Source: a virus. Taken from it: a stretch of 64,000 nt of DNA. Position 1 is the first letter of the stretch. Each line of letters begins with the position of its first letter. Positions 1 to 64,000 of the stretch are shown here, piece by piece. The position numbers and the translations under genes are program-made. The notes under the pieces were generated by a model. That model searched no databases. It was not told the DNA's origin and worked only from the letters and a program-made list of their open reading frames with translations. The stretch is from positions 1-64,000 of IMG/VR virus record IMGVR_UViG_3300025674_000019; one strand, given 5' to 3'.

Positions 1-390
1 CTGAAGGGCCTCTGGAAGAGCGTCCAACTCCGCTGGGCTAAGGCTCAGCCCGAAGGGTCGGCGGCCCGCGCTCTCGCAGCTCAGCTGCAGGGGCACATCG
101 AGAACGGCAGGGTCTCTGCTTCGGCGGAGACGTTGGCCCTGATCGATGAGCTCCGAGCTGAGGCGGCCGGGGCCGAGAAGCGCGAAGCTAAGGCTGCGGC
201 CAAAGCTAAGCGCTCCGCTGAGCAGCAGGCGGAGAGAGACTGGAAGATTCTCTACGCCCGTCTAGCTCAAGCGGGTAAGTCCCCCGCGTTTCGAGCCAAG
301 CGACGAGAGATCGTGGCTCTGATGAAGAGCCGCCAGCCTCTTGTAGAGCGCTGCGAAGCCGCACGCGCTGTCCTTGGTGACAGCGAGTGA
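1..390 (+). CDS. hypothetical protein, 5'-truncated
   Basis: Frame is open from base 1 to TGA at 390; Ala/Arg/Lys-rich and helical; GC-rich codons. Confidence 0.6.
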   Translation: MKGLWKSVQLRWAKAQPEGSAARALAAQLQGHIENGRVSASAETLALIDELRAEAAGAEKREAKAAAKAKRSAEQQAERDWKILYARLAQAGKSPAFRAKRREIVALMKSRQPLVERCEAARAVLGDSE

Positions 391-486
391 GGCGGCCAAC
401 CCGCCCCTGGGAAGAGAGCATCTTCTCTTATCAATGGGGAAGATCTGGCAAGCCCCCTAGGCCAAGAAAGCGCTAGAGGGTATTAT

Positions 487-574
487 ACCTGCAGCAGTAT
501 CCAGCCTAACGATTCCCCTGAGAGGGTTTCAGGCTGAGGCTAAAGCTATAGCTGCTGCGGGTTATTTTTTAGCT
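487..574 (+). terminator. long stem-loop followed by T6-AGCT
   Basis: ACCTGCAGCAG (487-497) pairs with CTGCTGCGGGT (552-562), followed by TTTTTTAGCT (565-574). Confidence 0.55.
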
Positions 575-930
575 ATCTCCATCCACTCCAAGTACACCTT
601 GTAGTTGGTAGAGCCCCTCATGTCGGTAACTTCTTTTTTACCTAGCACAATGCTGCCCTCTACTCCCCTCGCAAGAATATTCTCGTACTCTGGGCAGCCA
701 TCAGGTCCGATTATAAAGACTCTGGCTCTAGGGATAAGGGTCGTTTTTTTAGCTGACTTTCCTAGAGCCTTCATCGAATGAGGAGTATGGGCGCTAAAAA
801 TAGGGTTAGCTTCAGGATTAAACCCGGGAGGCGGGTCTTTTATCTCTGGGAAAATAACAGGATCAGAAGCTGGTCGAGTTCTCTGCTCATGGCTAGAGCG
901 TGATAGCTCTCCTATAAAGTCTTCGCTCAT
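562..930 (-). CDS. hypothetical phage protein downstream of portal
   Basis: 122 aa ORF coupled to the portal stop (ATGA overlap). Confidence 0.65.
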   Translation of the reverse strand: MSEDFIGELSRSSHEQRTRPASDPVIFPEIKDPPPGFNPEANPIFSAHTPHSMKALGKSAKKTTLIPRARVFIIGPDGCPEYENILARGVEGSIVLGKKEVTDMRGSTNYKVYLEWMEIAKK

Positions 931-2645
931 CGAGGCGCACCTTGCTGTCTACTCTGGTCAAGCCGAAGCTGTTCCATACGTTGTATAACCACACTATACA
1001 TGACATAGTCTTCTGCTTGTAGTGCGCTAAGCTGCGATCTACGAGTTCCGTCGTCCATATTAAGGAACTCCATCGCTAACCCTTCAGCCTGAGCAATAAC
1101 TGCTTGCTGATCGTAGTTAAGTCCAGGTGGCTGTCCCTGTTGCGCCATAGACTTAGCCTGCTGGGCCAGATCTTGCTGCAGCTTCTCCATCTCAATCTGA
1201 ATCTCTTGCTGCATGCGAGCGTCTGTAATCATCTCGTTCTTAACGCGCTCTTGCTCCTCCGGGAGGTCAATAGAGTGTGTCTCAGCCACAGTCGTTTTGC
1301 TGACCACCTGCTGACCGAACAGCTGCATGATAAGCTGCTTCTGCTGAATATCATCAACCATCTTAAAGTCGCCAAGCTCCACTTCTACCTCGGGCCAGCC
1401 CATGTAGAGACCCAGGCTATCAGCTACCCATTTAAGGAGTCGATTTATCTGGAATACAGAGCTTTCTAGCTGGTTCTCGAGCATCCTGAGAGTGACGCTA
1501 GAGCCGGTAAAGCTAAGCCCTCCATATACAAACTCCTTAGGGAAGCCCATAGATGCAATGATGTTATCTTCAGCTCTTTGAATCTCTGAATCAACCATCA
1601 GAGCGCGGCCTTCGCCTCCCACTTGCTGAACACTCACAGCGATGGGCGACATCATTATGTGGTTAGGGTCCTTGCGCCACTCCTCTAGGTTATTCTCTAA
1701 GTCATCCATAAACGAAGAGATACTAATAGTAGTAATCGGGTCAGCTGCTCCAGAAGTAGCGGCGGGGCTCATTACCCTCATAGGTACAATACGCTCTAGC
1801 GCGATAGCCTCGTTAGCTTTGCGAAGAACCATAGTATGGTGAAACAATGGGATAGCCGCTGTCAAAAGAGGGTAGCCCCATCCGCTCTTAACTCCAGCAG
1901 GAGCGTCTGCTCTCATGTGGAAGATCTTGTTTCTACCGAATTTGTAGAGATCTTGTCCGCCGCTCTTGCAAGCCTCTAGTATGCTAATAGGAGTAGTCTC
2001 AATAACATGCCTGTTACCGGATTGGATTTTAGACTTAATATTATGAGGAATCTTAAGGTAGTACTCGCTCTCGTTAGTGAGCTCGTTATGTGAGATGCTA
2101 ATAGCCTTCGGGTCCCATCGTATTACATGCACTCTACGAGGGTCTACAATAAGCTTATCTTTTACAGTAGCAATGCCTTTAGTTCCGCAGTTATCGCACT
2201 CCATACTGAATGAAGTCTTAGAGACGTCGAACTTGTACTTAGCGTGATCTACCGAGTAGCTAGAGCTACAGTTGTTGCAGATTAAGTACCTTTTGAATGG
2301 TAAGTGCACAGAGCAGAAGCTATTACCGTAAACGTGCAGGTCAATGCTGGCCTGAATGAGCACGTTCTTAATGCCTACTGCTTCCTCTAGCGCTTGCTTA
2401 TACTGTGATCTTAGCTGGTCGCTATCTGTAGAGTAACTAATCTCAGTAATAGGGTACTCTGCGTACTTGCGGACTCCGGCAAATATTTGGGCAGAGTTGT
2501 AGTACAAGTACTCAGTCCACCGAAAGAGTTGCTTTAGGTTCTTCGGAGCGAAATCATGCGCCCAAAGTCTAGTCGGATCCCCATAGGGTCCTCCTGCGTA
2601 TCCTACAGATCCTATGTCTGTAAGTAGGTCTTGCATCCCCTGCAT
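927..2645 (-). CDS. portal protein with inserted CxxC...CxxC motif
   Basis: 572 aa; LHVYGNSF, IFHMR..(P)..GWGYP and 'IIASMGFP..F..G' segments typical of large-phage portals; Gln-rich coiled C-terminus; GGAG RBS. Confidence 0.7.
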   Translation of the reverse strand: MQGMQDLLTDIGSVGYAGGPYGDPTRLWAHDFAPKNLKQLFRWTEYLYYNSAQIFAGVRKYAEYPITEISYSTDSDQLRSQYKQALEEAVGIKNVLIQASIDLHVYGNSFCSVHLPFKRYLICNNCSSSYSVDHAKYKFDVSKTSFSMECDNCGTKGIATVKDKLIVDPRRVHVIRWDPKAISISHNELTNESEYYLKIPHNIKSKIQSGNRHVIETTPISILEACKSGGQDLYKFGRNKIFHMRADAPAGVKSGWGYPLLTAAIPLFHHTMVLRKANEAIALERIVPMRVMSPAATSGAADPITTISISSFMDDLENNLEEWRKDPNHIMMSPIAVSVQQVGGEGRALMVDSEIQRAEDNIIASMGFPKEFVYGGLSFTGSSVTLRMLENQLESSVFQINRLLKWVADSLGLYMGWPEVEVELGDFKMVDDIQQKQLIMQLFGQQVVSKTTVAETHSIDLPEEQERVKNEMITDARMQQEIQIEMEKLQQDLAQQAKSMAQQGQPPGLNYDQQAVIAQAEGLAMEFLNMDDGTRRSQLSALQAEDYVMYSVVIQRMEQLRLDQSRQQGAPR

Positions 2646-2676
2646 GATTACTCCATATGGTGGTATAAGGTTATGT

Positions 2677-4542
2677 ATGATTACTTTAAATTTTACCCGT
2701 ACTAAATCAGGTATAGACCTGTTCTGGTGCTCTGGCGCCAGATACGATTCTACCTTAAGTAGGGTCTATGGCTCTAAGTTTAGCTCTGGAAACTGGCTCT
2801 TTCCAGCCTTCTCTCCCTTTTACGAGTGGGTGCTAGAAGACCTTACTACAGTGGTAGGGGAGAAGCTAGAAATCTCTGCTGAAGCGCAGACGCACATAGA
2901 TGCGCAAAAAGAGAGAGAAGATAAAGTGCGAAAGGGAGACCTGTTCGGCTTTACTCCTAGGTTTAAACCTTATGCTCACCAGGCTGAAGGCCTATCTCGG
3001 ATCATTTACCAGCCTAGGACCGCTATATTCTGGGACCCCGGGATGGGAAAGACCAAGCTTATGTGCGACCGCATACTATACGAGCGGTCTAAAAACCCTA
3101 ATGCTCGCGCGCTCATCCTGGCCCTAAGAGTAAACCTCTCTACATGGGTAAAAGAGATGAAGACCCACAGCCAGGGCAAGGAAGAAATACTTCCACTCAT
3201 AGCCAGCTCTCCAGCTCAAAGAGAGAAGCGTTTTAACAAGCTACTAGATAAAAATCCTGCAGGCATAGTAGTAACTTACGAGTCTGCCCGAGTGTCCGTG
3301 CCGCTGCTAAAGCGCTTTGGCTATTCTATCATCATAGCTGATGAATGCCACAAGATGCAGAGCCACCGGAGCAAGCTTACTGTAGCCGCGCTAGAGCTAG
3401 CTGCAAAAGCCACTTACAGGTATATTCTTAGCGGAACACCTACGAAGGGTAAGCCGACAGACATCTGGGCAAGCTTAAAGTTCCTAGGAGACTTCTTGGT
3501 TCCAAAGTACTGGGACTTTGATACTCTCTACGTAATGAGAGCTCATTGGAACAGGCATGTCATCACTGGGTATAAGAACCTAGACAAGCTTAATGAGTTA
3601 GTAGAGAACATTGCCGATGTTCGAACTTCAGAAGAAGCTCTAGATCTTCCTGATAGGACCTTTCAGGTAATAGACGTAGAAGCTAGCCCATCCCTTCGTA
3701 AGGCCTACAACTCCATAGCTAAAGCTGATGAGTTTGTAATACTTGAAGGTAAGAAACTAATGGTAGAAAACCATCTTACCAAGCTTGGGAAGCTATCTCA
3801 GGCAAGCTCAGGGTTTGTGTACAGGAGCTTAGAGGACCCAACAATATGCGACGGCTGTCCTCACATGCAAAGGTGCGTAGACGAAGCTATCCAACCGTAC
3901 ACTTCTAAGTGCCAAGTGGAGAAGCGCTCCCCTGGTAAGGAAACAATTAAGATTACACGTGGAGGAGCTGTAGTAGACAGCTGTATGGAGCTGCTAGCTA
4001 GCCATGTGGAGAGCGGTAAGAAAGTTATACTATGGGCTAAGCACAGAGAAATGCTAGATAGTCTATACACAGAATCTTGCTCTCTACTCGGAGAAGAGGC
4101 TGTCGTAAGGTACGATTCTACAACAGCTAATCCGGGAGAAGCGGAGGAGAAGTTCAACACTGACTCAGGCAAGAAAGTTATAGTAGCCCAGATAACAATG
4201 GGTATAGGTGTTACTTTCAAGGCACCCATAATGATCTACACTGAGCTAAGCTTTAACCTAGCTGACTGGCTTCAGAGTCTGGATCGCAACTGGGGTATAC
4301 GTGCCAAAGGGCTGGGTAACATACTCGTACAGGTCTTGACTATACCCGGTAGTATCTATGCCCAGACATATAATCTGCTTCAGAACAAAGTAGATGTGGC
4401 AAGCCTCATAAAAGATAAGCCTAGCTGCTCTACCTGCCCCAAAGTGCTTGACTGTATTGCGGGAGGAGTACAACCCTACGACAAGGACTGCATCCTGGAT
4501 AAAGCAGTCCCGGTGTCTAAGATCAAGATAGGAACGATATGA
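2677..4542 (+). CDS. SNF2-family (SF2) helicase/ATPase
   Basis: Q-motif PYAHQ, DPGMGKT, DECH, LSGTP; start reassigned to ATG 2677; two Cys clusters. Confidence 0.85.
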   Translation: MITLNFTRTKSGIDLFWCSGARYDSTLSRVYGSKFSSGNWLFPAFSPFYEWVLEDLTTVVGEKLEISAEAQTHIDAQKEREDKVRKGDLFGFTPRFKPYAHQAEGLSRIIYQPRTAIFWDPGMGKTKLMCDRILYERSKNPNARALILALRVNLSTWVKEMKTHSQGKEEILPLIASSPAQREKRFNKLLDKNPAGIVVTYESARVSVPLLKRFGYSIIIADECHKMQSHRSKLTVAALELAAKATYRYILSGTPTKGKPTDIWASLKFLGDFLVPKYWDFDTLYVMRAHWNRHVITGYKNLDKLNELVENIADVRTSEEALDLPDRTFQVIDVEASPSLRKAYNSIAKADEFVILEGKKLMVENHLTKLGKLSQASSGFVYRSLEDPTICDGCPHMQRCVDEAIQPYTSKCQVEKRSPGKETIKITRGGAVVDSCMELLASHVESGKKVILWAKHREMLDSLYTESCSLLGEEAVVRYDSTTANPGEAEEKFNTDSGKKVIVAQITMGIGVTFKAPIMIYTELSFNLADWLQSLDRNWGIRAKGLGNILVQVLTIPGSIYAQTYNLLQNKVDVASLIKDKPSCSTCPKVLDCIAGGVQPYDKDCILDKAVPVSKIKIGTI

Positions 4543-5339
4543 CCAACATCGTTGTTACGTCTGTCAACTCAGAAGAGTTTGACTCTATTAAATCCCCTAA
4601 ACTACCTAGGGGCTACCTAAGCGCATCTCAAATTCAAAAGTATCTCATGTGCCCTGAGGACTACAGGCTGACCTACATCGAGGGACGCAAGTTCAAGCCT
4701 AACTCTAAAATGGTTCGAGGCTCCTCTGTTCATAAGATGGTAGAAAAGTCTCTCCTTATGCTCAAGGGTAAGGGAGTAGTTCCGGAGGAAGAGGAGGTCC
4801 TAGATCTTTCTAGGGGCATAGTAGAAGGAGTCTTACAGAGCCAGGAGACAAGCGAAGAAGTAGACATGGAGGAGCTTGTAGACTCTTCGCAAAAATCTTT
4901 CAGAGCCTGGTATAAGGAAAGGATACATTCTGTTGTACCTATCTCGGTAGAGCAGGAAGTACTCGCTACTATTAATGATGTTCCCGTTAGAGGGTTCATC
5001 GACTACATAGACGGTGCCGGAGGCTCCCCGACCGTAGTAGATCTTAAAGTAGGCAATAAGAAGAGAGACCCTTGTAACTCTCTTCAGCTCGGTTTATACA
5101 GCCTGATGACGGACATCAAGTCCGTCGCATATGACACTATCCTACAGCCCACTAAAAAGCTGCCTTGTAGGATCAATTACGAATCTGCGCAGTACGCCGA
5201 GAGGTACTCCCAGCATATAGGAAGGATCATAGAGAGGGTTAATGAAGGAATCACTTCAGGATACTTCCCGCTATGCCTTCCAGACAACTGGGCCTGCAGC
5301 CCGGCGTACTGCTCACACTACGAAAGGTGCAGAGGATGA
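4539..5339 (+). CDS. PD-(D/E)XK RecB/Cas4-like exonuclease
   Basis: LSASQIQKYLMCP, GSSVH, RGFIDYID, VVDLKVG, QLGLY, C-terminal Cys cluster. Confidence 0.8.
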   Translation: MTNIVVTSVNSEEFDSIKSPKLPRGYLSASQIQKYLMCPEDYRLTYIEGRKFKPNSKMVRGSSVHKMVEKSLLMLKGKGVVPEEEEVLDLSRGIVEGVLQSQETSEEVDMEELVDSSQKSFRAWYKERIHSVVPISVEQEVLATINDVPVRGFIDYIDGAGGSPTVVDLKVGNKKRDPCNSLQLGLYSLMTDIKSVAYDTILQPTKKLPCRINYESAQYAERYSQHIGRIIERVNEGITSGYFPLCLPDNWACSPAYCSHYERCRG

Positions 5340-6493
5340 GTCGTTCTCTCGTATCCGGTAATATTACTTTCCTCGATATTGAGGAGATCTACGGCCCTCC
5401 AAGCAACAATCCTCGTCAGACATACTCTGAAGAAGGCATGGAGGAGCTTATTAACAGCCTTAAGGCTCAAGGGCAGCTACGCCCAGTAGTAGGACGCATT
5501 CGATGCGAGCACGATCCTGCAGACTCTGAGGGTTTCGCGGTTGTCCTTGAAGACGGCCACTCTCGCTTGGAGGCGCGTCGCCAGGGTAACTACGACAGAG
5601 ACGGAAAGAACATCCGTCGAGAGGACATCAAGGTCCTCATTGCGCCCTCCATCGAGATGCGCGCGCAGGAGCTGTTCGATGAAAAGTTCCCAGACGGTAT
5701 TGACGATGTAGAGGAGCTTAGCCGGCAGCTCTCCTTCTGTGTGGAGGAGATTAAGAGCTCCATCGCCAGAGAGTCTCACGCGGTAAATACTATCCGAGAG
5801 AAGTGGGACGTCTACGGTGAGGCAGTAAGCCTTGACGCTCAAATTAAGATGCAAGAGGTCCTAAGCCCAGACCTAAGCCGAGACGAACTGATGCAGAAGG
5901 TCGCAGACGCTAATGGTACGCGGGTAGACACCCTGCGTATTCGTCTAAGTCTTCTAGACGAGGCTAAGACGCCTAAGGACATTCAGAGCGCGCTAAAGAA
6001 GGGCGAGCTGAGCCAGTCACAGGCTCTCGTGCTGCGACGGGTTAGCGACGAAGAGACTCGTAAAGACCTCACTGATCGCACCTATACAGATGACCTCTCA
6101 GTCGCAGCCCTTAATAAAGAGATTAAGAAGCTCGAAAAGAAGGCTGAGGCAGAGGGCAAAGACCCTGTAGTAACAGGCAAGCGTAAGAGCCGTAAGAAGC
6201 AGGACTCTTCACTTAGAGACGAAGAGATGCTCCTCGCGGCCATCTCTGATCTGCAAGGAGTGCTTGAGGCCACTGACCCGGACTCTGAACCTGATGAGTA
6301 TGAGCGCACTATCGGCGCTATTGCTGCTCTCCAGTGGGTTCTTACACCGGAGTCAGAGGAAGATATCCACCTGGTAATCTCTTCTACAGCGGAGAAGATT
6401 TACGCAGAGGACCCAGAAGAGGACCCAGAAGAGGGCTCGGAGCAGGCTGAGGACTCTCAGGTAGAGGCACCTGAGGACGACTCATCTGAGTAA
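5336..6493 (+). CDS. ParB/Srx-like N-terminal domain protein with acidic tail
   Basis: NNPRQ, LINSLKAQGQLRPVV, DGHSRLEA; HTH-like region; start ATG 5336 overlaps the upstream stop. Confidence 0.7.
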   Translation: MSRSLVSGNITFLDIEEIYGPPSNNPRQTYSEEGMEELINSLKAQGQLRPVVGRIRCEHDPADSEGFAVVLEDGHSRLEARRQGNYDRDGKNIRREDIKVLIAPSIEMRAQELFDEKFPDGIDDVEELSRQLSFCVEEIKSSIARESHAVNTIREKWDVYGEAVSLDAQIKMQEVLSPDLSRDELMQKVADANGTRVDTLRIRLSLLDEAKTPKDIQSALKKGELSQSQALVLRRVSDEETRKDLTDRTYTDDLSVAALNKEIKKLEKKAEAEGKDPVVTGKRKSRKKQDSSLRDEEMLLAAISDLQGVLEATDPDSEPDEYERTIGAIAALQWVLTPESEEDIHLVISSTAEKIYAEDPEEDPEEGSEQAEDSQVEAPEDDSSE

Positions 6494-7191
6494 TACTTAG
6501 ACCACTTCTCTAACTTAGAGCGAGCTACCTCCTTAACCTGGCGTACTCGCTCTGAGCTGAGCCGTAGGTCTCGGCCTATAGACTTTAAGGACTCCTCCTT
6601 GCCAGTCTTTATGCCGAAAGAGCGCTCTATTACAATGCGCTCCCTATTGGTCAAGAACCTAAGTAGGGTATCGGTTTGGAGCTTAAGGAGAGCCTTCTGC
6701 TCCTGACTCTCTACCTCGGTCTCAGGGCCATCTATTGTCGAAGACATATTCACGTCTTCTAAGGTCTTAATGTAGACCAGGCTGTCCGGGGAAGATTTCA
6801 ACTCCTCGGTAAGCTTAGCTTTTCTGCGGGACTTTATAGGAGGCTTCACAATCTTGGAGTCTTCTACGGCGTACTTTCTGATGTACATCAGAATCCAGTA
6901 CCCGGCATACGTGCTGAACTTGACGTCTTTCTCAGGCTTGAACTTTGGTAAAGCTCGAATAAGTCCTTCATTTCCAGCACTTATGAGTTCCTTTAAGGTC
7001 TCTGGATTATTATCTTTCCAGTAACCTTTGGCTATGCTAAAACATAGCCTCAGGCAGCCCTCCACAAGTCGGTGGCCTGCTGAAGAATCCCCACTCTCAT
7101 ACCGGCGAAAGAGAACTCCTTCCTGCTCCTTTGTTAGTAAAACAACGTGGGACAGGTCCCGATAGTACTCTTCCAGTATGAAATCATCCAT
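6457..7191 (-). CDS. sigma-70 family RNA polymerase sigma factor (RpoD/RpoS-like regions 1.2, 2 and 4)
   Basis: LLTKEQE, ELISAGNEGLIRA..KF.P.K..KFSTYAGYWI, LTNRERIVIERSFG, SLKSIG..L.LSSERVRQV; start at ATG 7191 with GAGG RBS. Confidence 0.9.
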   Translation of the reverse strand: MDDFILEEYYRDLSHVVLLTKEQEGVLFRRYESGDSSAGHRLVEGCLRLCFSIAKGYWKDNNPETLKELISAGNEGLIRALPKFKPEKDVKFSTYAGYWILMYIRKYAVEDSKIVKPPIKSRRKAKLTEELKSSPDSLVYIKTLEDVNMSSTIDGPETEVESQEQKALLKLQTDTLLRFLTNRERIVIERSFGIKTGKEESLKSIGRDLRLSSERVRQVKEVARSKLEKWSKYYSDESSSGAST

Positions 7192-7200
7192 GGAGACCTC

Positions 7201-8076
7201 GTGAGTAACGAACTTCAAAACAATGATAACAACAGCATTAGCGCTGTAAATGTCAAGACGGCTGCTCTTCTTCGTAAGATCATGCCCGCACAGCATTCAG
7301 GCCTCGGGCCTGGGATGGGGCGACCTAAGAGTCGGATTACATCCCTCGGAGAGCTCAAGCCTCGTCAGCCGAGCTCCAGAGATCCCCGAATCCCTGCAGA
7401 TTCCGCCCCCTTCGATTTGTATACTACAAGTGGAGAGTTCTGGAAAGGCTCTGAGGGTGTGCCAGTAAGCATCGTGCATATTCACAGAGAGCAGGCCTAC
7501 TGGTCTCAGGATAATCAGAGGCTATGCTCCTCTATGAATGGCATGCAGGGTCGCTCCGCCCAGGGAGTTGATATTCACCCTAACGGCCCGATCCGTAGCT
7601 GTGCGGAGATCGACCAGTATGGCCGTCGGCGTGTTACATGCCCCTTCGGTAAGCCTAAGGATGCGGGTAACGGGTCCTGGTCCCGCCCCGATTGCGGCCG
7701 GATGGTCAAGGCAGTCGTAGTAGTCGGGGACTGCGAGGACCTTGTTACTATTACCTTCAAGGGTAGTAGCTTTGATACAGCCGACTCCCAGCTCATGAGC
7801 ATGCTCATGGACCAGGAGAGCCTATGGTCCCGGCAGTTCATCGTCTATACAGAAGAAGGCGCTAGGCCTACCTACTGCGTAATGAAAGTGAAGCAGGGTG
7901 CTCTCAACTCTGAGGAGAACAAGGCTATCTTCGCTAAGATCTCAGAAGAGTATAGTGCAAAGTACGAGGAGATGTGCTCCCGTATCTACACTATTAAAGA
8001 GCCGCGTGAGGCTGCTCCGGCCCAAACTGAGCCCGTTACCTCCACTCTGGATTCTGACGAAGATCCAGAGTTCTAG
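7201..8076 (+). CDS. putative single-stranded DNA-binding or annealing protein
   Basis: Lies between nucleases and primase; acidic tail ending DSDEDPEF; GTG 7201 with GGAG RBS; function inferred from context. Confidence 0.45.
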   Translation: MSNELQNNDNNSISAVNVKTAALLRKIMPAQHSGLGPGMGRPKSRITSLGELKPRQPSSRDPRIPADSAPFDLYTTSGEFWKGSEGVPVSIVHIHREQAYWSQDNQRLCSSMNGMQGRSAQGVDIHPNGPIRSCAEIDQYGRRRVTCPFGKPKDAGNGSWSRPDCGRMVKAVVVVGDCEDLVTITFKGSSFDTADSQLMSMLMDQESLWSRQFIVYTEEGARPTYCVMKVKQGALNSEENKAIFAKISEEYSAKYEEMCSRIYTIKEPREAAPAQTEPVTSTLDSDEDPEF

Positions 8077-8083
8077 AAAGGAG

Positions 8084-8106
8084 GGAGCGTGGCTCCTTTT
8101 TTTAGT
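8084..8106 (+). terminator. hairpin plus T7-AGT overlapping the start of the next gene
   Basis: GGAGC-GTG-GCTCC-TTTTTTT-AGT directly after the 8076 stop. Confidence 0.45.
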
Positions 8107-8922
8107 CCCCAGGCTAGAGCCCTCAAGCCCTGGAGCAACTCTAAGCTAAGCACTTTAGAAAAGTGCCCATATAAGTTTAATCTACAGTATGTAGAAAAAA
8201 TCAGAGAGTCCGACATACCAGAGGACCTCACCGCAAAAGTAGATAGGACAGCTACTAAGTTCGGCTCTGCTGCGCATAGGCTATCTGAGCTTGTAGCAGA
8301 GGGCAAATCCCTTGACGATGCTTTTGCTCAGACAAAAGAAGAGGAGCAGCTTACTAGGCAAGAGACAGCGCTGCTAGACACTCACAGAGACACTGCCACC
8401 ATCTTTGAAGATAGGATCACTAGATTCAAAGATAAGTACAGTATCGCTGATGATAGACAAGAAGTAGAGCTGGCCGTAAGTCCGTCCCTCACACCCTCAA
8501 GCTACTATGACTCAGGCGCCATGCTCCGGGGTAAGATAGACAGACTAATGATCTCCGAAGATGAAAAAACAGCGGTGGTCATTGATCTTAAGACGTCTAA
8601 AAGAGCTACTCTGCAATATGCGGGACCTCAATTAGACTTCTATACTACTCTAATTTTTGGCGCCTATCCAAAGGTGCAAACTGTCAAGCAGGGCTTGTAC
8701 TTCCTCACTCTAGGGCAGATGCTTTGGGCCCCCACAGCCAGAAGAATCTCCTATAAAATGGACGGTGAGAATAGTATAGTAGGGCGGGTCAACGGCGCGG
8801 TGAACGAATTCTACACTCAAGTAGTGCCTGAAATCCGAGTGCATACTCTATGTAAGTGGTGTATTTACAGGGAGATATGCAAGAAGGAGAGGAGGGCTCG
8901 TAGGGCTGCAGCAAAGGCCTAG
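8089..8922 (+). CDS. second PD-(D/E)XK RecB/Cas4-like nuclease
   Basis: WSNSKLSTLEKCP, GSAAH, RGKIDRL, VIDLKTS, QLDFY, CKWCIYREIC. Confidence 0.8.
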   Translation: MAPFFSPQARALKPWSNSKLSTLEKCPYKFNLQYVEKIRESDIPEDLTAKVDRTATKFGSAAHRLSELVAEGKSLDDAFAQTKEEEQLTRQETALLDTHRDTATIFEDRITRFKDKYSIADDRQEVELAVSPSLTPSSYYDSGAMLRGKIDRLMISEDEKTAVVIDLKTSKRATLQYAGPQLDFYTTLIFGAYPKVQTVKQGLYFLTLGQMLWAPTARRISYKMDGENSIVGRVNGAVNEFYTQVVPEIRVHTLCKWCIYREICKKERRARRAAAKA

Positions 8923-8930
8923 GAGAGAGA

Positions 8931-11900
8931 ATGAAGACCGGTAAGGTTTGGAAAGAACTAGGTCCTGAAACATGGGCCTCAATACTAGCAGACACTAAGT
9001 CCACATCTATTACTACAAGTGGCGCAGTAGTAAAAGCCACATGCCCCTACCCGGACCATCATGATAACACCCCTAGCTTCTACATCAGAACCGACCTAGG
9101 TTTTGCTAAATGCTTCGGGTGTTCTAAATACTGCTCTAACCCTGTACAATTTCTAGCCGCCATAAAAGGCGTATCAGATGCAGAGGCATTCCTAGAGCTT
9201 AGGTCTCACGGGGCTAAGCTGCCTCAGAGCCTAGGAAAGAAGATCCGAGAGCAGGAGACTCGTAGGAAAATAAACGGAGAGATAGCTCTAGTGGCTAACT
9301 CCACGTTAGTATCTGCTGCTAAGAATAGGAAGAACCCTAGGTGGTCCTTCGCACAGAAGACTCTAGACTTTCTGGAATCTAGAGGCATACAAGCAGACCC
9401 TGCGCTTATCAGCCAGCTCCCTATCGGAGTTCTGCCTCCCTTTAGCGAGATAGAAAGAAGCTCCGAGCTTACCTGTAAGCCAGGTATAATGGAGTTCTTT
9501 AAGGGCTGGCTGCAAGATAGCTACAGTAACTTTGTAGGAGCCCTAGTCTTCTTCTACTATACAAGCCCCACAGAGATCTCCGGGTTTAGAATCAGGTATG
9601 AGTTCCTCAAGCCTGCTGTGTACAAAGACAAGCAGATCTTAGCTATAGGCCCAAAAGGGGACGATACTGAGATAGGGTTCTTTGGGCTGGGTAACTTTGC
9701 AGCAAAGATCGGTGGCAATCAAAGGGCTAAGAACCCGTGGAAAGCCTCTGATGCTCTGGTCGTAGAGGGAGAGTTCGACCTTCTATCCATACTTGTCAAA
9801 TATCACACAGTAGAGAAGGTTACCTTAGACCCTATCCTCTGCACTCAAGGCAGCCTGATGTCCAACCTGGACTCTGCTAAAACCTTGGGAATAGACAAGT
9901 TATACCTCTGCCTAGACAATCACCATAAAGACTCCGGTGGGCTGCTAAGGCTAAAAGAAGTCCTCTCGTCTACAAGCCTAGACTGTTACGTGTTTGATTG
10001 GACTCTGGATGTAAAAGACCCTGACGAAGCCGTGTCGTCCCTAGGGTGGGACGTAACTAAGGAGGCGATGTTCTCCTACGTCCGAGGAAAGAGAAAGAAC
10101 TTTACAAGAGCTGTGCGGTGGTGCGTAGATGTAGCTAAAGATGCTATAGATGCGTGCGACCCGGATGATCTTAGATCTATTCTCTCTGAGACCTCTGCTA
10201 TAGGAAAGTGCCTGCTTAATCCTTTGGATAACAGAGCGTTCGTCTCCACTGTAGCGGAGGAGACGGGGATCTCTAAAGCTTTACTGACAGAATCTATCCT
10301 GGGTAGAGCTGAGACAGAGAAGGGGTTTATCTATCGAACTGCTATGGAAGTTCGAGAGATATACGAGTTCATAGGTTTAGAGTTTGACAGCTCTCGTACT
10401 AACCTTCTCGTATGGCAAAAAGAGCACCGAAGGCTTAGGTCTATCGATGTGACTAAAGGCCTAGGAGACCTTATTTCTTCCATGTCCACAGACCTGGGCG
10501 CCCTTGTTTGCTGGGCGGAAGAAAACTTAGGGCTGCCTGACTTTGTTAAGTACACGGGAACCGGGGAAAAAAGAGTAGAGAACTCTCTCCTGCGGCAAAC
10601 TCAGCTTCAAGAGTCGTACCTAAGGCTGTCCTTAGCTGAGATCCTAAAAGTTACTCCTATGGCTGGGAACTTAAGAAAGTTCGGCCAGGGCGCTCACTAC
10701 GTAAACACTGGAGATAGTAGCTCCGACAAAGTCTTTAAATGGGTAGTAGTAAACGGGGATGCGGTATATGTATCCTCTCCGGTCACGGGAGAAGATCTTA
10801 CTTGGCAAGAGTACACAGAGCCTACCCTGGGAGATATCTACTTCGATCTAGATAAGAGGGCCTACTGGTCCGAAGAGCTCTCTACTGTGGCCGACTTAAA
10901 TAATGCTTCCACGGAAGAGCTCACAATCTCAGAGTGCTGGGAAACTGTCTTCAATATGCTGAAGGACGGGTGGACTATAGAAGAGGGCGACGCTGGTATG
11001 GAATACCTAACGAACGCCTTCTTCGTAAACACGATTAATACATGCGTAGGCAGGCATCTGTACACTATTATAAACGGAGAGAGGAGCACGGGTAAATCCT
11101 CCCTCGCAGAGCTTCTATGCAGCTCCAACTATGACTGGAGGCTGCTTGAGTGCGTGCACAGCTCTGATACTTACTCATCTGCAGGCGTTAGAAACTCTAT
11201 GGACGGCAGAGCCGGCGGGTACTTCTGTGATGAGTTCGAGCTAAGCCATAAGAATCCTAAGAGGTCTAAGGCTGTAACAGAGATCCTAAGCGATCAGAGA
11301 GGCCTAGTTCAAAAGTCTGAGCACGTAGTACAGCACGGGGCACCTGGGGGCGGTCAGCGTAGGTATGTACTTAAGTACCAAGCTTGGGCGTGCGCTATCG
11401 AGTCTTTAAGAGACCCTGCTGACATCAGCCGATACGTAAAGCTAAAGACCAAAAAGATAGAAGGAAAGACCTCTCCCAAGAAAACAATCTCTGATAAGTA
11501 TGGAGTAGAGGTTGTACGTAAATGCAGAAGGTTCTTAACTCTAGGTGTATACAAGTACGCTCCAGAGTTCCTTCAGAATATAAAAGAGCTTAAAGACGCT
11601 TTCCACGGGGATGGAACCTCTACCGAGGTAACCAAGCAGATGAAAGAGCTGCAAAAGCAAGCAGGAGGGCCGGTCCCCGGCCGCCTACTAGAGTCTGCTA
11701 TAATCACAGCAGCCATCGGCAAGCTTGCTGGTAGGAACCCTTTTAAGTACATCTCAGAGTTCGTGAGGAGCCAAAAGACCTCTATTAGCGTGATGACTGA
11801 CTCTGTTGAAAGTCGAGACCTACTCAGTGATATCCTCTCTAGTTCTGTGCGGTATCAAGAGATTGGTAATGTTACCGGAAAGGTAACCATACGCCATCTA

Positions 11901-12254
11901 CTGACAGACAGCACTGACAGGGAGCGTTTGGGGAGCTTAGGAGTAGGGTTAACCTATAAGGCCTACATGGATAAAAGGTCCTCTAAGAAAGTGCACCACT
12001 ACCTAGTGATCGAGTGGAACACTCTTCTCCTTAACCTACTAAGGCCCAATAAGCCTCAAGAGTACGGCAGGTACGAAACTGCCCAGAAGCTAAAGGCACG
12101 GCTATCCACAGACCCCTGCGCACTAGAGTGGTCAGACACTCTAAGAAAGCGCCTTGGGAGCAAAAAGAAGTTTGTGAAAGTCGGAGTTAAGTCTAGCGAT
12201 ATGACTATCTACGACCTTACACCTATGTTCGAGGACTGGGAAAATGATGATTAA
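8931..12254 (+). CDS. DNA primase (CHC2 zinc finger + TOPRIM) fused to a P-loop helicase-like domain
   Basis: CPYPDHHDNTPSF..KCFGC; VVEGEFD, LDN, KDPDE; C-terminal GERSTGKS and DEFE. Confidence 0.8.
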   Translation: MKTGKVWKELGPETWASILADTKSTSITTSGAVVKATCPYPDHHDNTPSFYIRTDLGFAKCFGCSKYCSNPVQFLAAIKGVSDAEAFLELRSHGAKLPQSLGKKIREQETRRKINGEIALVANSTLVSAAKNRKNPRWSFAQKTLDFLESRGIQADPALISQLPIGVLPPFSEIERSSELTCKPGIMEFFKGWLQDSYSNFVGALVFFYYTSPTEISGFRIRYEFLKPAVYKDKQILAIGPKGDDTEIGFFGLGNFAAKIGGNQRAKNPWKASDALVVEGEFDLLSILVKYHTVEKVTLDPILCTQGSLMSNLDSAKTLGIDKLYLCLDNHHKDSGGLLRLKEVLSSTSLDCYVFDWTLDVKDPDEAVSSLGWDVTKEAMFSYVRGKRKNFTRAVRWCVDVAKDAIDACDPDDLRSILSETSAIGKCLLNPLDNRAFVSTVAEETGISKALLTESILGRAETEKGFIYRTAMEVREIYEFIGLEFDSSRTNLLVWQKEHRRLRSIDVTKGLGDLISSMSTDLGALVCWAEENLGLPDFVKYTGTGEKRVENSLLRQTQLQESYLRLSLAEILKVTPMAGNLRKFGQGAHYVNTGDSSSDKVFKWVVVNGDAVYVSSPVTGEDLTWQEYTEPTLGDIYFDLDKRAYWSEELSTVADLNNASTEELTISECWETVFNMLKDGWTIEEGDAGMEYLTNAFFVNTINTCVGRHLYTIINGERSTGKSSLAELLCSSNYDWRLLECVHSSDTYSSAGVRNSMDGRAGGYFCDEFELSHKNPKRSKAVTEILSDQRGLVQKSEHVVQHGAPGGGQRRYVLKYQAWACAIESLRDPADISRYVKLKTKKIEGKTSPKKTISDKYGVEVVRKCRRFLTLGVYKYAPEFLQNIKELKDAFHGDGTSTEVTKQMKELQKQAGGPVPGRLLESAIITAAIGKLAGRNPFKYISEFVRSQKTSISVMTDSVESRDLLSDILSSSVRYQEIGNVTGKVTIRHLLTDSTDRERLGSLGVGLTYKAYMDKRSSKKVHHYLVIEWNTLLLNLLRPNKPQEYGRYETAQKLKARLSTDPCALEWSDTLRKRLGSKKKFVKVGVKSSDMTIYDLTPMFEDWENDD

Positions 12255-15200
12255 GCCATCCTCTTGTATGGGGTGCCCCCTATACGAGAGTAAATGCTAC
12301 GAGCCTGGAGGTATCTCCAGCAACTGTAAAACAGTGATCATGTCGAGCTGCCCTCCTAGCTGGGGGGGCCTGTTCACAGATAAAGGCGCTCAGCTTCTGA
12401 GAGGAGTAGTATACAACCTTATCCAGGAAGAGAGAGGTCAAGAAGTACAGCCGGTAACAGAGATGGCCGCATCTCTTCAGTATATGTACACTACTTACTG
12501 CCACTCAGAGTCTCTGGTAAAGAAAGAGATAGAGTACTGCAGAAACACACTAGGAATGCAGAAGCTATGTGATCTCTCTCCCGACATGATTATCTGCCTG
12601 GGAACAGAGCCGGCTGTATTCTTCCAGCTTCCTAAGGTAAACCAGAGAGATCTTCGTGGTAGGGTAATGGAGTACACCTTACCCACTGGGAAGAAAGTAA
12701 GCTTAGTGTTCACCCTAAGCTTGCATTATCTACTTGGCAGTCCCGGAGTGTACTCGCTTATAAAGGGAGATATCAGCCGAGCAGCTAAGATCCTAAAGGG
12801 CCTCCAAATGGAGCCCGTTGATCCGGAGAAGTTTAGGGATGTGTATGATATTCCTTGGACTCTCGAAGATGTAAAAGAGGCTTGCGCGGAGTACAGCTCC
12901 TACTCAGATGGAAAGCCAGTCTCCCAAACTCTTATGAGCTTAGATACAGAGACTAACACTCTCCATGCCTGGTGGCATGAGAGCAAAATCATCTCTGTCT
13001 CTGCAGGCTTCGGAAAGGGGAAGGCTCTTAGCTTTATGGTAGAGCATAAAGAGGCTCCTTACTCCCTAGAAGACGTAGCCCCGCACGTATTCAAAGTAAC
13101 TATGTCTGACCACCCTAAAGGCTGGTGGAACTATAAGTTCGACTTGAATATGTTCAGACACTCTCTTGTAAGAAGGGTAGAGGCCAGAATGACTCCCGGT
13201 CTTCTATCGGACATTGAGAGAGAAGTCGGAAAGCCTTGGTCTCAGATAAAAGAAGCCGGAGGTGTGTACAACACTCGTTGGGACGGGCTGCTGGGAGAGC
13301 ATATCCTAGATGAGGATAAAAACGGGTGGTACGGCTTAAAGACAGCTGTAGCTGACTATAAGTTTGAGCTGTACGGTTATGAGGACATGCTATCTACAGA
13401 GTTTAGTAAGATAGAGACTTCGGCTAAAGAAAGAGTGCAGAGCCAGCTAAGCTCAATGTCCTTAAAAGACTTGGGAGTAGCTTCACCTAACTACGCCGAC
13501 AGCGTTACTCCCTCTACTCTCAAAGAAGAGTATGAGAGCCTAAAGTCTGGAATGAAGAGAAAGCTCAAGAGGGCCAAGTCAAGAGGAGAAGAAATTAAAA
13601 CTCTTCGACTGCAAGACAAGATCTCTGAGGCTCAGCAGGAGTACAAGTCGCTTAAGTCGAGAGTAGATAAGGCTACCAAAAAAGAGACTGAGAAGTTCTA
13701 CGTCAAGAAGCCTAAGGTTGCCGGAGAGCCTACTCTTTACACGTATGAAGACCTTCCTGCCTCTACTCTTCTCCTATACGGCGCTATAGATGCTGATGCT
13801 ACGGCTGAGATATGCCTAGAGCAAAGAAGAAAAGTAGCTAAAGAAGACCCTAAGAGTGCAGCCGAGGCGTCTTCAAGAAAGAGAATGCTGAACCTAATGG
13901 ACCGGCACTACCTGCCTCTTACGGAAAGATTGGCCCTTATGCAGGTAGAGGGCGTATTTACTGACAAAGCTCACATAGAAGAGCTCAGGTCTCGGCTGAC
14001 TAATGATATAGAAGCCGTGGACTCTGAAATTAGGTCTAAGCTAGCGGAAGACTTTCCAAGCATGGATCTGACCTCTGTTAACCTTAACAGCGGGTCTCAG
14101 CTAGGTAATATAATCTTCGGATACTATGGCCTTCCAGTCCTAGAAGAGACAGAGAAGGGCGAGCCTAGCCTCACGGATTCGGTCCTGCAGAGGTATCACA
14201 AAGAGCACGGTAACTCTGTCGCTATGCTCGTCTCCAAGTACAGGAAGCTGAACAAAGCCCTGTCAGACTTTGTAGAGAAGCTAGACTATCTATCTGGCTA
14301 CGACTCTAGGCTTCACGGCAATATACACCTTAACGGAGCTAAGACCGGCCGTACCTCTTCCTCTGACCCTAACCTCCAAAACATCACTGAAAGAGTCGTG
14401 ATCACGGAGCCGGATGAAACCAAGTCAGAGTATGTTATTAAGAAGATTATTACAGCTTCACCTATAACAGACCCAGATAACCCAGGGTGGTCCTTTGGTC
14501 TTCCCAGAAGTTACTTCATGGATAAGTATAACTGGGAAGAAGGCGAAAAGCTTGTTGTAGTCGATGCAGATCTTAGTGGGGCCGAGGTTAAAGTAATGAC
14601 TCGGTTTGCGCCGGATAAAGGGCTAATAAAAGCCCTGACCGACGGGTTCGACGCCCACAGCTGGATAACCTCTGAGATCCACGGGATACCATACGAGGAT
14701 ATACAGACAAAGAGAAAGCTGGATACGGAAGAGGGTAAGCGCTTGGACAACCTGCGTGGCGGGACTAAAGGCGTTGTCTTTAAGATTCTCTACGGAGGTG
14801 AGCCAGACGATCAAGCACTAAAAGAGCTAATCTTTCAAAGATTTCCCGGCATTCCTAAGTACCTAGAAGAGGTCCGTAGGGCTGTGCATAGGGACGGTAA
14901 GGTGTTTACCCCTAATGGTAGGGCTAGAAGATTTCCTCTGGTTAAAGTAGATAGGTGGGTCGCTTCTCGTAATGAGCGACAGGCTATCAACTATAACATT
15001 CAAAGCTACTGCTCAGACATTGTCCTTAACATGCTCGTTAACCTGGCTAACAACATGCATGAAATTAGGGGCCGAATGATGCTTACAGTGCACGACTCAG
15101 TGGTTTTTGAGTGCCCTGAGTCTGAGGTTAGTAAGCTTCCTGACTTTCTGCAGAAGCACATCACAGAGCATATCTCTAATGAGTTCCCGGATATTCCAGT

Positions 15201-15306
15201 GCCTATGACCTTTGGGTACAAGATAGGATGGAACTACGGTGATATGTACTCACTAAAAGACTGGATAAATATGTCAAAAGATAGCGAACCTACTAAAGGA
15301 GTGTAG
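12244..15306 (+). CDS. polA: family A DNA polymerase with N-terminal UDG-like domain and 3'-5' exonuclease
   Basis: SLDTET, NYKFD, YGAIDA; TGRTSSSDPNLQNI, DADLSGAE, RGGTKGVVFKILYG, NYNIQS, TVHDS; N-terminal CxxC-P. Confidence 0.92.
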   Translation: MMIKPSSCMGCPLYESKCYEPGGISSNCKTVIMSSCPPSWGGLFTDKGAQLLRGVVYNLIQEERGQEVQPVTEMAASLQYMYTTYCHSESLVKKEIEYCRNTLGMQKLCDLSPDMIICLGTEPAVFFQLPKVNQRDLRGRVMEYTLPTGKKVSLVFTLSLHYLLGSPGVYSLIKGDISRAAKILKGLQMEPVDPEKFRDVYDIPWTLEDVKEACAEYSSYSDGKPVSQTLMSLDTETNTLHAWWHESKIISVSAGFGKGKALSFMVEHKEAPYSLEDVAPHVFKVTMSDHPKGWWNYKFDLNMFRHSLVRRVEARMTPGLLSDIEREVGKPWSQIKEAGGVYNTRWDGLLGEHILDEDKNGWYGLKTAVADYKFELYGYEDMLSTEFSKIETSAKERVQSQLSSMSLKDLGVASPNYADSVTPSTLKEEYESLKSGMKRKLKRAKSRGEEIKTLRLQDKISEAQQEYKSLKSRVDKATKKETEKFYVKKPKVAGEPTLYTYEDLPASTLLLYGAIDADATAEICLEQRRKVAKEDPKSAAEASSRKRMLNLMDRHYLPLTERLALMQVEGVFTDKAHIEELRSRLTNDIEAVDSEIRSKLAEDFPSMDLTSVNLNSGSQLGNIIFGYYGLPVLEETEKGEPSLTDSVLQRYHKEHGNSVAMLVSKYRKLNKALSDFVEKLDYLSGYDSRLHGNIHLNGAKTGRTSSSDPNLQNITERVVITEPDETKSEYVIKKIITASPITDPDNPGWSFGLPRSYFMDKYNWEEGEKLVVVDADLSGAEVKVMTRFAPDKGLIKALTDGFDAHSWITSEIHGIPYEDIQTKRKLDTEEGKRLDNLRGGTKGVVFKILYGGEPDDQALKELIFQRFPGIPKYLEEVRRAVHRDGKVFTPNGRARRFPLVKVDRWVASRNERQAINYNIQSYCSDIVLNMLVNLANNMHEIRGRMMLTVHDSVVFECPESEVSKLPDFLQKHITEHISNEFPDIPVPMTFGYKIGWNYGDMYSLKDWINMSKDSEPTKGV

Positions 15307-15395
15307 CTATCAAGATAGTACTTCCAAAGTCTAAAAAGAGCAGCTGTAAGCTGACGGGCTTCTTCAACGCCCTCTTCTTCTGGGTCACTATTATC

Positions 15396-15584
15396 GTGAC
15401 ATTCAAAGAATGGCTTAAGCATAAAAGCATTCAAGAAGCCAACTCTGCAGTGGTTAAGATTAACGGCAGAGAGATTAAAGCGTCCTCAGTCGAGATAAAA
15501 GATGGGCACATATACGTTGACGGAGTGTATGTGTGCCCATCTAAGGTAGAGAGCGTCTCCTTGAAAGATCCTAATAAAAGTTGA
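15396..15584 (+). CDS. small hypothetical protein, possibly extending upstream to about 15309
   Basis: Fills the gap between polA and terminase; the frame is open back to 15297. Confidence 0.45.
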   Translation: MTFKEWLKHKSIQEANSAVVKINGREIKASSVEIKDGHIYVDGVYVCPSKVESVSLKDPNKS

Positions 15585-17133
15585 GATCTTTCATCATGAC
15601 CTTAGCCGCCACCCATGCGAATACTTGAGCGTGAAAGGCGTCATCCGGGTTAGAAGGACTATGAGTCCAAATCTTCTTTCCTGATGGGGTAGTCTCTTCA
15701 TAGAGAGCCAGCATGTCCTTAAAGGCCATTCCCATCAAATCCCTAGAGAGGTACTTAACTCTCCGCTTCTTAATAGTCATCATATAGTTGTCTATAAGGG
15801 TGGTCTTATCTGCTAAGTACCTATCTACTCCATTCCACTTGAGCGGAGTTGCACTGGATCCGTATTGCAGCTGAGCCACCTTGGCTTTGCCGCTCACTTT
15901 TTTAGCTAGCAGCGAGTTAGCAAGGGCGCCCTCTCCCGCGTCTCCTACTATAAATGATGCTCCAAACTTGCTCATGTGCTTAGCTATGTCTTCAACTACT
16001 TCTACGGGGTTTTGATCTGGGTATATCTTAAACCACCTAGTTGTTACACTCCCTGCATGGTCTACCCCAAAGATCCATGCTGCAGTTCTAGACTTACCCT
16101 TAGTTCCTCCTCCGCTCCAGTCTATACCTCCGACTGTGCACATGAAGGGCCCTACAGGGGGCTTTTCAAATGATGCTAGGCCGCAACACTTATTGAGGTC
16201 TTCTATGGATAGCAGCCTAGTACCTAGAGAGTCACTTACCCCTAGTACCTCGTTCTTGAATTTAGACTCAGTGTACAGGTTCAACTTCTCTAGTATTCTG
16301 CCCCACCTGGTCTGGTCTTCTATGTTCTGCGGTAGTATTAGCTGAGGTACGTGGAATCCTTTCATCCTAAAAAAAGCGGGGTCGTCAGGGGTGGCGTCCT
16401 TAGGTATAGGGTGCATGTCCACCCAGCGCCCTTCTCTTGGGTTCACGTACTTGGAGCAGTGCAGGCACTCTATTCCCTTCTTTCCTATACCCTTTGTGGT
16501 TCTATAAAAGCTGTACTTACCGCATCCTGAGCACTTTACGCACCATTCGCTCTGTGTAGAGTTGTCCCACAGAAACTGTATAGTGTTCTCCATGGTAAGA
16601 GGGGTCCCCATATAGCTTGTGTATGCAAATGGAGAGTTAGCCAAGCACTCGTTAATAACAGGCACTACCTCATCGTAGATAATGTTCTGTACCTCATCGT
16701 AAACCACTCTATCCGCAGATATACCTCGCGCACGATCTGGATTATCTGTGGCATAAGAGAATAGAAGTTCGGAGCCGTTAGCTAGGATCTTCAGAAATAC
16801 GTTGTCTGAAGCTCCCGCTGCGAAAGCCTTAATGTCTGGGCTATGCCTGAGAATCTTTCCTACTCTCGTGGTAGAAAAGGTTGAGGTCTGCTTCAGCGAT
16901 GGGGATATGTACAAGGTCTTAAAGAAGGGCGTACATACCGCATCAACGATGCTAAAGCCCGCGGCTGATACGGATTTACCCACCTGTCGTCCGCACATCA
17001 AGATAGAGCTTCTATAATCACCAGAGTACAGCTGGTGGTAAAACGGGTAGTCTTGCAGGCTAAACCGAGAGCCATCTAGCCATAGTAAATTCTCGGCAAC
17101 ACTCAGTCTGGAGCTAGTAATAGTTATGTCCAA
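15571..17133 (-). CDS. terminase large subunit (GpA-like, with CxxC...CxxC)
   Basis: GRQVGKS, RARGISAD, YDEVQ, GTPLT; nuclease motifs GIDWSGG, DAG, PDDAFHA; likely TTG start at 17133 with GAGGT RBS. Confidence 0.88.
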   Translation of the reverse strand: MDITITSSRLSVAENLLWLDGSRFSLQDYPFYHQLYSGDYRSSILMCGRQVGKSVSAAGFSIVDAVCTPFFKTLYISPSLKQTSTFSTTRVGKILRHSPDIKAFAAGASDNVFLKILANGSELLFSYATDNPDRARGISADRVVYDEVQNIIYDEVVPVINECLANSPFAYTSYMGTPLTMENTIQFLWDNSTQSEWCVKCSGCGKYSFYRTTKGIGKKGIECLHCSKYVNPREGRWVDMHPIPKDATPDDPAFFRMKGFHVPQLILPQNIEDQTRWGRILEKLNLYTESKFKNEVLGVSDSLGTRLLSIEDLNKCCGLASFEKPPVGPFMCTVGGIDWSGGGTKGKSRTAAWIFGVDHAGSVTTRWFKIYPDQNPVEVVEDIAKHMSKFGASFIVGDAGEGALANSLLAKKVSGKAKVAQLQYGSSATPLKWNGVDRYLADKTTLIDNYMMTIKKRRVKYLSRDLMGMAFKDMLALYEETTPSGKKIWTHSPSNPDDAFHAQVFAWVAAKVMMKDLNFY

Positions 17134-18391
17134 GATTGATACCTCATCTAATAGAAACGGCGCTATTGCCGAATACTTCCAGTCTATGGGGATTCTTCCT
17201 ACAGGGGTGAGCACCCTGGCACCGATGATCTACATCAGCTGGAAAGCTGGGCTCGTACCAATGTTGGTTGGTGCTGCTGGCTCAGGCAAGACAGAGATTA
17301 TCAAACAACTCTGCAAGGTAACAGGGGCAGACCTGCTACACATCTTCGTAGCACACGTGGGGTCCGAGGAGATCAAGGGCCTCTTCTTCCGTAATGAAGA
17401 GTGCGATAAGACCTACAAAGTCTTAGTAAATGAGGAGATCCACGACGCCGTAAAGAAGGCTACTGACACGGGGACTCCTCTAGTAATCTTCCTCGACGAG
17501 CTGAATCGCGCAAGCGATCAAGATAGCCTAAATGCTATCTTCAGCATGATATCTAAGAGAGGTGTTCCGGGTATGGACTTCCCGGACAACATCCACTTCG
17601 TGGCGGCGGGTAACCCTCCCACAGGTAAGTACTCTGTGGCGCAGATGGCGGACGACGCGTTTGTTCGTCGCCTGCTATGGATGGGTGTTACGGTGGACCC
17701 GGCCTCCTGGCTAAAGTATGCAAGAGGAGAGAAGCTCTCCGTTAATCTCCCTGCGCCAAAGAAAGGCTTTGAGCTTGTAGAGCTGCCCCTTCACGCTAAG
17801 GTACAGAGCTACATCCAAGCTAGGCCGGACGACCTCTTTTCCGAAGCTATGGCCAATCAGGGCAAGCCTCACCCTAATCCTGCCTCGTGGACTAGGGTAT
17901 CTAACGTAGTAAAGACCCTTGAGGCGCACAAGGTCAAGTCTCCTCAAGTATTTAAGACCCTCATCTCCGGTCTGATTGGTGATGCTATCTGCAATGGCTT
18001 CTACGCTAGCTATATCGATGGGCGCTTGCACATCCCACCAGAGGATATTCTCGAAGGAGATTGGTCCAAGGTAGAGAAACGCCTGCGCACTATCAGGGAA
18101 GAGAATCGGCATGATCTTATGGGGGAGACGATTAAGGCCGTCTGCTTCAAGATCAAACTTGATAGGCCTGATGCTACCCCGGAGCTTGCTGGAAATCTGG
18201 TGTCCTTCCTCGATCAACTCACGGAGGACCAGCAAGGGACTTTCTCGTCTTTGCTAGGAGTGTCAGACATTCCAGAGAGCGAGAGACTAGCTTACCTGCA
18301 GTACAAGAGCTCCCTCACAAAAGAGATGCAAAAGGACAGCAGATTTATTAAGATCTCTACCAACCTTCTGGATCTTCAAGGAGCCGAATGA
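17126..18391 (+). CDS. MoxR-like AAA+ ATPase
   Basis: GAAGSGKT, IFLDELNRA, AAGNP, D.AFVRR, P.PASW. Confidence 0.85.
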   Translation: MSKIDTSSNRNGAIAEYFQSMGILPTGVSTLAPMIYISWKAGLVPMLVGAAGSGKTEIIKQLCKVTGADLLHIFVAHVGSEEIKGLFFRNEECDKTYKVLVNEEIHDAVKKATDTGTPLVIFLDELNRASDQDSLNAIFSMISKRGVPGMDFPDNIHFVAAGNPPTGKYSVAQMADDAFVRRLLWMGVTVDPASWLKYARGEKLSVNLPAPKKGFELVELPLHAKVQSYIQARPDDLFSEAMANQGKPHPNPASWTRVSNVVKTLEAHKVKSPQVFKTLISGLIGDAICNGFYASYIDGRLHIPPEDILEGDWSKVEKRLRTIREENRHDLMGETIKAVCFKIKLDRPDATPELAGNLVSFLDQLTEDQQGTFSSLLGVSDIPESERLAYLQYKSSLTKEMQKDSRFIKISTNLLDLQGAE

Positions 18392-19935
18392 GCTTAGTAG
18401 CACACTTTCCGGGGGGTATGACCCCTAGGCCTCTACAAGTAAAAGCTTTAGAGGCTATAGAGCAGGCCCTAAGAGGCCCTAAAAAGCACATAGTCCTTAG
18501 GGCTCCTACGGGAAGTGGTAAGTCTGCTATCGCAGCTACCGTTTCCCGTTTTTTTAAGTCTCAAGGGGGCGCGTACCTGCTGTGCTCTCGCAAGTATTTG
18601 CAAGAGCAATACCTTAGGGACTTCTCTAGGCTAATGACTAACTTTTGGGGCAAGTCTAACTATACCTGTCCTATTATAAACAAGAGCTGCTCAGGGTGCC
18701 CTGCGGACCAATCTAAGTCATCCGCAGACTATGCGATGTACCTACGCACCAGGTGTACCGACAAGAAACTGGGCGATAAATGCCCGTACATAGCAGCTAA
18801 AGATAGGGCGCTAGAGGCGGCCACTTCTCTTCTTAATTTTGAAGCTTTTATTTCCCATAACCTCTACGGCAAAGAGTGGCCAGAGCGTGGGGTAATAATT
18901 GTAGATGAGGCGCACAACTTCTGCGACCGTCTGGCAGAGCAATTAGCTGTACCTATACCTAAGATTGCCTTACCCAAAGTAAGGAGTGCTACGTCTCCCG
19001 CGCGGTCTATCACTAGCCTAACTGCTTTAAGAGACTACTACATACAAGAAGTAGACAGGAAAAAAATGTTGGGGCAAGCTCACTCAAAAGAGCAGCTGTA
19101 CATTAGACTATTAGAGCAATATCCTCGCGTTGACTCTTGGGTAGCGGAGGAGGGAGCTATAAAGCTCTATAAAGTAAGAGATAGCATTAAAGAGCATCTC
19201 AGTAGGATGGCTAACAAGGTTATATGGATGTCTGCATCCATAACTAACAGTCAGTGCCTAGAGATGGGCTTAACCTCGGTCAACTCGGTGGTAATAGATT
19301 TACCGAGCGAGTTTGACCTTTCTGACCATCCTATAAAGTATAAGGGAATGTTGCCTATCCCTAAGGCTTTCTCTCTTAAGGGACCCTCGGACTGTGTTAA
19401 AAGCTTTAAGAGCATTAAGTCACTGCTAGAGCAGGAAGTATTCCCTGAGCATAAAAGAGGGATCATACATACTCACAGCTACGCTTTAGCTGCAGCTATG
19501 AGAGACGGTTGTAAATTCCCTAAGTCACTAAATATTTTATTCCATACAGACCCTAGGAAAACGGAAGAGTCGGTAGAAGCGTTTACCTCCAAGCGAGTAG
19601 ACTGGATTGTAACTCCTACTCTCTCTGAAGGGTTTGACGGCGCAGGAGATCTAGTTCAAGCTCAGGTTATACTAAAAACCCCTTGGCCTAGCCTAGCATC
19701 AACTAAAATGAAGAGAATGCTTAACTCTACTGACTTTGGAAAGAAGCTCTACAGAGCCAGAACTCTCAGCACCTTTATACAGAGCTACGGCAGAGGCTCG
19801 CGGTATAAAGGAGATGAGTGCGTTACCTACATAATAGATAAGGACTTCTCCAGGCTTCTATCCGGTAGCTGGGAAGACATACCTATGTGGTTTAGGAACG
19901 TTCTCACCCACAATGGATTCTGGGAGCAGGGCTAG
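18388..19935 (+). CDS. DinG/Rad3(XPD)-like helicase
   Basis: PRPLQ, APTGSGKS, Fe-S-type Cys residues, DEAH, SEGFD, QSYGRGSR. Confidence 0.85.
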   Translation: MSLVAHFPGGMTPRPLQVKALEAIEQALRGPKKHIVLRAPTGSGKSAIAATVSRFFKSQGGAYLLCSRKYLQEQYLRDFSRLMTNFWGKSNYTCPIINKSCSGCPADQSKSSADYAMYLRTRCTDKKLGDKCPYIAAKDRALEAATSLLNFEAFISHNLYGKEWPERGVIIVDEAHNFCDRLAEQLAVPIPKIALPKVRSATSPARSITSLTALRDYYIQEVDRKKMLGQAHSKEQLYIRLLEQYPRVDSWVAEEGAIKLYKVRDSIKEHLSRMANKVIWMSASITNSQCLEMGLTSVNSVVIDLPSEFDLSDHPIKYKGMLPIPKAFSLKGPSDCVKSFKSIKSLLEQEVFPEHKRGIIHTHSYALAAAMRDGCKFPKSLNILFHTDPRKTEESVEAFTSKRVDWIVTPTLSEGFDGAGDLVQAQVILKTPWPSLASTKMKRMLNSTDFGKKLYRARTLSTFIQSYGRGSRYKGDECVTYIIDKDFSRLLSGSWEDIPMWFRNVLTHNGFWEQG

Positions 19936-20597
19936 TAGGCCGCTAAGGCCTGCAGCTCTTTTTTTAGGTTAGACATTCGGTACTTGCAGTACTCCCTAAC
20001 TTCTTGAAGTTTAGCTACCTGTACTTGTACTACGTCTTCCTCATCTACAGCGTCTAGTAACGGCCCACTCGCCATTTCTAAGATCTTGTTGGCTTGATCG
20101 TCTGAGATCTTTTTGCTCAGAGGAAACATCCTATTGAACTCGTGAAGGCAGAAGCTGAGCTCTTCAGGCACTACAAAAAAGCCCTCATTAGCTACGCACC
20201 CTGCTGCGTAGATGCGAGGATCGTCGTTGTACATTTCGTAGCTAAAGTCTTCTTGATAGTACTTGCCGAACTCTAGTAGCTCCTCTAAAGCCCAGCAGAC
20301 TTCCCCTGCGCTGCACTCATTATAAGTGTCGCTAAGGCACTCTGTGAAGTTTAGTGTCTCTACTAGGTTAGAGAATACCCCTCCGTCCCATAAATGGGCA
20401 GGGTTAGCCTTTACCGCTAATAGAGCCATGAGCCTATCCGCAGCGTCTGAGTCTAGCTCTATGCCTATGTCCTTAAGCTCCTCGAATATAGTATCAAACT
20501 CCCAGGCAAAGCATTGGCCCTTAAAGAGCTTATCCACTGCCACAACTAGCGACATTCCGCTAGACTCTGGGTTTGTAAGTATATCTCTTGGAGTCAT
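19932..20597 (-). CDS. hypothetical protein, probably virion-related
   Basis: 221 aa ORF coupled to the upstream K-x-A motif protein. Confidence 0.6.
   Translation of the reverse strand: MTPRDILTNPESSGMSLVVAVDKLFKGQCFAWEFDTIFEELKDIGIELDSDAADRLMALLAVKANPAHLWDGGVFSNLVETLNFTECLSDTYNECSAGEVCWALEELLEFGKYYQEDFSYEMYNDDPRIYAAGCVANEGFFVVPEELSFCLHEFNRMFPLSKKISDDQANKILEMASGPLLDAVDEEDVVQVQVAKLQEVREYCKYRMSNLKKELQALAAY
19937..19969 (+). terminator. possible terminator after the DinG-like gene
   Basis: AGGCC-GCTAA-GGCCT followed 7 nt later by T7-AGGT. Confidence 0.35.
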
Positions 20598-20600
20598 TTA

Positions 20601-22232
20601 CTAACTTCCGCCAGCTAGCTGCTGTTGCCTGCGGCTCTCATCAAACATAGCCTGCTGAGCGTCCACAGCGTCCAGCGGGTCAAACTGTTGGTAGTGCACA
20701 GGGTTAGTAACTGTACTAGTTGGGTTAAGGTCGCTTAGTCCTCTAAGGTAGTTAAGCTCAGACTGAAAAGAACCTTGTTGGTACGCGTCGGATAACTCTT
20801 TAGCTGCCATCTGCTTAGCTATCTGTGCGCTATCTTTTTGATTCTGCTCGTATTTTTGTATGTCTGAAAGAAGGTTAAACCTAGCGTCTTGTTCGCGTTT
20901 TTCGTCTAAAGTATCTATGAAGCCCAGACGATCCCCCAGAAAGTAGCTACCTAGGCCTAGACCTGCCCCGACTAAGCCTCCCAGCCCAGCTCCCGCACCA
21001 ATTCTACCGGCCAGCCTTGGTAAGCCTCTAGCCGCAGGGATACCTTTGTGTGCGGCTGCGCCTATAGCCGCACCCAGACCTGCGCCTCCTAGGCCAAAGT
21101 CTTTATAGTCATATAAAGCATCATTGGGGTCGGTTAAGTTGAAATCTCTATCGCTTAGGGCCTTTCTCAGTACCCCGAGTCTCTCAGTCTGAGCTTCCAT
21201 CTCCGACTGGCCAGGGAACTCTCCTCTATACATAGAGGGAATAATTACCTCAGAAGCTTCCTTAACCTGATAGCCCATCTTACTAACCAGTAGCTTAAGC
21301 ATGTCAGCAGGTAAGATAGGTAACTCTTCTACTAGCTTTGCCTCGTCGAGCTTTCCATCTGTAGTAATCTCGGGAAGAATGTCGTCCCCAAGTACATCCC
21401 CATAGAACTCAGGGTCTTTCTTCATGAGGTCGGCTAGAGGAACATCTGTGCCTGCTAAACTAACCATCTTTTCCATAGAAGTCTTAGTATTAAAGACTGT
21501 CTCCATGGGGTTAGGGAGCTTTCGGTTGTAGTGAACTTGCAGACCGTATACTTCGTCTAGCTTACCTACAGTCTCTGCAATCTTAACAAGGTCATCACGA
21601 GTGTTATCCGAATCAAAAGCGCGGACTACGCTAGCAACCTTAGAGAATACACCGTTAGCCTTGCCGCTAAGGGAGTCTTCTCGCGCCTCAATCCACTCTG
21701 CTGCTTTCTCTAGGTCACACTGAGCCAAGCCCGCCCACTGCATAACTACAGGGCTAACATTCTGGTCGCTATCCGCTGCTGCCTTTACAAGGACAGTCGC
21801 TGCGGTAGCAAGGTCTTCAGTGCTCAACTTAGAGCTAACCCTCTTAAGAGCCGCTTCAGCTTTGGGAACATCACTAGCTGTCTTAATGCCGAATTTCTTC
21901 TGCTTAGGTAGCAGGTACCTAGGCTCTTCGTGAGCAACCTTAACCTGCGCTTTAGGCGGCAGGATTATCCCATAGATCTCCGCCGCCCTAGAAAGGTTGC
22001 TAGAGACATGGGGCGCAAGGTCCGCAGTTTTGATGGCATAAGCTAGCGACATCGCTGTGTTAGCTGGCGTGTCGATAGGATACGCCCTATTGTACGTATC
22101 TGCAAAAGCAGAACTAGGTAGGTTATCTAAGGATACGCCGACCGAAGCATGCTTAATGAGGGGCTCGATACCGGGCCTCTCCTGCAGTATATTATATAGG
22201 GTCCTATGTGTGAAATCTCGCTGCTGGTCCAT
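20601..22232 (-). CDS. putative head/virion protein with many K-x-A/S motifs and a glycine zipper
   Basis: KHAS, KTAD, KVAH, KTAS, KVAS, KIAE, KEAS; GLGGAGLGAAIG..GAGAGLGGLVGAGLG; start at ATG 22232 (GGAG RBS). Confidence 0.55.
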   Translation of the reverse strand: MDQQRDFTHRTLYNILQERPGIEPLIKHASVGVSLDNLPSSAFADTYNRAYPIDTPANTAMSLAYAIKTADLAPHVSSNLSRAAEIYGIILPPKAQVKVAHEEPRYLLPKQKKFGIKTASDVPKAEAALKRVSSKLSTEDLATAATVLVKAAADSDQNVSPVVMQWAGLAQCDLEKAAEWIEAREDSLSGKANGVFSKVASVVRAFDSDNTRDDLVKIAETVGKLDEVYGLQVHYNRKLPNPMETVFNTKTSMEKMVSLAGTDVPLADLMKKDPEFYGDVLGDDILPEITTDGKLDEAKLVEELPILPADMLKLLVSKMGYQVKEASEVIIPSMYRGEFPGQSEMEAQTERLGVLRKALSDRDFNLTDPNDALYDYKDFGLGGAGLGAAIGAAAHKGIPAARGLPRLAGRIGAGAGLGGLVGAGLGLGSYFLGDRLGFIDTLDEKREQDARFNLLSDIQKYEQNQKDSAQIAKQMAAKELSDAYQQGSFQSELNYLRGLSDLNPTSTVTNPVHYQQFDPLDAVDAQQAMFDESRRQQQLAGGS

Positions 22233-22246
22233 AAGGGGGTACTCCA

Positions 22247-23779
22247 TTGAGACGGCGTAGACGAAGCTTTCTTAATACTAGCGCACTAAGCGCTGAGGTA
22301 CAAGTTACCGATCTGCCCAAGTATTTCGTACTCATGTTTAACAGAAGTACGTTCCTAGCGTCATACTGCTCAGTCATCGCTAGGCTAAGGAGGTCCGAAG
22401 CTCCGGGCCTTGGAACTATGGGAGTTCGCAACCTCCCTCAAGGAGGGGCCGAACTCCTCTATGACCCTCTGTTTAACGACATGGTTAAGGTCCCTGCCCA
22501 CCGAGATAGTGTGGGCAAGATCCTCATACACGAGCTTGTGCACCTCCAGAACAACCATACAGGTAGAGGCTTGAGGTTATACCAGCTCGAAATGGATAAA
22601 GATCTGTGGGCAAAGGTGTCCCCTGTAGCGGTGGACTTTGCGTGCAACAGTTCCTGTGTTAAATGGGACCTGTTTACTGAAAAAGATCTTCTATCATCAG
22701 AGCCTTATGAGCTAGATGAAGATGGAGCCCCTGTCATAGACGACAACGGTAGGCCTGTATCTAAATGGCGCGGCCTATGGCCCCCCGAGTACGATCTTCC
22801 TGTAGGCCTCTCTTACGAGCAGTACTACAAGATTCTATCGGACATCGAGAAAGATAAGCCGCCCCCGCAGTGGCAGCCCTCCGGAGAAGGGGGTGAGAGC
22901 GGCGAAGGAAGTTCTGACTCTGAGTCGGGTAAAGACCTGGAAGAGAAGATGCAGAAGGTCAAAGACCTGCTTGATCGAACCTCTAAAGGTAAGAAGAAGT
23001 ACGTACACGCAGAGGATCTTACAGATCTCTCAGAAGAAGAGATCGAGGACCTGATCGCAGCTGCAGAGGCTAATTCGCAAGCGGCTATTAAAGAGATCAG
23101 CTCGGAGCTTAAGAGCAGGGGATTAGGGTCTTCCGCTCTAGCTATGGAGCTTAAGGAGCTCCTTAAAGATCCGGTACTAGACGCTAAGCAAGTTATCCGG
23201 TCTATGGTAATCCAAGAGTCCCTTAAAGTGGGCAAGAAGAAATCACTTAGGGTTCCTAATAGGCGTAGAACTGCACTGGAAAGAACTGGAGTCTGCCTCT
23301 TTCCTGGCAAGCTTAAGGACACTCGGGCGCGGGTAGCTTTCTTTGTAGACACCTCTGGCTCTGTGTCGGAAGCAGAGTTTGAAGAGGGTCGTGCAGAGTT
23401 TGTAGGACTGCATAATTACCTTAAAGAGGTTACTATCGTGTACTGCGATAGCGATATTACTAATATCGAAAAACTCTCTGGAGATAGTAAGTTCCCTGCG
23501 AAGCGCTATGGGTGCGGAGGTACAAGCTTTGACCCTCCCTTCCAATGGCTGTCAGAGCAGGCAACAAACTACGATATGGTAGTCTACCTTACAGACGGAG
23601 GAGCGCCTCTTCCTGATGAAAGGCTAAGGGCTAACATTCCCGTTCTCTGGCTGATCACGAGTAGAGGTCATCTTCCTGGTAGATACTTCGGAGGGGGTAG
23701 AATGGATATTGGCCGAATGTACGGGCCCGCAGAAGGCTTGGACTACGGCACAGCTATCAAGCTTCCAGCTAGGCTGTAA
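22247..23779 (+). CDS. DUF2201-type metallopeptidase + VWA-like domain protein (MoxR partner)
   Basis: HELVH (HExxH), acidic linker, MIDAS VDTSGS, GGTSF, LTDG; TTG start with AAGGGGG RBS. Confidence 0.85.
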   Translation: MRRRRRSFLNTSALSAEVQVTDLPKYFVLMFNRSTFLASYCSVIARLRRSEAPGLGTMGVRNLPQGGAELLYDPLFNDMVKVPAHRDSVGKILIHELVHLQNNHTGRGLRLYQLEMDKDLWAKVSPVAVDFACNSSCVKWDLFTEKDLLSSEPYELDEDGAPVIDDNGRPVSKWRGLWPPEYDLPVGLSYEQYYKILSDIEKDKPPPQWQPSGEGGESGEGSSDSESGKDLEEKMQKVKDLLDRTSKGKKKYVHAEDLTDLSEEEIEDLIAAAEANSQAAIKEISSELKSRGLGSSALAMELKELLKDPVLDAKQVIRSMVIQESLKVGKKKSLRVPNRRRTALERTGVCLFPGKLKDTRARVAFFVDTSGSVSEAEFEEGRAEFVGLHNYLKEVTIVYCDSDITNIEKLSGDSKFPAKRYGCGGTSFDPPFQWLSEQATNYDMVVYLTDGGAPLPDERLRANIPVLWLITSRGHLPGRYFGGGRMDIGRMYGPAEGLDYGTAIKLPARL

Positions 23780-23780
23780 G

Positions 23781-24314
23781 TTGCCTGCGTACCACATACA
23801 CCTGAAAAAGCCTAAGAACCTTCCTTTCAGGTCATTCTACCTGTGTACAGACTCAGAGGCAGCCGCAGACGTGGCTGCCTCTGTAGATGTGCTTATAGAG
23901 CTTCCGGCTAAGCCGTACATTCCTAAGATAAAAGAGTGTGACTCCTGCGACGATGAGTCAGCTAAAATCCTAGACTCAGCGGAAGACGGAGTAATTCTTG
24001 TACCTATGCTTACGGACCGGTCCGGGGCTCCCAAGTATGTATCGCTGTACAAGCCAGACGTTGAGCGCAGAAGGAAAGAGTACTTCTGGAGTATGCGAGG
24101 AGTCTCCTGGGGCTTTCGCAGAGAAGAGGTAACTTCTTCTGTAAAGATCTACGAAAGCAGAGTTGGCCTAATAGTTAAGGGCCAAAGGCAAGGCAGCCCC
24201 TGCAGTCACTGCCCTAAAGTTCTAGATAGCTTAGGTGCTGACGCTACTTGTACCTTCGGACTGAAGGTATGCAAAGAAACCCTAAATCTCAAGGAGCTAC
24301 TCCGTGAAGATTAG
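23781..24314 (+). CDS. hypothetical Cys-cluster protein
   Basis: TTG 1 nt after the VWA stop; C-terminal CSHCPKVLD..C.....C; overlaps the RT start. Confidence 0.6.
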   Translation: MPAYHIHLKKPKNLPFRSFYLCTDSEAAADVAASVDVLIELPAKPYIPKIKECDSCDDESAKILDSAEDGVILVPMLTDRSGAPKYVSLYKPDVERRRKEYFWSMRGVSWGFRREEVTSSVKIYESRVGLIVKGQRQGSPCSHCPKVLDSLGADATCTFGLKVCKETLNLKELLRED

Positions 24315-25362
24315 ACATATCAACTACACTGAGCCTGCAAACGAGGCTCTTCCTATCCTGCTGGACTATACCAGCTTAGCGTACGCACTTGACTTGGATG
24401 GCAGCGGCATAAATGGGCTAGTTAGAGGAGCTACTCGGGAAAAGGCCGGAAGCGAAAACTCTCTTTATGAGCACTTTCAAATACCTAAGTCTGGGGGAGG
24501 AGTAAGGCACATATACTCCCCCAATGCGATGCTAAGCGCAGTGCAAACTAAGATCCGAGATAGAATCATCGATAAGGTTCCTAAGATGAGGGAGAGCGCT
24601 GCCTACGAGCCAGGATCAAGGCCAGGAGACACGGCTGCTCTCATAGCAGGGGCGGAAGTGATTGTTAAGCTAGATGTTAAGAATTACTTCCCGAGTATAC
24701 TTCAGTCTACCGTAAAGAAGTTCTTTGAGCACCTCGGCTATCCTAGCACTGTGGCAAACCTCCTTGGAGGAGTTTTATGCGTCTTAGACAAGGACGGAAA
24801 GAGGTTCGTTCCTCAAGGAGGGCCCGCCAGTCCTATGCTTGCTAACCGAATAGCGGAGTGGCTCATCGACCCAGAGGTAAAGAAGGTCACTCCCCCCGGG
24901 TGGAGTTACAGGAGGTACTGCGACAACCTGTACCTATGGCCTGCTAGTCCGGAAGCCCTAGAAGGAGTAGTTCCAAAAGACTTGCTCACAGACCTAAAGA
25001 AAGCTGTATGGGCAGCTGGGTTCTGCGGTCACCAAGGAAAGATAGTACCTAAGCACAAGAGCCAGCGGATCTTGGGTCTATGTGTTAACGTGAAGGCTAA
25101 CATGCCTAGAGAGAAGTACAAAGCTCTCAAGGCGTGCCTGCACAACTGCGCGTACCACGGCCTAGAGTCTCAAATGGACAAAGCCATCTTGCTAGGATTT
25201 AAGAGAAGGGCTGGCAGCAGCTTGAAGCAAGAGAAGCTACGGTTCATAAAGTTTCTGTCGGGGTACCTGAGCTACTACAAGCACTTCCTGGTAACAAACA
25301 GGATAGAAAAACTTGAGAAGTCCTTCCACGCTGCGCTGGCAAGAGAGGGTGAGTCAGCTTGA
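24304..25362 (+). CDS. retron-like reverse transcriptase with atypical YCDN motif
   Basis: F.IPKSGGGVRHIYSP, LSAVQTKI, KLDVKNYFPSI, VPQGGPASPMLAN, YRRYCDNL, QRILGLCVN, LKACLHN, LSGYLSY. Confidence 0.88.
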   Translation: MKIRHINYTEPANEALPILLDYTSLAYALDLDGSGINGLVRGATREKAGSENSLYEHFQIPKSGGGVRHIYSPNAMLSAVQTKIRDRIIDKVPKMRESAAYEPGSRPGDTAALIAGAEVIVKLDVKNYFPSILQSTVKKFFEHLGYPSTVANLLGGVLCVLDKDGKRFVPQGGPASPMLANRIAEWLIDPEVKKVTPPGWSYRRYCDNLYLWPASPEALEGVVPKDLLTDLKKAVWAAGFCGHQGKIVPKHKSQRILGLCVNVKANMPREKYKALKACLHNCAYHGLESQMDKAILLGFKRRAGSSLKQEKLRFIKFLSGYLSYYKHFLVTNRIEKLEKSFHAALAREGESA

Positions 25363-26954
25363 GGTTCATCGCTTTAGAGTCAGCTCTTAGCGGAGATATA
25401 GTCCGAGACTCTAATTCGCCGGCCAGAAGCGGCGTAATGGTTATTACCAACGACGGGTCAGAAGAAGAGATAGATAGCTTAGCAGTATCTCTTCAGGAGG
25501 TGTCCCAAGATAGTGTGTTTGTCCTTCGTCCTCAGGTACTTAATTCTTCTAAGGCTATAACCATAGATGCAGCCTCGGGCCGTCGCCTAGATACATGGGT
25601 GGGCAGAATTGGAGCTGGGCGTAACATGGTGGAAGTTTCACTGTTGGACTGCACCTACGCCAGTCATTACCCTATGAGGCTCTCGTCTAAGTTCATAAAC
25701 AATACCGGAGCGGTCATACAAGTAGGTAGCCCGCATTCTGCCGTTGATCTATACCCGTATGTAGAAGCAGTAGTGCACGAAGGGCAGGCAGTGGAAGTAG
25801 AAAAGCTTAGCGAACTGGTTAGCTATCTTGGAAGCTGTGCCGATCCTATGCAAATCCTAAGAGGATGCTCCTCTTGCACAGAAAGAGCGTGCTACCAGCA
25901 TGCCCGAGGCAGTAAGGGCCTAGTGTATGAGTGGCTAGAAAAGCAAAAGGGCTACATTAAGCCTTCTGGATTTGACTCCGTATTTAGCCCGAGAAGAGTC
26001 TCTAGGCTGAGCCTAAGGAACCACTTAGACTGGGATGGGACTTCTAGGGTAGCTAACGATAGGTTACTCGCCGCAGAAAAAGCGAAGAAGACTCGCCATA
26101 AGAAGAAGACGGATTGCTCTAGGTGCGTAGAAAACCTTAGGAAGGGGTACTACGCAGATAAAAAGTGCAGCCGAATGAAAGACTGCGAAGGCCCAGTTAC
26201 TGCGGGTATGACTAGAGAAGCTATGCTGGACTTCTCTAGGTCTGCGGGGCTAGCTACGCACTATGGCAGTTACCTAGCGCAGGCTAATATACACCTAGCC
26301 GGGTGTGGCATAGTTGCACGAATAGGTGGAAGGAAAAAGCAGCAGTGGCACGTTGCTTACGCTTTTGACCCTAGATCCAAGAGCAAAAACTACCATAGCT
26401 TTAGGGTCAGCAAAGTAGAGCCCTACTACACAGACTTGGACGTTAGCAAAGTGCCAAGCCGCATAAGAGTACTACTGTACAAAGATCAAAATACCTACAC
26501 TGGTAGGGAGCCTACCGTAGTACGCCTTAAAGACCTTCTCTTAGGGTTGGTGTCTTACACAGGTCTCAATCCCCTAGACTCCGTTCCTACTAAAGCTAAA
26601 TGGAAAAAAGTCCCTAGGGATGTAATTCTTATGCACAATACAGTGAACGCAATGCCCTCCGCCAGGTACATATCGTGTGAACACTCTAAGGATAGGGAGT
26701 ACGATATTTGGGGTTATGGTATAGGGGTAGCTCTGCCTACAACCGTAGGTAAGATTGCTAAGCTGTTAGACGAACCAGGTAGCCCTTACGCTGTTAAGAT
26801 GTTCAGCTACAGGCCGTTCCCCCAGACAAGCTTCAAAAGCTACTATTCGTGGTTAGATAGAAGTAGTCTCTGCCTAAGAAAGGTGGAAGACTTATACAAA
26901 AGCACATATACCGGAAGAGGTAACGTCTCTTCTGCAATACTAGGATCAGCATGA
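25359..26954 (+). CDS. hypothetical Cys-rich protein coupled to the RT
   Basis: 531 aa; TTGA overlap with RT stop; CSSCTERAC and CSRC..C....C clusters. Confidence 0.7.
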   Translation: MRFIALESALSGDIVRDSNSPARSGVMVITNDGSEEEIDSLAVSLQEVSQDSVFVLRPQVLNSSKAITIDAASGRRLDTWVGRIGAGRNMVEVSLLDCTYASHYPMRLSSKFINNTGAVIQVGSPHSAVDLYPYVEAVVHEGQAVEVEKLSELVSYLGSCADPMQILRGCSSCTERACYQHARGSKGLVYEWLEKQKGYIKPSGFDSVFSPRRVSRLSLRNHLDWDGTSRVANDRLLAAEKAKKTRHKKKTDCSRCVENLRKGYYADKKCSRMKDCEGPVTAGMTREAMLDFSRSAGLATHYGSYLAQANIHLAGCGIVARIGGRKKQQWHVAYAFDPRSKSKNYHSFRVSKVEPYYTDLDVSKVPSRIRVLLYKDQNTYTGREPTVVRLKDLLLGLVSYTGLNPLDSVPTKAKWKKVPRDVILMHNTVNAMPSARYISCEHSKDREYDIWGYGIGVALPTTVGKIAKLLDEPGSPYAVKMFSYRPFPQTSFKSYYSWLDRSSLCLRKVEDLYKSTYTGRGNVSSAILGSA

Positions 26955-27358
26955 AGATATCGGCTAAAGACTTGAGGGCGGGGATACCTCCGTTCCTTAA
27001 AGGTCAGATTACTAACATTACCCCTATGGGTAGCTACTGCATACTTCTTGTAGAATGTGAGACGCACGGCCACGAGTACTCAATTCCAGTAACTAAGGAT
27101 TTCATGGCAAAGAAGTTCTCGGGCAAGGAGATTGAAGTATGTCAGCCTGGAGAAGAGCTGCCAAAGCATACTAAGCCCGCAGCCTCAAAGGCAGACTCCG
27201 GCAGGTCTGGACCTAGAATTGGCTCTAGGCGTAAGATTAAAGGTGTGCTAAAGGAATGCATCCGTTACGACTTTGAATCGGTGGATCTCCCCGGTAAGAG
27301 GCGTCAAAGGGACCCCGCTTCAGGTAGGCTCGGGTATCCTGTGTGGGCAGTCATTTGA
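26951..27358 (+). CDS. hypothetical basic protein
   Basis: 135 aa; ATGA overlap with the upstream gene. Confidence 0.6.
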   Translation: MKISAKDLRAGIPPFLKGQITNITPMGSYCILLVECETHGHEYSIPVTKDFMAKKFSGKEIEVCQPGEELPKHTKPAASKADSGRSGPRIGSRRKIKGVLKECIRYDFESVDLPGKRRQRDPASGRLGYPVWAVI

Positions 27359-29217
27359 TCTCGCTACCGCATGACTCTGTAAAATTCCTGCGGCCTCTAT
27401 CTGTCCTTGAGGTCAGCCCTAATGGGGACACTAAAGACGTAACTCTTCGGCTATGTACTTCATACCTAGGAGAGGACTTATTCCTAGATGAAGATAAGTC
27501 CTATGTCATACTCGCGGCTGCCCCGGGCAACAGGTCCTACTTCGGGTACGGAGGCTCCACACCGTGGGGAGATCACGAAGACTCCGCCTATGTAGCCAGG
27601 ATGCTCAAAAGCTGTCAGTCCGAGATTATTAATAGCCTCATCTGTAGGGTAAGCCTCAACAACTGGTCTACCAATCTAGGCAGAAGGCCTAACTTCTCGG
27701 CTAGATATATAAGCACCTCTCAGTGGAGGCAAGTATGGGTAAACTACAGCTATTATGTAGTAACAAATGACTTCGATAAACTTGAAGAGGTAGCCCCTTG
27801 GGTAGGCACCAAGAGCGAGTCCTTCATACTAAGAAACTTTGCTAGAATGCACCTAGAGTCTAAGGAGTTTAAAAGCGCTCCTAGGCGGATAGATGACGAG
27901 CAACTTAAAGTGCTGAACTCTGTACTATCTTCTAGTTGGGCTACTGAGCCTCCGCCTCTTATCATGAACTACGACTGCCTGGACGAGTTCTTGGCTAGCT
28001 ATAAAAGGGCCTACAACACGAGTAGTAAGGGAATGGTTAACCATAAGAACTACGCATCTGAGGTTAACTATATCATACACATGATCACAAGCTTCTACGA
28101 ACTAGTAAACCGCAGGATGGACGATAACTCTATCTGGAGATGGCTCAAGAACTTCACATCTTTGCACCCTGCACAAGAAGAGGTGGAGCATCGTTATACA
28201 AGTGTTCTAGACAGCAATTCAAAAAGGGACCTCACCGGGGAGTACGGTGCTTGCTTTGGTGGCAGCCAGTGGTCTTTCCCTGGAAGGCATCTAGAGGCTA
28301 TAGCGAGTATAAAGACTGACACTCCTCTTATTCGAGCCCTAAAAAGCCAGCTGTACGAGCTAGTAAAAGTAGTAGTGCAAAGGGATAACTCTCTAAACCT
28401 AAACTGGAAGGCTCTAAGGGAAGAGTACAAGCTCAGCGCTGAGTCCTGCGTTCGCAGAAAAGGGTCAGTAAAAAGAGGTGAGTACATCCTAAGAGAAATC
28501 ATGGGCTGCGTGGAGCAGACGCTCTTATCTTCTCTTCCAATGTACAAAAAGTGGTACACCGGAGTAGGCGCGAGAGTGGGCAAGGACTACGAGAGGGCTT
28601 TCTATGGTGATAACGGAGCTATCAGCCCTGGAGTTATCGACGAAAGAGTTCAAAGAATGTCCTCTCGGTCTTCCTACCGGGCTGGGCTATTCTTGGCCTG
28701 GTGCCTTCAAGAGAGTCTTAGTCCTAACCGGGAAGAGGCGAAAGTACCCCTTACGATTAGGCGCGCTCTAGAGGACCCTTCTAAGATGACTGTGTCGTCC
28801 CTCGTGCATATATCCGCGGGTCTCGCAGAAGCAGGATTTACTTCCAGGGTTTTGCCTTACCTTAAAGAGCTAGTTTCAAGGTACTACGAAACCGAAGAAG
28901 CTACTCGAAGCGTAAGTCTTACTAGCCTAGACTCTACTTTTGCTGTTACCGAAGTTAATAAATACGGGCAGCCAGAGCCTTCTTCTCCTTCGCCTATGTC
29001 AGTTACCGGTTACTCTACTATTGCCGAGATGATCTACCGACTCTGTAGGAAGTTGGAGAGGTCCTTGCCCGAAGAGGTTGGTGAGCTCCTTGATGCTATG
29101 GCTAAGCATATGGGCCGGTTGCTAGTAGAAGAGAAGCCCCAGTGCCTTCGTAAAGAGTACAGGATTATACTCCTTAGAGAGTTAGCGGATCCTGGGCATT
29201 GGGTGCGAAAGGCTTAG
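27343..29217 (+). CDS. hypothetical protein
   Basis: 624 aa ORF; last gene before a terminator. Confidence 0.7.
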   Translation: MGSHLISLPHDSVKFLRPLSVLEVSPNGDTKDVTLRLCTSYLGEDLFLDEDKSYVILAAAPGNRSYFGYGGSTPWGDHEDSAYVARMLKSCQSEIINSLICRVSLNNWSTNLGRRPNFSARYISTSQWRQVWVNYSYYVVTNDFDKLEEVAPWVGTKSESFILRNFARMHLESKEFKSAPRRIDDEQLKVLNSVLSSSWATEPPPLIMNYDCLDEFLASYKRAYNTSSKGMVNHKNYASEVNYIIHMITSFYELVNRRMDDNSIWRWLKNFTSLHPAQEEVEHRYTSVLDSNSKRDLTGEYGACFGGSQWSFPGRHLEAIASIKTDTPLIRALKSQLYELVKVVVQRDNSLNLNWKALREEYKLSAESCVRRKGSVKRGEYILREIMGCVEQTLLSSLPMYKKWYTGVGARVGKDYERAFYGDNGAISPGVIDERVQRMSSRSSYRAGLFLAWCLQESLSPNREEAKVPLTIRRALEDPSKMTVSSLVHISAGLAEAGFTSRVLPYLKELVSRYYETEEATRSVSLTSLDSTFAVTEVNKYGQPEPSSPSPMSVTGYSTIAEMIYRLCRKLERSLPEEVGELLDAMAKHMGRLLVEEKPQCLRKEYRIILLRELADPGHWVRKA

Positions 29218-29227
29218 GCCTAAAAAT

Positions 29228-29255
29228 CCAGCCTCATAAGCTGGTTTTTTTAGCT
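29228..29255 (+). terminator. intrinsic terminator of the RT operon
   Basis: CCAGC-CTCATAA-GCTGG-T7-AGCT. Confidence 0.75.
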
Positions 29256-29266
29256 CCCACCGATGA

Positions 29267-29302
29267 CGCAAAACGGGGGGCCTAAATTGGCATAAGAATA
29301 TG
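29267..29302 (+). promoter_or_regulatory. putative phage promoter CGCAAAAC-N16-CATAAGAATATG
   Basis: Identical boxes and identical 16-nt spacing recur at 52456-52491; both precede + strand gene blocks. Confidence 0.7.
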
Positions 29303-29453
29303 AAGGTAATCTTTAAGCCTTCCACAAAGGCTTCTGGTCAAGATTGAATTCTACGACCAGATCAATTTGTGCTTAATCAACCAGGGCCCAAGCCAGGTAG
29401 CCAATCCTGTGCAGTGGCCATATGTAGCGCGACACGCGCTAGAGGAGAGAGAA

Positions 29454-29969
29454 ATGCAGAAGTTCGTGACAAGCGGTGTTAGGGGAGGGAAAGATGTATC
29501 GAATATCCTTTGGGCTCTCCGGGAGGCCAGGCGGGCGATTCAGGGCGTAACGGTAAAGATCCCTTTAAAATCGAAGCAGATCCCGGCCTACAAGGCAGCT
29601 GAAGATGAGATCAAAAAATACTGCGGCCAGCACGCCGCAGATCAATTTTCAGAATTGCTGTGGGAGTTCGGCCAGGACTCCCTGGAGGGAAGCCCCGAAG
29701 GCCCCCGCCTTAAGGCGGGTCGGGTGACCTTTTCTTCCTTTTCAGTATACCTGAGCCCGAACCCTGGATGGGCGGGTATATCGGTCCAAGTAAGCAACCC
29801 GAAAGGGTTGCTTAGAGAGGGATTCGACGGGCTCGAAAAGAGCCTTAAATCGCTCAGCGAAGAACAAAATGTGGGGGTCCATGACCCAGCCGTTGAAGGG
29901 CTGGGGATAGAGAACGCTCGAAGAACCCAGGCAGGGTTCAACTGCCAGAAGAAGGAGGAGGAGGGTTAG
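29454..29969 (+). CDS. hypothetical protein in a stand-alone cassette
   Basis: ATG 29454 with GAGGAG RBS; own promoter and terminator. Confidence 0.65.
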   Translation: MQKFVTSGVRGGKDVSNILWALREARRAIQGVTVKIPLKSKQIPAYKAAEDEIKKYCGQHAADQFSELLWEFGQDSLEGSPEGPRLKAGRVTFSSFSVYLSPNPGWAGISVQVSNPKGLLREGFDGLEKSLKSLSEEQNVGVHDPAVEGLGIENARRTQAGFNCQKKEEEG

Positions 29970-29990
29970 CCCTCCGCCTCCTTCTTCTGT

Positions 29991-30024
29991 CGGTTGGCCC
30001 CGCGCAACCCGTTTTTTTTTAGCT
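29991..30024 (+). terminator. intrinsic terminator
   Basis: GGTTG-GCCCCGCG-CAACC then CG-T9-AGCT, preceded by a long hairpin at 29946-29989. Confidence 0.7.
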
Positions 30025-30025
30025 A

Positions 30026-30949
30026 TCAGCTCAGAGTACTAGGGTCTACCTCTGGGCAGAAAGTAGAAAGGTTGCTAAGCGCCGTAGCTTCGTTGGCACT
30101 AAGCCCTGTAATCTCTGAGCTCTTGCTATCCATGCTTGCCTTAGAACTAAGCTCCTGCAGAGTAAGAGATTGCAGCTCCGCCTCTCTGTAAGTGTACTGT
30201 GCTTGAATAACCTGCAGAAGCCTATAAATCTCTGCAAGCTTAGCTCCAGTGAAGTAGTCGCCAGTGGTGAGGGATACGGGGTTACCCTCAGCATCGTTAA
30301 CTACTAGTCCAGAAAAAGTGTTAAACAGCGCCAGCATTTTGTTATACACGTCATCAGCAATATCACGTGTCTCGCCCACCCACTTCTCGTATGTAGACAG
30401 AATCTCATTCTTTACTCGAAGAAGATCATATGACGACTGTAAGTCTGAGAGCTCCTCTTCTGCAGTACTCCTAGCCGCAACAGCGCTAGCATACGCAGAG
30501 CTATAAACGCTTACTAGGCTAGCGTCAGTGGCTAAGGGAATGCTGCTAGAGCTGCTACCCTTAAACTGCTGCTGGTACTTAATAAACGCAGCTACTAGCT
30601 CAGAAACTCGGCCAGTGACTGTAGTGCTCGCGTTTATCGCAGTATCTAAGTCCGGGTACCTAAGAACGAGAGTGTTGTCTCTGTACTCGTAATGTCCCGC
30701 ATTGCTAGCAGCAGCCCTGCTATTTTTTAGGTTACCCAAGTCAGAAATACTAGCAATTCTAGCAAAAGATGACTCAGAGTTATCTGCGGTAAAAGAATAA
30801 ACGAAAACGTTCTGGTCCAGAGTGTAATCAGGGTCAACTGTAGTCCCGGCAGTGACTCTAGCCGTTACCGTAATCTGGTACTGAGACGACCCATCTGTAT
30901 CCGTTATGCTAGTCTTTACTTGCTCTAAGCTAAAAGTATCTAAGGACAT
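30026..30949 (-). CDS. putative virion/tail protein (paralog triad, coiled-coil C-terminus)
   Basis: End of the tail operon; shares VFVYS..R.A..DL..L motif with the two upstream genes. Confidence 0.55.
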   Translation of the reverse strand: MSLDTFSLEQVKTSITDTDGSSQYQITVTARVTAGTTVDPDYTLDQNVFVYSFTADNSESSFARIASISDLGNLKNSRAAASNAGHYEYRDNTLVLRYPDLDTAINASTTVTGRVSELVAAFIKYQQQFKGSSSSSIPLATDASLVSVYSSAYASAVAARSTAEEELSDLQSSYDLLRVKNEILSTYEKWVGETRDIADDVYNKMLALFNTFSGLVVNDAEGNPVSLTTGDYFTGAKLAEIYRLLQVIQAQYTYREAELQSLTLQELSSKASMDSKSSEITGLSANEATALSNLSTFCPEVDPSTLS

Positions 30950-30952
30950 AGT

Positions 30953-31816
30953 TTAATCCCCCTTCTGAACAATGGTTAGCACTACGTCCTTAGACTCCCC
31001 CGTCTTTGAGTCTGTAATCTTAATCTTAACGGTTTCATTAGTGTTCCTCGCCACTCGGTACCGGCTCGTAGCGCGGATCTCCGTTAAGAGCTCTGCTTTG
31101 TCCACCTCTGATGAGTAGTCTCCGGATCCTCCAGAAACGCTTAGGTAGACAGAGTCGCCTGCTACTAAGCCTGAAGCCTGTAAGGATCCTGGAGTAAAAG
31201 TCCGGCTAGGATGCACTCCTGAGATGCCCACACTAAGGGGCAGAGTGCTTGCAGCCGAGTCCTCCAGAAAGTCCCCCGCATACACTCTTAAGTAAGAGTC
31301 GTTGGCTTCTTGTATCGTGGCCCCTAAGTCGTAAGTAGAGTAAGACGCACTAATCTCTTCTACCCTAAACTTGTAGTAACCGGAAATAGGAATATGATCG
31401 TAGTGAGAGCTGGCAGTAATCGCGCTAGGGTACGTGTAGTCTTCAAAGCTAAAAGCAGGGCCCATTTCTGCTGTGTACTCTGAGTCGTCTCCTACCGAGG
31501 TATCCTCCATCCGACCGTCCTGCTTACCCCTTAGGTCTGTAGCTAGAGCATCCTTACTCGGGGTAGTCTGCAGATCATCAAGAGTAGCCACTCGACGGAA
31601 AAGGTACTTAGTAGAGTCGTCGAGCTCTTCTTTAACCTCTGCCAGAGTCTTTAAAGTTCCGTCATCCTTGAGTAGGTCATCTTCTGAGATGAACCTTTCT
31701 ACAACAAAAGGAAAAACGCTCACTCCTGCTTGTCCCGGAGAAACCCGCATAGATAGCTTCCACTGATCGGAATCCTCGTGCCATGTAAGTGTGTTAGTGG
31801 CGTACTCTAAGGCCAT
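30953..31816 (-). CDS. putative virion/tail protein (paralog triad)
   Basis: Tail operon context; FRRVATLDDLQTTP motif; beta-rich C-terminus. Confidence 0.55.
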   Translation of the reverse strand: MALEYATNTLTWHEDSDQWKLSMRVSPGQAGVSVFPFVVERFISEDDLLKDDGTLKTLAEVKEELDDSTKYLFRRVATLDDLQTTPSKDALATDLRGKQDGRMEDTSVGDDSEYTAEMGPAFSFEDYTYPSAITASSHYDHIPISGYYKFRVEEISASYSTYDLGATIQEANDSYLRVYAGDFLEDSAASTLPLSVGISGVHPSRTFTPGSLQASGLVAGDSVYLSVSGGSGDYSSEVDKAELLTEIRATSRYRVARNTNETVKIKITDSKTGESKDVVLTIVQKGD

Positions 31817-32184
31817 TAGCTGATCTCCAACGTGTCGTTCTTCTCGAACTTGTCTTTATAGGTGTTGTACTCTTTGATAAGAGTCTCTAGGGACAGAGTC
31901 AACTGGCTCTGGCCGAAGCTGGCCTGCTGAACTCCGTCATATACTATCGTAACACTATTTTTTAGGTAGCTTACTGCGCCCCCCTGCCTAGAATTAGGGA
32001 GGTTCTCTATCTCGTACAAAGTCGCCACGGATGCGTAAGTATCATACTCTTCTCCTCTATCATCAACAGAGTACACGAACACTTCCGAGCGAATTTCTTG
32101 AGCATCAGTTACCTCAAGAGTGGTCTGAGGCTTATTGTCCGCATTGATTGTGCTAACCCTAGATAACTGAAGAGATGCTGCCAT
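31816..32184 (-). CDS. putative virion/tail protein (paralog triad)
   Basis: EVFVYSV..YASVATLYEIENLPNSR; GGAG RBS. Confidence 0.55.
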   Translation of the reverse strand: MAASLQLSRVSTINADNKPQTTLEVTDAQEIRSEVFVYSVDDRGEEYDTYASVATLYEIENLPNSRQGGAVSYLKNSVTIVYDGVQQASFGQSQLTLSLETLIKEYNTYKDKFEKNDTLEIS

Positions 32185-32713
32185 GGTTTACTCCCTTGGG
32201 ATAGATGCTAGCCTGCGCTCTACAGGCTTATCAATTATAAGCGCACAAGGTAAGGGTTTTGTAAAAAACCTTAAGCCGGGCAATCTTAAAGGAGGTGCGC
32301 GCCTGCAGTTCATGTACGAAGAGACGCTCTCTTGGATCGAGAGTGTAGACGTAGACTCTTCTCAAATAGGCGTAGTAGTGATGGAGGGTCCTGCTTACTC
32401 CGCTAACACTAAGGCTTTCTCGATGGGAGAGGCCTACGGTATCTTTAAGTTTCTGTGCGCCTCTGAGTATTGCCTTGAACCGCTTACACCAAGCCCAAAA
32501 GAGCTAAAAAAATATCTAACAGGTACAGGCGACGCAAAGAAGCCCAAGATGAAAGCCTTTGCAGGTGTTCTAGGCTGCCCCAGCAAGCAAGAAGATATCT
32601 GTGATTCCTGGGCCGCAGGCCTCCTTGGCTGGGACGTCCTTCACAAGAGCAACACTCCCGGAACTAGGGCCGCCCTGGAGGTAATCTCTAAGGTGCAGAA
32701 GGAACATAGCTAG
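32183..32713 (+). CDS. ruvC: RuvC-like Holliday junction resolvase
   Basis: LGIDASLRSTG, VVMEG, P.ELKKYLTGTGDAKK, EDICDS. Confidence 0.85.
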   Translation: MVYSLGIDASLRSTGLSIISAQGKGFVKNLKPGNLKGGARLQFMYEETLSWIESVDVDSSQIGVVVMEGPAYSANTKAFSMGEAYGIFKFLCASEYCLEPLTPSPKELKKYLTGTGDAKKPKMKAFAGVLGCPSKQEDICDSWAAGLLGWDVLHKSNTPGTRAALEVISKVQKEHS

Positions 32714-34445
32714 CAAGAAGCGGAAGCTCGTTACCATGTACTGTCTTAAACGTAAGGCGAAAGAAGAGGTCGTAAGAGGCGGCGGTAACGTTATACCCGT
32801 CCGCCCCTATGACAATGTACAGGATAGTCTTAGCCCTATCTTCTTCCGTCTGTATCAGTAGATTCCCCGTGAGAGTTGTGCCGCTATAGGTTAGGTCCTC
32901 GCTGTTTCTATAATACCCTGGCTCTGACTTTACTGGCCCGTTATCTGTAATTTCACTAGATGAAGGGCATGCCCCGAAGATGTCGTTCACATTACCTATA
33001 GCCGTATATACTATCCTGGACTCTCCTAGATCCGCGTACTCCTGTATCTTTGATCGGTACTTAGCTACTTGGACTAAGACGGCTATGGGCTTAGAAGTAT
33101 CGCTTAAGTACGGGCTACCGGAAACAGAGATAGAGTCTAAATAGTAAGATCTACCAGTAGGTATCTCAGGGATGTCTAAGCTCACTGGTATAGCAAGCAA
33201 GTACTGGTTATTTCCTAAGTCCAGTATGTCGTTTGATAGGCTGTTGCCTTCGACAGAAGTAGAGTTAACTACCAAGCTACTCAGCCTAAAGGTGCTCTCA
33301 TAGCTTTCAATGGCACCTCCAAGCTCTGTGCTGGCTACGCCAGTATTGCTTAGAGTAATAGTAGAGTTTGCAGCGTTCTTTACATCGTCCGCATCCACTG
33401 CGCCAATGCCGTGAACAATGATCTTAGTTCCTGTGTAAGACGCAACTGGAATTAAGAACTCTTCTGGAGGAGCTCCCGCGTCCTCCAGGTCGATAGACCC
33501 CCAAGAAGGTGTCGCCCCTTCGCCAAAGTACTCTGTGCCGTCTATAAGGACTGTATCGCTAGAGGCTACCGAGTCAAATGGGAAGGTCGTTCTATTTGGC
33601 TCTAAGATATAAGCTACAAGACTGTCTTGCTCATCAAAGCGAACGGTAGCCGCATCCAAAGAGTACTCTAGCCCGCCTACATTGATAGCTACCGGGTGAT
33701 TGCTGCCGCTAGCTGAAGATAGCTTAGACCTAAAAAGAGCTCCGTCTTCTGTGTCTTTCGTTGTTATCTTAAGGCGGTACTGACTTGGGCTCTTGAAGAG
33801 AGCTTTGTCCCCGTCTGCGCCTGAAATATTGTTTGGCCTGTTAGTATTAGTGAGAAGGTCGTAAAGGCTGGTCACTATGGTGGAATCTTCTACCGCAGGG
33901 TTAGAAGTATTAGCGGCTATAAGATCTAGCGGGTTACTTGCTGCATCAGCTGCGCTGAGTAATGGTAGCCTAAAGCTTATAGAGTCCCCTGGGGATACGA
34001 GCCCTAACTTGGGATTATTGCCATTTGCTACCTCGTCGCTGTAAAAAGCTTCAAAGGCAGATCTGTCTATCGCATACTTCATTCCCGGAACCACCGCCCC
34101 CAGAATGGTGAGCGAAGAACTAGAACTAGGTTGAACGTAGAATGCTGAATCCGCTGCAACCCACTTTACCTCTACAGTACCGTCTATAACGGTACCGCCG
34201 GGCTGCACTGCCTCATTGTAGCTATACGAAAGAAACCCTGCAGACTGCAGAATATCTTCGTACTTTTTTACGTTTCTTTTTAGCTCTTCCGTGCGCAATC
34301 GCAGGTTCTCAGAAGGCCTAGACAGTACAGCCTGGTTTACACTCTGTCCGTTTAAAACAGGCTTGATAGAAGACTGAGTGCTCTCTCCAGAGTCGTACTG
34401 GTCGTCTGCATTATTGTAATTTTTGTTCTTAAATACTACAGGCAT
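32688..34445 (-). CDS. tail fibre or baseplate-attached protein
   Basis: N-terminal NQAVLSRPSENLRLRTEELK resembles fibre attachment segments; Ser/Thr/Asn-rich. Confidence 0.55.
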   Translation of the reverse strand: MPVVFKNKNYNNADDQYDSGESTQSSIKPVLNGQSVNQAVLSRPSENLRLRTEELKRNVKKYEDILQSAGFLSYSYNEAVQPGGTVIDGTVEVKWVAADSAFYVQPSSSSSLTILGAVVPGMKYAIDRSAFEAFYSDEVANGNNPKLGLVSPGDSISFRLPLLSAADAASNPLDLIAANTSNPAVEDSTIVTSLYDLLTNTNRPNNISGADGDKALFKSPSQYRLKITTKDTEDGALFRSKLSSASGSNHPVAINVGGLEYSLDAATVRFDEQDSLVAYILEPNRTTFPFDSVASSDTVLIDGTEYFGEGATPSWGSIDLEDAGAPPEEFLIPVASYTGTKIIVHGIGAVDADDVKNAANSTITLSNTGVASTELGGAIESYESTFRLSSLVVNSTSVEGNSLSNDILDLGNNQYLLAIPVSLDIPEIPTGRSYYLDSISVSGSPYLSDTSKPIAVLVQVAKYRSKIQEYADLGESRIVYTAIGNVNDIFGACPSSSEITDNGPVKSEPGYYRNSEDLTYSGTTLTGNLLIQTEEDRAKTILYIVIGADGYNVTAASYDLFFRLTFKTVHGNELPLLASYVPSAP

Positions 34446-34459
34446 GTCTCACTCCGGGC

Positions 34460-36022
34460 CTACACTAGATTGTGCAATAATAATGTGCCTACTGGCAATG
34501 AATCTTGGATAGATCTTATAAGATCTTCTTGCACAGAAAACGTCGTAGGCAAAGACGCCGCTGCTGGGCTGAACTTAATACCCACAAGCTTCCACTTAAG
34601 AAAGTCTTCTGTAAGCGCGGTAGCGAGCACCCTTCTCGTAGCGTCACCTATATTAAAGTGGTAGTCCCCTATCCTCTGCTCAGGGATAACCCACTCATCC
34701 GGGCTCCCTACTACATTATCGTGCTGTCCTGGGATAATCTCCCTATCGAGCTCTTCCACTAGCCCTGGCGCTACATTAAGTGGGATCTCTGGTAGCAAGT
34801 TCTCCTCGTGCCACCAGTCAGTGCTAGCCCCTACGAATACTTGTATGTCGCTGCACAACGGCTCTAGCTTATCGAACTCTAAAGGCTGCCTAGCCGGCTG
34901 CTCCACATCGTCAACTATGTACAGCGCTTGGGAGACGTCTGATCTTAGGCTAAGCCCACTAGCTACCACGTAGTCGCCTAAGTTAGTCGTTACCTTTACG
35001 TTGCCAGAAGGACTCTGAGTCTTAGAAGTGAGCAATTCCTCTCCCACAAAAGACCCTGCCTCGAACACCGGCATGCCTAAGAACAAATTGCACGCAGATA
35101 GTAGAGTCTCTTTAGTAGGCGGAGCTGTGCTTAGTAGAGCCTTTGCTTTTAGGATTTTCCTGTAATGCTCGTCGCTAGGGCGCACAGCAGTAGAGTATCG
35201 GTATCCAAAGTGAGTATAAAGGTACTCAGTATCTTCTACGTAATCATTGGCTATCAAGTAGCAGGTCCTAGACTCCATGGTAAAGAGCCTAGGAGTGACG
35301 TCTAGAGTACTGGCTCCTGCAGAGTAACTAATCCTGGAACACTCCAGAGTGGCCGGGTGCGACGGCTCTAAGATAATCTTGGACTCATCAACTATGGTGA
35401 GCACTCGGCTCGATGAAGATGCTCCCAAATTGGACTGCAAAATGATATCGTCACCTGTAGCCAAGTCTCCTGTCCAGTCACTGTTCTCGCTAGAGACGTC
35501 TAGCCTATAGTAGTCCTGGACGAGCAGAGTGCTCTTCTGCGCTCCCGCCGTATCTAGGGGGTTTGTTCTAAACACAATGTAGACGGAAGACTCTTTTATC
35601 CAGGAGTTGTCCTCGCTGAATAGGCCCATAAAGTTGAAGTCATTCCCTCTATAGATGAAAAAGTCTTCGTTTAGTATGAGTCTAGTAGTGGGATCGTCTG
35701 CCACGTTGCTAACGATAGACGATATAGAGATGAGCTGCCTGGGCGCTTCCATCACGTAGTAGAGGTACAAATCGTTAGTCTGAAAGTCTCTTCCCGTTTT
35801 AAGAAACATAGTATGCCTAGATACAGGGAGAAGCCTTCTCTTAGTATTCCTAGTGCTGACTACGCTGTCTATAGACCTGGACACTGCCGCAGAAGAGAGC
35901 TTACTGTAGCTATCAGAAGCTGAAGAAAAAACTCCCTCTACTAGGGCTTTCACCGCATCGTACTGTTTGAAGTGATTCTTCCAGAAATCACTAACAGTAG
36001 TTAGTAACAGGTCTGAACTCAT
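34460..36022 (-). CDS. baseplate wedge protein (putative)
   Basis: Immediately downstream of the baseplate J-like gene; LYTHFGY and YRKIL..P...L segments. Confidence 0.55.
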   Translation of the reverse strand: MSSDLLLTTVSDFWKNHFKQYDAVKALVEGVFSSASDSYSKLSSAAVSRSIDSVVSTRNTKRRLLPVSRHTMFLKTGRDFQTNDLYLYYVMEAPRQLISISSIVSNVADDPTTRLILNEDFFIYRGNDFNFMGLFSEDNSWIKESSVYIVFRTNPLDTAGAQKSTLLVQDYYRLDVSSENSDWTGDLATGDDIILQSNLGASSSSRVLTIVDESKIILEPSHPATLECSRISYSAGASTLDVTPRLFTMESRTCYLIANDYVEDTEYLYTHFGYRYSTAVRPSDEHYRKILKAKALLSTAPPTKETLLSACNLFLGMPVFEAGSFVGEELLTSKTQSPSGNVKVTTNLGDYVVASGLSLRSDVSQALYIVDDVEQPARQPLEFDKLEPLCSDIQVFVGASTDWWHEENLLPEIPLNVAPGLVEELDREIIPGQHDNVVGSPDEWVIPEQRIGDYHFNIGDATRRVLATALTEDFLKWKLVGIKFSPAAASLPTTFSVQEDLIRSIQDSLPVGTLLLHNLV

Positions 36023-37716
36023 TGGACTATCCCCAAAGAGATGTCAGAAGCTAAGCAATGTACCACGCTGGTACTATCTGATACCTGCAGGCTCTCTAAG
36101 TACCCGTCAGGCAAGCTGTACTCCACGATAGTTGACTCGTACTCATAGTATGGGCTTGAGTCGGAGTAAGAGGTGCTAGTGGTGGGCTTGAAGAAGACTT
36201 TGTTTCCGTCCGGTAGCAGCACAGAATAGGTAAAACTAGACGAGCTAAGGTCTATGTTGATTATGTATGAAGAGTACTCTTCCATGATGTAGTGGACTAC
36301 ATCTGAAAGGTTAAGCTCTTCTTTAGTGGCGGGATACCTAGAGATATACGAAGCTAAATCAGCTTTTACCGTACTCTCAGGCAGGTCTCCCGGCCTGTCT
36401 TCCCTCAGTCTTACCTTTAGAGAGAAGTATATATTCTTTACAGTCGGAGTGTACACTAGCTGGTCCACTCCTAAGGGTAAGATATCGGAAGCGCTAGCCG
36501 TAGTCTCAGCTAGGCTATGTCCTTTAGGGAGTAGCGACATGAAGGTTACCGCTTGGTCTTCCACTCTAGTAAGAATCTTCATGTTCTCCAGAGAGGTCCT
36601 GCAGTAAATAGGGCCAGACAGGCTAGTTAATCCGCTAGTGTCTGTCGGAGTATCGTATCTAAGCCTATACTCAGAGGCCTCTAGAGCATCACCATGCGCT
36701 CTGTCTATCAGTAGCTCTTTCTCCTTGAGCACTACCTCTCTGCCGTCCGAAGTAGTAACTTCGCTGATAAGGCTAAATCCTAGCGCCCGCACATCGGCGG
36801 CCTTAGCGACTGAGGCTGGAGCAGAAGTCTCCGTTCCAACTGTGTCTATATTCTTTGTGTCCTGGTAGTACCCCAAGTTAGCGTAGATGTTGCTCTTCCC
36901 TAAGATCCTTACTTCCGTAGAATTTATAGAGAGAATATCTCTCTTCATAGCGGAAGAGTCTGCTCCGGTAGTACTAACAGACACGCAGGTTTCTAGGGAG
37001 TCTAGTAGGTAGGCCTCTATCCCGGACTTAGAGTACATGCCCCTAGTGGTGAGGGCTCCCTTAATCCTCTGAGCTAAAGAAGAGTTTGTCTCTTCTCCTT
37101 CTGCCGGACTAAAGGCGGTCTTGTTATGCACTCGCACTAGGTTGTCTACGGCAGGGTTCATTCCCTCAAACTCACCTGGAGAGAGAGATGAGCCTATAAA
37201 GCTTACAGTGCCTTCCACGACTATATCGTAGTAGTAGTTCCCTGTAAGCTCTCCGTCGTCTCCTACCTCCTCTAAGAGATCCTCTCCTAGTACAACCAAA
37301 TCCTGGTCTAAGCCTCCCGCCCCAGCGTAGAAGAACTCTACTCCAGTAGTCCTCGTAAAGATTGTGTTTGCAGGGACCACAAACCCCTGTCTTTGGCTCA
37401 CAACTATAGTGGCAACGCCCTGGGAAGTAGTCCCAGCCTTCCTCTCTATAAAGAAGTTACTGGCTATCTCGTCTAGAACTTGGGCACTAGAGCGGTCTTC
37501 TACTTCAGATACTCTACTAATGTCTAAACTATTGACTACTCTTTGAGCTTCCTTCTCTACTAGAAGCGCAACATAAGCAGCAGGCTTAACTACGAGGTCA
37601 TTGAAAAAGGAGCCTTCCCTAAGGTTCGAGTCTCCGATCTTTCCCTGTAAGAAAGCTCGAAGGTATCTCTGCTTATCGAGCACCTCTTGAGTAGTGATCG
37701 TTACGCCATTTAGCAT
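36019..37716 (-). CDS. baseplate J-like (T4 gp6-like) wedge protein
   Basis: LREGS..DL.VKP, LD.IASNFFIERKAG, VPANT.F, EETNSSLAQRI. Confidence 0.8.
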   Translation of the reverse strand: MLNGVTITTQEVLDKQRYLRAFLQGKIGDSNLREGSFFNDLVVKPAAYVALLVEKEAQRVVNSLDISRVSEVEDRSSAQVLDEIASNFFIERKAGTTSQGVATIVVSQRQGFVVPANTIFTRTTGVEFFYAGAGGLDQDLVVLGEDLLEEVGDDGELTGNYYYDIVVEGTVSFIGSSLSPGEFEGMNPAVDNLVRVHNKTAFSPAEGEETNSSLAQRIKGALTTRGMYSKSGIEAYLLDSLETCVSVSTTGADSSAMKRDILSINSTEVRILGKSNIYANLGYYQDTKNIDTVGTETSAPASVAKAADVRALGFSLISEVTTSDGREVVLKEKELLIDRAHGDALEASEYRLRYDTPTDTSGLTSLSGPIYCRTSLENMKILTRVEDQAVTFMSLLPKGHSLAETTASASDILPLGVDQLVYTPTVKNIYFSLKVRLREDRPGDLPESTVKADLASYISRYPATKEELNLSDVVHYIMEEYSSYIINIDLSSSSFTYSVLLPDGNKVFFKPTTSTSYSDSSPYYEYESTIVEYSLPDGYLESLQVSDSTSVVHCLASDISLGIVQ

Positions 37717-37717
37717 T

Positions 37718-38170
37718 TTATACCTCTAGGTGTAGAAGGCCTGTCTTTCCGGACTCTGCAACTATAAGTATAGATACTTGGGCTGAATCATTGGTAGGGA
37801 AGGAAATGCTCACCAGATTGACAGACTTAAGGACCGCGTCTTGATCCCCCGGGGTAAAAGAGCTTCTCTGCTCTCTAAGCATGGACTCTTCTATATCTAT
37901 AAGTGCCCTAGAAAAAACTGTAGAGAAACTAGCGGAGTCTGAAGATCCGGCTAGCCTGCCAATACTGCCGCCAAGCTGGGGTCGGAGCGGGTCAGACCCC
38001 TTAGTAGTAAACAGTAGGTAGAGAACTCTAGAGGCCAGCGCGCTGAGGCCGCTAGCCTTAACAATCTCCCCCGACTCGTCCGTGCCGAATACAAAGTTAG
38101 GCTTTAGAGGGCTGAAGGACGTGGGGGACTCCGATGGTTCTAACCCTTCGGGAACTATAGAAATATCCAT
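37718..38170 (-). CDS. baseplate gp25/GpW-like protein
   Basis: LLFTTKGSDPLRPQLGGSI motif; size and position upstream of the J-like gene. Confidence 0.7.
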   Translation of the reverse strand: MDISIVPEGLEPSESPTSFSPLKPNFVFGTDESGEIVKASGLSALASRVLYLLFTTKGSDPLRPQLGGSIGRLAGSSDSASFSTVFSRALIDIEESMLREQRSSFTPGDQDAVLKSVNLVSISFPTNDSAQVSILIVAESGKTGLLHLEV

Positions 38171-38610
38171 CAGCTAAACTCCTCTCCGTACTCCAGTTCG
38201 TCCTGACCTGCCTGGACCTCTGACTCTCTCTCAGCCTCTGCTAGCTGCTCGGAGAACGCTGTATACTGCTCAGAAATTATGTCTCTATCCGAGTCAGCGC
38301 GCAATCCGGCATTATGCCTACTAGATAATGAGCTAAAAGAAAGGGCCCTCCTAGTAGTAACCAGATCATCATAAGCCATAGAGAAAACTCTGTGGTACAT
38401 ATCTGGGAGAGAGTCAGCCTCTGTAGAGGAAATATACTGGTCGGCCTTGCCTATAAGGTAGCCTAGAACCTGTAAAAATAGCTGTACTTCAGACGGCCTA
38501 AAAGGTGATTGGCCTTCCGCCATCTTTAGAGTCTTAGTCTGTACAGCTTGAAGCGTGGCTGAGATGTCCCTCAACAAAACTAAAGCTGAGCTTAAGTTTT
38601 GCTCACTCAT
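38170..38610 (-). CDS. hypothetical protein
   Basis: 146 aa ORF coupled within the tail operon. Confidence 0.6.
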   Translation of the reverse strand: MSEQNLSSALVLLRDISATLQAVQTKTLKMAEGQSPFRPSEVQLFLQVLGYLIGKADQYISSTEADSLPDMYHRVFSMAYDDLVTTRRALSFSSLSSRHNAGLRADSDRDIISEQYTAFSEQLAEAERESEVQAGQDELEYGEEFS

Positions 38611-39302
38611 TTAAGGCCCCTGTAGGTTAGTACTCTGTCCCTAATTCTTCTCTTGCTGTGAGATATCTGGCCTTGCGTTAGCTTAGCCTTCTTAGACAGC
38701 CCAGACCCAGATAGAACCGGTGCTCCGCCGTATCCGGTAGTGTGCTCGAAGACTACTTTATCCTGGTCATTAAGGTCATGGTAGATGAAGTCCAGCTCTC
38801 CCATGTCAGAGTTAAAGCTCTCAAAGCCAGGAGGAGTAGGCTTAGAAGTACTGTACTGGCCCCGAAGCTCTTCTCTGAATCTACCTACTTCTTTCTGAGA
38901 CCACTTAAGGTCCTCTGAGAGCTCTACTACGGTAGGCATTCTTCCCAGCTTATTCGTTAATTCTTCCTGGCTTGTAAGAAACGTCCCTGTCTTGTACGTC
39001 CTAGACTCAGGCATTCTAGCCACTTGAGTTTCGTAAACAGGCCTGGACAGTCCCTTTAAGTGGTTAGTCACATGCGTGTTTAGCTGTGCCTTTGCCGGGT
39101 CAAAGTTTTTGACAGCGTCAGCGACTATACCTTTAGCCTTGATCTTTAGTACCATCGGGGCGACATTGCCTCCGCCCCACTTGTTAACGGCTTTATTTAT
39201 AGTTCCGTCAAACTGCTTAAGCAGAGGGTTGAGCGTACTTTTACCTGGGTTGGCGTTGTAGGCCTTCCATAGCTCCATGTCTTTGTCTGATCTAGCGCTC
39301 AT
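38607..39302 (-). CDS. divergent sigma-70 family factor (FliA/SigF-like)
   Basis: AVKNFDPAK.QLNTHV (region 2), KLGRMPTVVELSEDLKWS (region 3), LNDQDKVVF and GQISHSKRRI (region 4). Confidence 0.7.
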   Translation of the reverse strand: MSARSDKDMELWKAYNANPGKSTLNPLLKQFDGTINKAVNKWGGGNVAPMVLKIKAKGIVADAVKNFDPAKAQLNTHVTNHLKGLSRPVYETQVARMPESRTYKTGTFLTSQEELTNKLGRMPTVVELSEDLKWSQKEVGRFREELRGQYSTSKPTPPGFESFNSDMGELDFIYHDLNDQDKVVFEHTTGYGGAPVLSGSGLSKKAKLTQGQISHSKRRIRDRVLTYRGLK

Positions 39303-39305
39303 GCC

Positions 39306-42300
39306 TTAAGCTCCTTTAATCGGATTAGTACCCTCAATTATAGTCAAGTAGTCTAGTAGTAGACTCTGCCAGTCCCTTCTAGAGTCAGCTAAGTCTGTGT
39401 ATTTAGCTACGTCATCTTGGCTAAAAGACTTGAACACCTGGTTGGGGCCCTGCTCCGTAATGGTAGTAAGCTGTAGTGTAGCTGCCTCGGCCCTCTCTCG
39501 CTCTTCTAGCTGGTCTAGGTACAGGCCAGAGTCTTGTAGATCATCGGAGTCTAGGGCCTTGAGCCGGTTAAGGCTGGAGGCTAATGCCCGAGATCTGCCC
39601 CTAACGGAAGACCCAGGCTCTAGCCCAGGACCCCCTATAAACTGCCTGATTACATCGTAGTACTTTGCGCCAGAGAGGGAGTCTATCCTCGGGTTTAGCC
39701 TTACACCTCTGCCTCTACCGATAGGGTCTAGATTGGCAGCCGTCCTTCCCGCAGTAGCGTAAAAGTCTATATACTGCTCCAGCGTACATACCGGTCTAGA
39801 GCAGTACCGCATAGCATGGTCAGTGCTAGAGAAGTACCTAGAGGCCTCGGGAAGAGGAACTAGCTTGGAGTTCTCCTGATAGCCTTCTTTGCTGAGCCTG
39901 CTTTCATCCACGTTAGGTATTTTTTGGCGGGCTAGTTTGGCGTCGGAATCCCTCATTACGATGAACGAGGGATCCTCAGAATCTACTGATTCCCACCCCA
40001 AGAACTGCTTAAAGTCGAAAGCTGAGGGGTGCAGCAGCAAGGGGTAGTAATCTGGGTTGTCCCTGTCTATTGTCTCGGGGAGAAGGGCGGCTTGCCTCTC
40101 CACGTCCCTTGTCTTCGAAGCTACAGCCTCTCGTAGACCTTCTACGTCTTCTGCAGAAGATGAAACAGATGCGCTTACTGCTTCGAGCCTCGCTTTCAGG
40201 TCAGCTAGCTCTTCTTGGAGAGCTTTATACTCCAATATTGCAGAACGGGTAGCTTCGTCCACCAAGGGAGCCTTACCTATCTCGTTCTTTTTGAATAGCT
40301 GACTGTAGTACTCATTTGCGGTCTGGTAAATCTGCAGAAGGTCCCGAACTTCAGATACCGGCTCTTGGGGCGCCATGTCTAAATTAGCTGCGTCAGACTC
40401 AATGTTCTTGAGAGTCTCTTCTATATGTCGAACCTTACTGATGTTAACAGAAGTCATAGCGCTAGAAGGGGACAGGCTGTGCTGGATAGAGACTATCTCT
40501 CCAAAGATCTGATGTCCTGTCTCGCCATTACTCAGCAAAGAGCAAGGCATGCCCACTACCATATAAGGGTTGAATACAGTAGAAGCGCTCGCAGAAACAG
40601 CTCCATACTTTCTAGATAGGTACTCCTTTTGAGCAACCAAGAAGTAGAGTCCATAGCTGCTAAACCCATTTGTGCTCATCCTCTGAGCGCTTGCTATGGC
40701 CCTGTTAGCTGTCTCTGGGTCTAAGCCTGCAGGTAAAGCTGTAGCTGCTGAGCGGTTTGAAGGGGCTGAGAACCTGGCTGAGTTAGCGTACTTCTGCAAG
40801 TCCATATAGGTTGGGTGCATATTATCTATGACAGGGTTCGGGCCCTTAAAGTACTCCTCCGGAAAGATAAGGTACTCTAAGCCTTCTCTGGCGCTTCCCG
40901 CAGCATTTTGTGCGTGCCCTACCGCTACGCTTGGGTACCCCACTCTAGAAGGATCCATGTTATAGCCTGGGGACTTATTTGTTAAGTTTAGCTTACCGTA
41001 TGGCCCTCTTTTGTTATAATAAAGCCTAGTAGGCTTAGCACTGTAAGAGTCACTAATACTTACAGAGAATGTCATTGAAGGGAATATGGCATTGCATGAC
41101 GGAGGAATAGAGTAAGAGGATATTGGGTTAGTAAGATAGCTAGCTATGCAGAGCCTTCTCTTACTCTTGCTGAGTGCCGAGCTCCATCCTGGGTAGTCTA
41201 TGCCTTCTTCCCCTGGCTTAGACTCTGGCTTAGAGTCGTAAAAGCTGGCGTGAGGTAATCCGTAATTATCGACTTGGTATGCTGGAGGCGCAAGTACTTC
41301 GGTTATACTATAGAAGTACATATTATACAGGTTCTGGATCAAACCTAGGGCGCTCCCTCCTGGTCCGTACTGAGCGCCCGTCTGTCTAACCATAGACTTA
41401 ACGAACTTCTTAGCTTTAGCGCTTCTAAGAAACGGAAATACCCCTCCACCCATGTGGGCCTTTATAGGGTTGTCGGAGTTTGGAATGCCTTCTAGGTACG
41501 GAGAGCAAACCCAGTGCTCTCTGAATCTGAGTAGTCGCATATACCTAGAGAAGAACCCAGTAATCGCAACCTGACTTCCCTGAATAGCCTTCTCTTGGAT
41601 ATCTCTAGCTATCTCTGCACGTATCAGAAGGTCTTGAAACTTCGAGATAGAATCTAACGATCCTCCCTGAGATACCGCTACCGAGATCACATCTCTATTG
41701 ATCCCTTTTAGTAGCGCTTGAGACCTCTGCTCATCTGTGATGGCTCCTTGAAAAGAGCCTACACGGTCCTGCAGCCTGCGTATGCGCCTCTTGTAACTCC
41801 TATCCAGCTGCCCTGCTTTGCTTCTAACGAGCTCTTCCAAAGATTCAGCTGATTGCCTAAGGTCTGACCTAGCTGTGTCTCTCTTTACCCCTAAGCAGAT
41901 GTTAAACACGTTCTCTATAAAGTCGAACGGCCTAGCTAACGGCCTACCTGAGAGGCTCTCTGTGAGGAAAGAGCTAGCGGTCTTGCCTCGTACAACGATC
42001 TGATTAGGGTAATCCTTAGTAGCAGTATTAGATCCTCGCTTCTTCTTTAGAAAAGAGAAGTAGAGGCTAGACAAAACGTTTACATTACTCTCGGCGGTAA
42101 ACCCGCAGCTTTCTCCGTCGGGCTGGTTAGAGTAGCTCTGCCCTGTTATCCTTCCCTCAAAGAGAAGGCACCAAGTAGGGTTATCGTAGTAGTACACATC
42201 TAAATAAAAGATAGCTACATTCAGGTTGTCTTCATCTCCCAGGCCTCTAAGGATAGAGTGAGCAGGTAGAGATAGACTGGCACTGGCGTACCCCCCTGCT

Positions 42301-42398
42301 TGCACAGACACGCTAGCAGAGCTACAGGGTACTCTAACTCCATTTATGTATACTAAGAATCCGCCTAGAGTGGCGTCTCTTCCGTAGTCTGAAGCCAT
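39306..42398 (-). CDS. large baseplate hub/tail protein
   Basis: VYINGVRVP, LLFEGRI, FNPYMVVGMP, GEIVSIQHSL..T.V segments typical of hub proteins; tail cluster context. Confidence 0.55.
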   Translation of the reverse strand: MASDYGRDATLGGFLVYINGVRVPCSSASVSVQAGGYASASLSLPAHSILRGLGDEDNLNVAIFYLDVYYYDNPTWCLLFEGRITGQSYSNQPDGESCGFTAESNVNVLSSLYFSFLKKKRGSNTATKDYPNQIVVRGKTASSFLTESLSGRPLARPFDFIENVFNICLGVKRDTARSDLRQSAESLEELVRSKAGQLDRSYKRRIRRLQDRVGSFQGAITDEQRSQALLKGINRDVISVAVSQGGSLDSISKFQDLLIRAEIARDIQEKAIQGSQVAITGFFSRYMRLLRFREHWVCSPYLEGIPNSDNPIKAHMGGGVFPFLRSAKAKKFVKSMVRQTGAQYGPGGSALGLIQNLYNMYFYSITEVLAPPAYQVDNYGLPHASFYDSKPESKPGEEGIDYPGWSSALSKSKRRLCIASYLTNPISSYSIPPSCNAIFPSMTFSVSISDSYSAKPTRLYYNKRGPYGKLNLTNKSPGYNMDPSRVGYPSVAVGHAQNAAGSAREGLEYLIFPEEYFKGPNPVIDNMHPTYMDLQKYANSARFSAPSNRSAATALPAGLDPETANRAIASAQRMSTNGFSSYGLYFLVAQKEYLSRKYGAVSASASTVFNPYMVVGMPCSLLSNGETGHQIFGEIVSIQHSLSPSSAMTSVNISKVRHIEETLKNIESDAANLDMAPQEPVSEVRDLLQIYQTANEYYSQLFKKNEIGKAPLVDEATRSAILEYKALQEELADLKARLEAVSASVSSSAEDVEGLREAVASKTRDVERQAALLPETIDRDNPDYYPLLLHPSAFDFKQFLGWESVDSEDPSFIVMRDSDAKLARQKIPNVDESRLSKEGYQENSKLVPLPEASRYFSSTDHAMRYCSRPVCTLEQYIDFYATAGRTAANLDPIGRGRGVRLNPRIDSLSGAKYYDVIRQFIGGPGLEPGSSVRGRSRALASSLNRLKALDSDDLQDSGLYLDQLEERERAEAATLQLTTITEQGPNQVFKSFSQDDVAKYTDLADSRRDWQSLLLDYLTIIEGTNPIKGA

Positions 42399-42913
42399 TA
42401 GTTTACATCCATATATAGCAGTATAAGAGCAAGCGTTCTCAGTAAGTTAGGTATACCAGTGTGAGCTACATCCATGTTCTCGTGCATTGGAGACTGGAAC
42501 TTGTTGTAGTAGCCACTCTTACTAAGAAGCGCTCTTGCTCGTTCGTACAATACTTGGTAAGACCCTTCGTCCTCCATTAGGCTAGACACTTTTACTACGT
42601 TAGGAAGCGCTGTACCTATAATAGTGTCCGTATTTGCAGCAAACATATGCTTTACCAAGTGTGCGCAGCCATTTGTTGCTAGTAGCTGTATGGCCCTATA
42701 GGCAGCTAGTCTTAGCTCAGGAGTCCTTCCCTGGTCATCCTCAGACACGAGAGAGCCTAGAACTGAGTCCCTAAGTGAGTTTAGCTCTGGGACATCCCCG
42801 ATGTGAGTAGCTATCCGTAGCGCTACCTCCCCTAGAGGGGTTCCCTGAAGAGCGGCGTGGTGCTCCGTCTTGTAGTCGGGCAGGGATATGTCGTAGTCGT
42901 AGGCTAAAGTCAT
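42398..42913 (-). CDS. hypothetical protein
   Basis: 171 aa ORF in the tail operon. Confidence 0.55.
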   Translation of the reverse strand: MTLAYDYDISLPDYKTEHHAALQGTPLGEVALRIATHIGDVPELNSLRDSVLGSLVSEDDQGRTPELRLAAYRAIQLLATNGCAHLVKHMFAANTDTIIGTALPNVVKVSSLMEDEGSYQVLYERARALLSKSGYYNKFQSPMHENMDVAHTGIPNLLRTLALILLYMDVN

Positions 42914-42917
42914 CTAG

Positions 42918-44258
42918 CTACTCCTGTTTTGGCTGCGGAGTTGGAGAAGACTCCTCAGAGGGGGAGGACTTTGTGTCTGCAGGAGGAGTCTTAGTGCCTG
43001 CTGCAACTGTAGAATTCAGCTTTCTCAGTGCAGCAGTAGCCGCAGCCGTATCCACTTTAGTATCAAAGTTAGTTACTTCCTCAATACTCCTAAATCCTTC
43101 TCTCTGAAAGAGTGCATCCCTCCTAGCCTTCTCGCCGGCTGTCAGGCCCGGTATCTCTGTCTGCCTGTAGGCAGCCCTAAGATCCCTAACTTCTGGCTCA
43201 TTGTTCAGAAGATCTAGTCTCCTTCTTTTTTCTTCAGCAGAGAGGCTGCTATTGCTCTTTATTCTGTTTATCTTATCCTGGAGTGCTCGTCTCGTCTGGA
43301 TAATAGAGTCACTGATATCGCACTTTGAAGCCCTTGGACTTGACAGGAAAGTCCCAGCCTTGGGTGCAGTCCTAGCCGCGGCAGACCCGCCTCTAGCCCG
43401 CATGGCGGCCCTATTAACGCGGCAGTTAGGCTTTCTAACCCCCGAAGCTCTCCTAGGCCGAGGAGGCGGCTTTATTCTTGCTGTGTTCAAGTAATCGTCA
43501 AATGCAGGCAAGGCATCTATGCCCTCGACCTTATCAAAAGAGCTAAGGCTGCCTGTAAAGTACGCATTGTTATAGCTTAAAGCCTGCTTAGGCGTAAGTA
43601 TAACCTCTTTACGCACAAGCATAGAAAAGCCAAAGTTAACCATCATCTCATTCGACGCAGATAAGTTCTGAGATAGGTTAAGGATCCATCCAGATATTAT
43701 TCTATTGTCGTAAACTACCTGGGTGAGTGTTCTATTCTTTGCCGCTGCAGTGCCCCTAAACAAGTAGTCATAGAGCTTAGTAAATATATCCCTGCACGCA
43801 GCATTCCTTGTATTGTACAAGATGCCGGAGAAGCTGTAGGTCCTAGGACTCTCCCCATAGAAAGTAGCTACATAGTTGTCCCCATGAAGAGGCATAGTCT
43901 GTACTTTTTCTGACCTATTCTCGCTCACAGAGCTCAATAGGAATCCTACATACGCAGACCCAGAAGTTATATCTATTCCTGGTATCTGCTCTAAGACCTC
44001 TAGCCTGCTCTTAGAGGCCGGCTCAGTAAAGTACATTCGTGCCTGGGATACCTCTGCAGACTCTGACCCTTCCGTAATATTGTATCTAGGGAGGAGAGCT
44101 TCTACTGACTTTCTAGTAGCGTCTCCCAGCACTGTGTTGATGTACGGGTTTTCGCTACCATCTTCTGGAAGGTTACCCGGAGGTGGAAGGAACTTAGGGT
44201 CGCTGAGTACAGCGCCATTCCTGTAGTAGTTTACATGCTCTCTTATATCAGTCCCCAT
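42918..44258 (-). CDS. putative tail tube initiator/baseplate protein
   Basis: FLLSSVSENRSEKVQ..FYGESPRTYSFSGILYN tube-like segment; downstream of the tape measure gene. Confidence 0.5.
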   Translation of the reverse strand: MGTDIREHVNYYRNGAVLSDPKFLPPPGNLPEDGSENPYINTVLGDATRKSVEALLPRYNITEGSESAEVSQARMYFTEPASKSRLEVLEQIPGIDITSGSAYVGFLLSSVSENRSEKVQTMPLHGDNYVATFYGESPRTYSFSGILYNTRNAACRDIFTKLYDYLFRGTAAAKNRTLTQVVYDNRIISGWILNLSQNLSASNEMMVNFGFSMLVRKEVILTPKQALSYNNAYFTGSLSSFDKVEGIDALPAFDDYLNTARIKPPPRPRRASGVRKPNCRVNRAAMRARGGSAAARTAPKAGTFLSSPRASKCDISDSIIQTRRALQDKINRIKSNSSLSAEEKRRRLDLLNNEPEVRDLRAAYRQTEIPGLTAGEKARRDALFQREGFRSIEEVTNFDTKVDTAAATAALRKLNSTVAAGTKTPPADTKSSPSEESSPTPQPKQE

Positions 44259-44475
44259 TTAAGATACCTCCGTCTCCCTTAAATGAAGCTACACTTACAA
44301 AAGAGTCCCCATAGGCAACTGCTGACATTCTGTCATAGTGCCCTGATGTCTCCATGACAAAAGAGCCTTTTTTCCTAAGGTCATTAACCATGAGGCTAAG
44401 GAGTGCTGTAAGCTGGCTCTCAGCTGTAGCAGGGTATGTCTTATAGTAGAGCAAGCTCTCTTCTGACTGTGCCAT
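44248..44475 (-). CDS. small hypothetical protein
   Basis: 75 aa; coupled between the tape measure gene and the next gene. Confidence 0.5.
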   Translation of the reverse strand: MAQSEESLLYYKTYPATAESQLTALLSLMVNDLRKKGSFVMETSGHYDRMSAVAYGDSFVSVASFKGDGGILNGD

Positions 44476-44478
44476 GGC

Positions 44479-47400
44479 TTAGCCCCTTTTAGATATAGCT
44501 GCGGAGTTAGAAGGAGTAGCGAGAGTTGTTAACTTGCTCTTTATAGCTTCTAGGTTATCCCTAGCTGCCTTGGTGTCTTCTATGGCCAGAGCTTTTATGA
44601 TACCTGCTGCGGCCTGTATGAGCATGTTGATCTTAGTTGCTGCTGCAGCTACCGACGTGTCCCCAGATGAGTCTTGTCCTGGTACCGGTGCGCTACCCAT
44701 CATATTAAGCACGCCTTCTCTAAAGCGCTTAGACGCTTCTTTTACCTTCTCAGTATCCCCTTGCTGTAGGCCTGCAAAGGTCCTAGTAAAGAGCTCGCGT
44801 ACTCGCTCCTGTACGTCCCCTGATAATCCAGACATGCTTCCGCCTAGAGTTGACTCTATGCTCTCATCAATCTGCATCTGGCCTCCTGCAGATCTAAGAA
44901 GACTTATCTCTCCTCTTCTCATGAACTTAAGGAAGTTACCAGTAGCGTCGTCTCTGTCTCCAAACAGCCCAGCTAGAGGATTATCCTGAAGCATCTCCTC
45001 TGCCATGCCCTGGCTCTTAGATGCGGCCCCCGTAAGCCCTAGCTCGTTCATTTTAGCTGCGAACTGCTCGTCGTTCAACGCCCTATACTGCAGGTTTTCC
45101 TTAGTTGCCGGCCCCTCCCGTGTAGCCCCAGTAGCTGTAATTATATTTTTAAGGTGGGATTTAAGCTTTTCTTTCTCAGAGCTAGAAAGAGCGTCATACT
45201 TTTTCTTCTGCTCTGATGTCAGTTTAGTATTTATGAACCTTCTTACTGCTAGGTCTTCCTCGCCTACGTATAGCCTTCCCTCTTTTGTTATAAAGTTTCG
45301 CATTTGGGCTGACACCTGCCCAAGTGTTGATCCCAGTTTAGTGTATAGATCGCCAAAGCTTTCTAGTTTTGCTCTAAAGTTTGTTTCGGTCATCTCTGCA
45401 GAGGACCCTGTAAGCAAACTAAGAGTAGACACACTCCCAGTCTCTTTGCCTAGCTTGGCTGCTGCCTCTGCCGACATGTACGCTCTAGCTTGTATCTCAT
45501 CCGGGGTTAGAGCCCGCTTATACGTAACGGAGACTCCTTCTTCCATTAGCGCCTTGTAGGAAGCTTCCGAGCCTCCTCCGGCTTCTAGAAGAGCGAGACC
45601 TGTTAAGCCTACTCTTCCCACTTTACCTAAGAAAGTATTAAGGTTTCCGCCCTCATTCTCCCTCGCTGCAGCGTATACCCCTTCTGTAAGCCTCTTTACC
45701 TCGTCAGGAGAGAGGTCGTTGTACTTAGCGGTAGCCTCCTCAATGGTCATACTAGGGTCTTCTCGCATAAAAGCTTGGATTAGGAAGTGCCTAGCCGTGG
45801 CCGTGGCATCGGATGCGATATCCCTACCTCCGGAAGGACCTTCTAGAGTTCTTTCTCCGGGCCCGAATATGCTTGTGCTTCCGGGGTTATTCGCAATGTG
45901 AAGGCTTGCGAGCCTCTCCGCCCTGTAGACTAGAGCTCTCTGCTCTGGGCTTAGGTTTAAGTTATCGAATTTAGCTCTAGTATATTTAGCAAAAGTGCCT
46001 GTGCCAGCAGCCACCCCTTCTATAACAGTTTCATCAAATGCTCTTCTTACTTGCTCTTGGGTCGTGTCTAGAGAAAGGTTATCTCTTAGCTTGCTAATAG
46101 CTCCAGTGTCTCCTAAGGTTCCTAGCGCTCTTCTGGCTTGGCCTAAAGTTCGCTCAGTAAATCCTGCTTCAGCCATTCTCTCTATCTCAGCCAGCCTCTG
46201 CAGTCTTATGGCGCCAATATCGCGAGAACCTCTGCCGTACAGAGCAGTAGTCAGCCCCTCCACATACTCGTATCTGTCTCCACTGAACCCTTCGTTAAAT
46301 AGATACTCGCCAATAGCTCCACGGCCTTCATTCTCAAAGAAAGCTTGAGATCCTTTGCCAAAGAAGTCGTTGGCAAAAACACTCCGTAGTCGTTGAGCAG
46401 CAAGATTATCGTTCATCTGTCCGTAGCGGTAATCTTCTGAAGTGAAAGCATTGTACAACGTGTCAGTGAAGAATCCTCGTTCACTAATATCCCGAGTGTA
46501 TATCCCACCCCTTCTGTTAGGTCTCAGCAAGCTTCTGCTTGAGTAGTCTGTTCCTCCTATTAACCCGAGGTAGTCGGCGCTACTGTACTGACCTGGGGTA
46601 GCCCCAAACCTATCTCTGGCTTCTCTCCTGAGCATATCTTCTCGTCCAGCAGCTCGATCTGCCTCCAGCCTACCTAGAGACTCAAAGTAGCCAGCTCTAG
46701 CTGTTTCTTGTATCTGCTCTGCGCTTGTAAAGTTTCGGAGAGCTAGTTGATCCAACTCTTGAAGCTGCTGGTTTCTAAACGCTTCTCTACGCCTAGACCT
46801 GCCTTGGCTGTAAGTCTGCAGCTGAGTAAGGACTGCTTTTCCAGACTCTCCGTATAGCTCACTAGCTACTGCATTTAGATCCAGATTGTTTGTGGATAGA
46901 GCTCTTTGCACTATCTCTTCGCCCATCATTCCAAGGCGAGTAGCAGGGTCCATAGAGTTAGCAGCTTCCCTGCTGAGCTTACCTATGTCTCGGCTCAGTA
47001 CGCTCTGGACTAGGCTTCGAGTAGATCTGTCTCTTAGCAGCTTGTTAGCCTCAGGGCCTCTAATCAGCCGCATACCTCTCTTGTTCGCTTCCTCTGGGTT
47101 GAGCCCTAGCTCAACCATTCTCTGCAAAGCGCCCTGGTCAATCTTTAGTTGCCCTGATGCTGGGTCTAAGTAGTACGAGCCCATAGCAAGAGACTGGGCG
47201 TTCCTGGCTGCAAAAGATGCGTGTGCTTGTGTAAGGTTATTAGTATACGCTTCGGCAGACCCGCCTACAGCTGCTTGCTGTGCTGCTGACAAGAATCCGA
47301 ACTGGGAGTTAGCAGTAACAGAGGAAAAGAGAGCTGACTCTACCCCTAGTTGGCCGCCTAAGCCCGCTCCAGCAGTAGTGCTGGCTGCAGCAGAGAGCGT

Positions 47401-48291
47401 CTGGTTTGTAGCTTCTAGCGTTTTGCCTGCTAACCTAGCAGCAGTCACTACCTGCCTAGAGATGTTAAGGGACTTAAACTTATCAAGCTTAACACCCATA
47501 TTCTCTGTGAGCTGCTGCATCTGAAGGGCATCAGCCGGGGATATCCCTTCTCCTAGATCCATTATACTCTTTGTAAGAGTAGCAAGCTGCTTTACTCTGG
47601 ATGCTATAGAAGAAGCACTGCCGGTATGACCCCGCATAAGGCCCATTTCACCGGCCATGCTATGTATCTGATAGACATCCTGCTTGGTGAAGCCAGAACC
47701 TTCAGCAGTAGAGTCGAGGGCATTGACTATTCCCGCGGCGGCAGCGTTTGTCATTCTACCTGTGGTAGGGTCAATCATAGCCCCAGAGGTTATGCCCGAG
47801 TACATCTGACGAATGCCTCGAATATCCCCCATACGGTTCTCGAAGCCTCTGTAGTACTCCGCCCCTGCGTCGAGGAATTTAGCACCCGCCGTGACTGCTA
47901 GTGTAGCAGGGTTAAACATGCCTAGGCCTAAGAGCATGCTAGCGCCTGCAGTGCCTACGCCTGCCGCTAAGCTTCCGTAGTTCAGTAGTTTAGCCGTGCT
48001 CCTAGCATCTAGCTCAGACTTGTAGGCAGAGTATATACCTGCGTCCATCGTCCTAGCATCATAATACCCAGGCTGATTAGTCTGGGGATTAGTCATAAAT
48101 CTGACTGCAGCTTGCTGCGCTTGTGCAGAGAGATAGTCTGTACCTAGAGCTGGGTTGTAGATAGGCACATGCGCGGCAGGCGCTGAGATCTGCGGGGCAG
48201 CCCTGCCATTGTCCATTGGGGAGTATACGCTATTTACGTTGTAAAAGCTCTGGGCTGTAGTAGGGTATACTCCCTGTCCGGACTCATACAT
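44479..48291 (-). CDS. tail tape measure protein
   Basis: 1270 aa, Ala/Gly-rich and helical, directly downstream of the frameshifted chaperone pair. Confidence 0.7.
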   Translation of the reverse strand: MYESGQGVYPTTAQSFYNVNSVYSPMDNGRAAPQISAPAAHVPIYNPALGTDYLSAQAQQAAVRFMTNPQTNQPGYYDARTMDAGIYSAYKSELDARSTAKLLNYGSLAAGVGTAGASMLLGLGMFNPATLAVTAGAKFLDAGAEYYRGFENRMGDIRGIRQMYSGITSGAMIDPTTGRMTNAAAAGIVNALDSTAEGSGFTKQDVYQIHSMAGEMGLMRGHTGSASSIASRVKQLATLTKSIMDLGEGISPADALQMQQLTENMGVKLDKFKSLNISRQVVTAARLAGKTLEATNQTLSAAASTTAGAGLGGQLGVESALFSSVTANSQFGFLSAAQQAAVGGSAEAYTNNLTQAHASFAARNAQSLAMGSYYLDPASGQLKIDQGALQRMVELGLNPEEANKRGMRLIRGPEANKLLRDRSTRSLVQSVLSRDIGKLSREAANSMDPATRLGMMGEEIVQRALSTNNLDLNAVASELYGESGKAVLTQLQTYSQGRSRRREAFRNQQLQELDQLALRNFTSAEQIQETARAGYFESLGRLEADRAAGREDMLRREARDRFGATPGQYSSADYLGLIGGTDYSSRSLLRPNRRGGIYTRDISERGFFTDTLYNAFTSEDYRYGQMNDNLAAQRLRSVFANDFFGKGSQAFFENEGRGAIGEYLFNEGFSGDRYEYVEGLTTALYGRGSRDIGAIRLQRLAEIERMAEAGFTERTLGQARRALGTLGDTGAISKLRDNLSLDTTQEQVRRAFDETVIEGVAAGTGTFAKYTRAKFDNLNLSPEQRALVYRAERLASLHIANNPGSTSIFGPGERTLEGPSGGRDIASDATATARHFLIQAFMREDPSMTIEEATAKYNDLSPDEVKRLTEGVYAAARENEGGNLNTFLGKVGRVGLTGLALLEAGGGSEASYKALMEEGVSVTYKRALTPDEIQARAYMSAEAAAKLGKETGSVSTLSLLTGSSAEMTETNFRAKLESFGDLYTKLGSTLGQVSAQMRNFITKEGRLYVGEEDLAVRRFINTKLTSEQKKKYDALSSSEKEKLKSHLKNIITATGATREGPATKENLQYRALNDEQFAAKMNELGLTGAASKSQGMAEEMLQDNPLAGLFGDRDDATGNFLKFMRRGEISLLRSAGGQMQIDESIESTLGGSMSGLSGDVQERVRELFTRTFAGLQQGDTEKVKEASKRFREGVLNMMGSAPVPGQDSSGDTSVAAAATKINMLIQAAAGIIKALAIEDTKAARDNLEAIKSKLTTLATPSNSAAISKRG

Positions 48292-48646
48292 CAGGTATTT
48301 CCTCTAGCTTTTTAAGCATCTCTGCTGCGCTATCTGTAGATGAGCTCTGGGAGTCTCTAAACCTAGAGTTTCCGGTTACTCTTCCACTTAAATCGTAGGC
48401 GTTGGGGTTGTGTACTACCATGTTGTAGAACTCGGAGAGATTCTTAGTCACCTCGTCCACCATCTCAGGGCTCTTAGTGATCTGAGCTGCGAGGTTAAAT
48501 ATCTCTACTTGTAGCCTTTTCCACGATCTAAGGCGCTCCCGATGTACCATCTCCTCCAATACTGCTGATCTTACTGAGCCTCTGGGAGGCAAGGTGACCC
48601 CTCGGAGAAGTAGCTCTGCCCTAGCGCTACCCCAAGGGGCGCTTAA
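48284..48646 (-). CDS. tail assembly chaperone, -1 frame extension (GT-like)
   Basis: The -1 frame is open from the slippery site (FLSAPWGSARAELLLRGVTLPPRGS...) to 48284. Confidence 0.7.
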   Translation of the reverse strand, partial: LSAPWGSARAELLLRGVTLPPRGSVRSAVLEEMVHRERLRSWKRLQVEIFNLAAQITKSPEMVDEVTKNLSEFYNMVVHNPNAYDLSGRVTGNSRFRDSQSSSTDSAAEMLKKLEEIPDV

Positions 48647-48652
48647 AAATTT
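48623..48652 (-). other. programmed -1 ribosomal frameshift signal
   Basis: A AAT TTT (48652-48646) just before the TAA stop, followed by hairpin AGCGCCCC-TT-GGGG-TA-GCGCT. Confidence 0.75.
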
Positions 48653-49266
48653 TCTAGTGCTCTCGCATCGCAGGCCAGGCGGACCTTAGTGTCAAACCGG
48701 TTCATAGTCTGAGCTAGAGCAATGAACACCGGCTGAGGGAGAGATGAGATAAAGTCCCAGCGGTCCTTCCACTCCAGGTCTAGCTCTGCGCGATTGTCGT
48801 CGGATGGGTATGTATGCGGAAAAGTCTTATCCGCAAAGCTGGCTAGGCATGAAGCCAAGTTGATCCTCGATGCTAAGTGGGCGATCTCTGCGTCCGTGCG
48901 AGGTTGAATCTCACGCAGCATCTCAATTAGGCGGTCGCCGTCCACGGTAGTGCGAGTACGAATCTTAAATACTCGCCCTGCCATGCGGTAAGTCTCTTCG
49001 TAGAAACCGTTAGTCATAACGGTATCTAGGATCCTTGCTGCGTCTTTGAGGTCGAGATTATGATCCGAGCACTCCATCTTCCACATCTCTAGAGGAGTAG
49101 AGTACGTACTAGAGATAGCCTCAGCGAGTGCGTCCAGGTTCTCCTGCTCTGCCATCTCCTCAGGAGTTGGTTCTTCACTGACATCTTCTGTTGTGATAAA
49201 CTTCTCTACGTCAATGGACTTCGAGCCTAGTTTGACGCTAGCGAGGTCCGTAATCTTACCTGACAT
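48643..49266 (-). CDS. tail assembly chaperone (G-like)
   Basis: 207 aa; ends at an XXXYYYZ site upstream of the tape measure gene; AGGAG RBS. Confidence 0.7.
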   Translation of the reverse strand: MSGKITDLASVKLGSKSIDVEKFITTEDVSEEPTPEEMAEQENLDALAEAISSTYSTPLEMWKMECSDHNLDLKDAARILDTVMTNGFYEETYRMAGRVFKIRTRTTVDGDRLIEMLREIQPRTDAEIAHLASRINLASCLASFADKTFPHTYPSDDNRAELDLEWKDRWDFISSLPQPVFIALAQTMNRFDTKVRLACDARALENF

Positions 49267-49285
49267 GTATTTCTCCTAGGAGTAT

Positions 49286-49450
49286 ATGATGATCCATTCC
49301 GACATGGATGACCGAGATAAGCGCCAGAAAGATCTAGAGGATCTTCTGGAGCCAGAGCTAAACATAGAAGATGGTGTTCCTACTGTCGAGGGTAAAAAGT
49401 TAGCGGACGAAATCATAGAGCCGCTAGAAGAGGTAGAGGTAGATCTCTAA
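49286..49450 (+). CDS. small acidic protein (54 aa, absent from the ORF track)
   Basis: AGGAG RBS; ATG 49286 to TAA 49450, overlapping the next ATG. Confidence 0.55.
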   Translation: MMIHSDMDDRDKRQKDLEDLLEPELNIEDGVPTVEGKKLADEIIEPLEEVEVDL

Positions 49451-49962
49451 TGCCAGAAGTAATTAGTCCTAATACATTAATTAAGTCTTACAACCAGGGT
49501 GATAAGTTCCTTATTAACCCTAAGTTTACTGCACAAGCTTGGGAAGAAAGCTACGCTCGCCTTGGTGAGCTGCTTGCAGAAATAGACGACGGCAGAATGC
49601 TTATGGTAGTAGGCTTACCAAGTTCAGGTAAGACTACATTCATAGAGAACCACTCAGAAGAGTTGGAAGACTACGACGTTATCTTTGATGGAGGCTTTCC
49701 AAGTAAGATAGGCCGTAGCGCCGTAACTAATATAGCTAAGGGAGCGGGGTGGGAGGTAGATGCTCTTTACCTAGACACCCCGTATAACGTCTGCCGTAAT
49801 CGAAACCATAGGAACGCAAACGGTCAGCGTATACCCTTTGAAGCTTTTAAGCTAGTGGCTAGAAGCTTTAGTGAACCTAAAAGCTTTGAAGGGTTTAACT
49901 CTATTCGCAGAGTTAGCGGAACCAGCTCTAGACAGCGAGAGGTGGGCCTAGAGGCTGGCTAG
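49450..49962 (+). CDS. P-loop kinase (AAA_33/polynucleotide kinase-like)
   Basis: MVVGLPSSGKTT, IFDG, LDTPYNVCRNRN.R, P...EGF. Confidence 0.75.
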   Translation: MPEVISPNTLIKSYNQGDKFLINPKFTAQAWEESYARLGELLAEIDDGRMLMVVGLPSSGKTTFIENHSEELEDYDVIFDGGFPSKIGRSAVTNIAKGAGWEVDALYLDTPYNVCRNRNHRNANGQRIPFEAFKLVARSFSEPKSFEGFNSIRRVSGTSSRQREVGLEAG

Positions 49963-50734
49963 GAGGAGTCTCGGCAAATGCACTTGGAACCCCAGAGTCG
50001 GAAAGCTGGTCGTAGCCTATATATCCAAGACCTAGAGCTGCTAACCCGCCGAGCCCTGCTCTCTGCATCTTAACGTTTTTGAGCTGCTTAGATAAGCCTG
50101 AGCCTATGCGCTGCTCAGCAGTCAACGCGCCTTTAGCTTCTGCGAGAGCTTTCTGCTCAGCAGCTAAAGCCTCCCTAGCTGCCGCTTGCTCAGCCTGCTG
50201 TGCTTCTCGAAGTGCTTGAATATCACGTGTTAGTACCTCGGATTGTGTTCTATATGAGCGCATTTGTCTCTTTGCGGCTTGTTCTGCTTCTACAGCACGC
50301 TCTACTTTCATCATTTCCTTTGAAAGGTCTCTACTCGTATCTCTGAATCTGCCTCTGTAGTTTTCACCTATCCTTCGTGCCCTCTCAAGCTCACTTTCAA
50401 GTCCTTGGCGAGCTCTCAATTGATCGGCGGCCCCGCTCCTCATGAGATTTATTTCTGATATAAGAGCCTCCCGAGCCGCTGCTTGCTCCGCTTTGAGGGC
50501 TTTCATCTGCTCTCGTAGCATTGGTGCTTCGGACCTAGTAGTGGCTAGTTCTTGCATTTGAGTAGGAGTCAGGTTACTTGCTCTAGCTTCTGCTGCAGAG
50601 GGAATAAAGCGCCTTTTTGAGGACTCCTTAATAAGCACTTCAAGGGCAGTCTGACCGATGTCACTATCAATTGAAGCTGTCTTAAGGAAGTCTAGAGCTC
50701 CTTGTAAGTAAGAATCGTGAGCTAGCTTAGTCAT
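49928..50734 (-). CDS. putative virion protein, K-x-A/S family
   Basis: KLAH, SYLQG, KTAS, KESS; coiled coil; GLGGLAALGLGYIGY. Confidence 0.55.
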   Translation of the reverse strand: MTKLAHDSYLQGALDFLKTASIDSDIGQTALEVLIKESSKRRFIPSAAEARASNLTPTQMQELATTRSEAPMLREQMKALKAEQAAAREALISEINLMRSGAADQLRARQGLESELERARRIGENYRGRFRDTSRDLSKEMMKVERAVEAEQAAKRQMRSYRTQSEVLTRDIQALREAQQAEQAAAREALAAEQKALAEAKGALTAEQRIGSGLSKQLKNVKMQRAGLGGLAALGLGYIGYDQLSDSGVPSAFAETPPSQPLGPPLAV

Positions 50735-50792
50735 TGGTGGTACTCCTGCTGAGATGGGTGAGGCCTATTTTCAGTAATTATAGTAAAAGCTA

Positions 50793-50836
50793 ATCTAAAA
50801 AAAAAAACGCCCGAGTAGCGTAAAGCTGTAAGGGCG
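50793..50836 (-). terminator. intrinsic terminator
   Basis: On the - strand CGCCC...GGGCG, then T11-AGAT, after the stop at 50870. Confidence 0.55.
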
Positions 50837-50869
50837 CTTAATTCAAAAAACTCACTGGGAGTTTAGAGC

Positions 50870-51427
50870 TTAGCTTAGAGCTTTGTACGCCCCATAGCCG
50901 AGACCACTCAATGCTGCGGTACCTCCGAGAGCGAGAGCGAGATTCCTCTGGCGCTCTGCAGCTGCTTCTTCCTCTGCTTGAGCAGCAGCGAGAGCCTGAG
51001 CCTGAGCTGCCGCGATCTCATCGCTGTCGTCGAGAGCAGAGGAGATTCCTAGGCCTGCTGCGGTAAGAGCTCCTGCGCCAACAGCTCCCAGACCAAGGTC
51101 GCCCAATCCTTGAGCTCTGCGTTCAGCCATTCGGCCAGCTGCCCCAAGAATACCACGATTTTTCATAGCGTCACGTAGGGCAGCGGCCTCGCCGCCGGCG
51201 AACGCGGGCATAGTTAGTGACTTCATTTTTAAAGCCTCTCGAGCTGCGCCCACATCCTTACCCAAGAGCTTGGCTGCGCCCCCCTCGACTAACTTCTTAG
51301 CGCCTGCCCTAAGGCCCTGAAGAGCGACCTTCTCCAGCTCATTGTAGCTAGCTACTTTGATCTGTGGGTCAACGTTTAGCTGAGAAAGAGTTTCTGCAAC
51401 ACCCTGTAAATATGCCTGATTACTCAT
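50870..51427 (-). CDS. putative virion protein, K-x-A/S family
   Basis: AYLQG, KVAS, KVAL; two Gly/Ala hydrophobic helices. Confidence 0.55.
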   Translation of the reverse strand: MSNQAYLQGVAETLSQLNVDPQIKVASYNELEKVALQGLRAGAKKLVEGGAAKLLGKDVGAAREALKMKSLTMPAFAGGEAAALRDAMKNRGILGAAGRMAERRAQGLGDLGLGAVGAGALTAAGLGISSALDDSDEIAAAQAQALAAAQAEEEAAAERQRNLALALGGTAALSGLGYGAYKALS

Positions 51428-51537
51428 TTTCTAACCCTTTCGTAAGTTAGGTTTAAAGCTCGGTACCAAGCCTGGCCGCGTAATAAATTAATCCAGGCTG
51501 TTATAAGTATATGTCTGCTGCCACTTAGGAGTCCAGC

Positions 51538-51720
51538 ATGCTGAGAGAAATTCTCTCGTTTACTAAAACAATAGGCAAGTATTGCCTTTCTGCTCTAGAA
51601 TTTCTAGGTAGTGCTACAGGCATGGGTGCGCTAAGCTTCCTCAGCATAGTTTACAACCCCTTCATGCTAATTATTACTGTACCTGTAGGCATATACTTGT
51701 ACGTAGAGGGTGAACGTTGA
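51538..51720 (+). CDS. small membrane protein
   Basis: AGGAG RBS; two hydrophobic stretches. Confidence 0.5.
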   Translation: MLREILSFTKTIGKYCLSALEFLGSATGMGALSFLSIVYNPFMLIITVPVGIYLYVEGER

Positions 51721-51733
51721 CTGGAGATTAAAT

Positions 51734-52453
51734 ATGGAACTAAGTACAGAAGCACTAGAAGCTGCGTGCAAACTAGCATATGAACTAGGCCAGCAGCGTG
51801 CAAATAATGACTGGGACCTTCTTACGAAAGAAGCTAGCTGGAGGCAGCTGGGGTCTGAGTTCCTGGGGGGAGCTAAGGCTTTGGCTAACCGGCAGACATT
51901 CCAGTCAGGTAGGCAAGCAGCCAGAAGCGCTATGGAAAACCCAGCACTTACGGGCGCTGCTGGTGGGTTTAAAGACCTTGCTAGAACTGCCGGACAACAG
52001 ATGGCTCAGCCTTTTAAGAATGTGTACCAGACATTTAGGGGTAAAGGGTACCAAGGAGCTGTATCCCGAGGAGACGCTAATGTAGAGGCGGCGGCTAAGA
52101 GGCTTCAGGCTGCTACTACCACTGAAGCTAAGCAGATTGCCCAGAAAGAGCTGGCAGAAGCCCAGCGAGCGCTAGATACTCAACTCAAGAGCTTCGGCAG
52201 CTATGGTTTCTCTAGCCCTCAAGCGGCAAGAGCTGCAGGGTCTAGAAACTACTTTGGGGCAGGCGGAGCGCTAGAAGGCCAAGCGGGTAACGTCGCAGCT
52301 GCGGTTGGCGCTGGTGCTCTAGGTACAGCGGGAATATACGGTGCTGGGCAAATGGTCGCTGGGTCTCCGCAAAATACATACGTAACTAACGTGCAGTCTC
52401 AGCAGGCCCCGCATGAGTACTACCTGAACCAGCTAAGCGGCATGTTCTCGTAG
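51734..52453 (+). CDS. putative virion protein, K-x-A/S family
   Basis: KLAYELG, KEAS; AAAVGAGALGTAGIYGAG; start ATG 51734 (GGAG RBS). Confidence 0.55.
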   Translation: MELSTEALEAACKLAYELGQQRANNDWDLLTKEASWRQLGSEFLGGAKALANRQTFQSGRQAARSAMENPALTGAAGGFKDLARTAGQQMAQPFKNVYQTFRGKGYQGAVSRGDANVEAAAKRLQAATTTEAKQIAQKELAEAQRALDTQLKSFGSYGFSSPQAARAAGSRNYFGAGGALEGQAGNVAAAVGAGALGTAGIYGAGQMVAGSPQNTYVTNVQSQQAPHEYYLNQLSGMFS

Positions 52454-52455
52454 TG

Positions 52456-52491
52456 CGCAAAACAGAGGGTTCAGTCTGACATAAGAATATG
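52456..52491 (+). promoter_or_regulatory. putative phage promoter CGCAAAAC-N16-CATAAGAATATG
   Basis: Second exact copy of both boxes and of the spacing; followed by GGGC-ATTATA-GCCC hairpin and AAGGAG RBS. Confidence 0.7.
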
Positions 52492-52525
52492 TCGGGGCAT
52501 TATAGCCCATTATAAGGAGAATCAG

Positions 52526-52939
52526 ATGGCACGTCTGACCTACCTTAATAAAGATCTCGCCGGTATTGGCGGGTCAAACGCGCTTACGCGCGTAAACATT
52601 GAGATCCATAAGCTTGGTCTCGATGTAGAGTACCACCTCGATGCACTGCTCTCTGCCGAGCGGGACATTGAAGACGGGTACTCAGCCCTCGTTGGAGAGT
52701 GGCACTTCCACAACAAGTGGATCAAAGTGCTTAGCTCCAGGCTCATTAAGCTAAAGGCTAAGGCGAAATCTATTCGTGAAAGCCTTGAGCGAGCAATCGA
52801 GGAGGAGCCTCCTGTTCGCACGGGTAGGCTTACTCGTGAGTGGCTTCGCTATGAGAGGGGTTGTGGCTCTAAGCCCGATCAAACTCGTAGCCGAGTTGCC
52901 CGCATTCGCTCCATCGAGCGCAGGGTGGTGCGTCGATGA
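52526..52939 (+). CDS. hypothetical protein
   Basis: AAGGAG RBS; first gene after the promoter. Confidence 0.65.
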   Translation: MARLTYLNKDLAGIGGSNALTRVNIEIHKLGLDVEYHLDALLSAERDIEDGYSALVGEWHFHNKWIKVLSSRLIKLKAKAKSIRESLERAIEEEPPVRTGRLTREWLRYERGCGSKPDQTRSRVARIRSIERRVVRR

Positions 52940-53247
52940 GTGAGAGAGGGTGGGATCTCGAAACTCCCATCTTGGTCTTTCTAGTCGGGGTAGCCCTCGT
53001 TGGTCTTGGCATTGGCCTCCTCGGGATGGCTAAGGAAGACCAAGCTCCCTCGCAGCCGGCGGAGCCTCGCTTCTACGAGGTTCACTGCGAGGGTCCTGAT
53101 GGGTGGGAGAAGTTCACCGTAGACTTCAATGCTTACGGTAAGCCTCGCTCCTTTCGTCAGGGCGTGATGCGCTTTGAGACTACTCAAGGCGTTGAGGTGC
53201 ATGGCAGTAACTGTATCGCCAAGCACCCAGCGGAGTGGCGTCGATGA
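52936..53247 (+). CDS. membrane-anchored hypothetical protein
   Basis: N-terminal hydrophobic helix; ATGA coupling; two Cys in the C-terminal domain. Confidence 0.6.
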   Translation: MSERGWDLETPILVFLVGVALVGLGIGLLGMAKEDQAPSQPAEPRFYEVHCEGPDGWEKFTVDFNAYGKPRSFRQGVMRFETTQGVEVHGSNCIAKHPAEWRR

Positions 53248-53636
53248 TCGGTGTTGCGGGTGCCGGAAAGACACAGGTTGTTAAAAGCCTCCAGGGGCAG
53301 CCTGTAGATTTCTCTCCGCCTCGTCAGCCCTTCTCTCGGGTATTTGTATCAGGAATACCAATGAGCGAGGAGGACACAGTTAGGCATGAGGACAATATGT
53401 GCCTCTCTAACTTCGACGAGGCGGAGGAGGAACTCCGGAAAGCGCTTATGCTCTTGGCCGAGGCTAAGAAGCTCGCGCAGGCCGGGGATCTTCCGGGAGC
53501 GAATGAATCTCTTCATCGGGTAAAGAGCCATGCTTCTGAAGCCAAAGAGTACGCTCAAGGCTGTAGGGAGTGGGTTCAGGGTGTGCCCTTGGGTACAGCT
53601 CTGCCCGAAGATATAGTTGACTACGAGGACGCTTAG
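53235..53636 (+). CDS. hypothetical protein
   Basis: Coupled ORF with helical C-terminal part; true start uncertain. Confidence 0.5.
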   Translation: MASMIGVAGAGKTQVVKSLQGQPVDFSPPRQPFSRVFVSGIPMSEEDTVRHEDNMCLSNFDEAEEELRKALMLLAEAKKLAQAGDLPGANESLHRVKSHASEAKEYAQGCREWVQGVPLGTALPEDIVDYEDA

Positions 53637-53933
53637 ATGCAGTTCGTAGTCTCTGTCTCTTGGAGAGAAAATCTCCGTAAGCTTATATCCGTCCTTGTTA
53701 ACCTAGAAGAGGATAAGCTTGCGGAGAAAGAGGCCAAGGAGTTCGAGCTTGCTCACTTCTACCTCGAAGGCTTCTACAAGAAGCATCTGCCCTTCGCACT
53801 AGACACTATTCTAGATAAAAGTGAAGGGCAGGTACTGAAGTCCTACGTGTGGCGCGTAGAGGCTGCGAATCAAACCGCTGGGGTATGGGAAGTAGAAAAG
53901 GCTCTAGCAGCCCTTACTGGCCCCCTACCCTAG
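53637..53933 (+). CDS. hypothetical protein
   Basis: Abuts the upstream stop and ends at a terminator. Confidence 0.55.
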   Translation: MQFVVSVSWRENLRKLISVLVNLEEDKLAEKEAKEFELAHFYLEGFYKKHLPFALDTILDKSEGQVLKSYVWRVEAANQTAGVWEVEKALAALTGPLP

Positions 53934-54194
53934 CGGTTTGTCCGCTTTTTTTAGCTCTCGCTCTAAGTACCAGATGGCCTTACGTAGATCTTCTTTTTTT
54001 AGCTCAGGATTTTTGATTCCAGCTCTAAGGATATACTTAATAGCGTTTCCAAGAGAGAAGTTAAGGCCGAAGTCCTCGATGATATCGATCACTTCATACT
54101 TACCGCCCTGGTAATGGTCAGGATGGTTTACCGTCTCCTTGGATTGCTGGAAGCTCACAGGCGTCTCCGTCGCAGAACTCGTCGTCTTTTTCAT
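53925..54194 (-). CDS. DUF3310 (SaV/T7 gp1.7-like) protein
   Basis: VNHPDHYQGG.YEVIDII, GNAIKYILRAG.K, EDLRKAIWYLERE. Confidence 0.85.
   Translation of the reverse strand: MKKTTSSATETPVSFQQSKETVNHPDHYQGGKYEVIDIIEDFGLNFSLGNAIKYILRAGIKNPELKKEDLRKAIWYLERELKKADKPLG
53932..53956 (+). terminator. intrinsic terminator
   Basis: AGCGG-TTTGT-CCGCT-T6-AGCT, overlapping the 3' end of the - strand DUF3310 gene. Confidence 0.7.
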
Positions 54195-56097
54195 GAGAAC
54201 TAGTTTCGATTCGGAGGGGTTTGCAGTTGGCCTGTAGTGACTCATACTCTTCCTTTGTGATCTTGATGTATGGAGCCTGGGGGTAGATGGTGCCAGGATC
54301 AATCTTCAAGAAGCTAACGCTCTTCATGGAGTCTTCAAAGCACTCCAAGCAGAGCTTAATGTCCGCGGCTTCCTCAGGCTTAAAGGTCACCGTAATAGAG
54401 ACTTGATTGTCAGCCCAGTAGCGCTGAATCTGAGCGGCGTTGTGCATCTGCTCCCAGATAGAGACATCTTCCTTGGCCTTCTCAAAGTGCTCTTCTTTGA
54501 TTGGAAAGCTTACAACGTAGGTGTTGTTAGCGTACTGGTCTTTCTCTACAGGAAAGCCAGCCTCTTGTGCAATCCCTAGAAGAGGGCTCTCTTCATTCAC
54601 ACGGATATTACGGATGTAATACTCGCTGTGTGGGTAGTGAATGCCCGGAGTTGCGCCTGCAAGAAGACTCACAGTACCGCTAGGCTTTACACTAGTAGTC
54701 TTCTTAGACCTAGGAACGCAGAGCCAGTCACTATACTGCGCGTCAAGCTGCTGCAGGTACTTGTACCCTCTATTACAGAGCTTGAGGTACGACCGCCTTC
54801 CGTACTTTGCGATTGCCTGGACAATGCCGGACTGTGAGCATCCGATTCTACGGTTGCGCATCATCACAGCGTTAGTGCGCTTATTATGTGTAGGAATAAG
54901 AGTGACTGTCTTTGCGTAGAGATATGCAAACTTCAGAGTTCGTAGATAGTCTTTCTCTGAATCGTGGTTAGCCGGGAAGGTCTCCACTAGGCAGCATAGC
55001 TCGAAGCTCTCAAGGCTCTGCTCGCCGCATGGGTTAGTTCCCTCTACAAGTGCATCCTTGTAGTCTGGGGCATCCGCCATCCGAGAGTAGTTACGAGCGT
55101 GGTCAATCCAGAACATGCCGATGTCAGAGCCCTCGCCAATGCGCTTAGCGACATACTCATAGTCCATGCCCTCCCAGGCGCGGATAGAGTTGTTACTTGC
55201 CCAGCGATGGGACATGAGCATCTCTTGATCGTCTTTGAGCGTGATGAACTCTTGGTCGTCAGGATCGCCAAGCATAATCTCAGCCGTGCGGCGAATACCG
55301 CCTGCTACTACGCATTTTCCAATGAGATTAAAGATGTCAACGATGGTTGCGCTACTGATCAGGTAGGGCTTCTCGTCCTTAGGCATAAGGAGCTTGGTCA
55401 GGTCACTGACGAGCAACTCCAGTGGCCCTGACCCAGAGCTAATACCTCCAAAGGTCTTGAGTGGCGTACCTTTAGGCCGAATACGAGAGTAGTCGATGCT
55501 CTTAGGGTACAAGCCATTACGGACGAAGCTCTCAAGGATAGTCTTAATAAGCTCTACCCAGGACTCGCGCGTGTCTTCGACGATAAACTCTTCGGTGCTG
55601 TACTCAGGAGTAAAGATACTTACAGTGCCTGCGCCGTTGGTGTCTCCACCTACGCCGACACCCAGCATGCTCATATCCATGAGAAAGCAGAAGGGTGCGC
55701 TGAAGTCACTCGCGAGGTTTTTAGTGCTTACAAAAGCGCAGTTATTAAGGCAGGCGCCTCCGACCTTTTCTAGAGCTTTGCTGCCCATTGACCAGAGGCC
55801 TCGCCCTGGGGGGAGGAACTTGAACTCCCACATCCTGCGGTACATCTCTTGAGCAGAGCGCTGAGCTTTGCTGTCGCTCCAAGGAAGCAGCAAGGACTGG
55901 CAGTGGTTCTTTTGTGTAGTATACACGCCCTCTACCACGCGCTTACAGGTCTGCCAGAACTCTTCAGAAGTTCCATCACCTAGATCTCGTGCGTAAGTGC
56001 GCTTGTAGGTAAAGTAGCCTAGAGGCCCCCATGCTGGCTGTGTGTCTTTAAACTCTTCGAGGAACTTATCATCTAAATGAAAGAGTGCTCTTTGCAT
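54118..56097 (-). CDS. nrdJ: class II (adenosylcobalamin-dependent) ribonucleotide reductase, monomeric RTPR type
   Basis: PPGRGLW, LNNCAF, GTNPCGEQ, VKPSGT, C-terminal CDGDAC. Confidence 0.92.
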   Translation of the reverse strand: MQRALFHLDDKFLEEFKDTQPAWGPLGYFTYKRTYARDLGDGTSEEFWQTCKRVVEGVYTTQKNHCQSLLLPWSDSKAQRSAQEMYRRMWEFKFLPPGRGLWSMGSKALEKVGGACLNNCAFVSTKNLASDFSAPFCFLMDMSMLGVGVGGDTNGAGTVSIFTPEYSTEEFIVEDTRESWVELIKTILESFVRNGLYPKSIDYSRIRPKGTPLKTFGGISSGSGPLELLVSDLTKLLMPKDEKPYLISSATIVDIFNLIGKCVVAGGIRRTAEIMLGDPDDQEFITLKDDQEMLMSHRWASNNSIRAWEGMDYEYVAKRIGEGSDIGMFWIDHARNYSRMADAPDYKDALVEGTNPCGEQSLESFELCCLVETFPANHDSEKDYLRTLKFAYLYAKTVTLIPTHNKRTNAVMMRNRRIGCSQSGIVQAIAKYGRRSYLKLCNRGYKYLQQLDAQYSDWLCVPRSKKTTSVKPSGTVSLLAGATPGIHYPHSEYYIRNIRVNEESPLLGIAQEAGFPVEKDQYANNTYVVSFPIKEEHFEKAKEDVSIWEQMHNAAQIQRYWADNQVSITVTFKPEEAADIKLCLECFEDSMKSVSFLKIDPGTIYPQAPYIKITKEEYESLQANCKPLRIETSSHEKDDEFCDGDACELPAIQGDGKPS

Positions 56098-56786
56098 ACT
56101 GCGTATGTCTCCGGAAACTTTTCCTGTACGTATTCGGCCATCGCTTCAGCCATGACTCGAATCTCCCACTGCGCATCTTCCGCTAAGCGTAGCTTTAAAA
56201 ACTTGATTACATTCAGCAGGTTAGCGGTGGCCCAATACTCTGTGTACAGCGATTGTGGTAGGACCGACCTTGCTTGCTCTCTCGCCACCCCGGCGTCGAG
56301 AAGGTCGTGATACAATTTTAGAGATGCTTTAGAGTGGCTGGCAATGGCATCTGAAGCCCTTAAAGGCCAGATCATCGTAGCCCCGTGAATTGCATTGATT
56401 TCTGGGTCAAAGTTTTCTTTCTCAACACTCGCCTGTCGGTTGTTCTTGTGCTGCTCGCGAAAGACTTTGGGGTTATAGAACTCAATACTCTCTGAAGTAT
56501 ATCTTCTAGAAACCTCGTTGTAGCTCCAGGTCCTGTGCCTCATATGTTGCTTAGCGACATACATAGGCACTTTGATCTTAAAGCTCATGGTGCAATGCTC
56601 AAAAGGACTGGTGTGCTTATGTTCTGCTAGGTACCCGATGAGCTTTCTGTCTCGCGGACTGAGCTCCTCTAACTCTGGAGTGTCGCTCATGAAAGAGACT
56701 CTTGCAGCGTCTGCTACCACCTTGTCCACGCCCATGTGCTGAAGTAAACTTACGTAACCTATGTTATCGCCATAGATGAACTTCAC
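56073..56786 (-). CDS. thyX: flavin-dependent thymidylate synthase
   Basis: AARVS, H.SPFEH, RHRTWSYNEVSRRY, EQARSVLP, AQWEIR. Confidence 0.95.
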   Translation of the reverse strand: MKFIYGDNIGYVSLLQHMGVDKVVADAARVSFMSDTPELEELSPRDRKLIGYLAEHKHTSPFEHCTMSFKIKVPMYVAKQHMRHRTWSYNEVSRRYTSESIEFYNPKVFREQHKNNRQASVEKENFDPEINAIHGATMIWPLRASDAIASHSKASLKLYHDLLDAGVAREQARSVLPQSLYTEYWATANLLNVIKFLKLRLAEDAQWEIRVMAEAMAEYVQEKFPETYAVCKEHSFI

Positions 56787-56819
56787 GTTCTACCCTTTCA
56801 GAAAGAGAGTCGCGAAACT

Positions 56820-58631
56820 ATGTCTGCTACCAAATTTAAAGTCAAGCAAGTCAAGAACGACTCTGAGACAGGGTTAGAAGCCTTCGTTGAGTTGCCCATT
56901 GACCAAGAAGAAACCACTCGCTTGATGCCCAGTGGAGGGAGCGTAGATATCGGGTCTAGCACCTTTAACTGGGGAGATGCCTACCTTGGGGACTTGGAGT
57001 GTGGCGTTATCTCGTGCCTATCGATTAACGCCTCTAACGGAGATATACCAATATCTACTAACCTAGACGTTCAAGGGTTCATAACTGCGTCAAGTACGAT
57101 AAGTACGTCCGGTGTTCTGGTGTCGAATGAGCTAAGGGCGCAGGAAGGTTTTGGTATCAACATAACTTCGGATACGAACGTTATTGTTGATATCGACCAT
57201 AATGACAATAGTCTTGGCGGTAACTACTTTAAGGTTAGAAAAGACTTTGAAGACCCTAGCGGACCTGTTGATCTACTTACTCTCGCTGAGAGCGGTAACC
57301 TAGAGGTACTCGGAGACATAAGTGCTGCTAGCCTTAGCCTGACGGGAGAGGTAAGTGCAGCAGACCTATCCTTGTCTGGCAGTGTATCTACAGACTTATC
57401 TCTAGACGGAAAGCTAGAAGCTTCCGGAGAAGATCCTCTGATTATAGATGCTTCTAGTGTTGTAATAGAAAACTCCAAGACAGCTAATACGTCTTCAGTA
57501 ACCCTGAGAGACAGTATTAACGCAAATAGCTCTATCTCTTTAATAGAGGGAGAGGGCCTATTCGGAGAAGCGAGTAACTATGGCTTCCAGTTAGAGTATA
57601 ATGGAAGGCTCATGCCTAATAGCTTATCCCTAAGGAGTGGCTATGGGACTCTTACTGCCGATATCTTTACCGTTGTAAGAGATGTAAGCGGCGTTCCTTC
57701 ATCCGATATAGAGTTCAAGGGTCTTATTACCTCAGATAATGATACGGCAGCAGAGCAAGGGGGCGTTCGGAGCACCTACTTCGGGGGAGGGCCTGGGTCG
57801 CAAAACGCTATACGGCTCACTACAGTAGACGGGAATGGTAACTTTAACCCGCACACCACAGATACTGGCACTTTCTATGTAAATGGGCCCAAGGGTGACG
57901 ACGGTAAGCTTTCCATAGAGGCTTTCGATATAGACCTAGTTACAGACGGGCACGTACGTGTAGCCCTGGATCACAATAGCAACGGGACTTTCCAGGTCAA
58001 GGATAGTAACAACGACATAGTGTTCAGGGCGAGAACTGGTACTGTGGATAGGCTTCTAGTGGAAAGCTCCCTAGAGACAGCCATAGATAATGCTACTGTA
58101 TCGAATAATAATAGCCTTAGACTGCTGGTGGTAGACCCTACGGGGCATATATACAAGAGTGATGAAAACTCGCACTTGCTACTTAACGCTCCTTTTACAG
58201 GAACCCATGTTTACGCTTCTGCCGACGAGTTACCTCTGGGCTCTAGTGTAAGTCTAGATGCGGGCACGCTTGCGCTAACTACAAGCGCATCCCAGGCTAA
58301 CTGCGTAGGTATAGTACAGAGTAAAGAGCTGGCTACAGAGGATAGCCCACATACTACCTCTCTAGGAGAAGTAATTACCTCTGGCAACATCTACTACGTC
58401 GCAGCAGTAGGTGACTCCATCAAAGGAGGCTTGCGAGGCTTCAAAGTCTGCAACGAAGGCGGAGATATCTCTGCGGGCGACCTACTCGTTACTAGCTCTG
58501 TGTCGGGACGACTCATGAAGCAGGCTGATGATGTGGTCCGAGCGAGCACTGTTGGTAAAGCCATGCAGTCCGTAACCTTTAACGATCAAGGCCAGGCAGA
58601 TAATGTCTACGGCTTTCTCTACTGCGGGTGA
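56820..58631 (+). CDS. tail fibre/spike-like protein with a probable C-terminal autocleaving chaperone domain
   Basis: Ser/Gly/Asp-rich beta repeats; FTGTH, KVCNEGGDI.AGDLLVTSS..G..MKQ.DD, ends YCG. Confidence 0.6.
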   Translation: MSATKFKVKQVKNDSETGLEAFVELPIDQEETTRLMPSGGSVDIGSSTFNWGDAYLGDLECGVISCLSINASNGDIPISTNLDVQGFITASSTISTSGVLVSNELRAQEGFGINITSDTNVIVDIDHNDNSLGGNYFKVRKDFEDPSGPVDLLTLAESGNLEVLGDISAASLSLTGEVSAADLSLSGSVSTDLSLDGKLEASGEDPLIIDASSVVIENSKTANTSSVTLRDSINANSSISLIEGEGLFGEASNYGFQLEYNGRLMPNSLSLRSGYGTLTADIFTVVRDVSGVPSSDIEFKGLITSDNDTAAEQGGVRSTYFGGGPGSQNAIRLTTVDGNGNFNPHTTDTGTFYVNGPKGDDGKLSIEAFDIDLVTDGHVRVALDHNSNGTFQVKDSNNDIVFRARTGTVDRLLVESSLETAIDNATVSNNNSLRLLVVDPTGHIYKSDENSHLLLNAPFTGTHVYASADELPLGSSVSLDAGTLALTTSASQANCVGIVQSKELATEDSPHTTSLGEVITSGNIYYVAAVGDSIKGGLRGFKVCNEGGDISAGDLLVTSSVSGRLMKQADDVVRASTVGKAMQSVTFNDQGQADNVYGFLYCG

Positions 58632-58635
58632 TGCT

Positions 58636-59202
58636 ATGAACTACATTGAAGATACTATAGGTGAAGAGCTAGAGAAGACTGCTCTGAAGGGGCTTAGGCA
58701 AGCTATAGCTAATAATAAAGGTAAATCGACATTAATCGGAGCTACCGTAGGTCTGCCTGTAGCTTACTCTCTGCTGCAGTCTGCTAGGGAGGCAGACAGA
58801 GAAGCTGGTGGAATCCCTCAAGCGCTAGATGACGCTATGGACGGAGTAGACTCCGGACTAGATGAGGTGGATCGGATTATAGATGAGGGCTTTTCAGATA
58901 AACAAAAAGCGCTAGCTGCTTTGGGAGCTTTGGGTCTCGCTGGGGTTGGCGGGTACAAAGCGTATAAGAGTCTGAGTGGAAGGGAGAAGGTGTCTAAGTT
59001 GAGTCCAGCAACTAAAGATGCCCTAAAAACTGTAGTTCCATTCTACCTTGGAGTGGGCGGCCTAGGCACCGCTGCCTACTATGGGACTAGGAGCCCAGGG
59101 GGTGACAGTCAAGGCGAAAAGAAGGAAAAAAAGAAGAAAGAGGATACCTTTAAGTTGCTTAAGGAATTAGCCAAAAAAGAGTTATATGCTCGGTTCTACT
59201 AA
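58636..59202 (+). CDS. putative virion protein, K-x-A/S family
   Basis: ELEKTAL, EKVS; three Gly/Ala hydrophobic helices. Confidence 0.5.
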   Translation: MNYIEDTIGEELEKTALKGLRQAIANNKGKSTLIGATVGLPVAYSLLQSAREADREAGGIPQALDDAMDGVDSGLDEVDRIIDEGFSDKQKALAALGALGLAGVGGYKAYKSLSGREKVSKLSPATKDALKTVVPFYLGVGGLGTAAYYGTRSPGGDSQGEKKEKKKKEDTFKLLKELAKKELYARFY

Positions 59203-59656
59203 TATTAAGTCTAAATACTTAAGTACAAGAGTTAGTCAGTGTGAGCTTCTCGCGGAGCAGAGCACCTGCCCTCGCCGTAAGATAGCTGCTATGCTCATAG
59301 ACCCAGAGACTAACAGCATAGTTGCTGACGGGTACAATGGGCCTCCCAGGGGTGCAGGGTCCTTATGTGGGGAGACCGACTGCCTAAGAGAGACTATGCA
59401 CGTTAAGTCGGGTACTTCCCTAGAGATAGGGTGTCACCATGCTGAGATGAACTGCATACTGAATGCAGCTCGCCAAGGGAACAAGACCTCTGGGCGAGTG
59501 ATGATAGTTACTGCAGAGCCTTGTCTCATGTGCGCAAAGGCGATACACCACGCCGGAATAAGCGCAGTGTATCTAGTAGAAGGCGGGTACTCTGGGGCTA
59601 TAAGAACTGGGGTAGAGTACCTGAGGCAGAACGGAGTAGAGGTAGTTAAGTACTGA
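59186..59656 (+). CDS. dCMP deaminase
   Basis: STCPRR, GYNG, HAEMN, PCLMCAK. Confidence 0.9.
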   Translation: MLGSTNIKSKYLSTRVSQCELLAEQSTCPRRKIAAMLIDPETNSIVADGYNGPPRGAGSLCGETDCLRETMHVKSGTSLEIGCHHAEMNCILNAARQGNKTSGRVMIVTAEPCLMCAKAIHHAGISAVYLVEGGYSGAIRTGVEYLRQNGVEVVKY

Positions 59657-59658
59657 CT

Positions 59659-61788
59659 CTACTTCTTTCTTTTAGCTTTGCCTTTGGACTTGCGCTCTAG
59701 GGCTGCGCGCAACGCTGGAATACCTACAGCTGCAGCGCCGGTAGCTGCAAGAGCGCCTCCGACTGTATATGGGTTATCAACTGCGTAGTTGCTAGCGCTA
59801 CGTAGGCCGCGCATAGCGCTATCTCCTAGTGATGACCCAGTTGCGGCTAAGTACCTTCCAGCCTGGCCTAGTAGGTTAGCTTCATCAGAAAAAGGCGTAG
59901 TCAGTGTTTGCTGTACGCTCTCAGCTGCACTGTCTATTGGGCTTCTATCTCTGTTATAGAGGTATAGAGCTGTGCCTAGACCAGTAGCGCCTACTGCAGC
60001 TTTACCCGCATCGCCAGCGGCCGCGCGTAAGGCTTGCTCTTGAGCATCTAAAAGATCCCTAGAGTACTGCTCCTGGGCTGTATTGAACTGCTGGGTATAC
60101 TCATCTTTGACCTGCTTTCGGGTGCTCTTGGTCTTTGCTTGACCCTTAAGCTCCTTTAGCTGTTGCTTCAAGAAATCTCTTCTAGACTGGTCACCAGCGG
60201 AGAGGGTTTTTTGGCTAACTAAGTCCTTAAGATCTTTCTCCATGCGCTGAACTTGCCTTGTAGCCTTATCCCTGCGCTTTACTACTTCTTCAGCTACTGC
60301 TTTAGTGTCTTCAGCTAGGTTCTTTGGGGCTGATTTCCCTGCTGCCCTTAGGCGGCCTGCAGCCGTATACCGCTTTGCTAGCATATCTAAGAGGCTAGCA
60401 GTCTTTGGCATCTCAGGGGCTACAGGCTGAGAGATATTAACCTGGCCAAGTAGCTGAGGGGCAGCAGCCTGGGCTTCTTCAGCGCTGTACCCCATGTTAG
60501 TGAGGTAAGCCACGATCTCGTTGTAGCTCTGGTTGTAGGCTTCTAGCTGCTTGTCGTACTCAAGTTGCTCTGGAGTTTTATCCGGAATGGCTTCAACCTG
60601 AGGGGCCGCTGCTTCTGGGCTAGCATACATTTGGCTGTACGCTGAGTACACCTCTTCTGGGCTGTAACCCATGGAGATATAATCTTCTGGGCTGTAGGTT
60701 TGTACCTGAGGCTCGTAGCCCATAGACGAGTAGCCCTGCTGGGTGTCGAAGGTAACCTCTGGCTCATAGCCCATAGAAGCGTACTGGTCTTGGGAGTAAG
60801 AGGGCTCTGCCTCGTAAGCCATGTTGATGTAGTCTTCTGGGCTGTAAGTCTGAACCTCGGGCTCGTAACCCATAGTCTCATACTCTGAAGGAGCAGAGCT
60901 AAACATGTAGTTCTGCATAGTCTCTTTAGGTGCGTAGTAATTAGCCATGCCGTCGGCGGGCTCTGGCTGGTACTCCTCCAGATCTTCATTCTCGTACATG
61001 GGCTCGTAGTCAGAGACTGCGGCCAGCTTAAAGAGGTCTCTAGCGGACCGAAATCTGTTGCTACTACCCATAATAACTATCTCCATTGATGACTGCTTAA
61101 TAAGTGAACTCGCAGCGAGGTTAAGGGCTCTCATGGCCTGAAGTCGTTGGTGATCCGCCTGCTCGGCAGCGTTAAGTACTCTGCCCATACGCTTCTCTAG
61201 GTACTCCCTGTCCGAGAGTAGCCGCTTATTCTTACGCCTAGAGACCCGCTCTACTATGTTTTTTATATCTCTGTACTCACCGACTCCTTGACCTAGGAGC
61301 CTTTGGTCTACGTACACGCTGGAGTTACGGTCCCACTTCTGATTGCCTAACTCAGCTGCGGCATATCCAGGGTCGTAAAACACACCGCCGCCAACTGATG
61401 GCGCGCGCCTATCAGCGGGGTCTGTCCAACCATGAGTTCGCAATGCTGCAGTTACAACCCTCGATTGAGTGCCTGGGACAGAGTACGTTTGGCTAATCCC
61501 CTGCTGTATCTGAGCGATGCCCTTGCCAGTAGCAGAGGGGGCTGCCGGAGGAGGAGTAAGGTTCTCCTTGAGAGGGGCTGGCTCAGGCTTTCCTAATGGT
61601 ACCGCTACTTGAGGCTCTGGCTCTCCCATAGGTACTGGAGGTGCAAGCGCCTGGTTGGGTTGCGCGGGCATATCATCTTTGAGACCGGGCTCTTGCATCG
61701 CGCTATTATTCTGGCGCCCGATCTCCTGAGCAAGTTTCTCATCCTGCTCATGATCATAAGGATCGCCGTCCATAGTAAGGTAAGGCAT
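59659..61788 (-). CDS. putative virion protein, K-x-A/S family, with internal tandem repeats
   Basis: KQSS, KLAA, KTAS; MGYEPE repeats; C-terminal Gly/Ala helices. Confidence 0.55.
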   Translation of the reverse strand: MPYLTMDGDPYDHEQDEKLAQEIGRQNNSAMQEPGLKDDMPAQPNQALAPPVPMGEPEPQVAVPLGKPEPAPLKENLTPPPAAPSATGKGIAQIQQGISQTYSVPGTQSRVVTAALRTHGWTDPADRRAPSVGGGVFYDPGYAAAELGNQKWDRNSSVYVDQRLLGQGVGEYRDIKNIVERVSRRKNKRLLSDREYLEKRMGRVLNAAEQADHQRLQAMRALNLAASSLIKQSSMEIVIMGSSNRFRSARDLFKLAAVSDYEPMYENEDLEEYQPEPADGMANYYAPKETMQNYMFSSAPSEYETMGYEPEVQTYSPEDYINMAYEAEPSYSQDQYASMGYEPEVTFDTQQGYSSMGYEPQVQTYSPEDYISMGYSPEEVYSAYSQMYASPEAAAPQVEAIPDKTPEQLEYDKQLEAYNQSYNEIVAYLTNMGYSAEEAQAAAPQLLGQVNISQPVAPEMPKTASLLDMLAKRYTAAGRLRAAGKSAPKNLAEDTKAVAEEVVKRRDKATRQVQRMEKDLKDLVSQKTLSAGDQSRRDFLKQQLKELKGQAKTKSTRKQVKDEYTQQFNTAQEQYSRDLLDAQEQALRAAAGDAGKAAVGATGLGTALYLYNRDRSPIDSAAESVQQTLTTPFSDEANLLGQAGRYLAATGSSLGDSAMRGLRSASNYAVDNPYTVGGALAATGAAAVGIPALRAALERKSKGKAKRKK
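60640..60890 (-). repeat. intragenic tandem repeat of about 48-51 bp (16-17 aa)
   Basis: MGYEPEVQTYSPEDYIN / MAYEAEPSYSQDQYAS / MGYEPEVTFDTQQGYSS / MGYEPQVQTYSPEDYIS / MGYSPEEVY. Confidence 0.8.
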
Positions 61789-61892
61789 AGTAACTCCTGA
61801 GAGTATGTCTTTATAAATGTTATGAAGAAGGATAATAGCGGGAAAGTAAAGAGAGTGTCCTCCCTATAATTAGGCAAAGAGAGGAGGACTGT

Positions 61893-62528
61893 ATGTGGTC
61901 TGATAAGGGTAAACGTTCGTGGCTGGCCAGCTTTGTGTTCCTGACACTCGTGGTTGGCCTTATATTCTTTCTAACCTTCCTAGAGGTTCCTGATAAAAAT
62001 AAAGACCTCATCACCAGCATTATAGGGATGATCGTCGGCAGCATCAGCACTGTGATCTCGATCTTTGTAGGTAGAGATCCGGATGATGTCAAAGACCTAA
62101 AAGAGGCTATACAAGAGCTTAACAGTGACCGTAATGCGCTCATAGAGAGGCTGCGAGACGCCCAGCTAGATAAAGAGACTCTGCGCAAGCAGCTTGAGGC
62201 ACTACAGACTCAGGTGATTGAGAGGCTCAGTATCTTTGTTGGAGAACACAGGCTAGCCGAAGTGGGCGGAGCAGACATACAGTTAAGCCCAGAGGTAGAG
62301 CGCTGGATGCCTAAGCCGCACGAGACGCCCATGCCTAACTCGGTAAGTCCGCTACCACGAAAGCATACTCAGCGCAACCCTACTCCTCCGGTGCCCTCTG
62401 GAGGCAGAGTCCCCTCAACGCAGCCTCCAGGGTCTAGCCCGGCGGTCCAGCCTCAAAAAGCTCCTAAGCCAGAGAAGCAAGAGCCCCTTGATGATTGGAT
62501 GGATCTCTTTGGTAAGCCAGAGGACTAG
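61893..62528 (+). CDS. membrane protein with two TM helices, coiled coil and Pro-rich tail (holin-like topology)
   Basis: GAGGAGG RBS; two hydrophobic segments; function is a guess. Confidence 0.55.
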   Translation: MWSDKGKRSWLASFVFLTLVVGLIFFLTFLEVPDKNKDLITSIIGMIVGSISTVISIFVGRDPDDVKDLKEAIQELNSDRNALIERLRDAQLDKETLRKQLEALQTQVIERLSIFVGEHRLAEVGGADIQLSPEVERWMPKPHETPMPNSVSPLPRKHTQRNPTPPVPSGGRVPSTQPPGSSPAVQPQKAPKPEKQEPLDDWMDLFGKPED

Positions 62529-62563
62529 CCTATCCTTTGGTCTTTAACCAGGGGAGGCTAATC

Positions 62564-62659
62564 ATGGATGTAATACTTCCAGTATCTGTACTGGCTGCCG
62601 CCTACTGCAGCATTATTCTAGAAGCTGTTAAAGAGTACCGTAGGCGGTCTGAAAGCTAA
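62564..62659 (+). CDS. 31-aa single-TM peptide (absent from the ORF track)
   Basis: GGGGAGG RBS; MDVILPVSVLAAAYCSIILEAVKEYRRRSES. Confidence 0.45.
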   Translation: MDVILPVSVLAAAYCSIILEAVKEYRRRSES

Positions 62660-62668
62660 AAAATAGAG

Positions 62669-63151
62669 TTACTCCTCAGAAGAGTTAACTCTACTCATAA
62701 TCTCTAGGTCCTCTGCGCTAAGAGAAGCTCTTAGGATCTTATGTAAGGCCTCCGAGTGGGGGCCTGGAACCTCCGGTTCCTGCGTCCACGCTAGCGGAGC
62801 GTCCTGAGCCTTTAATACTGGCTCTAAGTCTGGCTCTAAGCCTGTATCTAATATCTCAGGAAGAAAGTCCTCGGTATCCAGAGGAGTATCTTCCTCAGGT
62901 GTACTTTCCGGAATCCTTGCCGCGGATAATACGCCTGGGTTGAACTCACGTAATGCGATGTAGATGAGCGTACGTATAACCAGGCTAGGAGTGACCTTAA
63001 AGTCAGACTCTAACGCCAACGCATCGGCTAGGTTACCCAGTTCTTCGCGCTGAGCGCGGGTTAATCGAAAAGAAGTGACGGTAATATCGCCGTGGGCCGT
63101 AAGTTTAAGCTGTCGGTCCATATCTAACAATAGTTTTCTGGTTATCTTCAA
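62669..63151 (-). CDS. ribbon-helix-helix-like DNA-binding protein
   Basis: VTSFRLT..QREEL..LA...TPSLVIRTLI strand-helix-helix pattern; GAGAGGAGG RBS; followed by T6-AGCT. Confidence 0.5.
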   Translation of the reverse strand: MKITRKLLLDMDRQLKLTAHGDITVTSFRLTRAQREELGNLADALALESDFKVTPSLVIRTLIYIALREFNPGVLSAARIPESTPEEDTPLDTEDFLPEILDTGLEPDLEPVLKAQDAPLAWTQEPEVPGPHSEALHKILRASLSAEDLEIMSRVNSSEE

Positions 63152-63259
63152 GGCTAGGAGCCTCCTCTCTCGTTTTGCATTATTGCAGTACTTTAAGTAG
63201 CAATATCAGATTGTATTATGTGTAGTTTAGCATACTTAAGTCTAAAATACAAAAGTTCA

Positions 63260-64000
63260 GTGTCGATACTTTCCGGAAAATAGATGTTCAGTAGTAAAAT
63301 GCATTACGTAATGCATTTTTGCTACATCTAGGTTACACACACATGTAACTAAACGTCGTAGACTGTATACAATTTCTGCTACATCTATGTATACTTTCCG
63401 TTTTTCCGTTATACTTTCCGGAAAATAGGTCTGAATAATATCATACACTTAACTGTACTTTCCGTTTTTTCCGCCTATTTTCCGAAATGGATTTCCTTTT
63501 TAATATCATATAGTTACAGCGAAAAATGGCCTACTTTCCGTTTTTTTCGGAAAATACCTATATATAGGTACTGAGCCCTACTTTTTTTTTCACTCGCCAA
63601 AGGGGCCCGTGAGGGGTACTAAAAATAGTTTAATTTTTTTACTTCCTGTATAGGTGTTCAGGTGAGTATATATCGTACTACCTACTGTAATAACCCTTAG
63701 CTTTGGACTTAGGCTTAAGTTTGCATGTAAGGGCAGTAGTTGGACTCCAGAGTATACACAAAGAGTCAACAACTAACTTAAAAAACCAGTAATTCCCTCG
63801 CGCGTAACGTATATATAGGTATATAAGTATTTCCCTGAAAAAGAGGAAAATAGGGTAAAATAGGGGCTAACCCCATAGAATCACTGGGAAAATACTTTCC
63901 GGAAAGTATAAACAGAAAACGGAAAGTAGCCGTAAGTCTATGTAATTGTTAAGATCTATTTTCCGGAAAGTATGGACCAAAAACGGAAAGTATACATAGA
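63260..64000. repeat. AT-rich non-coding region with TACTTTCCG iterons, palindromes and a long inverted repeat (candidate origin)
   Basis: Six TACTTTCCG on + and four on -; arms 63384-63468 and 63916-64000 are inverted copies. Confidence 0.8.

What the first reader, a model, noticed from the sequence alone, without database searches (positions are those of the whole stretch)
22247..29255. Phage-encoded retron-like RT inside a coupled six-gene operon with no recognisable retron layout
Seen: VWA-peptidase, Cys protein, RT, 531-aa Cys-rich protein, 135-aa protein and 624-aa protein abut or overlap (23779/23781, 24304-24314, 25359-25362, 26951-26954, 27343-27358) and end at one terminator. No intergenic space is available for msr-msd next to the RT, no known retron effector is recognisable, and the codon style looks like the phage core. 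Established: retrons are normally ncRNA-RT-effector defence units of bacteria. Inference: a domesticated phage RT system with new partners, possibly for counter-defence, inter-phage competition or a replication role. This is the best candidate for an undescribed system here.
Basis: partly seen in the sequence, partly recalled or inferred. Interest (0 to 1): 0.85.

Follow-up and report, generated by a model that had tools for sequence, protein, structure and literature searches.

The report
Clade-wide phage reverse transcriptase module
An uncultured aquatic phage and its relatives all carry, in the same genome slot, a retron-related reverse transcriptase with an unusual active site and a set of partner proteins of no known family, which looks like a long-domesticated phage system of unknown role rather than a bacterial-style retron.

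Summary
Six co-directional ORFs (22247-29217) abut or overlap exactly as described and end at a hairpin plus T-run.

The RT belongs to the retron lineage: its best matches are PADLOC RT_XIII and the solved Ec86 RT. It is not a canonical retron:
- Motif C reads YCDN.
- The NAxxH histidine is missing and VTG reads ILG.
- There is no room for an msr-msd gene, no Rfam match and no conserved RNA structure.
- No partner matches any Pfam, PADLOC, NCBIfam or PHROG family apart from the zincin-VWA gene.

The new result is that the RT is a fixed, vertically inherited gene of a whole phage clade:
- It lies between the VWA gene and the tail-side gene g307 in 11 of 11 assessable loci that were found without using the RT.
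- Its tree matches that of neighbour g548.
- Its dN/dS is 0.06.
- The active site is Y[C/S]DN in 15 of 16 members.

A small Cys4 protein accompanies the RT almost everywhere, with weak predicted binding. The other partners evolve very fast.

The function is untested. I read it as a domesticated phage RT module with new partners. The scan had already noted the YCDN motif on this same window.

The parts
17126..18391 (+). MoxR-like AAA ATPase. It is the probable working partner of the zincin-VWA gene and part of the conserved block. It is context, not part of the operon.
   Evidence: It matches phrog_1297 (ATPase) at 9.1e-43. It is syntenic in L006, L012 and L018 and in the 15 loci L098-L112.
22247..23779 (+). 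Gene 1: zincin-like metallopeptidase fused to a VWA domain (DUF2201_N plus DUF2201).
   Evidence: Pfam gives 1.6e-08 and 1.5e-13; phrog_1314 gives 1.4e-39. The HExxH residues H95, E96 and H99 and the MIDAS-like residues D368, T369, S370 and S372 are invariant in 6 of 6 sequences. The gene lies directly upstream of the Cys4/RT pair in every relative. The same family occurs without an RT in 79 of 80 other phage loci.
23781..24314 (+). Gene 2: small protein (177 aa) with a C-terminal Cys4 motif, C-x2-C-x12-C-x6-C, read as a putative zinc ribbon.
   Evidence: The four Cys are invariant in 10 of 10 loci. jackhmmer collects 13 members. dN/dS is 0.2. Predicted binding to the RT has weak support: ipSAE 0.55 against a best control of 0.00. 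It has no match in Pfam, PADLOC, NCBIfam or PHROGs.
24304..25362 (+). Gene 3: retron-lineage reverse transcriptase (352 aa). The motif A Asp is at 24673-24675. Motif C, YCDN, is at 24916-24927.
   Evidence: RVT_1 scores 2.2e-11 and PADLOC RT_XIII scores 4.8e-47. The family profile matches the solved Ec86 RT at 1.5e-30. YCDN is invariant in 24 of 24 homologues. Across the clade the motif is Y[C/S]DN in 15 of 16 members. dN/dS is 0.06.
25359..26954 (+). Gene 4: 531-aa protein with two conserved Cys clusters and no known family.
   Evidence: C160, C170, C173, C178 and C253, C256, C270, C276 are invariant in 4 of 4 sequences. The 5.8-billion-protein search finds only 3 proteins. hhalign to the middle protein of L098, L102 and L103 gives 85.6% probability, E 5.6e-6. 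The AF2 model failed, with pLDDT 35.8.
26951..27358 (+). Gene 5: 135-aa protein with a basic middle section and a conserved C-terminal motif, G.RR...P..G..[FY]P[IV]W.
   Evidence: jackhmmer collects 10 members, including L098 and L102. The alignment is A11. It has no family match.
27343..29217 (+). Gene 6: 624-aa fast-evolving protein. It has an N-terminal alpha/beta domain (about residues 1-210) and a C-terminal all-helical domain.
   Evidence: A profile search of 1.84 billion representatives finds 5 proteins. hhalign to the large protein of L006 and L007 gives 97.5% probability, E 6.5e-12. The AF2 model has pLDDT 72.9 and pTM 0.78. Foldseek against the PDB finds no match at E <= 0.001. The best VIA-align Z is 6.3.
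29228..29251 (+). Terminator-like hairpin plus T7 that closes the operon.
   Evidence: It was found in the pattern scan and confirmed in the sequence.

Best explanation
The six ORFs form one tightly coupled unit in a probably virulent, uncultured aquatic phage.

**Core of the unit.** The core is a retron-lineage reverse transcriptase that has been a fixed, vertically inherited gene of a whole phage clade. The RT keeps the finger and palm motifs under strong purifying selection. It carries Y[C/S]DN in place of YADD. It has lost the retron-specific residues tied to msr recognition and priming (the NAxxH histidine and VTG). It has no adjacent msr-msd gene.

**Partners.** A small Cys4 zinc-ribbon-like protein travels with the RT, before or after it. 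One to three very fast-evolving proteins of no known family follow. A zincin-VWA gene always precedes the pair.

**My reading.** This is a domesticated RT module that works for the phage. An RT plus zinc-ribbon complex makes or holds a DNA or RNA-DNA product on something other than a classical msr-msd. That template could be a phage transcript such as the operon mRNA, or synthesis could be protein-primed or untemplated. The fast-evolving partners then couple that product to a task that faces the host or a rival phage, most likely counter-defence or exclusion of rivals.

**Shown:** the anatomy, clade-wide synteny, co-divergence, purifying selection, and the absence of a retron layout and of known effectors.

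**Inferred:** catalytic activity, the complex, the template and the biological role.
For: **Anatomy.** Coupled ORFs and a terminator.

**Retron lineage.**
- PADLOC retron RT models match 16 of 16 clade members, with RT_XIII best.
- The family profile matches the solved Ec86 RT at 1.5e-30, against 1e-7 for group II RTs.
- NCBIfam scores are 15.8 bits for Drt2 and 13.5 bits for Drt3a.

**Not a retron.**
- The Ec86 NATPH segment aligns to TAALI, VTG aligns to ILG, and YADD aligns to YCDN.
- Rfam gives nothing.
- Genes abut in the window and in the relatives.
- The best hairpin (23854-23883) and a 10-nt inverted repeat (23715/23913) are not kept in the nearest relatives, L002 and L003.

**Core-gene status.**
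- The RT is present in the same slot in 11 of 11 assessable loci found with g548 alone. Four of the 15 loci were too short to assess.
- It is also present in L018, which was found with VWA alone.
- The RT and g548 maximum-likelihood trees share the supported groups.
- The Mantel correlation is r 0.87, with 0 of 2000 permutations as high.

**Selection.**
- dN/dS is 0.06.
- The motif A Asp, Q171-G172 and S176 of motif B, and the first motif C Asp are invariant in 16 of 16.
- The aromatic residue at the steric-gate position, F129, is invariant in the window's sub-clade.

**Lifestyle.**
- G000 has no integrase or resolvase.
- A pattern scan of 185,579 species genomes finds no copy.

**Partners.**
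- Cys4 is invariant in 10 of 10 loci.
- Predicted RT-Cys4 binding has weak support: score 0.55 against a best control of 0.00. In the tool's calibration, 58 of 80 solved complexes and 2 of 110 mismatched pairs reach the mark, but scores of 0.60 or less are weak. The three runs agree in at least 92% of contacts and the partner's pLDDT is at least 69.
- Identity falls much faster in the partners than in the RT. Against L002 it is RT 87%, VWA 83%, Cys4 61% and g531 49%.
Against: - The second catalytic Asp of motif C is replaced by Asn. From recall, not a call here, the same change inactivates HIV-1 RT. Polymerase activity is therefore unproven, and the protein could be a binding-only pseudo-enzyme.
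- No template, product or primer was found.
- No partner has a recognisable domain, so nothing ties the module to a particular role.
- The predicted RT-Cys4 contact is only weak.
- Co-transcription is not shown.
- The Spearman correlation between RT and g548 distances is only 0.42.
- L110, L107 and L111 are long branches in the RT tree.
- The clade sample comes from two collections. L102, L104 and L105 look like one lineage, as do L099-L101, so the 11 loci represent about seven independent lineages.
- The VWA gene occurs widely without an RT. The unit may be looser than six genes.
Confidence: 0.5

Rival explanations
1. It is a true but divergent retron, close to type XIII, that the phage uses for superinfection exclusion or abortive infection. 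The msr-msd would be hidden inside coding sequence or lie elsewhere in the genome. The large fast-evolving protein would be the toxic effector, held in check by the RT and its msDNA.
For: - RT_XIII is the best PADLOC model for the RT family.
- Type XIII retrons pair the RT with a Zn-finger protein and a HEAT/ARM-like helical protein, and that RT co-evolves with the helical protein (PMC7736814, passages read). Here the RT sits with a Cys4 protein and a protein whose C-terminal half is all-helical.
- The G of VTG is kept.
- A 10-nt inverted repeat (23715/23913) encloses an 11-bp hairpin just upstream of the RT.
Against: - The PADLOC type XIII partner models give no hit at E <= 0.1.
- The Cys motif is C-x2-C-x12-C-x6-C, not the SWIM pattern CxCx12CxH.
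- The RT covers only positions 106-390 of the 469-position RT_XIII model.
- The NAxxH histidine is absent.
- The inverted repeat and the hairpin are lost in L002 and L003, and about three 10-nt inverted repeats are expected by chance in this region (the chance estimate is my own).
- Folding z-scores at the same site in eight relatives range from -3.1 to +0.7.
- A fixed slot and co-divergence across a deep clade are unusual for defence islands. That last point is inference.
Confidence: 0.2
2. The RT-like protein no longer polymerises. After the D-to-N change it became a nucleic-acid-binding or scaffolding subunit, a pseudo-enzyme, within a phage protein complex. That complex might be built or processed with the help of the zincin-VWA protein and the MoxR ATPase.
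For: - The motif C second Asp is Asn in 15 of 16 members, while the most divergent member, L111, still has YADD.
- The gene is always next to a zincin-VWA gene with an intact HExxH and MIDAS-like motif.
- No template RNA was found.
Against: - Q171-G172 and S176 of motif B, the motif A Asp and the first motif C Asp are invariant in 16 of 16, and R68 of the fingers is also invariant. That pattern fits retained nucleotide binding and catalysis.
- From recall, polymerases of mononegaviruses work with GDN, so a D-N pair does not by itself rule out activity.
- dN/dS of 0.06 fits either reading.
Confidence: 0.17
3. The RT serves the phage's own genome replication or end maintenance, for example by making a DNA primer or copying an RNA template at genome ends. 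The cassette would then be part of the replication module.
For: - It has core-gene behaviour: a fixed slot, co-divergence, and conservation as high as the neighbouring backbone genes. Mean pairwise identity is RT 0.35, VWA 0.36 and g548 0.46.
- An ATPase and a helicase lie in the same conserved block.
- From general knowledge, Cys4 zinc modules next to a polymerase recall the zinc-binding domains of primases.
Against: - The phage has its own family A DNA polymerase, primase and helicases.
- Partners of an essential replication enzyme would be expected to be conserved. Here they are lost, gained, moved and diverge beyond recognition.
- The genome ends are not known, because the record is linear and estimated 83% complete.
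Confidence: 0.1
4. The RT is a decaying orphan or a selfish retroelement remnant with no function for the phage.
For: Both retron signature motifs and the YADD box are altered.
Against: - dN/dS is 0.06.
- The frame is intact in all 24 homologues and in 16 clade members down to 27% identity.
- The altered motif is itself conserved.
- No group II intron RNA was found in Rfam.
- No TR/VR-like repeat was found.
Confidence: 0.02

Closest known systems
Type XIII retrons (Mestre et al. 2020, PMC7736814; passages read)
   Same: - It is the best-scoring RT model: PADLOC RT_XIII scores 159 bits for the window, and the best E among 16 clade members is 4e-64.
- The RT is accompanied by a Zn-binding protein and a helical protein.
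- There are several partner genes rather than one.
   Different: - The host is bacterial for type XIII; here it is a fixed gene of a probably virulent phage clade.
- The partner models do not match.
- The Cys motif is not SWIM, and no winged-helix or DEDE module was seen.
- The RT lacks the N- and C-terminal parts of the type XIII model.
- Motif C is YCDN, the NAxxH histidine is absent and there is no ncRNA.
- The paper's supplements, which hold the sequences and ncRNA models, were closed, so no direct comparison was made.
Retron Ec86 RT (solved structures 7v9x and 8qbk; closest by sequence profile)
   Same: - The alignment runs over residues 56-323 at E 1.5e-30.
- The fingers and palm motifs match, and the thumb has the pattern R-x-x-x-G-L-x-V.
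   Different: - Ec86 has NATPH, YADD and VTG; here these read TAALI, YCDN and ILG.
- Ec86 has an adjacent msr-msd and an effector; neither is present here.
Retron-like RT of lytic Staphylococcus jumbo phages (MarsHill gp206; bioRxiv 10.1101/2020.12.14.422802, passages read)
   Same: - It is a retron-like RT in a lytic phage.
- It is not a DGR, has no recognisable effector, and its function is unknown.
   Different: - gp206 is 501 aa with an extra N-terminal domain, and it has a 1.2-kb non-coding stretch upstream that is proposed to hold the ncRNA.
- Here the RT is 352 aa, sits in a gap-free operon with five other genes, and has a DN active site.
- A Staphylococcus phage record (H17) is only 23.6% identical. 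I did not check whether it is a MarsHill relative.
Abi and DRT class 1 reverse transcriptases (AbiK, Abi-P2, DRT3b; mostly recalled; class definitions seen in the abstract of PMC13174585 in the listing)
   Same: They give a possible working analogy: an RT that needs no msr-msd, makes untemplated or protein-primed DNA, and works with helical partner domains.
   Different: - There is no sequence membership: Drt2 scores 15.8 bits against a cut-off of 390, and Drt3a 13.5 against 200.
- Those are accessory defence genes of bacteria and prophages, not core genes of a phage clade.

Membership tests
Retron (as defined in Mestre et al. 2020) | The RT belongs to the retron/retron-like sequence clade. 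| tested here: met
   PADLOC retron RT models match 16 of 16 members. The profile matches the Ec86 RT at 1.5e-30, against 1e-7 for group II. No labelled phylogeny was built.
Retron (as defined in Mestre et al. 2020) | [quoted passage not shown] | tested here: not met
   The Ec86 NATPH segment aligns to TAALI. The position is not His in any of the 24 homologues.
Retron (as defined in Mestre et al. 2020) | [quoted passage not shown] | tested here: not met
   It reads ILG or LLG. Only the G is kept; G258 is invariant.
Retron (as defined in Mestre et al. 2020) | A contiguous msr-msd ncRNA gene is bounded by inverted repeats. | tested here: not met
   - There is no intergenic space in the window or in the relatives.
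- Rfam gives nothing.
- The candidate repeat and hairpin are not conserved in L002 and L003.
- There is no consistent folding signal.
- An ncRNA hidden in coding sequence or lying elsewhere is not excluded.
Retron (as defined in Mestre et al. 2020) | A known effector gene or fused effector domain is present. | tested here: not met
   There are no PADLOC, Pfam or NCBIfam hits for the window's partners. Partners from other lineages gave 0 of 19 Pfam hits and 0 of 10 PADLOC hits.
Type XIII retron | An associated protein carries a winged helix and a C-terminal SWIM Zn finger (CxCx12CxH). | tested here: not met
   There is no PADLOC hit. The motif here is C-x2-C-x12-C-x6-C.
Type XIII retron | A HEAT/ARM-like repeat accessory protein is present. 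| tested here: inconclusive
   The C-terminal half of the 624-aa protein is all-helical. The best fold matches are weak: Foldseek E >= 0.14 and VIA Z <= 6.3. There is no PADLOC hit.
Diversity-generating retroelement | A TR/VR near-repeat pair lies near the RT. | tested here: not met
   No direct repeat of 40 nt or more lies near the cassette. The only two families in 64 kb are at 60.7 kb and 63.4 kb.
Group II intron | An intron RNA and a maturase-type RT are present. | tested here: not met
   There is no Rfam match. group_II_RT_mat scores 39 bits against a cut-off of 300.
DRT / UG / Abi reverse transcriptases | Sequence membership in a DRT family. | tested here: not met
   Drt2 scores 15.8 bits (cut-off 390) and Drt3a 13.5 bits (cut-off 200). 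All 25 PADLOC matches shown for the window RT, and all 25 shown in the per-family table, are retron RT models.
Catalytically standard reverse transcriptase | Motif C has the Y-x-D-D box. | tested here: not met
   YCDN is found in 24 of 24 homologues. Across 16 clade members there are 7 RYCDN, 8 RYSDN and 1 RYADD.

The most novel reading that the evidence does not exclude
A dsDNA phage clade depends on its own retron-derived polymerase with a non-canonical D-N active site. Together with a zinc-ribbon subunit, this enzyme would synthesise DNA without any msr-msd RNA as a regular step of infection. That step could be priming, genome-end maintenance, or making a decoy nucleic acid that disarms host immunity. 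This would be a new functional class of reverse transcriptase: a core phage gene, not a defence island.
Probability: 0.2. Interest if true: 0.9.

Novelty: new variant of a known kind. Interest (0 to 1): 0.72.

Why it matters
Retron-lineage RTs are known as accessory bacterial defence genes that are patchily distributed. Here one has been kept for a long evolutionary time as a fixed gene of a phage clade. It has a changed catalytic box, has lost the msr-binding signatures, has no ncRNA gene, and has partners drawn entirely from protein dark matter.

If the enzyme is active, it would show two things. An RT can work with D-N in motif C, and phages have recruited the retron scaffold for their own purposes. 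That bears on how the retron and DRT families arose and on phage counter-defence.

It also gives a compact, testable set of proteins. The RT and the Cys4 protein together are about 530 residues, small enough for biochemistry and possibly for tool development.

Tried and rejected
**Close relatives**
- blastn of the cassette against 50,697 phage records gave no match.
- tblastn of the RT against the same records gave only hits of 27% identity or less.
- Pattern scans of IMG/VR with the RT, with g531 and with the RT alignment found nothing. L018 later showed that a relative was there and the patterns had missed it.
- A pattern scan of genome contigs found nothing.

**Structures**
- The AF2 model of g531 failed, with pLDDT 35.8.
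- The ESM Atlas gave no usable hit for g624 or g531.
- The g624 model has no clear fold match, so calling it HEAT/ARM-like is not justified.
- PDB profile searches were empty for g624, g531 and Cys4. The only hit for Cys4 was a cytidine deaminase PCxxC stretch at E 0.79. I rejected it because no conserved H/C-A-E motif lies upstream in alignment A4.

**Embedded ncRNA**
- The strongest folding windows are the terminators near 29.9-30.0 kb and the stretch 23800-23919.
- That second stretch is not conserved in L002 or L003.
- Synonymous-site identity peaks at 0.72-0.80 against a mean of 0.49. That is within what about 33 independent windows of 25 codons can give, and the peaks sit at gene junctions and at motif C.

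**Expression**
- One metatranscriptome run (X10) holds four short exact contigs, at 23569-23785, 23944-24094, 24471-24621 and 29337-29535.
- The tool warns that DNA can be present in such libraries, so I do not count this as evidence of transcription.
- Parts of the stretch without cover mean nothing.

**The roughly 1-kb gene-poor stretch beyond the window**
- It has no Rfam match at E <= 0.1. I did not pursue it as an RT template.

**Homology among the large and middle partners of distant lineages**
- Most pairs gave hhalign probabilities under 10%. Only their position, not homology, links L012-L015, L099-L101, L107, L110 and L111 to the window's g531 and g624.

**Literature**
- Searches for YCDN with reverse transcriptase, DUF2201 with reverse transcriptase, DUF2201 alone, phage-encoded retron in marine settings, retron-like RT in phage genomes and the phrase 'phage-encoded reverse transcriptase' found no description of this module.
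- The library lacks most subscription journals, and supplements were closed. The type XIII sequence sets of PMC7736814 and the SPIRE survey PMC13712802 could therefore not be compared. The SPIRE survey covers prokaryote genomes only (passages read).

**Not built**

Full report
**1. Observation**

The ORF listing gives six co-directional ORFs: 22247-23779, 23709/23781-24314, 24304-25362, 25359-26954, 26951-27358 and 27343-29217. There is a 1-nt gap at 23779/23781, then overlaps of 11, 4, 4 and 16 nt. A hairpin at 29228-29244 followed by seven T lies 11 nt after the last stop.

Pfam recognises only the first and third genes:
- Gene 1 matches DUF2201_N plus DUF2201, a zincin-like peptidase plus VWA domain, at 1.6e-08 and 1.5e-13.
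- Gene 3 matches RVT_1 at 2.2e-11.

PHROGs, PADLOC and NCBIfam add nothing for the four other proteins.

The surroundings are those of a phage. Helicase, primase, family A DNA polymerase, large terminase, baseplate wedge and ribonucleotide reductase genes are present. The window is the first 64 kb of a 133,289-base virus record estimated 83% complete. GC content is even across the cassette and its flanks. The record has one RT only and no integrase or resolvase.

**2. The RT**

PADLOC's retron RT models are the best matches. RT_XIII scores 159 bits, RT_other 145 and RT_outgroup 142, followed by types III-A, II-A, XI and XII.

NCBIfam scores, each far below its cut-off:

| Model | Bits | Cut-off |
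|---|---|---|
| retron_St85_RT | 125.7 | 235 |
| group II RT | 39 | 300 |
| Drt2 | 15.8 | 390 |
| Drt3a | 13.5 | 200 |

A profile of 24 homologues hits solved retron RTs first: Ec86 at 1.5e-30, Ec67 at 9.4e-26, then Ec78 and Ec83. Group II RTs follow at about 1e-7.

The residue-by-residue alignment to Ec86 shows three differences:
- The region X motif NATPH aligns to TAALI.
- RYADDL aligns to RYCDNL.
- RKVTGL aligns to R-ILGL.

According to Mestre et al. 2020 (PMC7736814, passages read), NAxxH and VTG are the retron signatures, with H and G the most conserved residues. Here the H is lost and the G is kept. The RT is therefore of retron descent, but it fails the retron signature tests and matches no described type at family level.

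**3. Homologues and selection**

The 5.8-billion-protein search returns the window's own protein, 23 relatives at 45-87% identity and one distant RT. Several of these are named by their sources as Tara or JGI metagenome proteins.

YCDN, the motif A Asp (D124), the aromatic F129 and the QGG-x-x-S-P-M-x-A-N-R block are invariant in all 24.

Against the nearest locus, L002:

| Gene | dN/dS | aa identity |
|---|---|---|
| RT | 0.06 | 87% |
| VWA | 0.06 | 83% |
| Cys4 | 0.2 | 61% |
| g135 | not computed (dS saturated) | 70% |
| g531 | not computed (dS saturated) | 49% |

dS is about 1.5-1.8, which is near saturation. The RT is the best-conserved gene of the cassette and is not decaying.

**4. Neighbourhood conservation**

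*Metagenome contigs found with the RT alignment.* Sixteen metagenome contigs encode RT relatives. tblastn with the window's 13 neighbouring proteins and ORF maps show one gene order in all the long ones (L006, L011/L012, L013, L014, L015):
- ATPase, helicase, g221(-), g548(-);
- then VWA, a small Cys protein and the RT;
- then, in some loci, a g135 homologue;
- then a large protein of 577-812 aa;
- then g307(-) and g287(-).

*Scans that did not use the RT.* Because those loci were found with the RT, I repeated the search with neighbours alone.
- A scan of IMG/VR with a VWA alignment gave 80 loci. Seventy-nine are unrelated phages without an RT. One, L018, has the whole block with an RT at 37.5% identity.
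- A scan with a g548 alignment gave 15 loci. In 11 of them at least 2 kb lies beyond VWA, and all 11 carry the RT in the same slot.
- The other four (L106, L108, L109, L112) end too early to tell.
- L103 is the same contig as L018. L102, L104 and L105 give identical figures and L099-L101 are close, so the 11 loci stand for about seven lineages.

*Co-divergence with g548.*
- Maximum-likelihood trees of the RT and of g548 recover the same supported groups: (window, L006), (L012, (L014, L015)), these two together, (L099-L101), and L098/L102/L103. L111, L110 and L107 are long branches.
- Pairwise identities correlate, with Mantel r 0.87 and 0 of 2000 permutations as high. Spearman is only 0.42.

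The RT is thus a vertically inherited, fixed gene of a phage clade whose backbone proteins have diverged to 33-48% identity. No copy was found by pattern scan in one genome each of 185,579 prokaryote species. That fits a virulent lifestyle.

**5. The active-site variant is old and maintained**

In an alignment of 16 clade RTs, motif C is RYCDN in 7, RYSDN in 8 and RYADD in one. The exception is L111, the most divergent member.

D124, Q171, G172, S176, N181, R204, Y205 and D207 are invariant, and N208 is nearly so. A changed catalytic box kept this strictly, next to intact nucleotide-binding motifs, argues for a working site with altered chemistry rather than a dead one. This is inference. From recall, the same change inactivates HIV-1 RT, while mononegavirus polymerases use GDN.

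**6. Partners**

*Cys4 protein.*
- It ends in C-x2-C-x12-C-x6-C in 10 of 10 loci.
- jackhmmer collects 13 members.
- In L099-L101 it lies after the RT rather than before it.

*135-aa protein.*
- It has 10 family members, including distant L098 and L102.
- It has a conserved C-terminal motif.

*531-aa protein.*
- It has two invariant Cys clusters.
- It has only two homologues in the big search.
- hhalign links it to the middle protein of L098/L102/L103 at 85.6% probability, E 5.6e-6.

*624-aa protein.*
- A full HMMER search of 1.84 billion representatives finds five proteins.
- hhalign links it to the large protein of L006/L007 at 97.5%, E 6.5e-12.
- Its AF2 model (pLDDT 72.9, pTM 0.78) has an N-terminal alpha/beta domain and a helical C-terminal half.
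- No convincing fold match was found.

*Partners in other lineages.* None of 19 partner proteins has a Pfam hit. One extra 218-aa protein has a sub-threshold SspB match. None of 10 partners has a PADLOC hit.

*Predicted RT-Cys4 complex.* It scored 0.55 against a best control of 0.00, which the tool rates as weak support. In the tool's calibration, 58 of 80 solved complexes and 2 of 110 mismatched pairs reach the mark, but scores of 0.60 or under are weak. The three runs agree in at least 92% of contacts and the partner's pLDDT is at least 69.

*The zincin-VWA gene.* It keeps its HExxH and MIDAS-like residues. Its family is widespread in phages without an RT. Its natural partner is probably the MoxR-like ATPase at 17126-18391.

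**7. Search for a template RNA**

- Rfam gives nothing at gathering thresholds in 64 kb. In 20-31 kb at E <= 1 it gives only chance hairpin hits at the terminator near 29.95 kb.
- Genes abut or overlap throughout the cassette in the relatives too. There the large protein also overlaps or nearly abuts g307, with a gap of at most 44 nt.
- The most structured windows are the terminators near 29.9-30.0 kb and the stretch 23800-23919.
- That stretch holds an 11-bp hairpin nested in a 10-nt inverted repeat, which is a retron-like picture. Both are lost in L002 and L003.
- Folding z-scores at the same site in eight relatives are unremarkable.
- About three such 10-nt repeats are expected by chance in this region, by my own estimate.
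- A synonymous-site scan shows no clear outlier.
- No TR/VR-like repeat exists.
- The 29.25-30.0 kb segment is absent from the relatives examined. It holds a structured leader, noted earlier as e1-6149803, and a 172-aa ORF. It therefore cannot be a clade-wide template.

**8. Interpretation**

What is shown:
- a gap-free operon;
- a retron-descended RT that is a core, co-diverging gene of a phage clade under strong purifying selection;
- a maintained D-N active-site variant;
- loss of the retron msr-related signatures and of any msr-msd gene;
- a near-universal Cys4 companion;
- fast-evolving partners of no known family.

What I infer is that this is a domesticated RT module working for the phage. 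An RT plus zinc-ribbon complex would act on a template other than an msr-msd, or without a template. The fast-evolving partners would face the host or rival phages.

I cannot tell apart counter-defence, exclusion of rivals and a replication role. The turnover of partners makes a host- or rival-facing role more likely than core replication.

The rivals are given with their odds in the Rival explanations section: a hidden type XIII-like retron, a pseudo-enzyme, replication or end maintenance, and a decaying orphan.

**9. Comparison and novelty**

The closest known things are:
- type XIII retrons, by RT model and by the Zn-protein plus helical-protein company;
- the Ec86 RT, by structure-backed sequence;
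- the function-unknown retron-like RT of lytic Staphylococcus jumbo phages.

Membership in retrons, type XIII, DGRs, group II introns and DRTs fails on tested defining features. My six literature searches found no description of this module. The library is incomplete and supplements were closed.

I class it as a new variant of a known kind: a retron-lineage RT system with a new layout, host and active site. There is a 0.2 chance that it is a functionally new class. I confirmed them and showed that they are clade-wide.

Noticed in passing
window 29250-30020: This segment holds a structured leader (29303-29453) and a 172-aa ORF starting at ATG 29454 with a purine-rich ribosome-binding site. It lies between the RT operon's terminator and g307. 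It is absent from all relatives examined, where the large protein overlaps or nearly abuts g307. Folding z-scores across it range from -3.2 to -7.6, apart from one window at -2.9. One RNA-library contig covers 29337-29535.
   Followed up: partly
window 29934-30018: A long inverted repeat (32-nt arms, 84% complementary, purine-rich against pyrimidine-rich) contains the stop codon of the 172-aa ORF. It is followed at once by a GC hairpin and T9. The pair looks like a bidirectional terminator between convergent genes.
   Followed up: partly
window 20601-22247 (-): g548 has an N-terminal half of about 325 aa that is conserved at 33-61% identity across the clade. Its C-terminal part is variable, with a Gly-rich, membrane-like stretch and a Gln-rich tail. 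Its start and the VWA gene's start face each other with at most about 14 nt between them, so both promoters must lie inside coding sequence.
   Followed up: no
L099-L101, L107, L111: Gene order in the module varies. In L099-L101 the Cys4 gene follows the RT. L107 and L106 have an extra 218-223-aa gene between VWA and Cys4, which in L107 gives a sub-threshold SspB match at E 0.0023. L107 has a single 1147-aa partner. L111 has a canonical RYADD box and only one 529-aa partner.
   Followed up: partly
window 60664-60875: Three copies of a 62-nt unit (63-82% identity to the reference copy) lie inside the 709-aa ORF on the minus strand at 59659-61788. This suggests a repeat-containing protein.
   Followed up: no
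window 63380-63487: Two 44-nt direct repeats carry TACTTTCCG-type sites.
   Followed up: no
L113 3184-4180 (genome 65184-66180) and L113 7370-9943: About 1 kb just beyond the window has only one 84-aa ORF and no Rfam match at E <= 0.1. Three tRNA genes on the minus strand follow, at L113 7370-7441, 9224-9297 and 9870-9943.
   Followed up: partly
window 23781-24314 (alignment A4): The conserved P-C-x-x-C of the Cys4 protein gave a weak PDB profile hit to a cytidine deaminase zinc site, at E 0.79. No upstream H/C-A-E motif is conserved, so I did not take it as a deaminase.
   Followed up: partly
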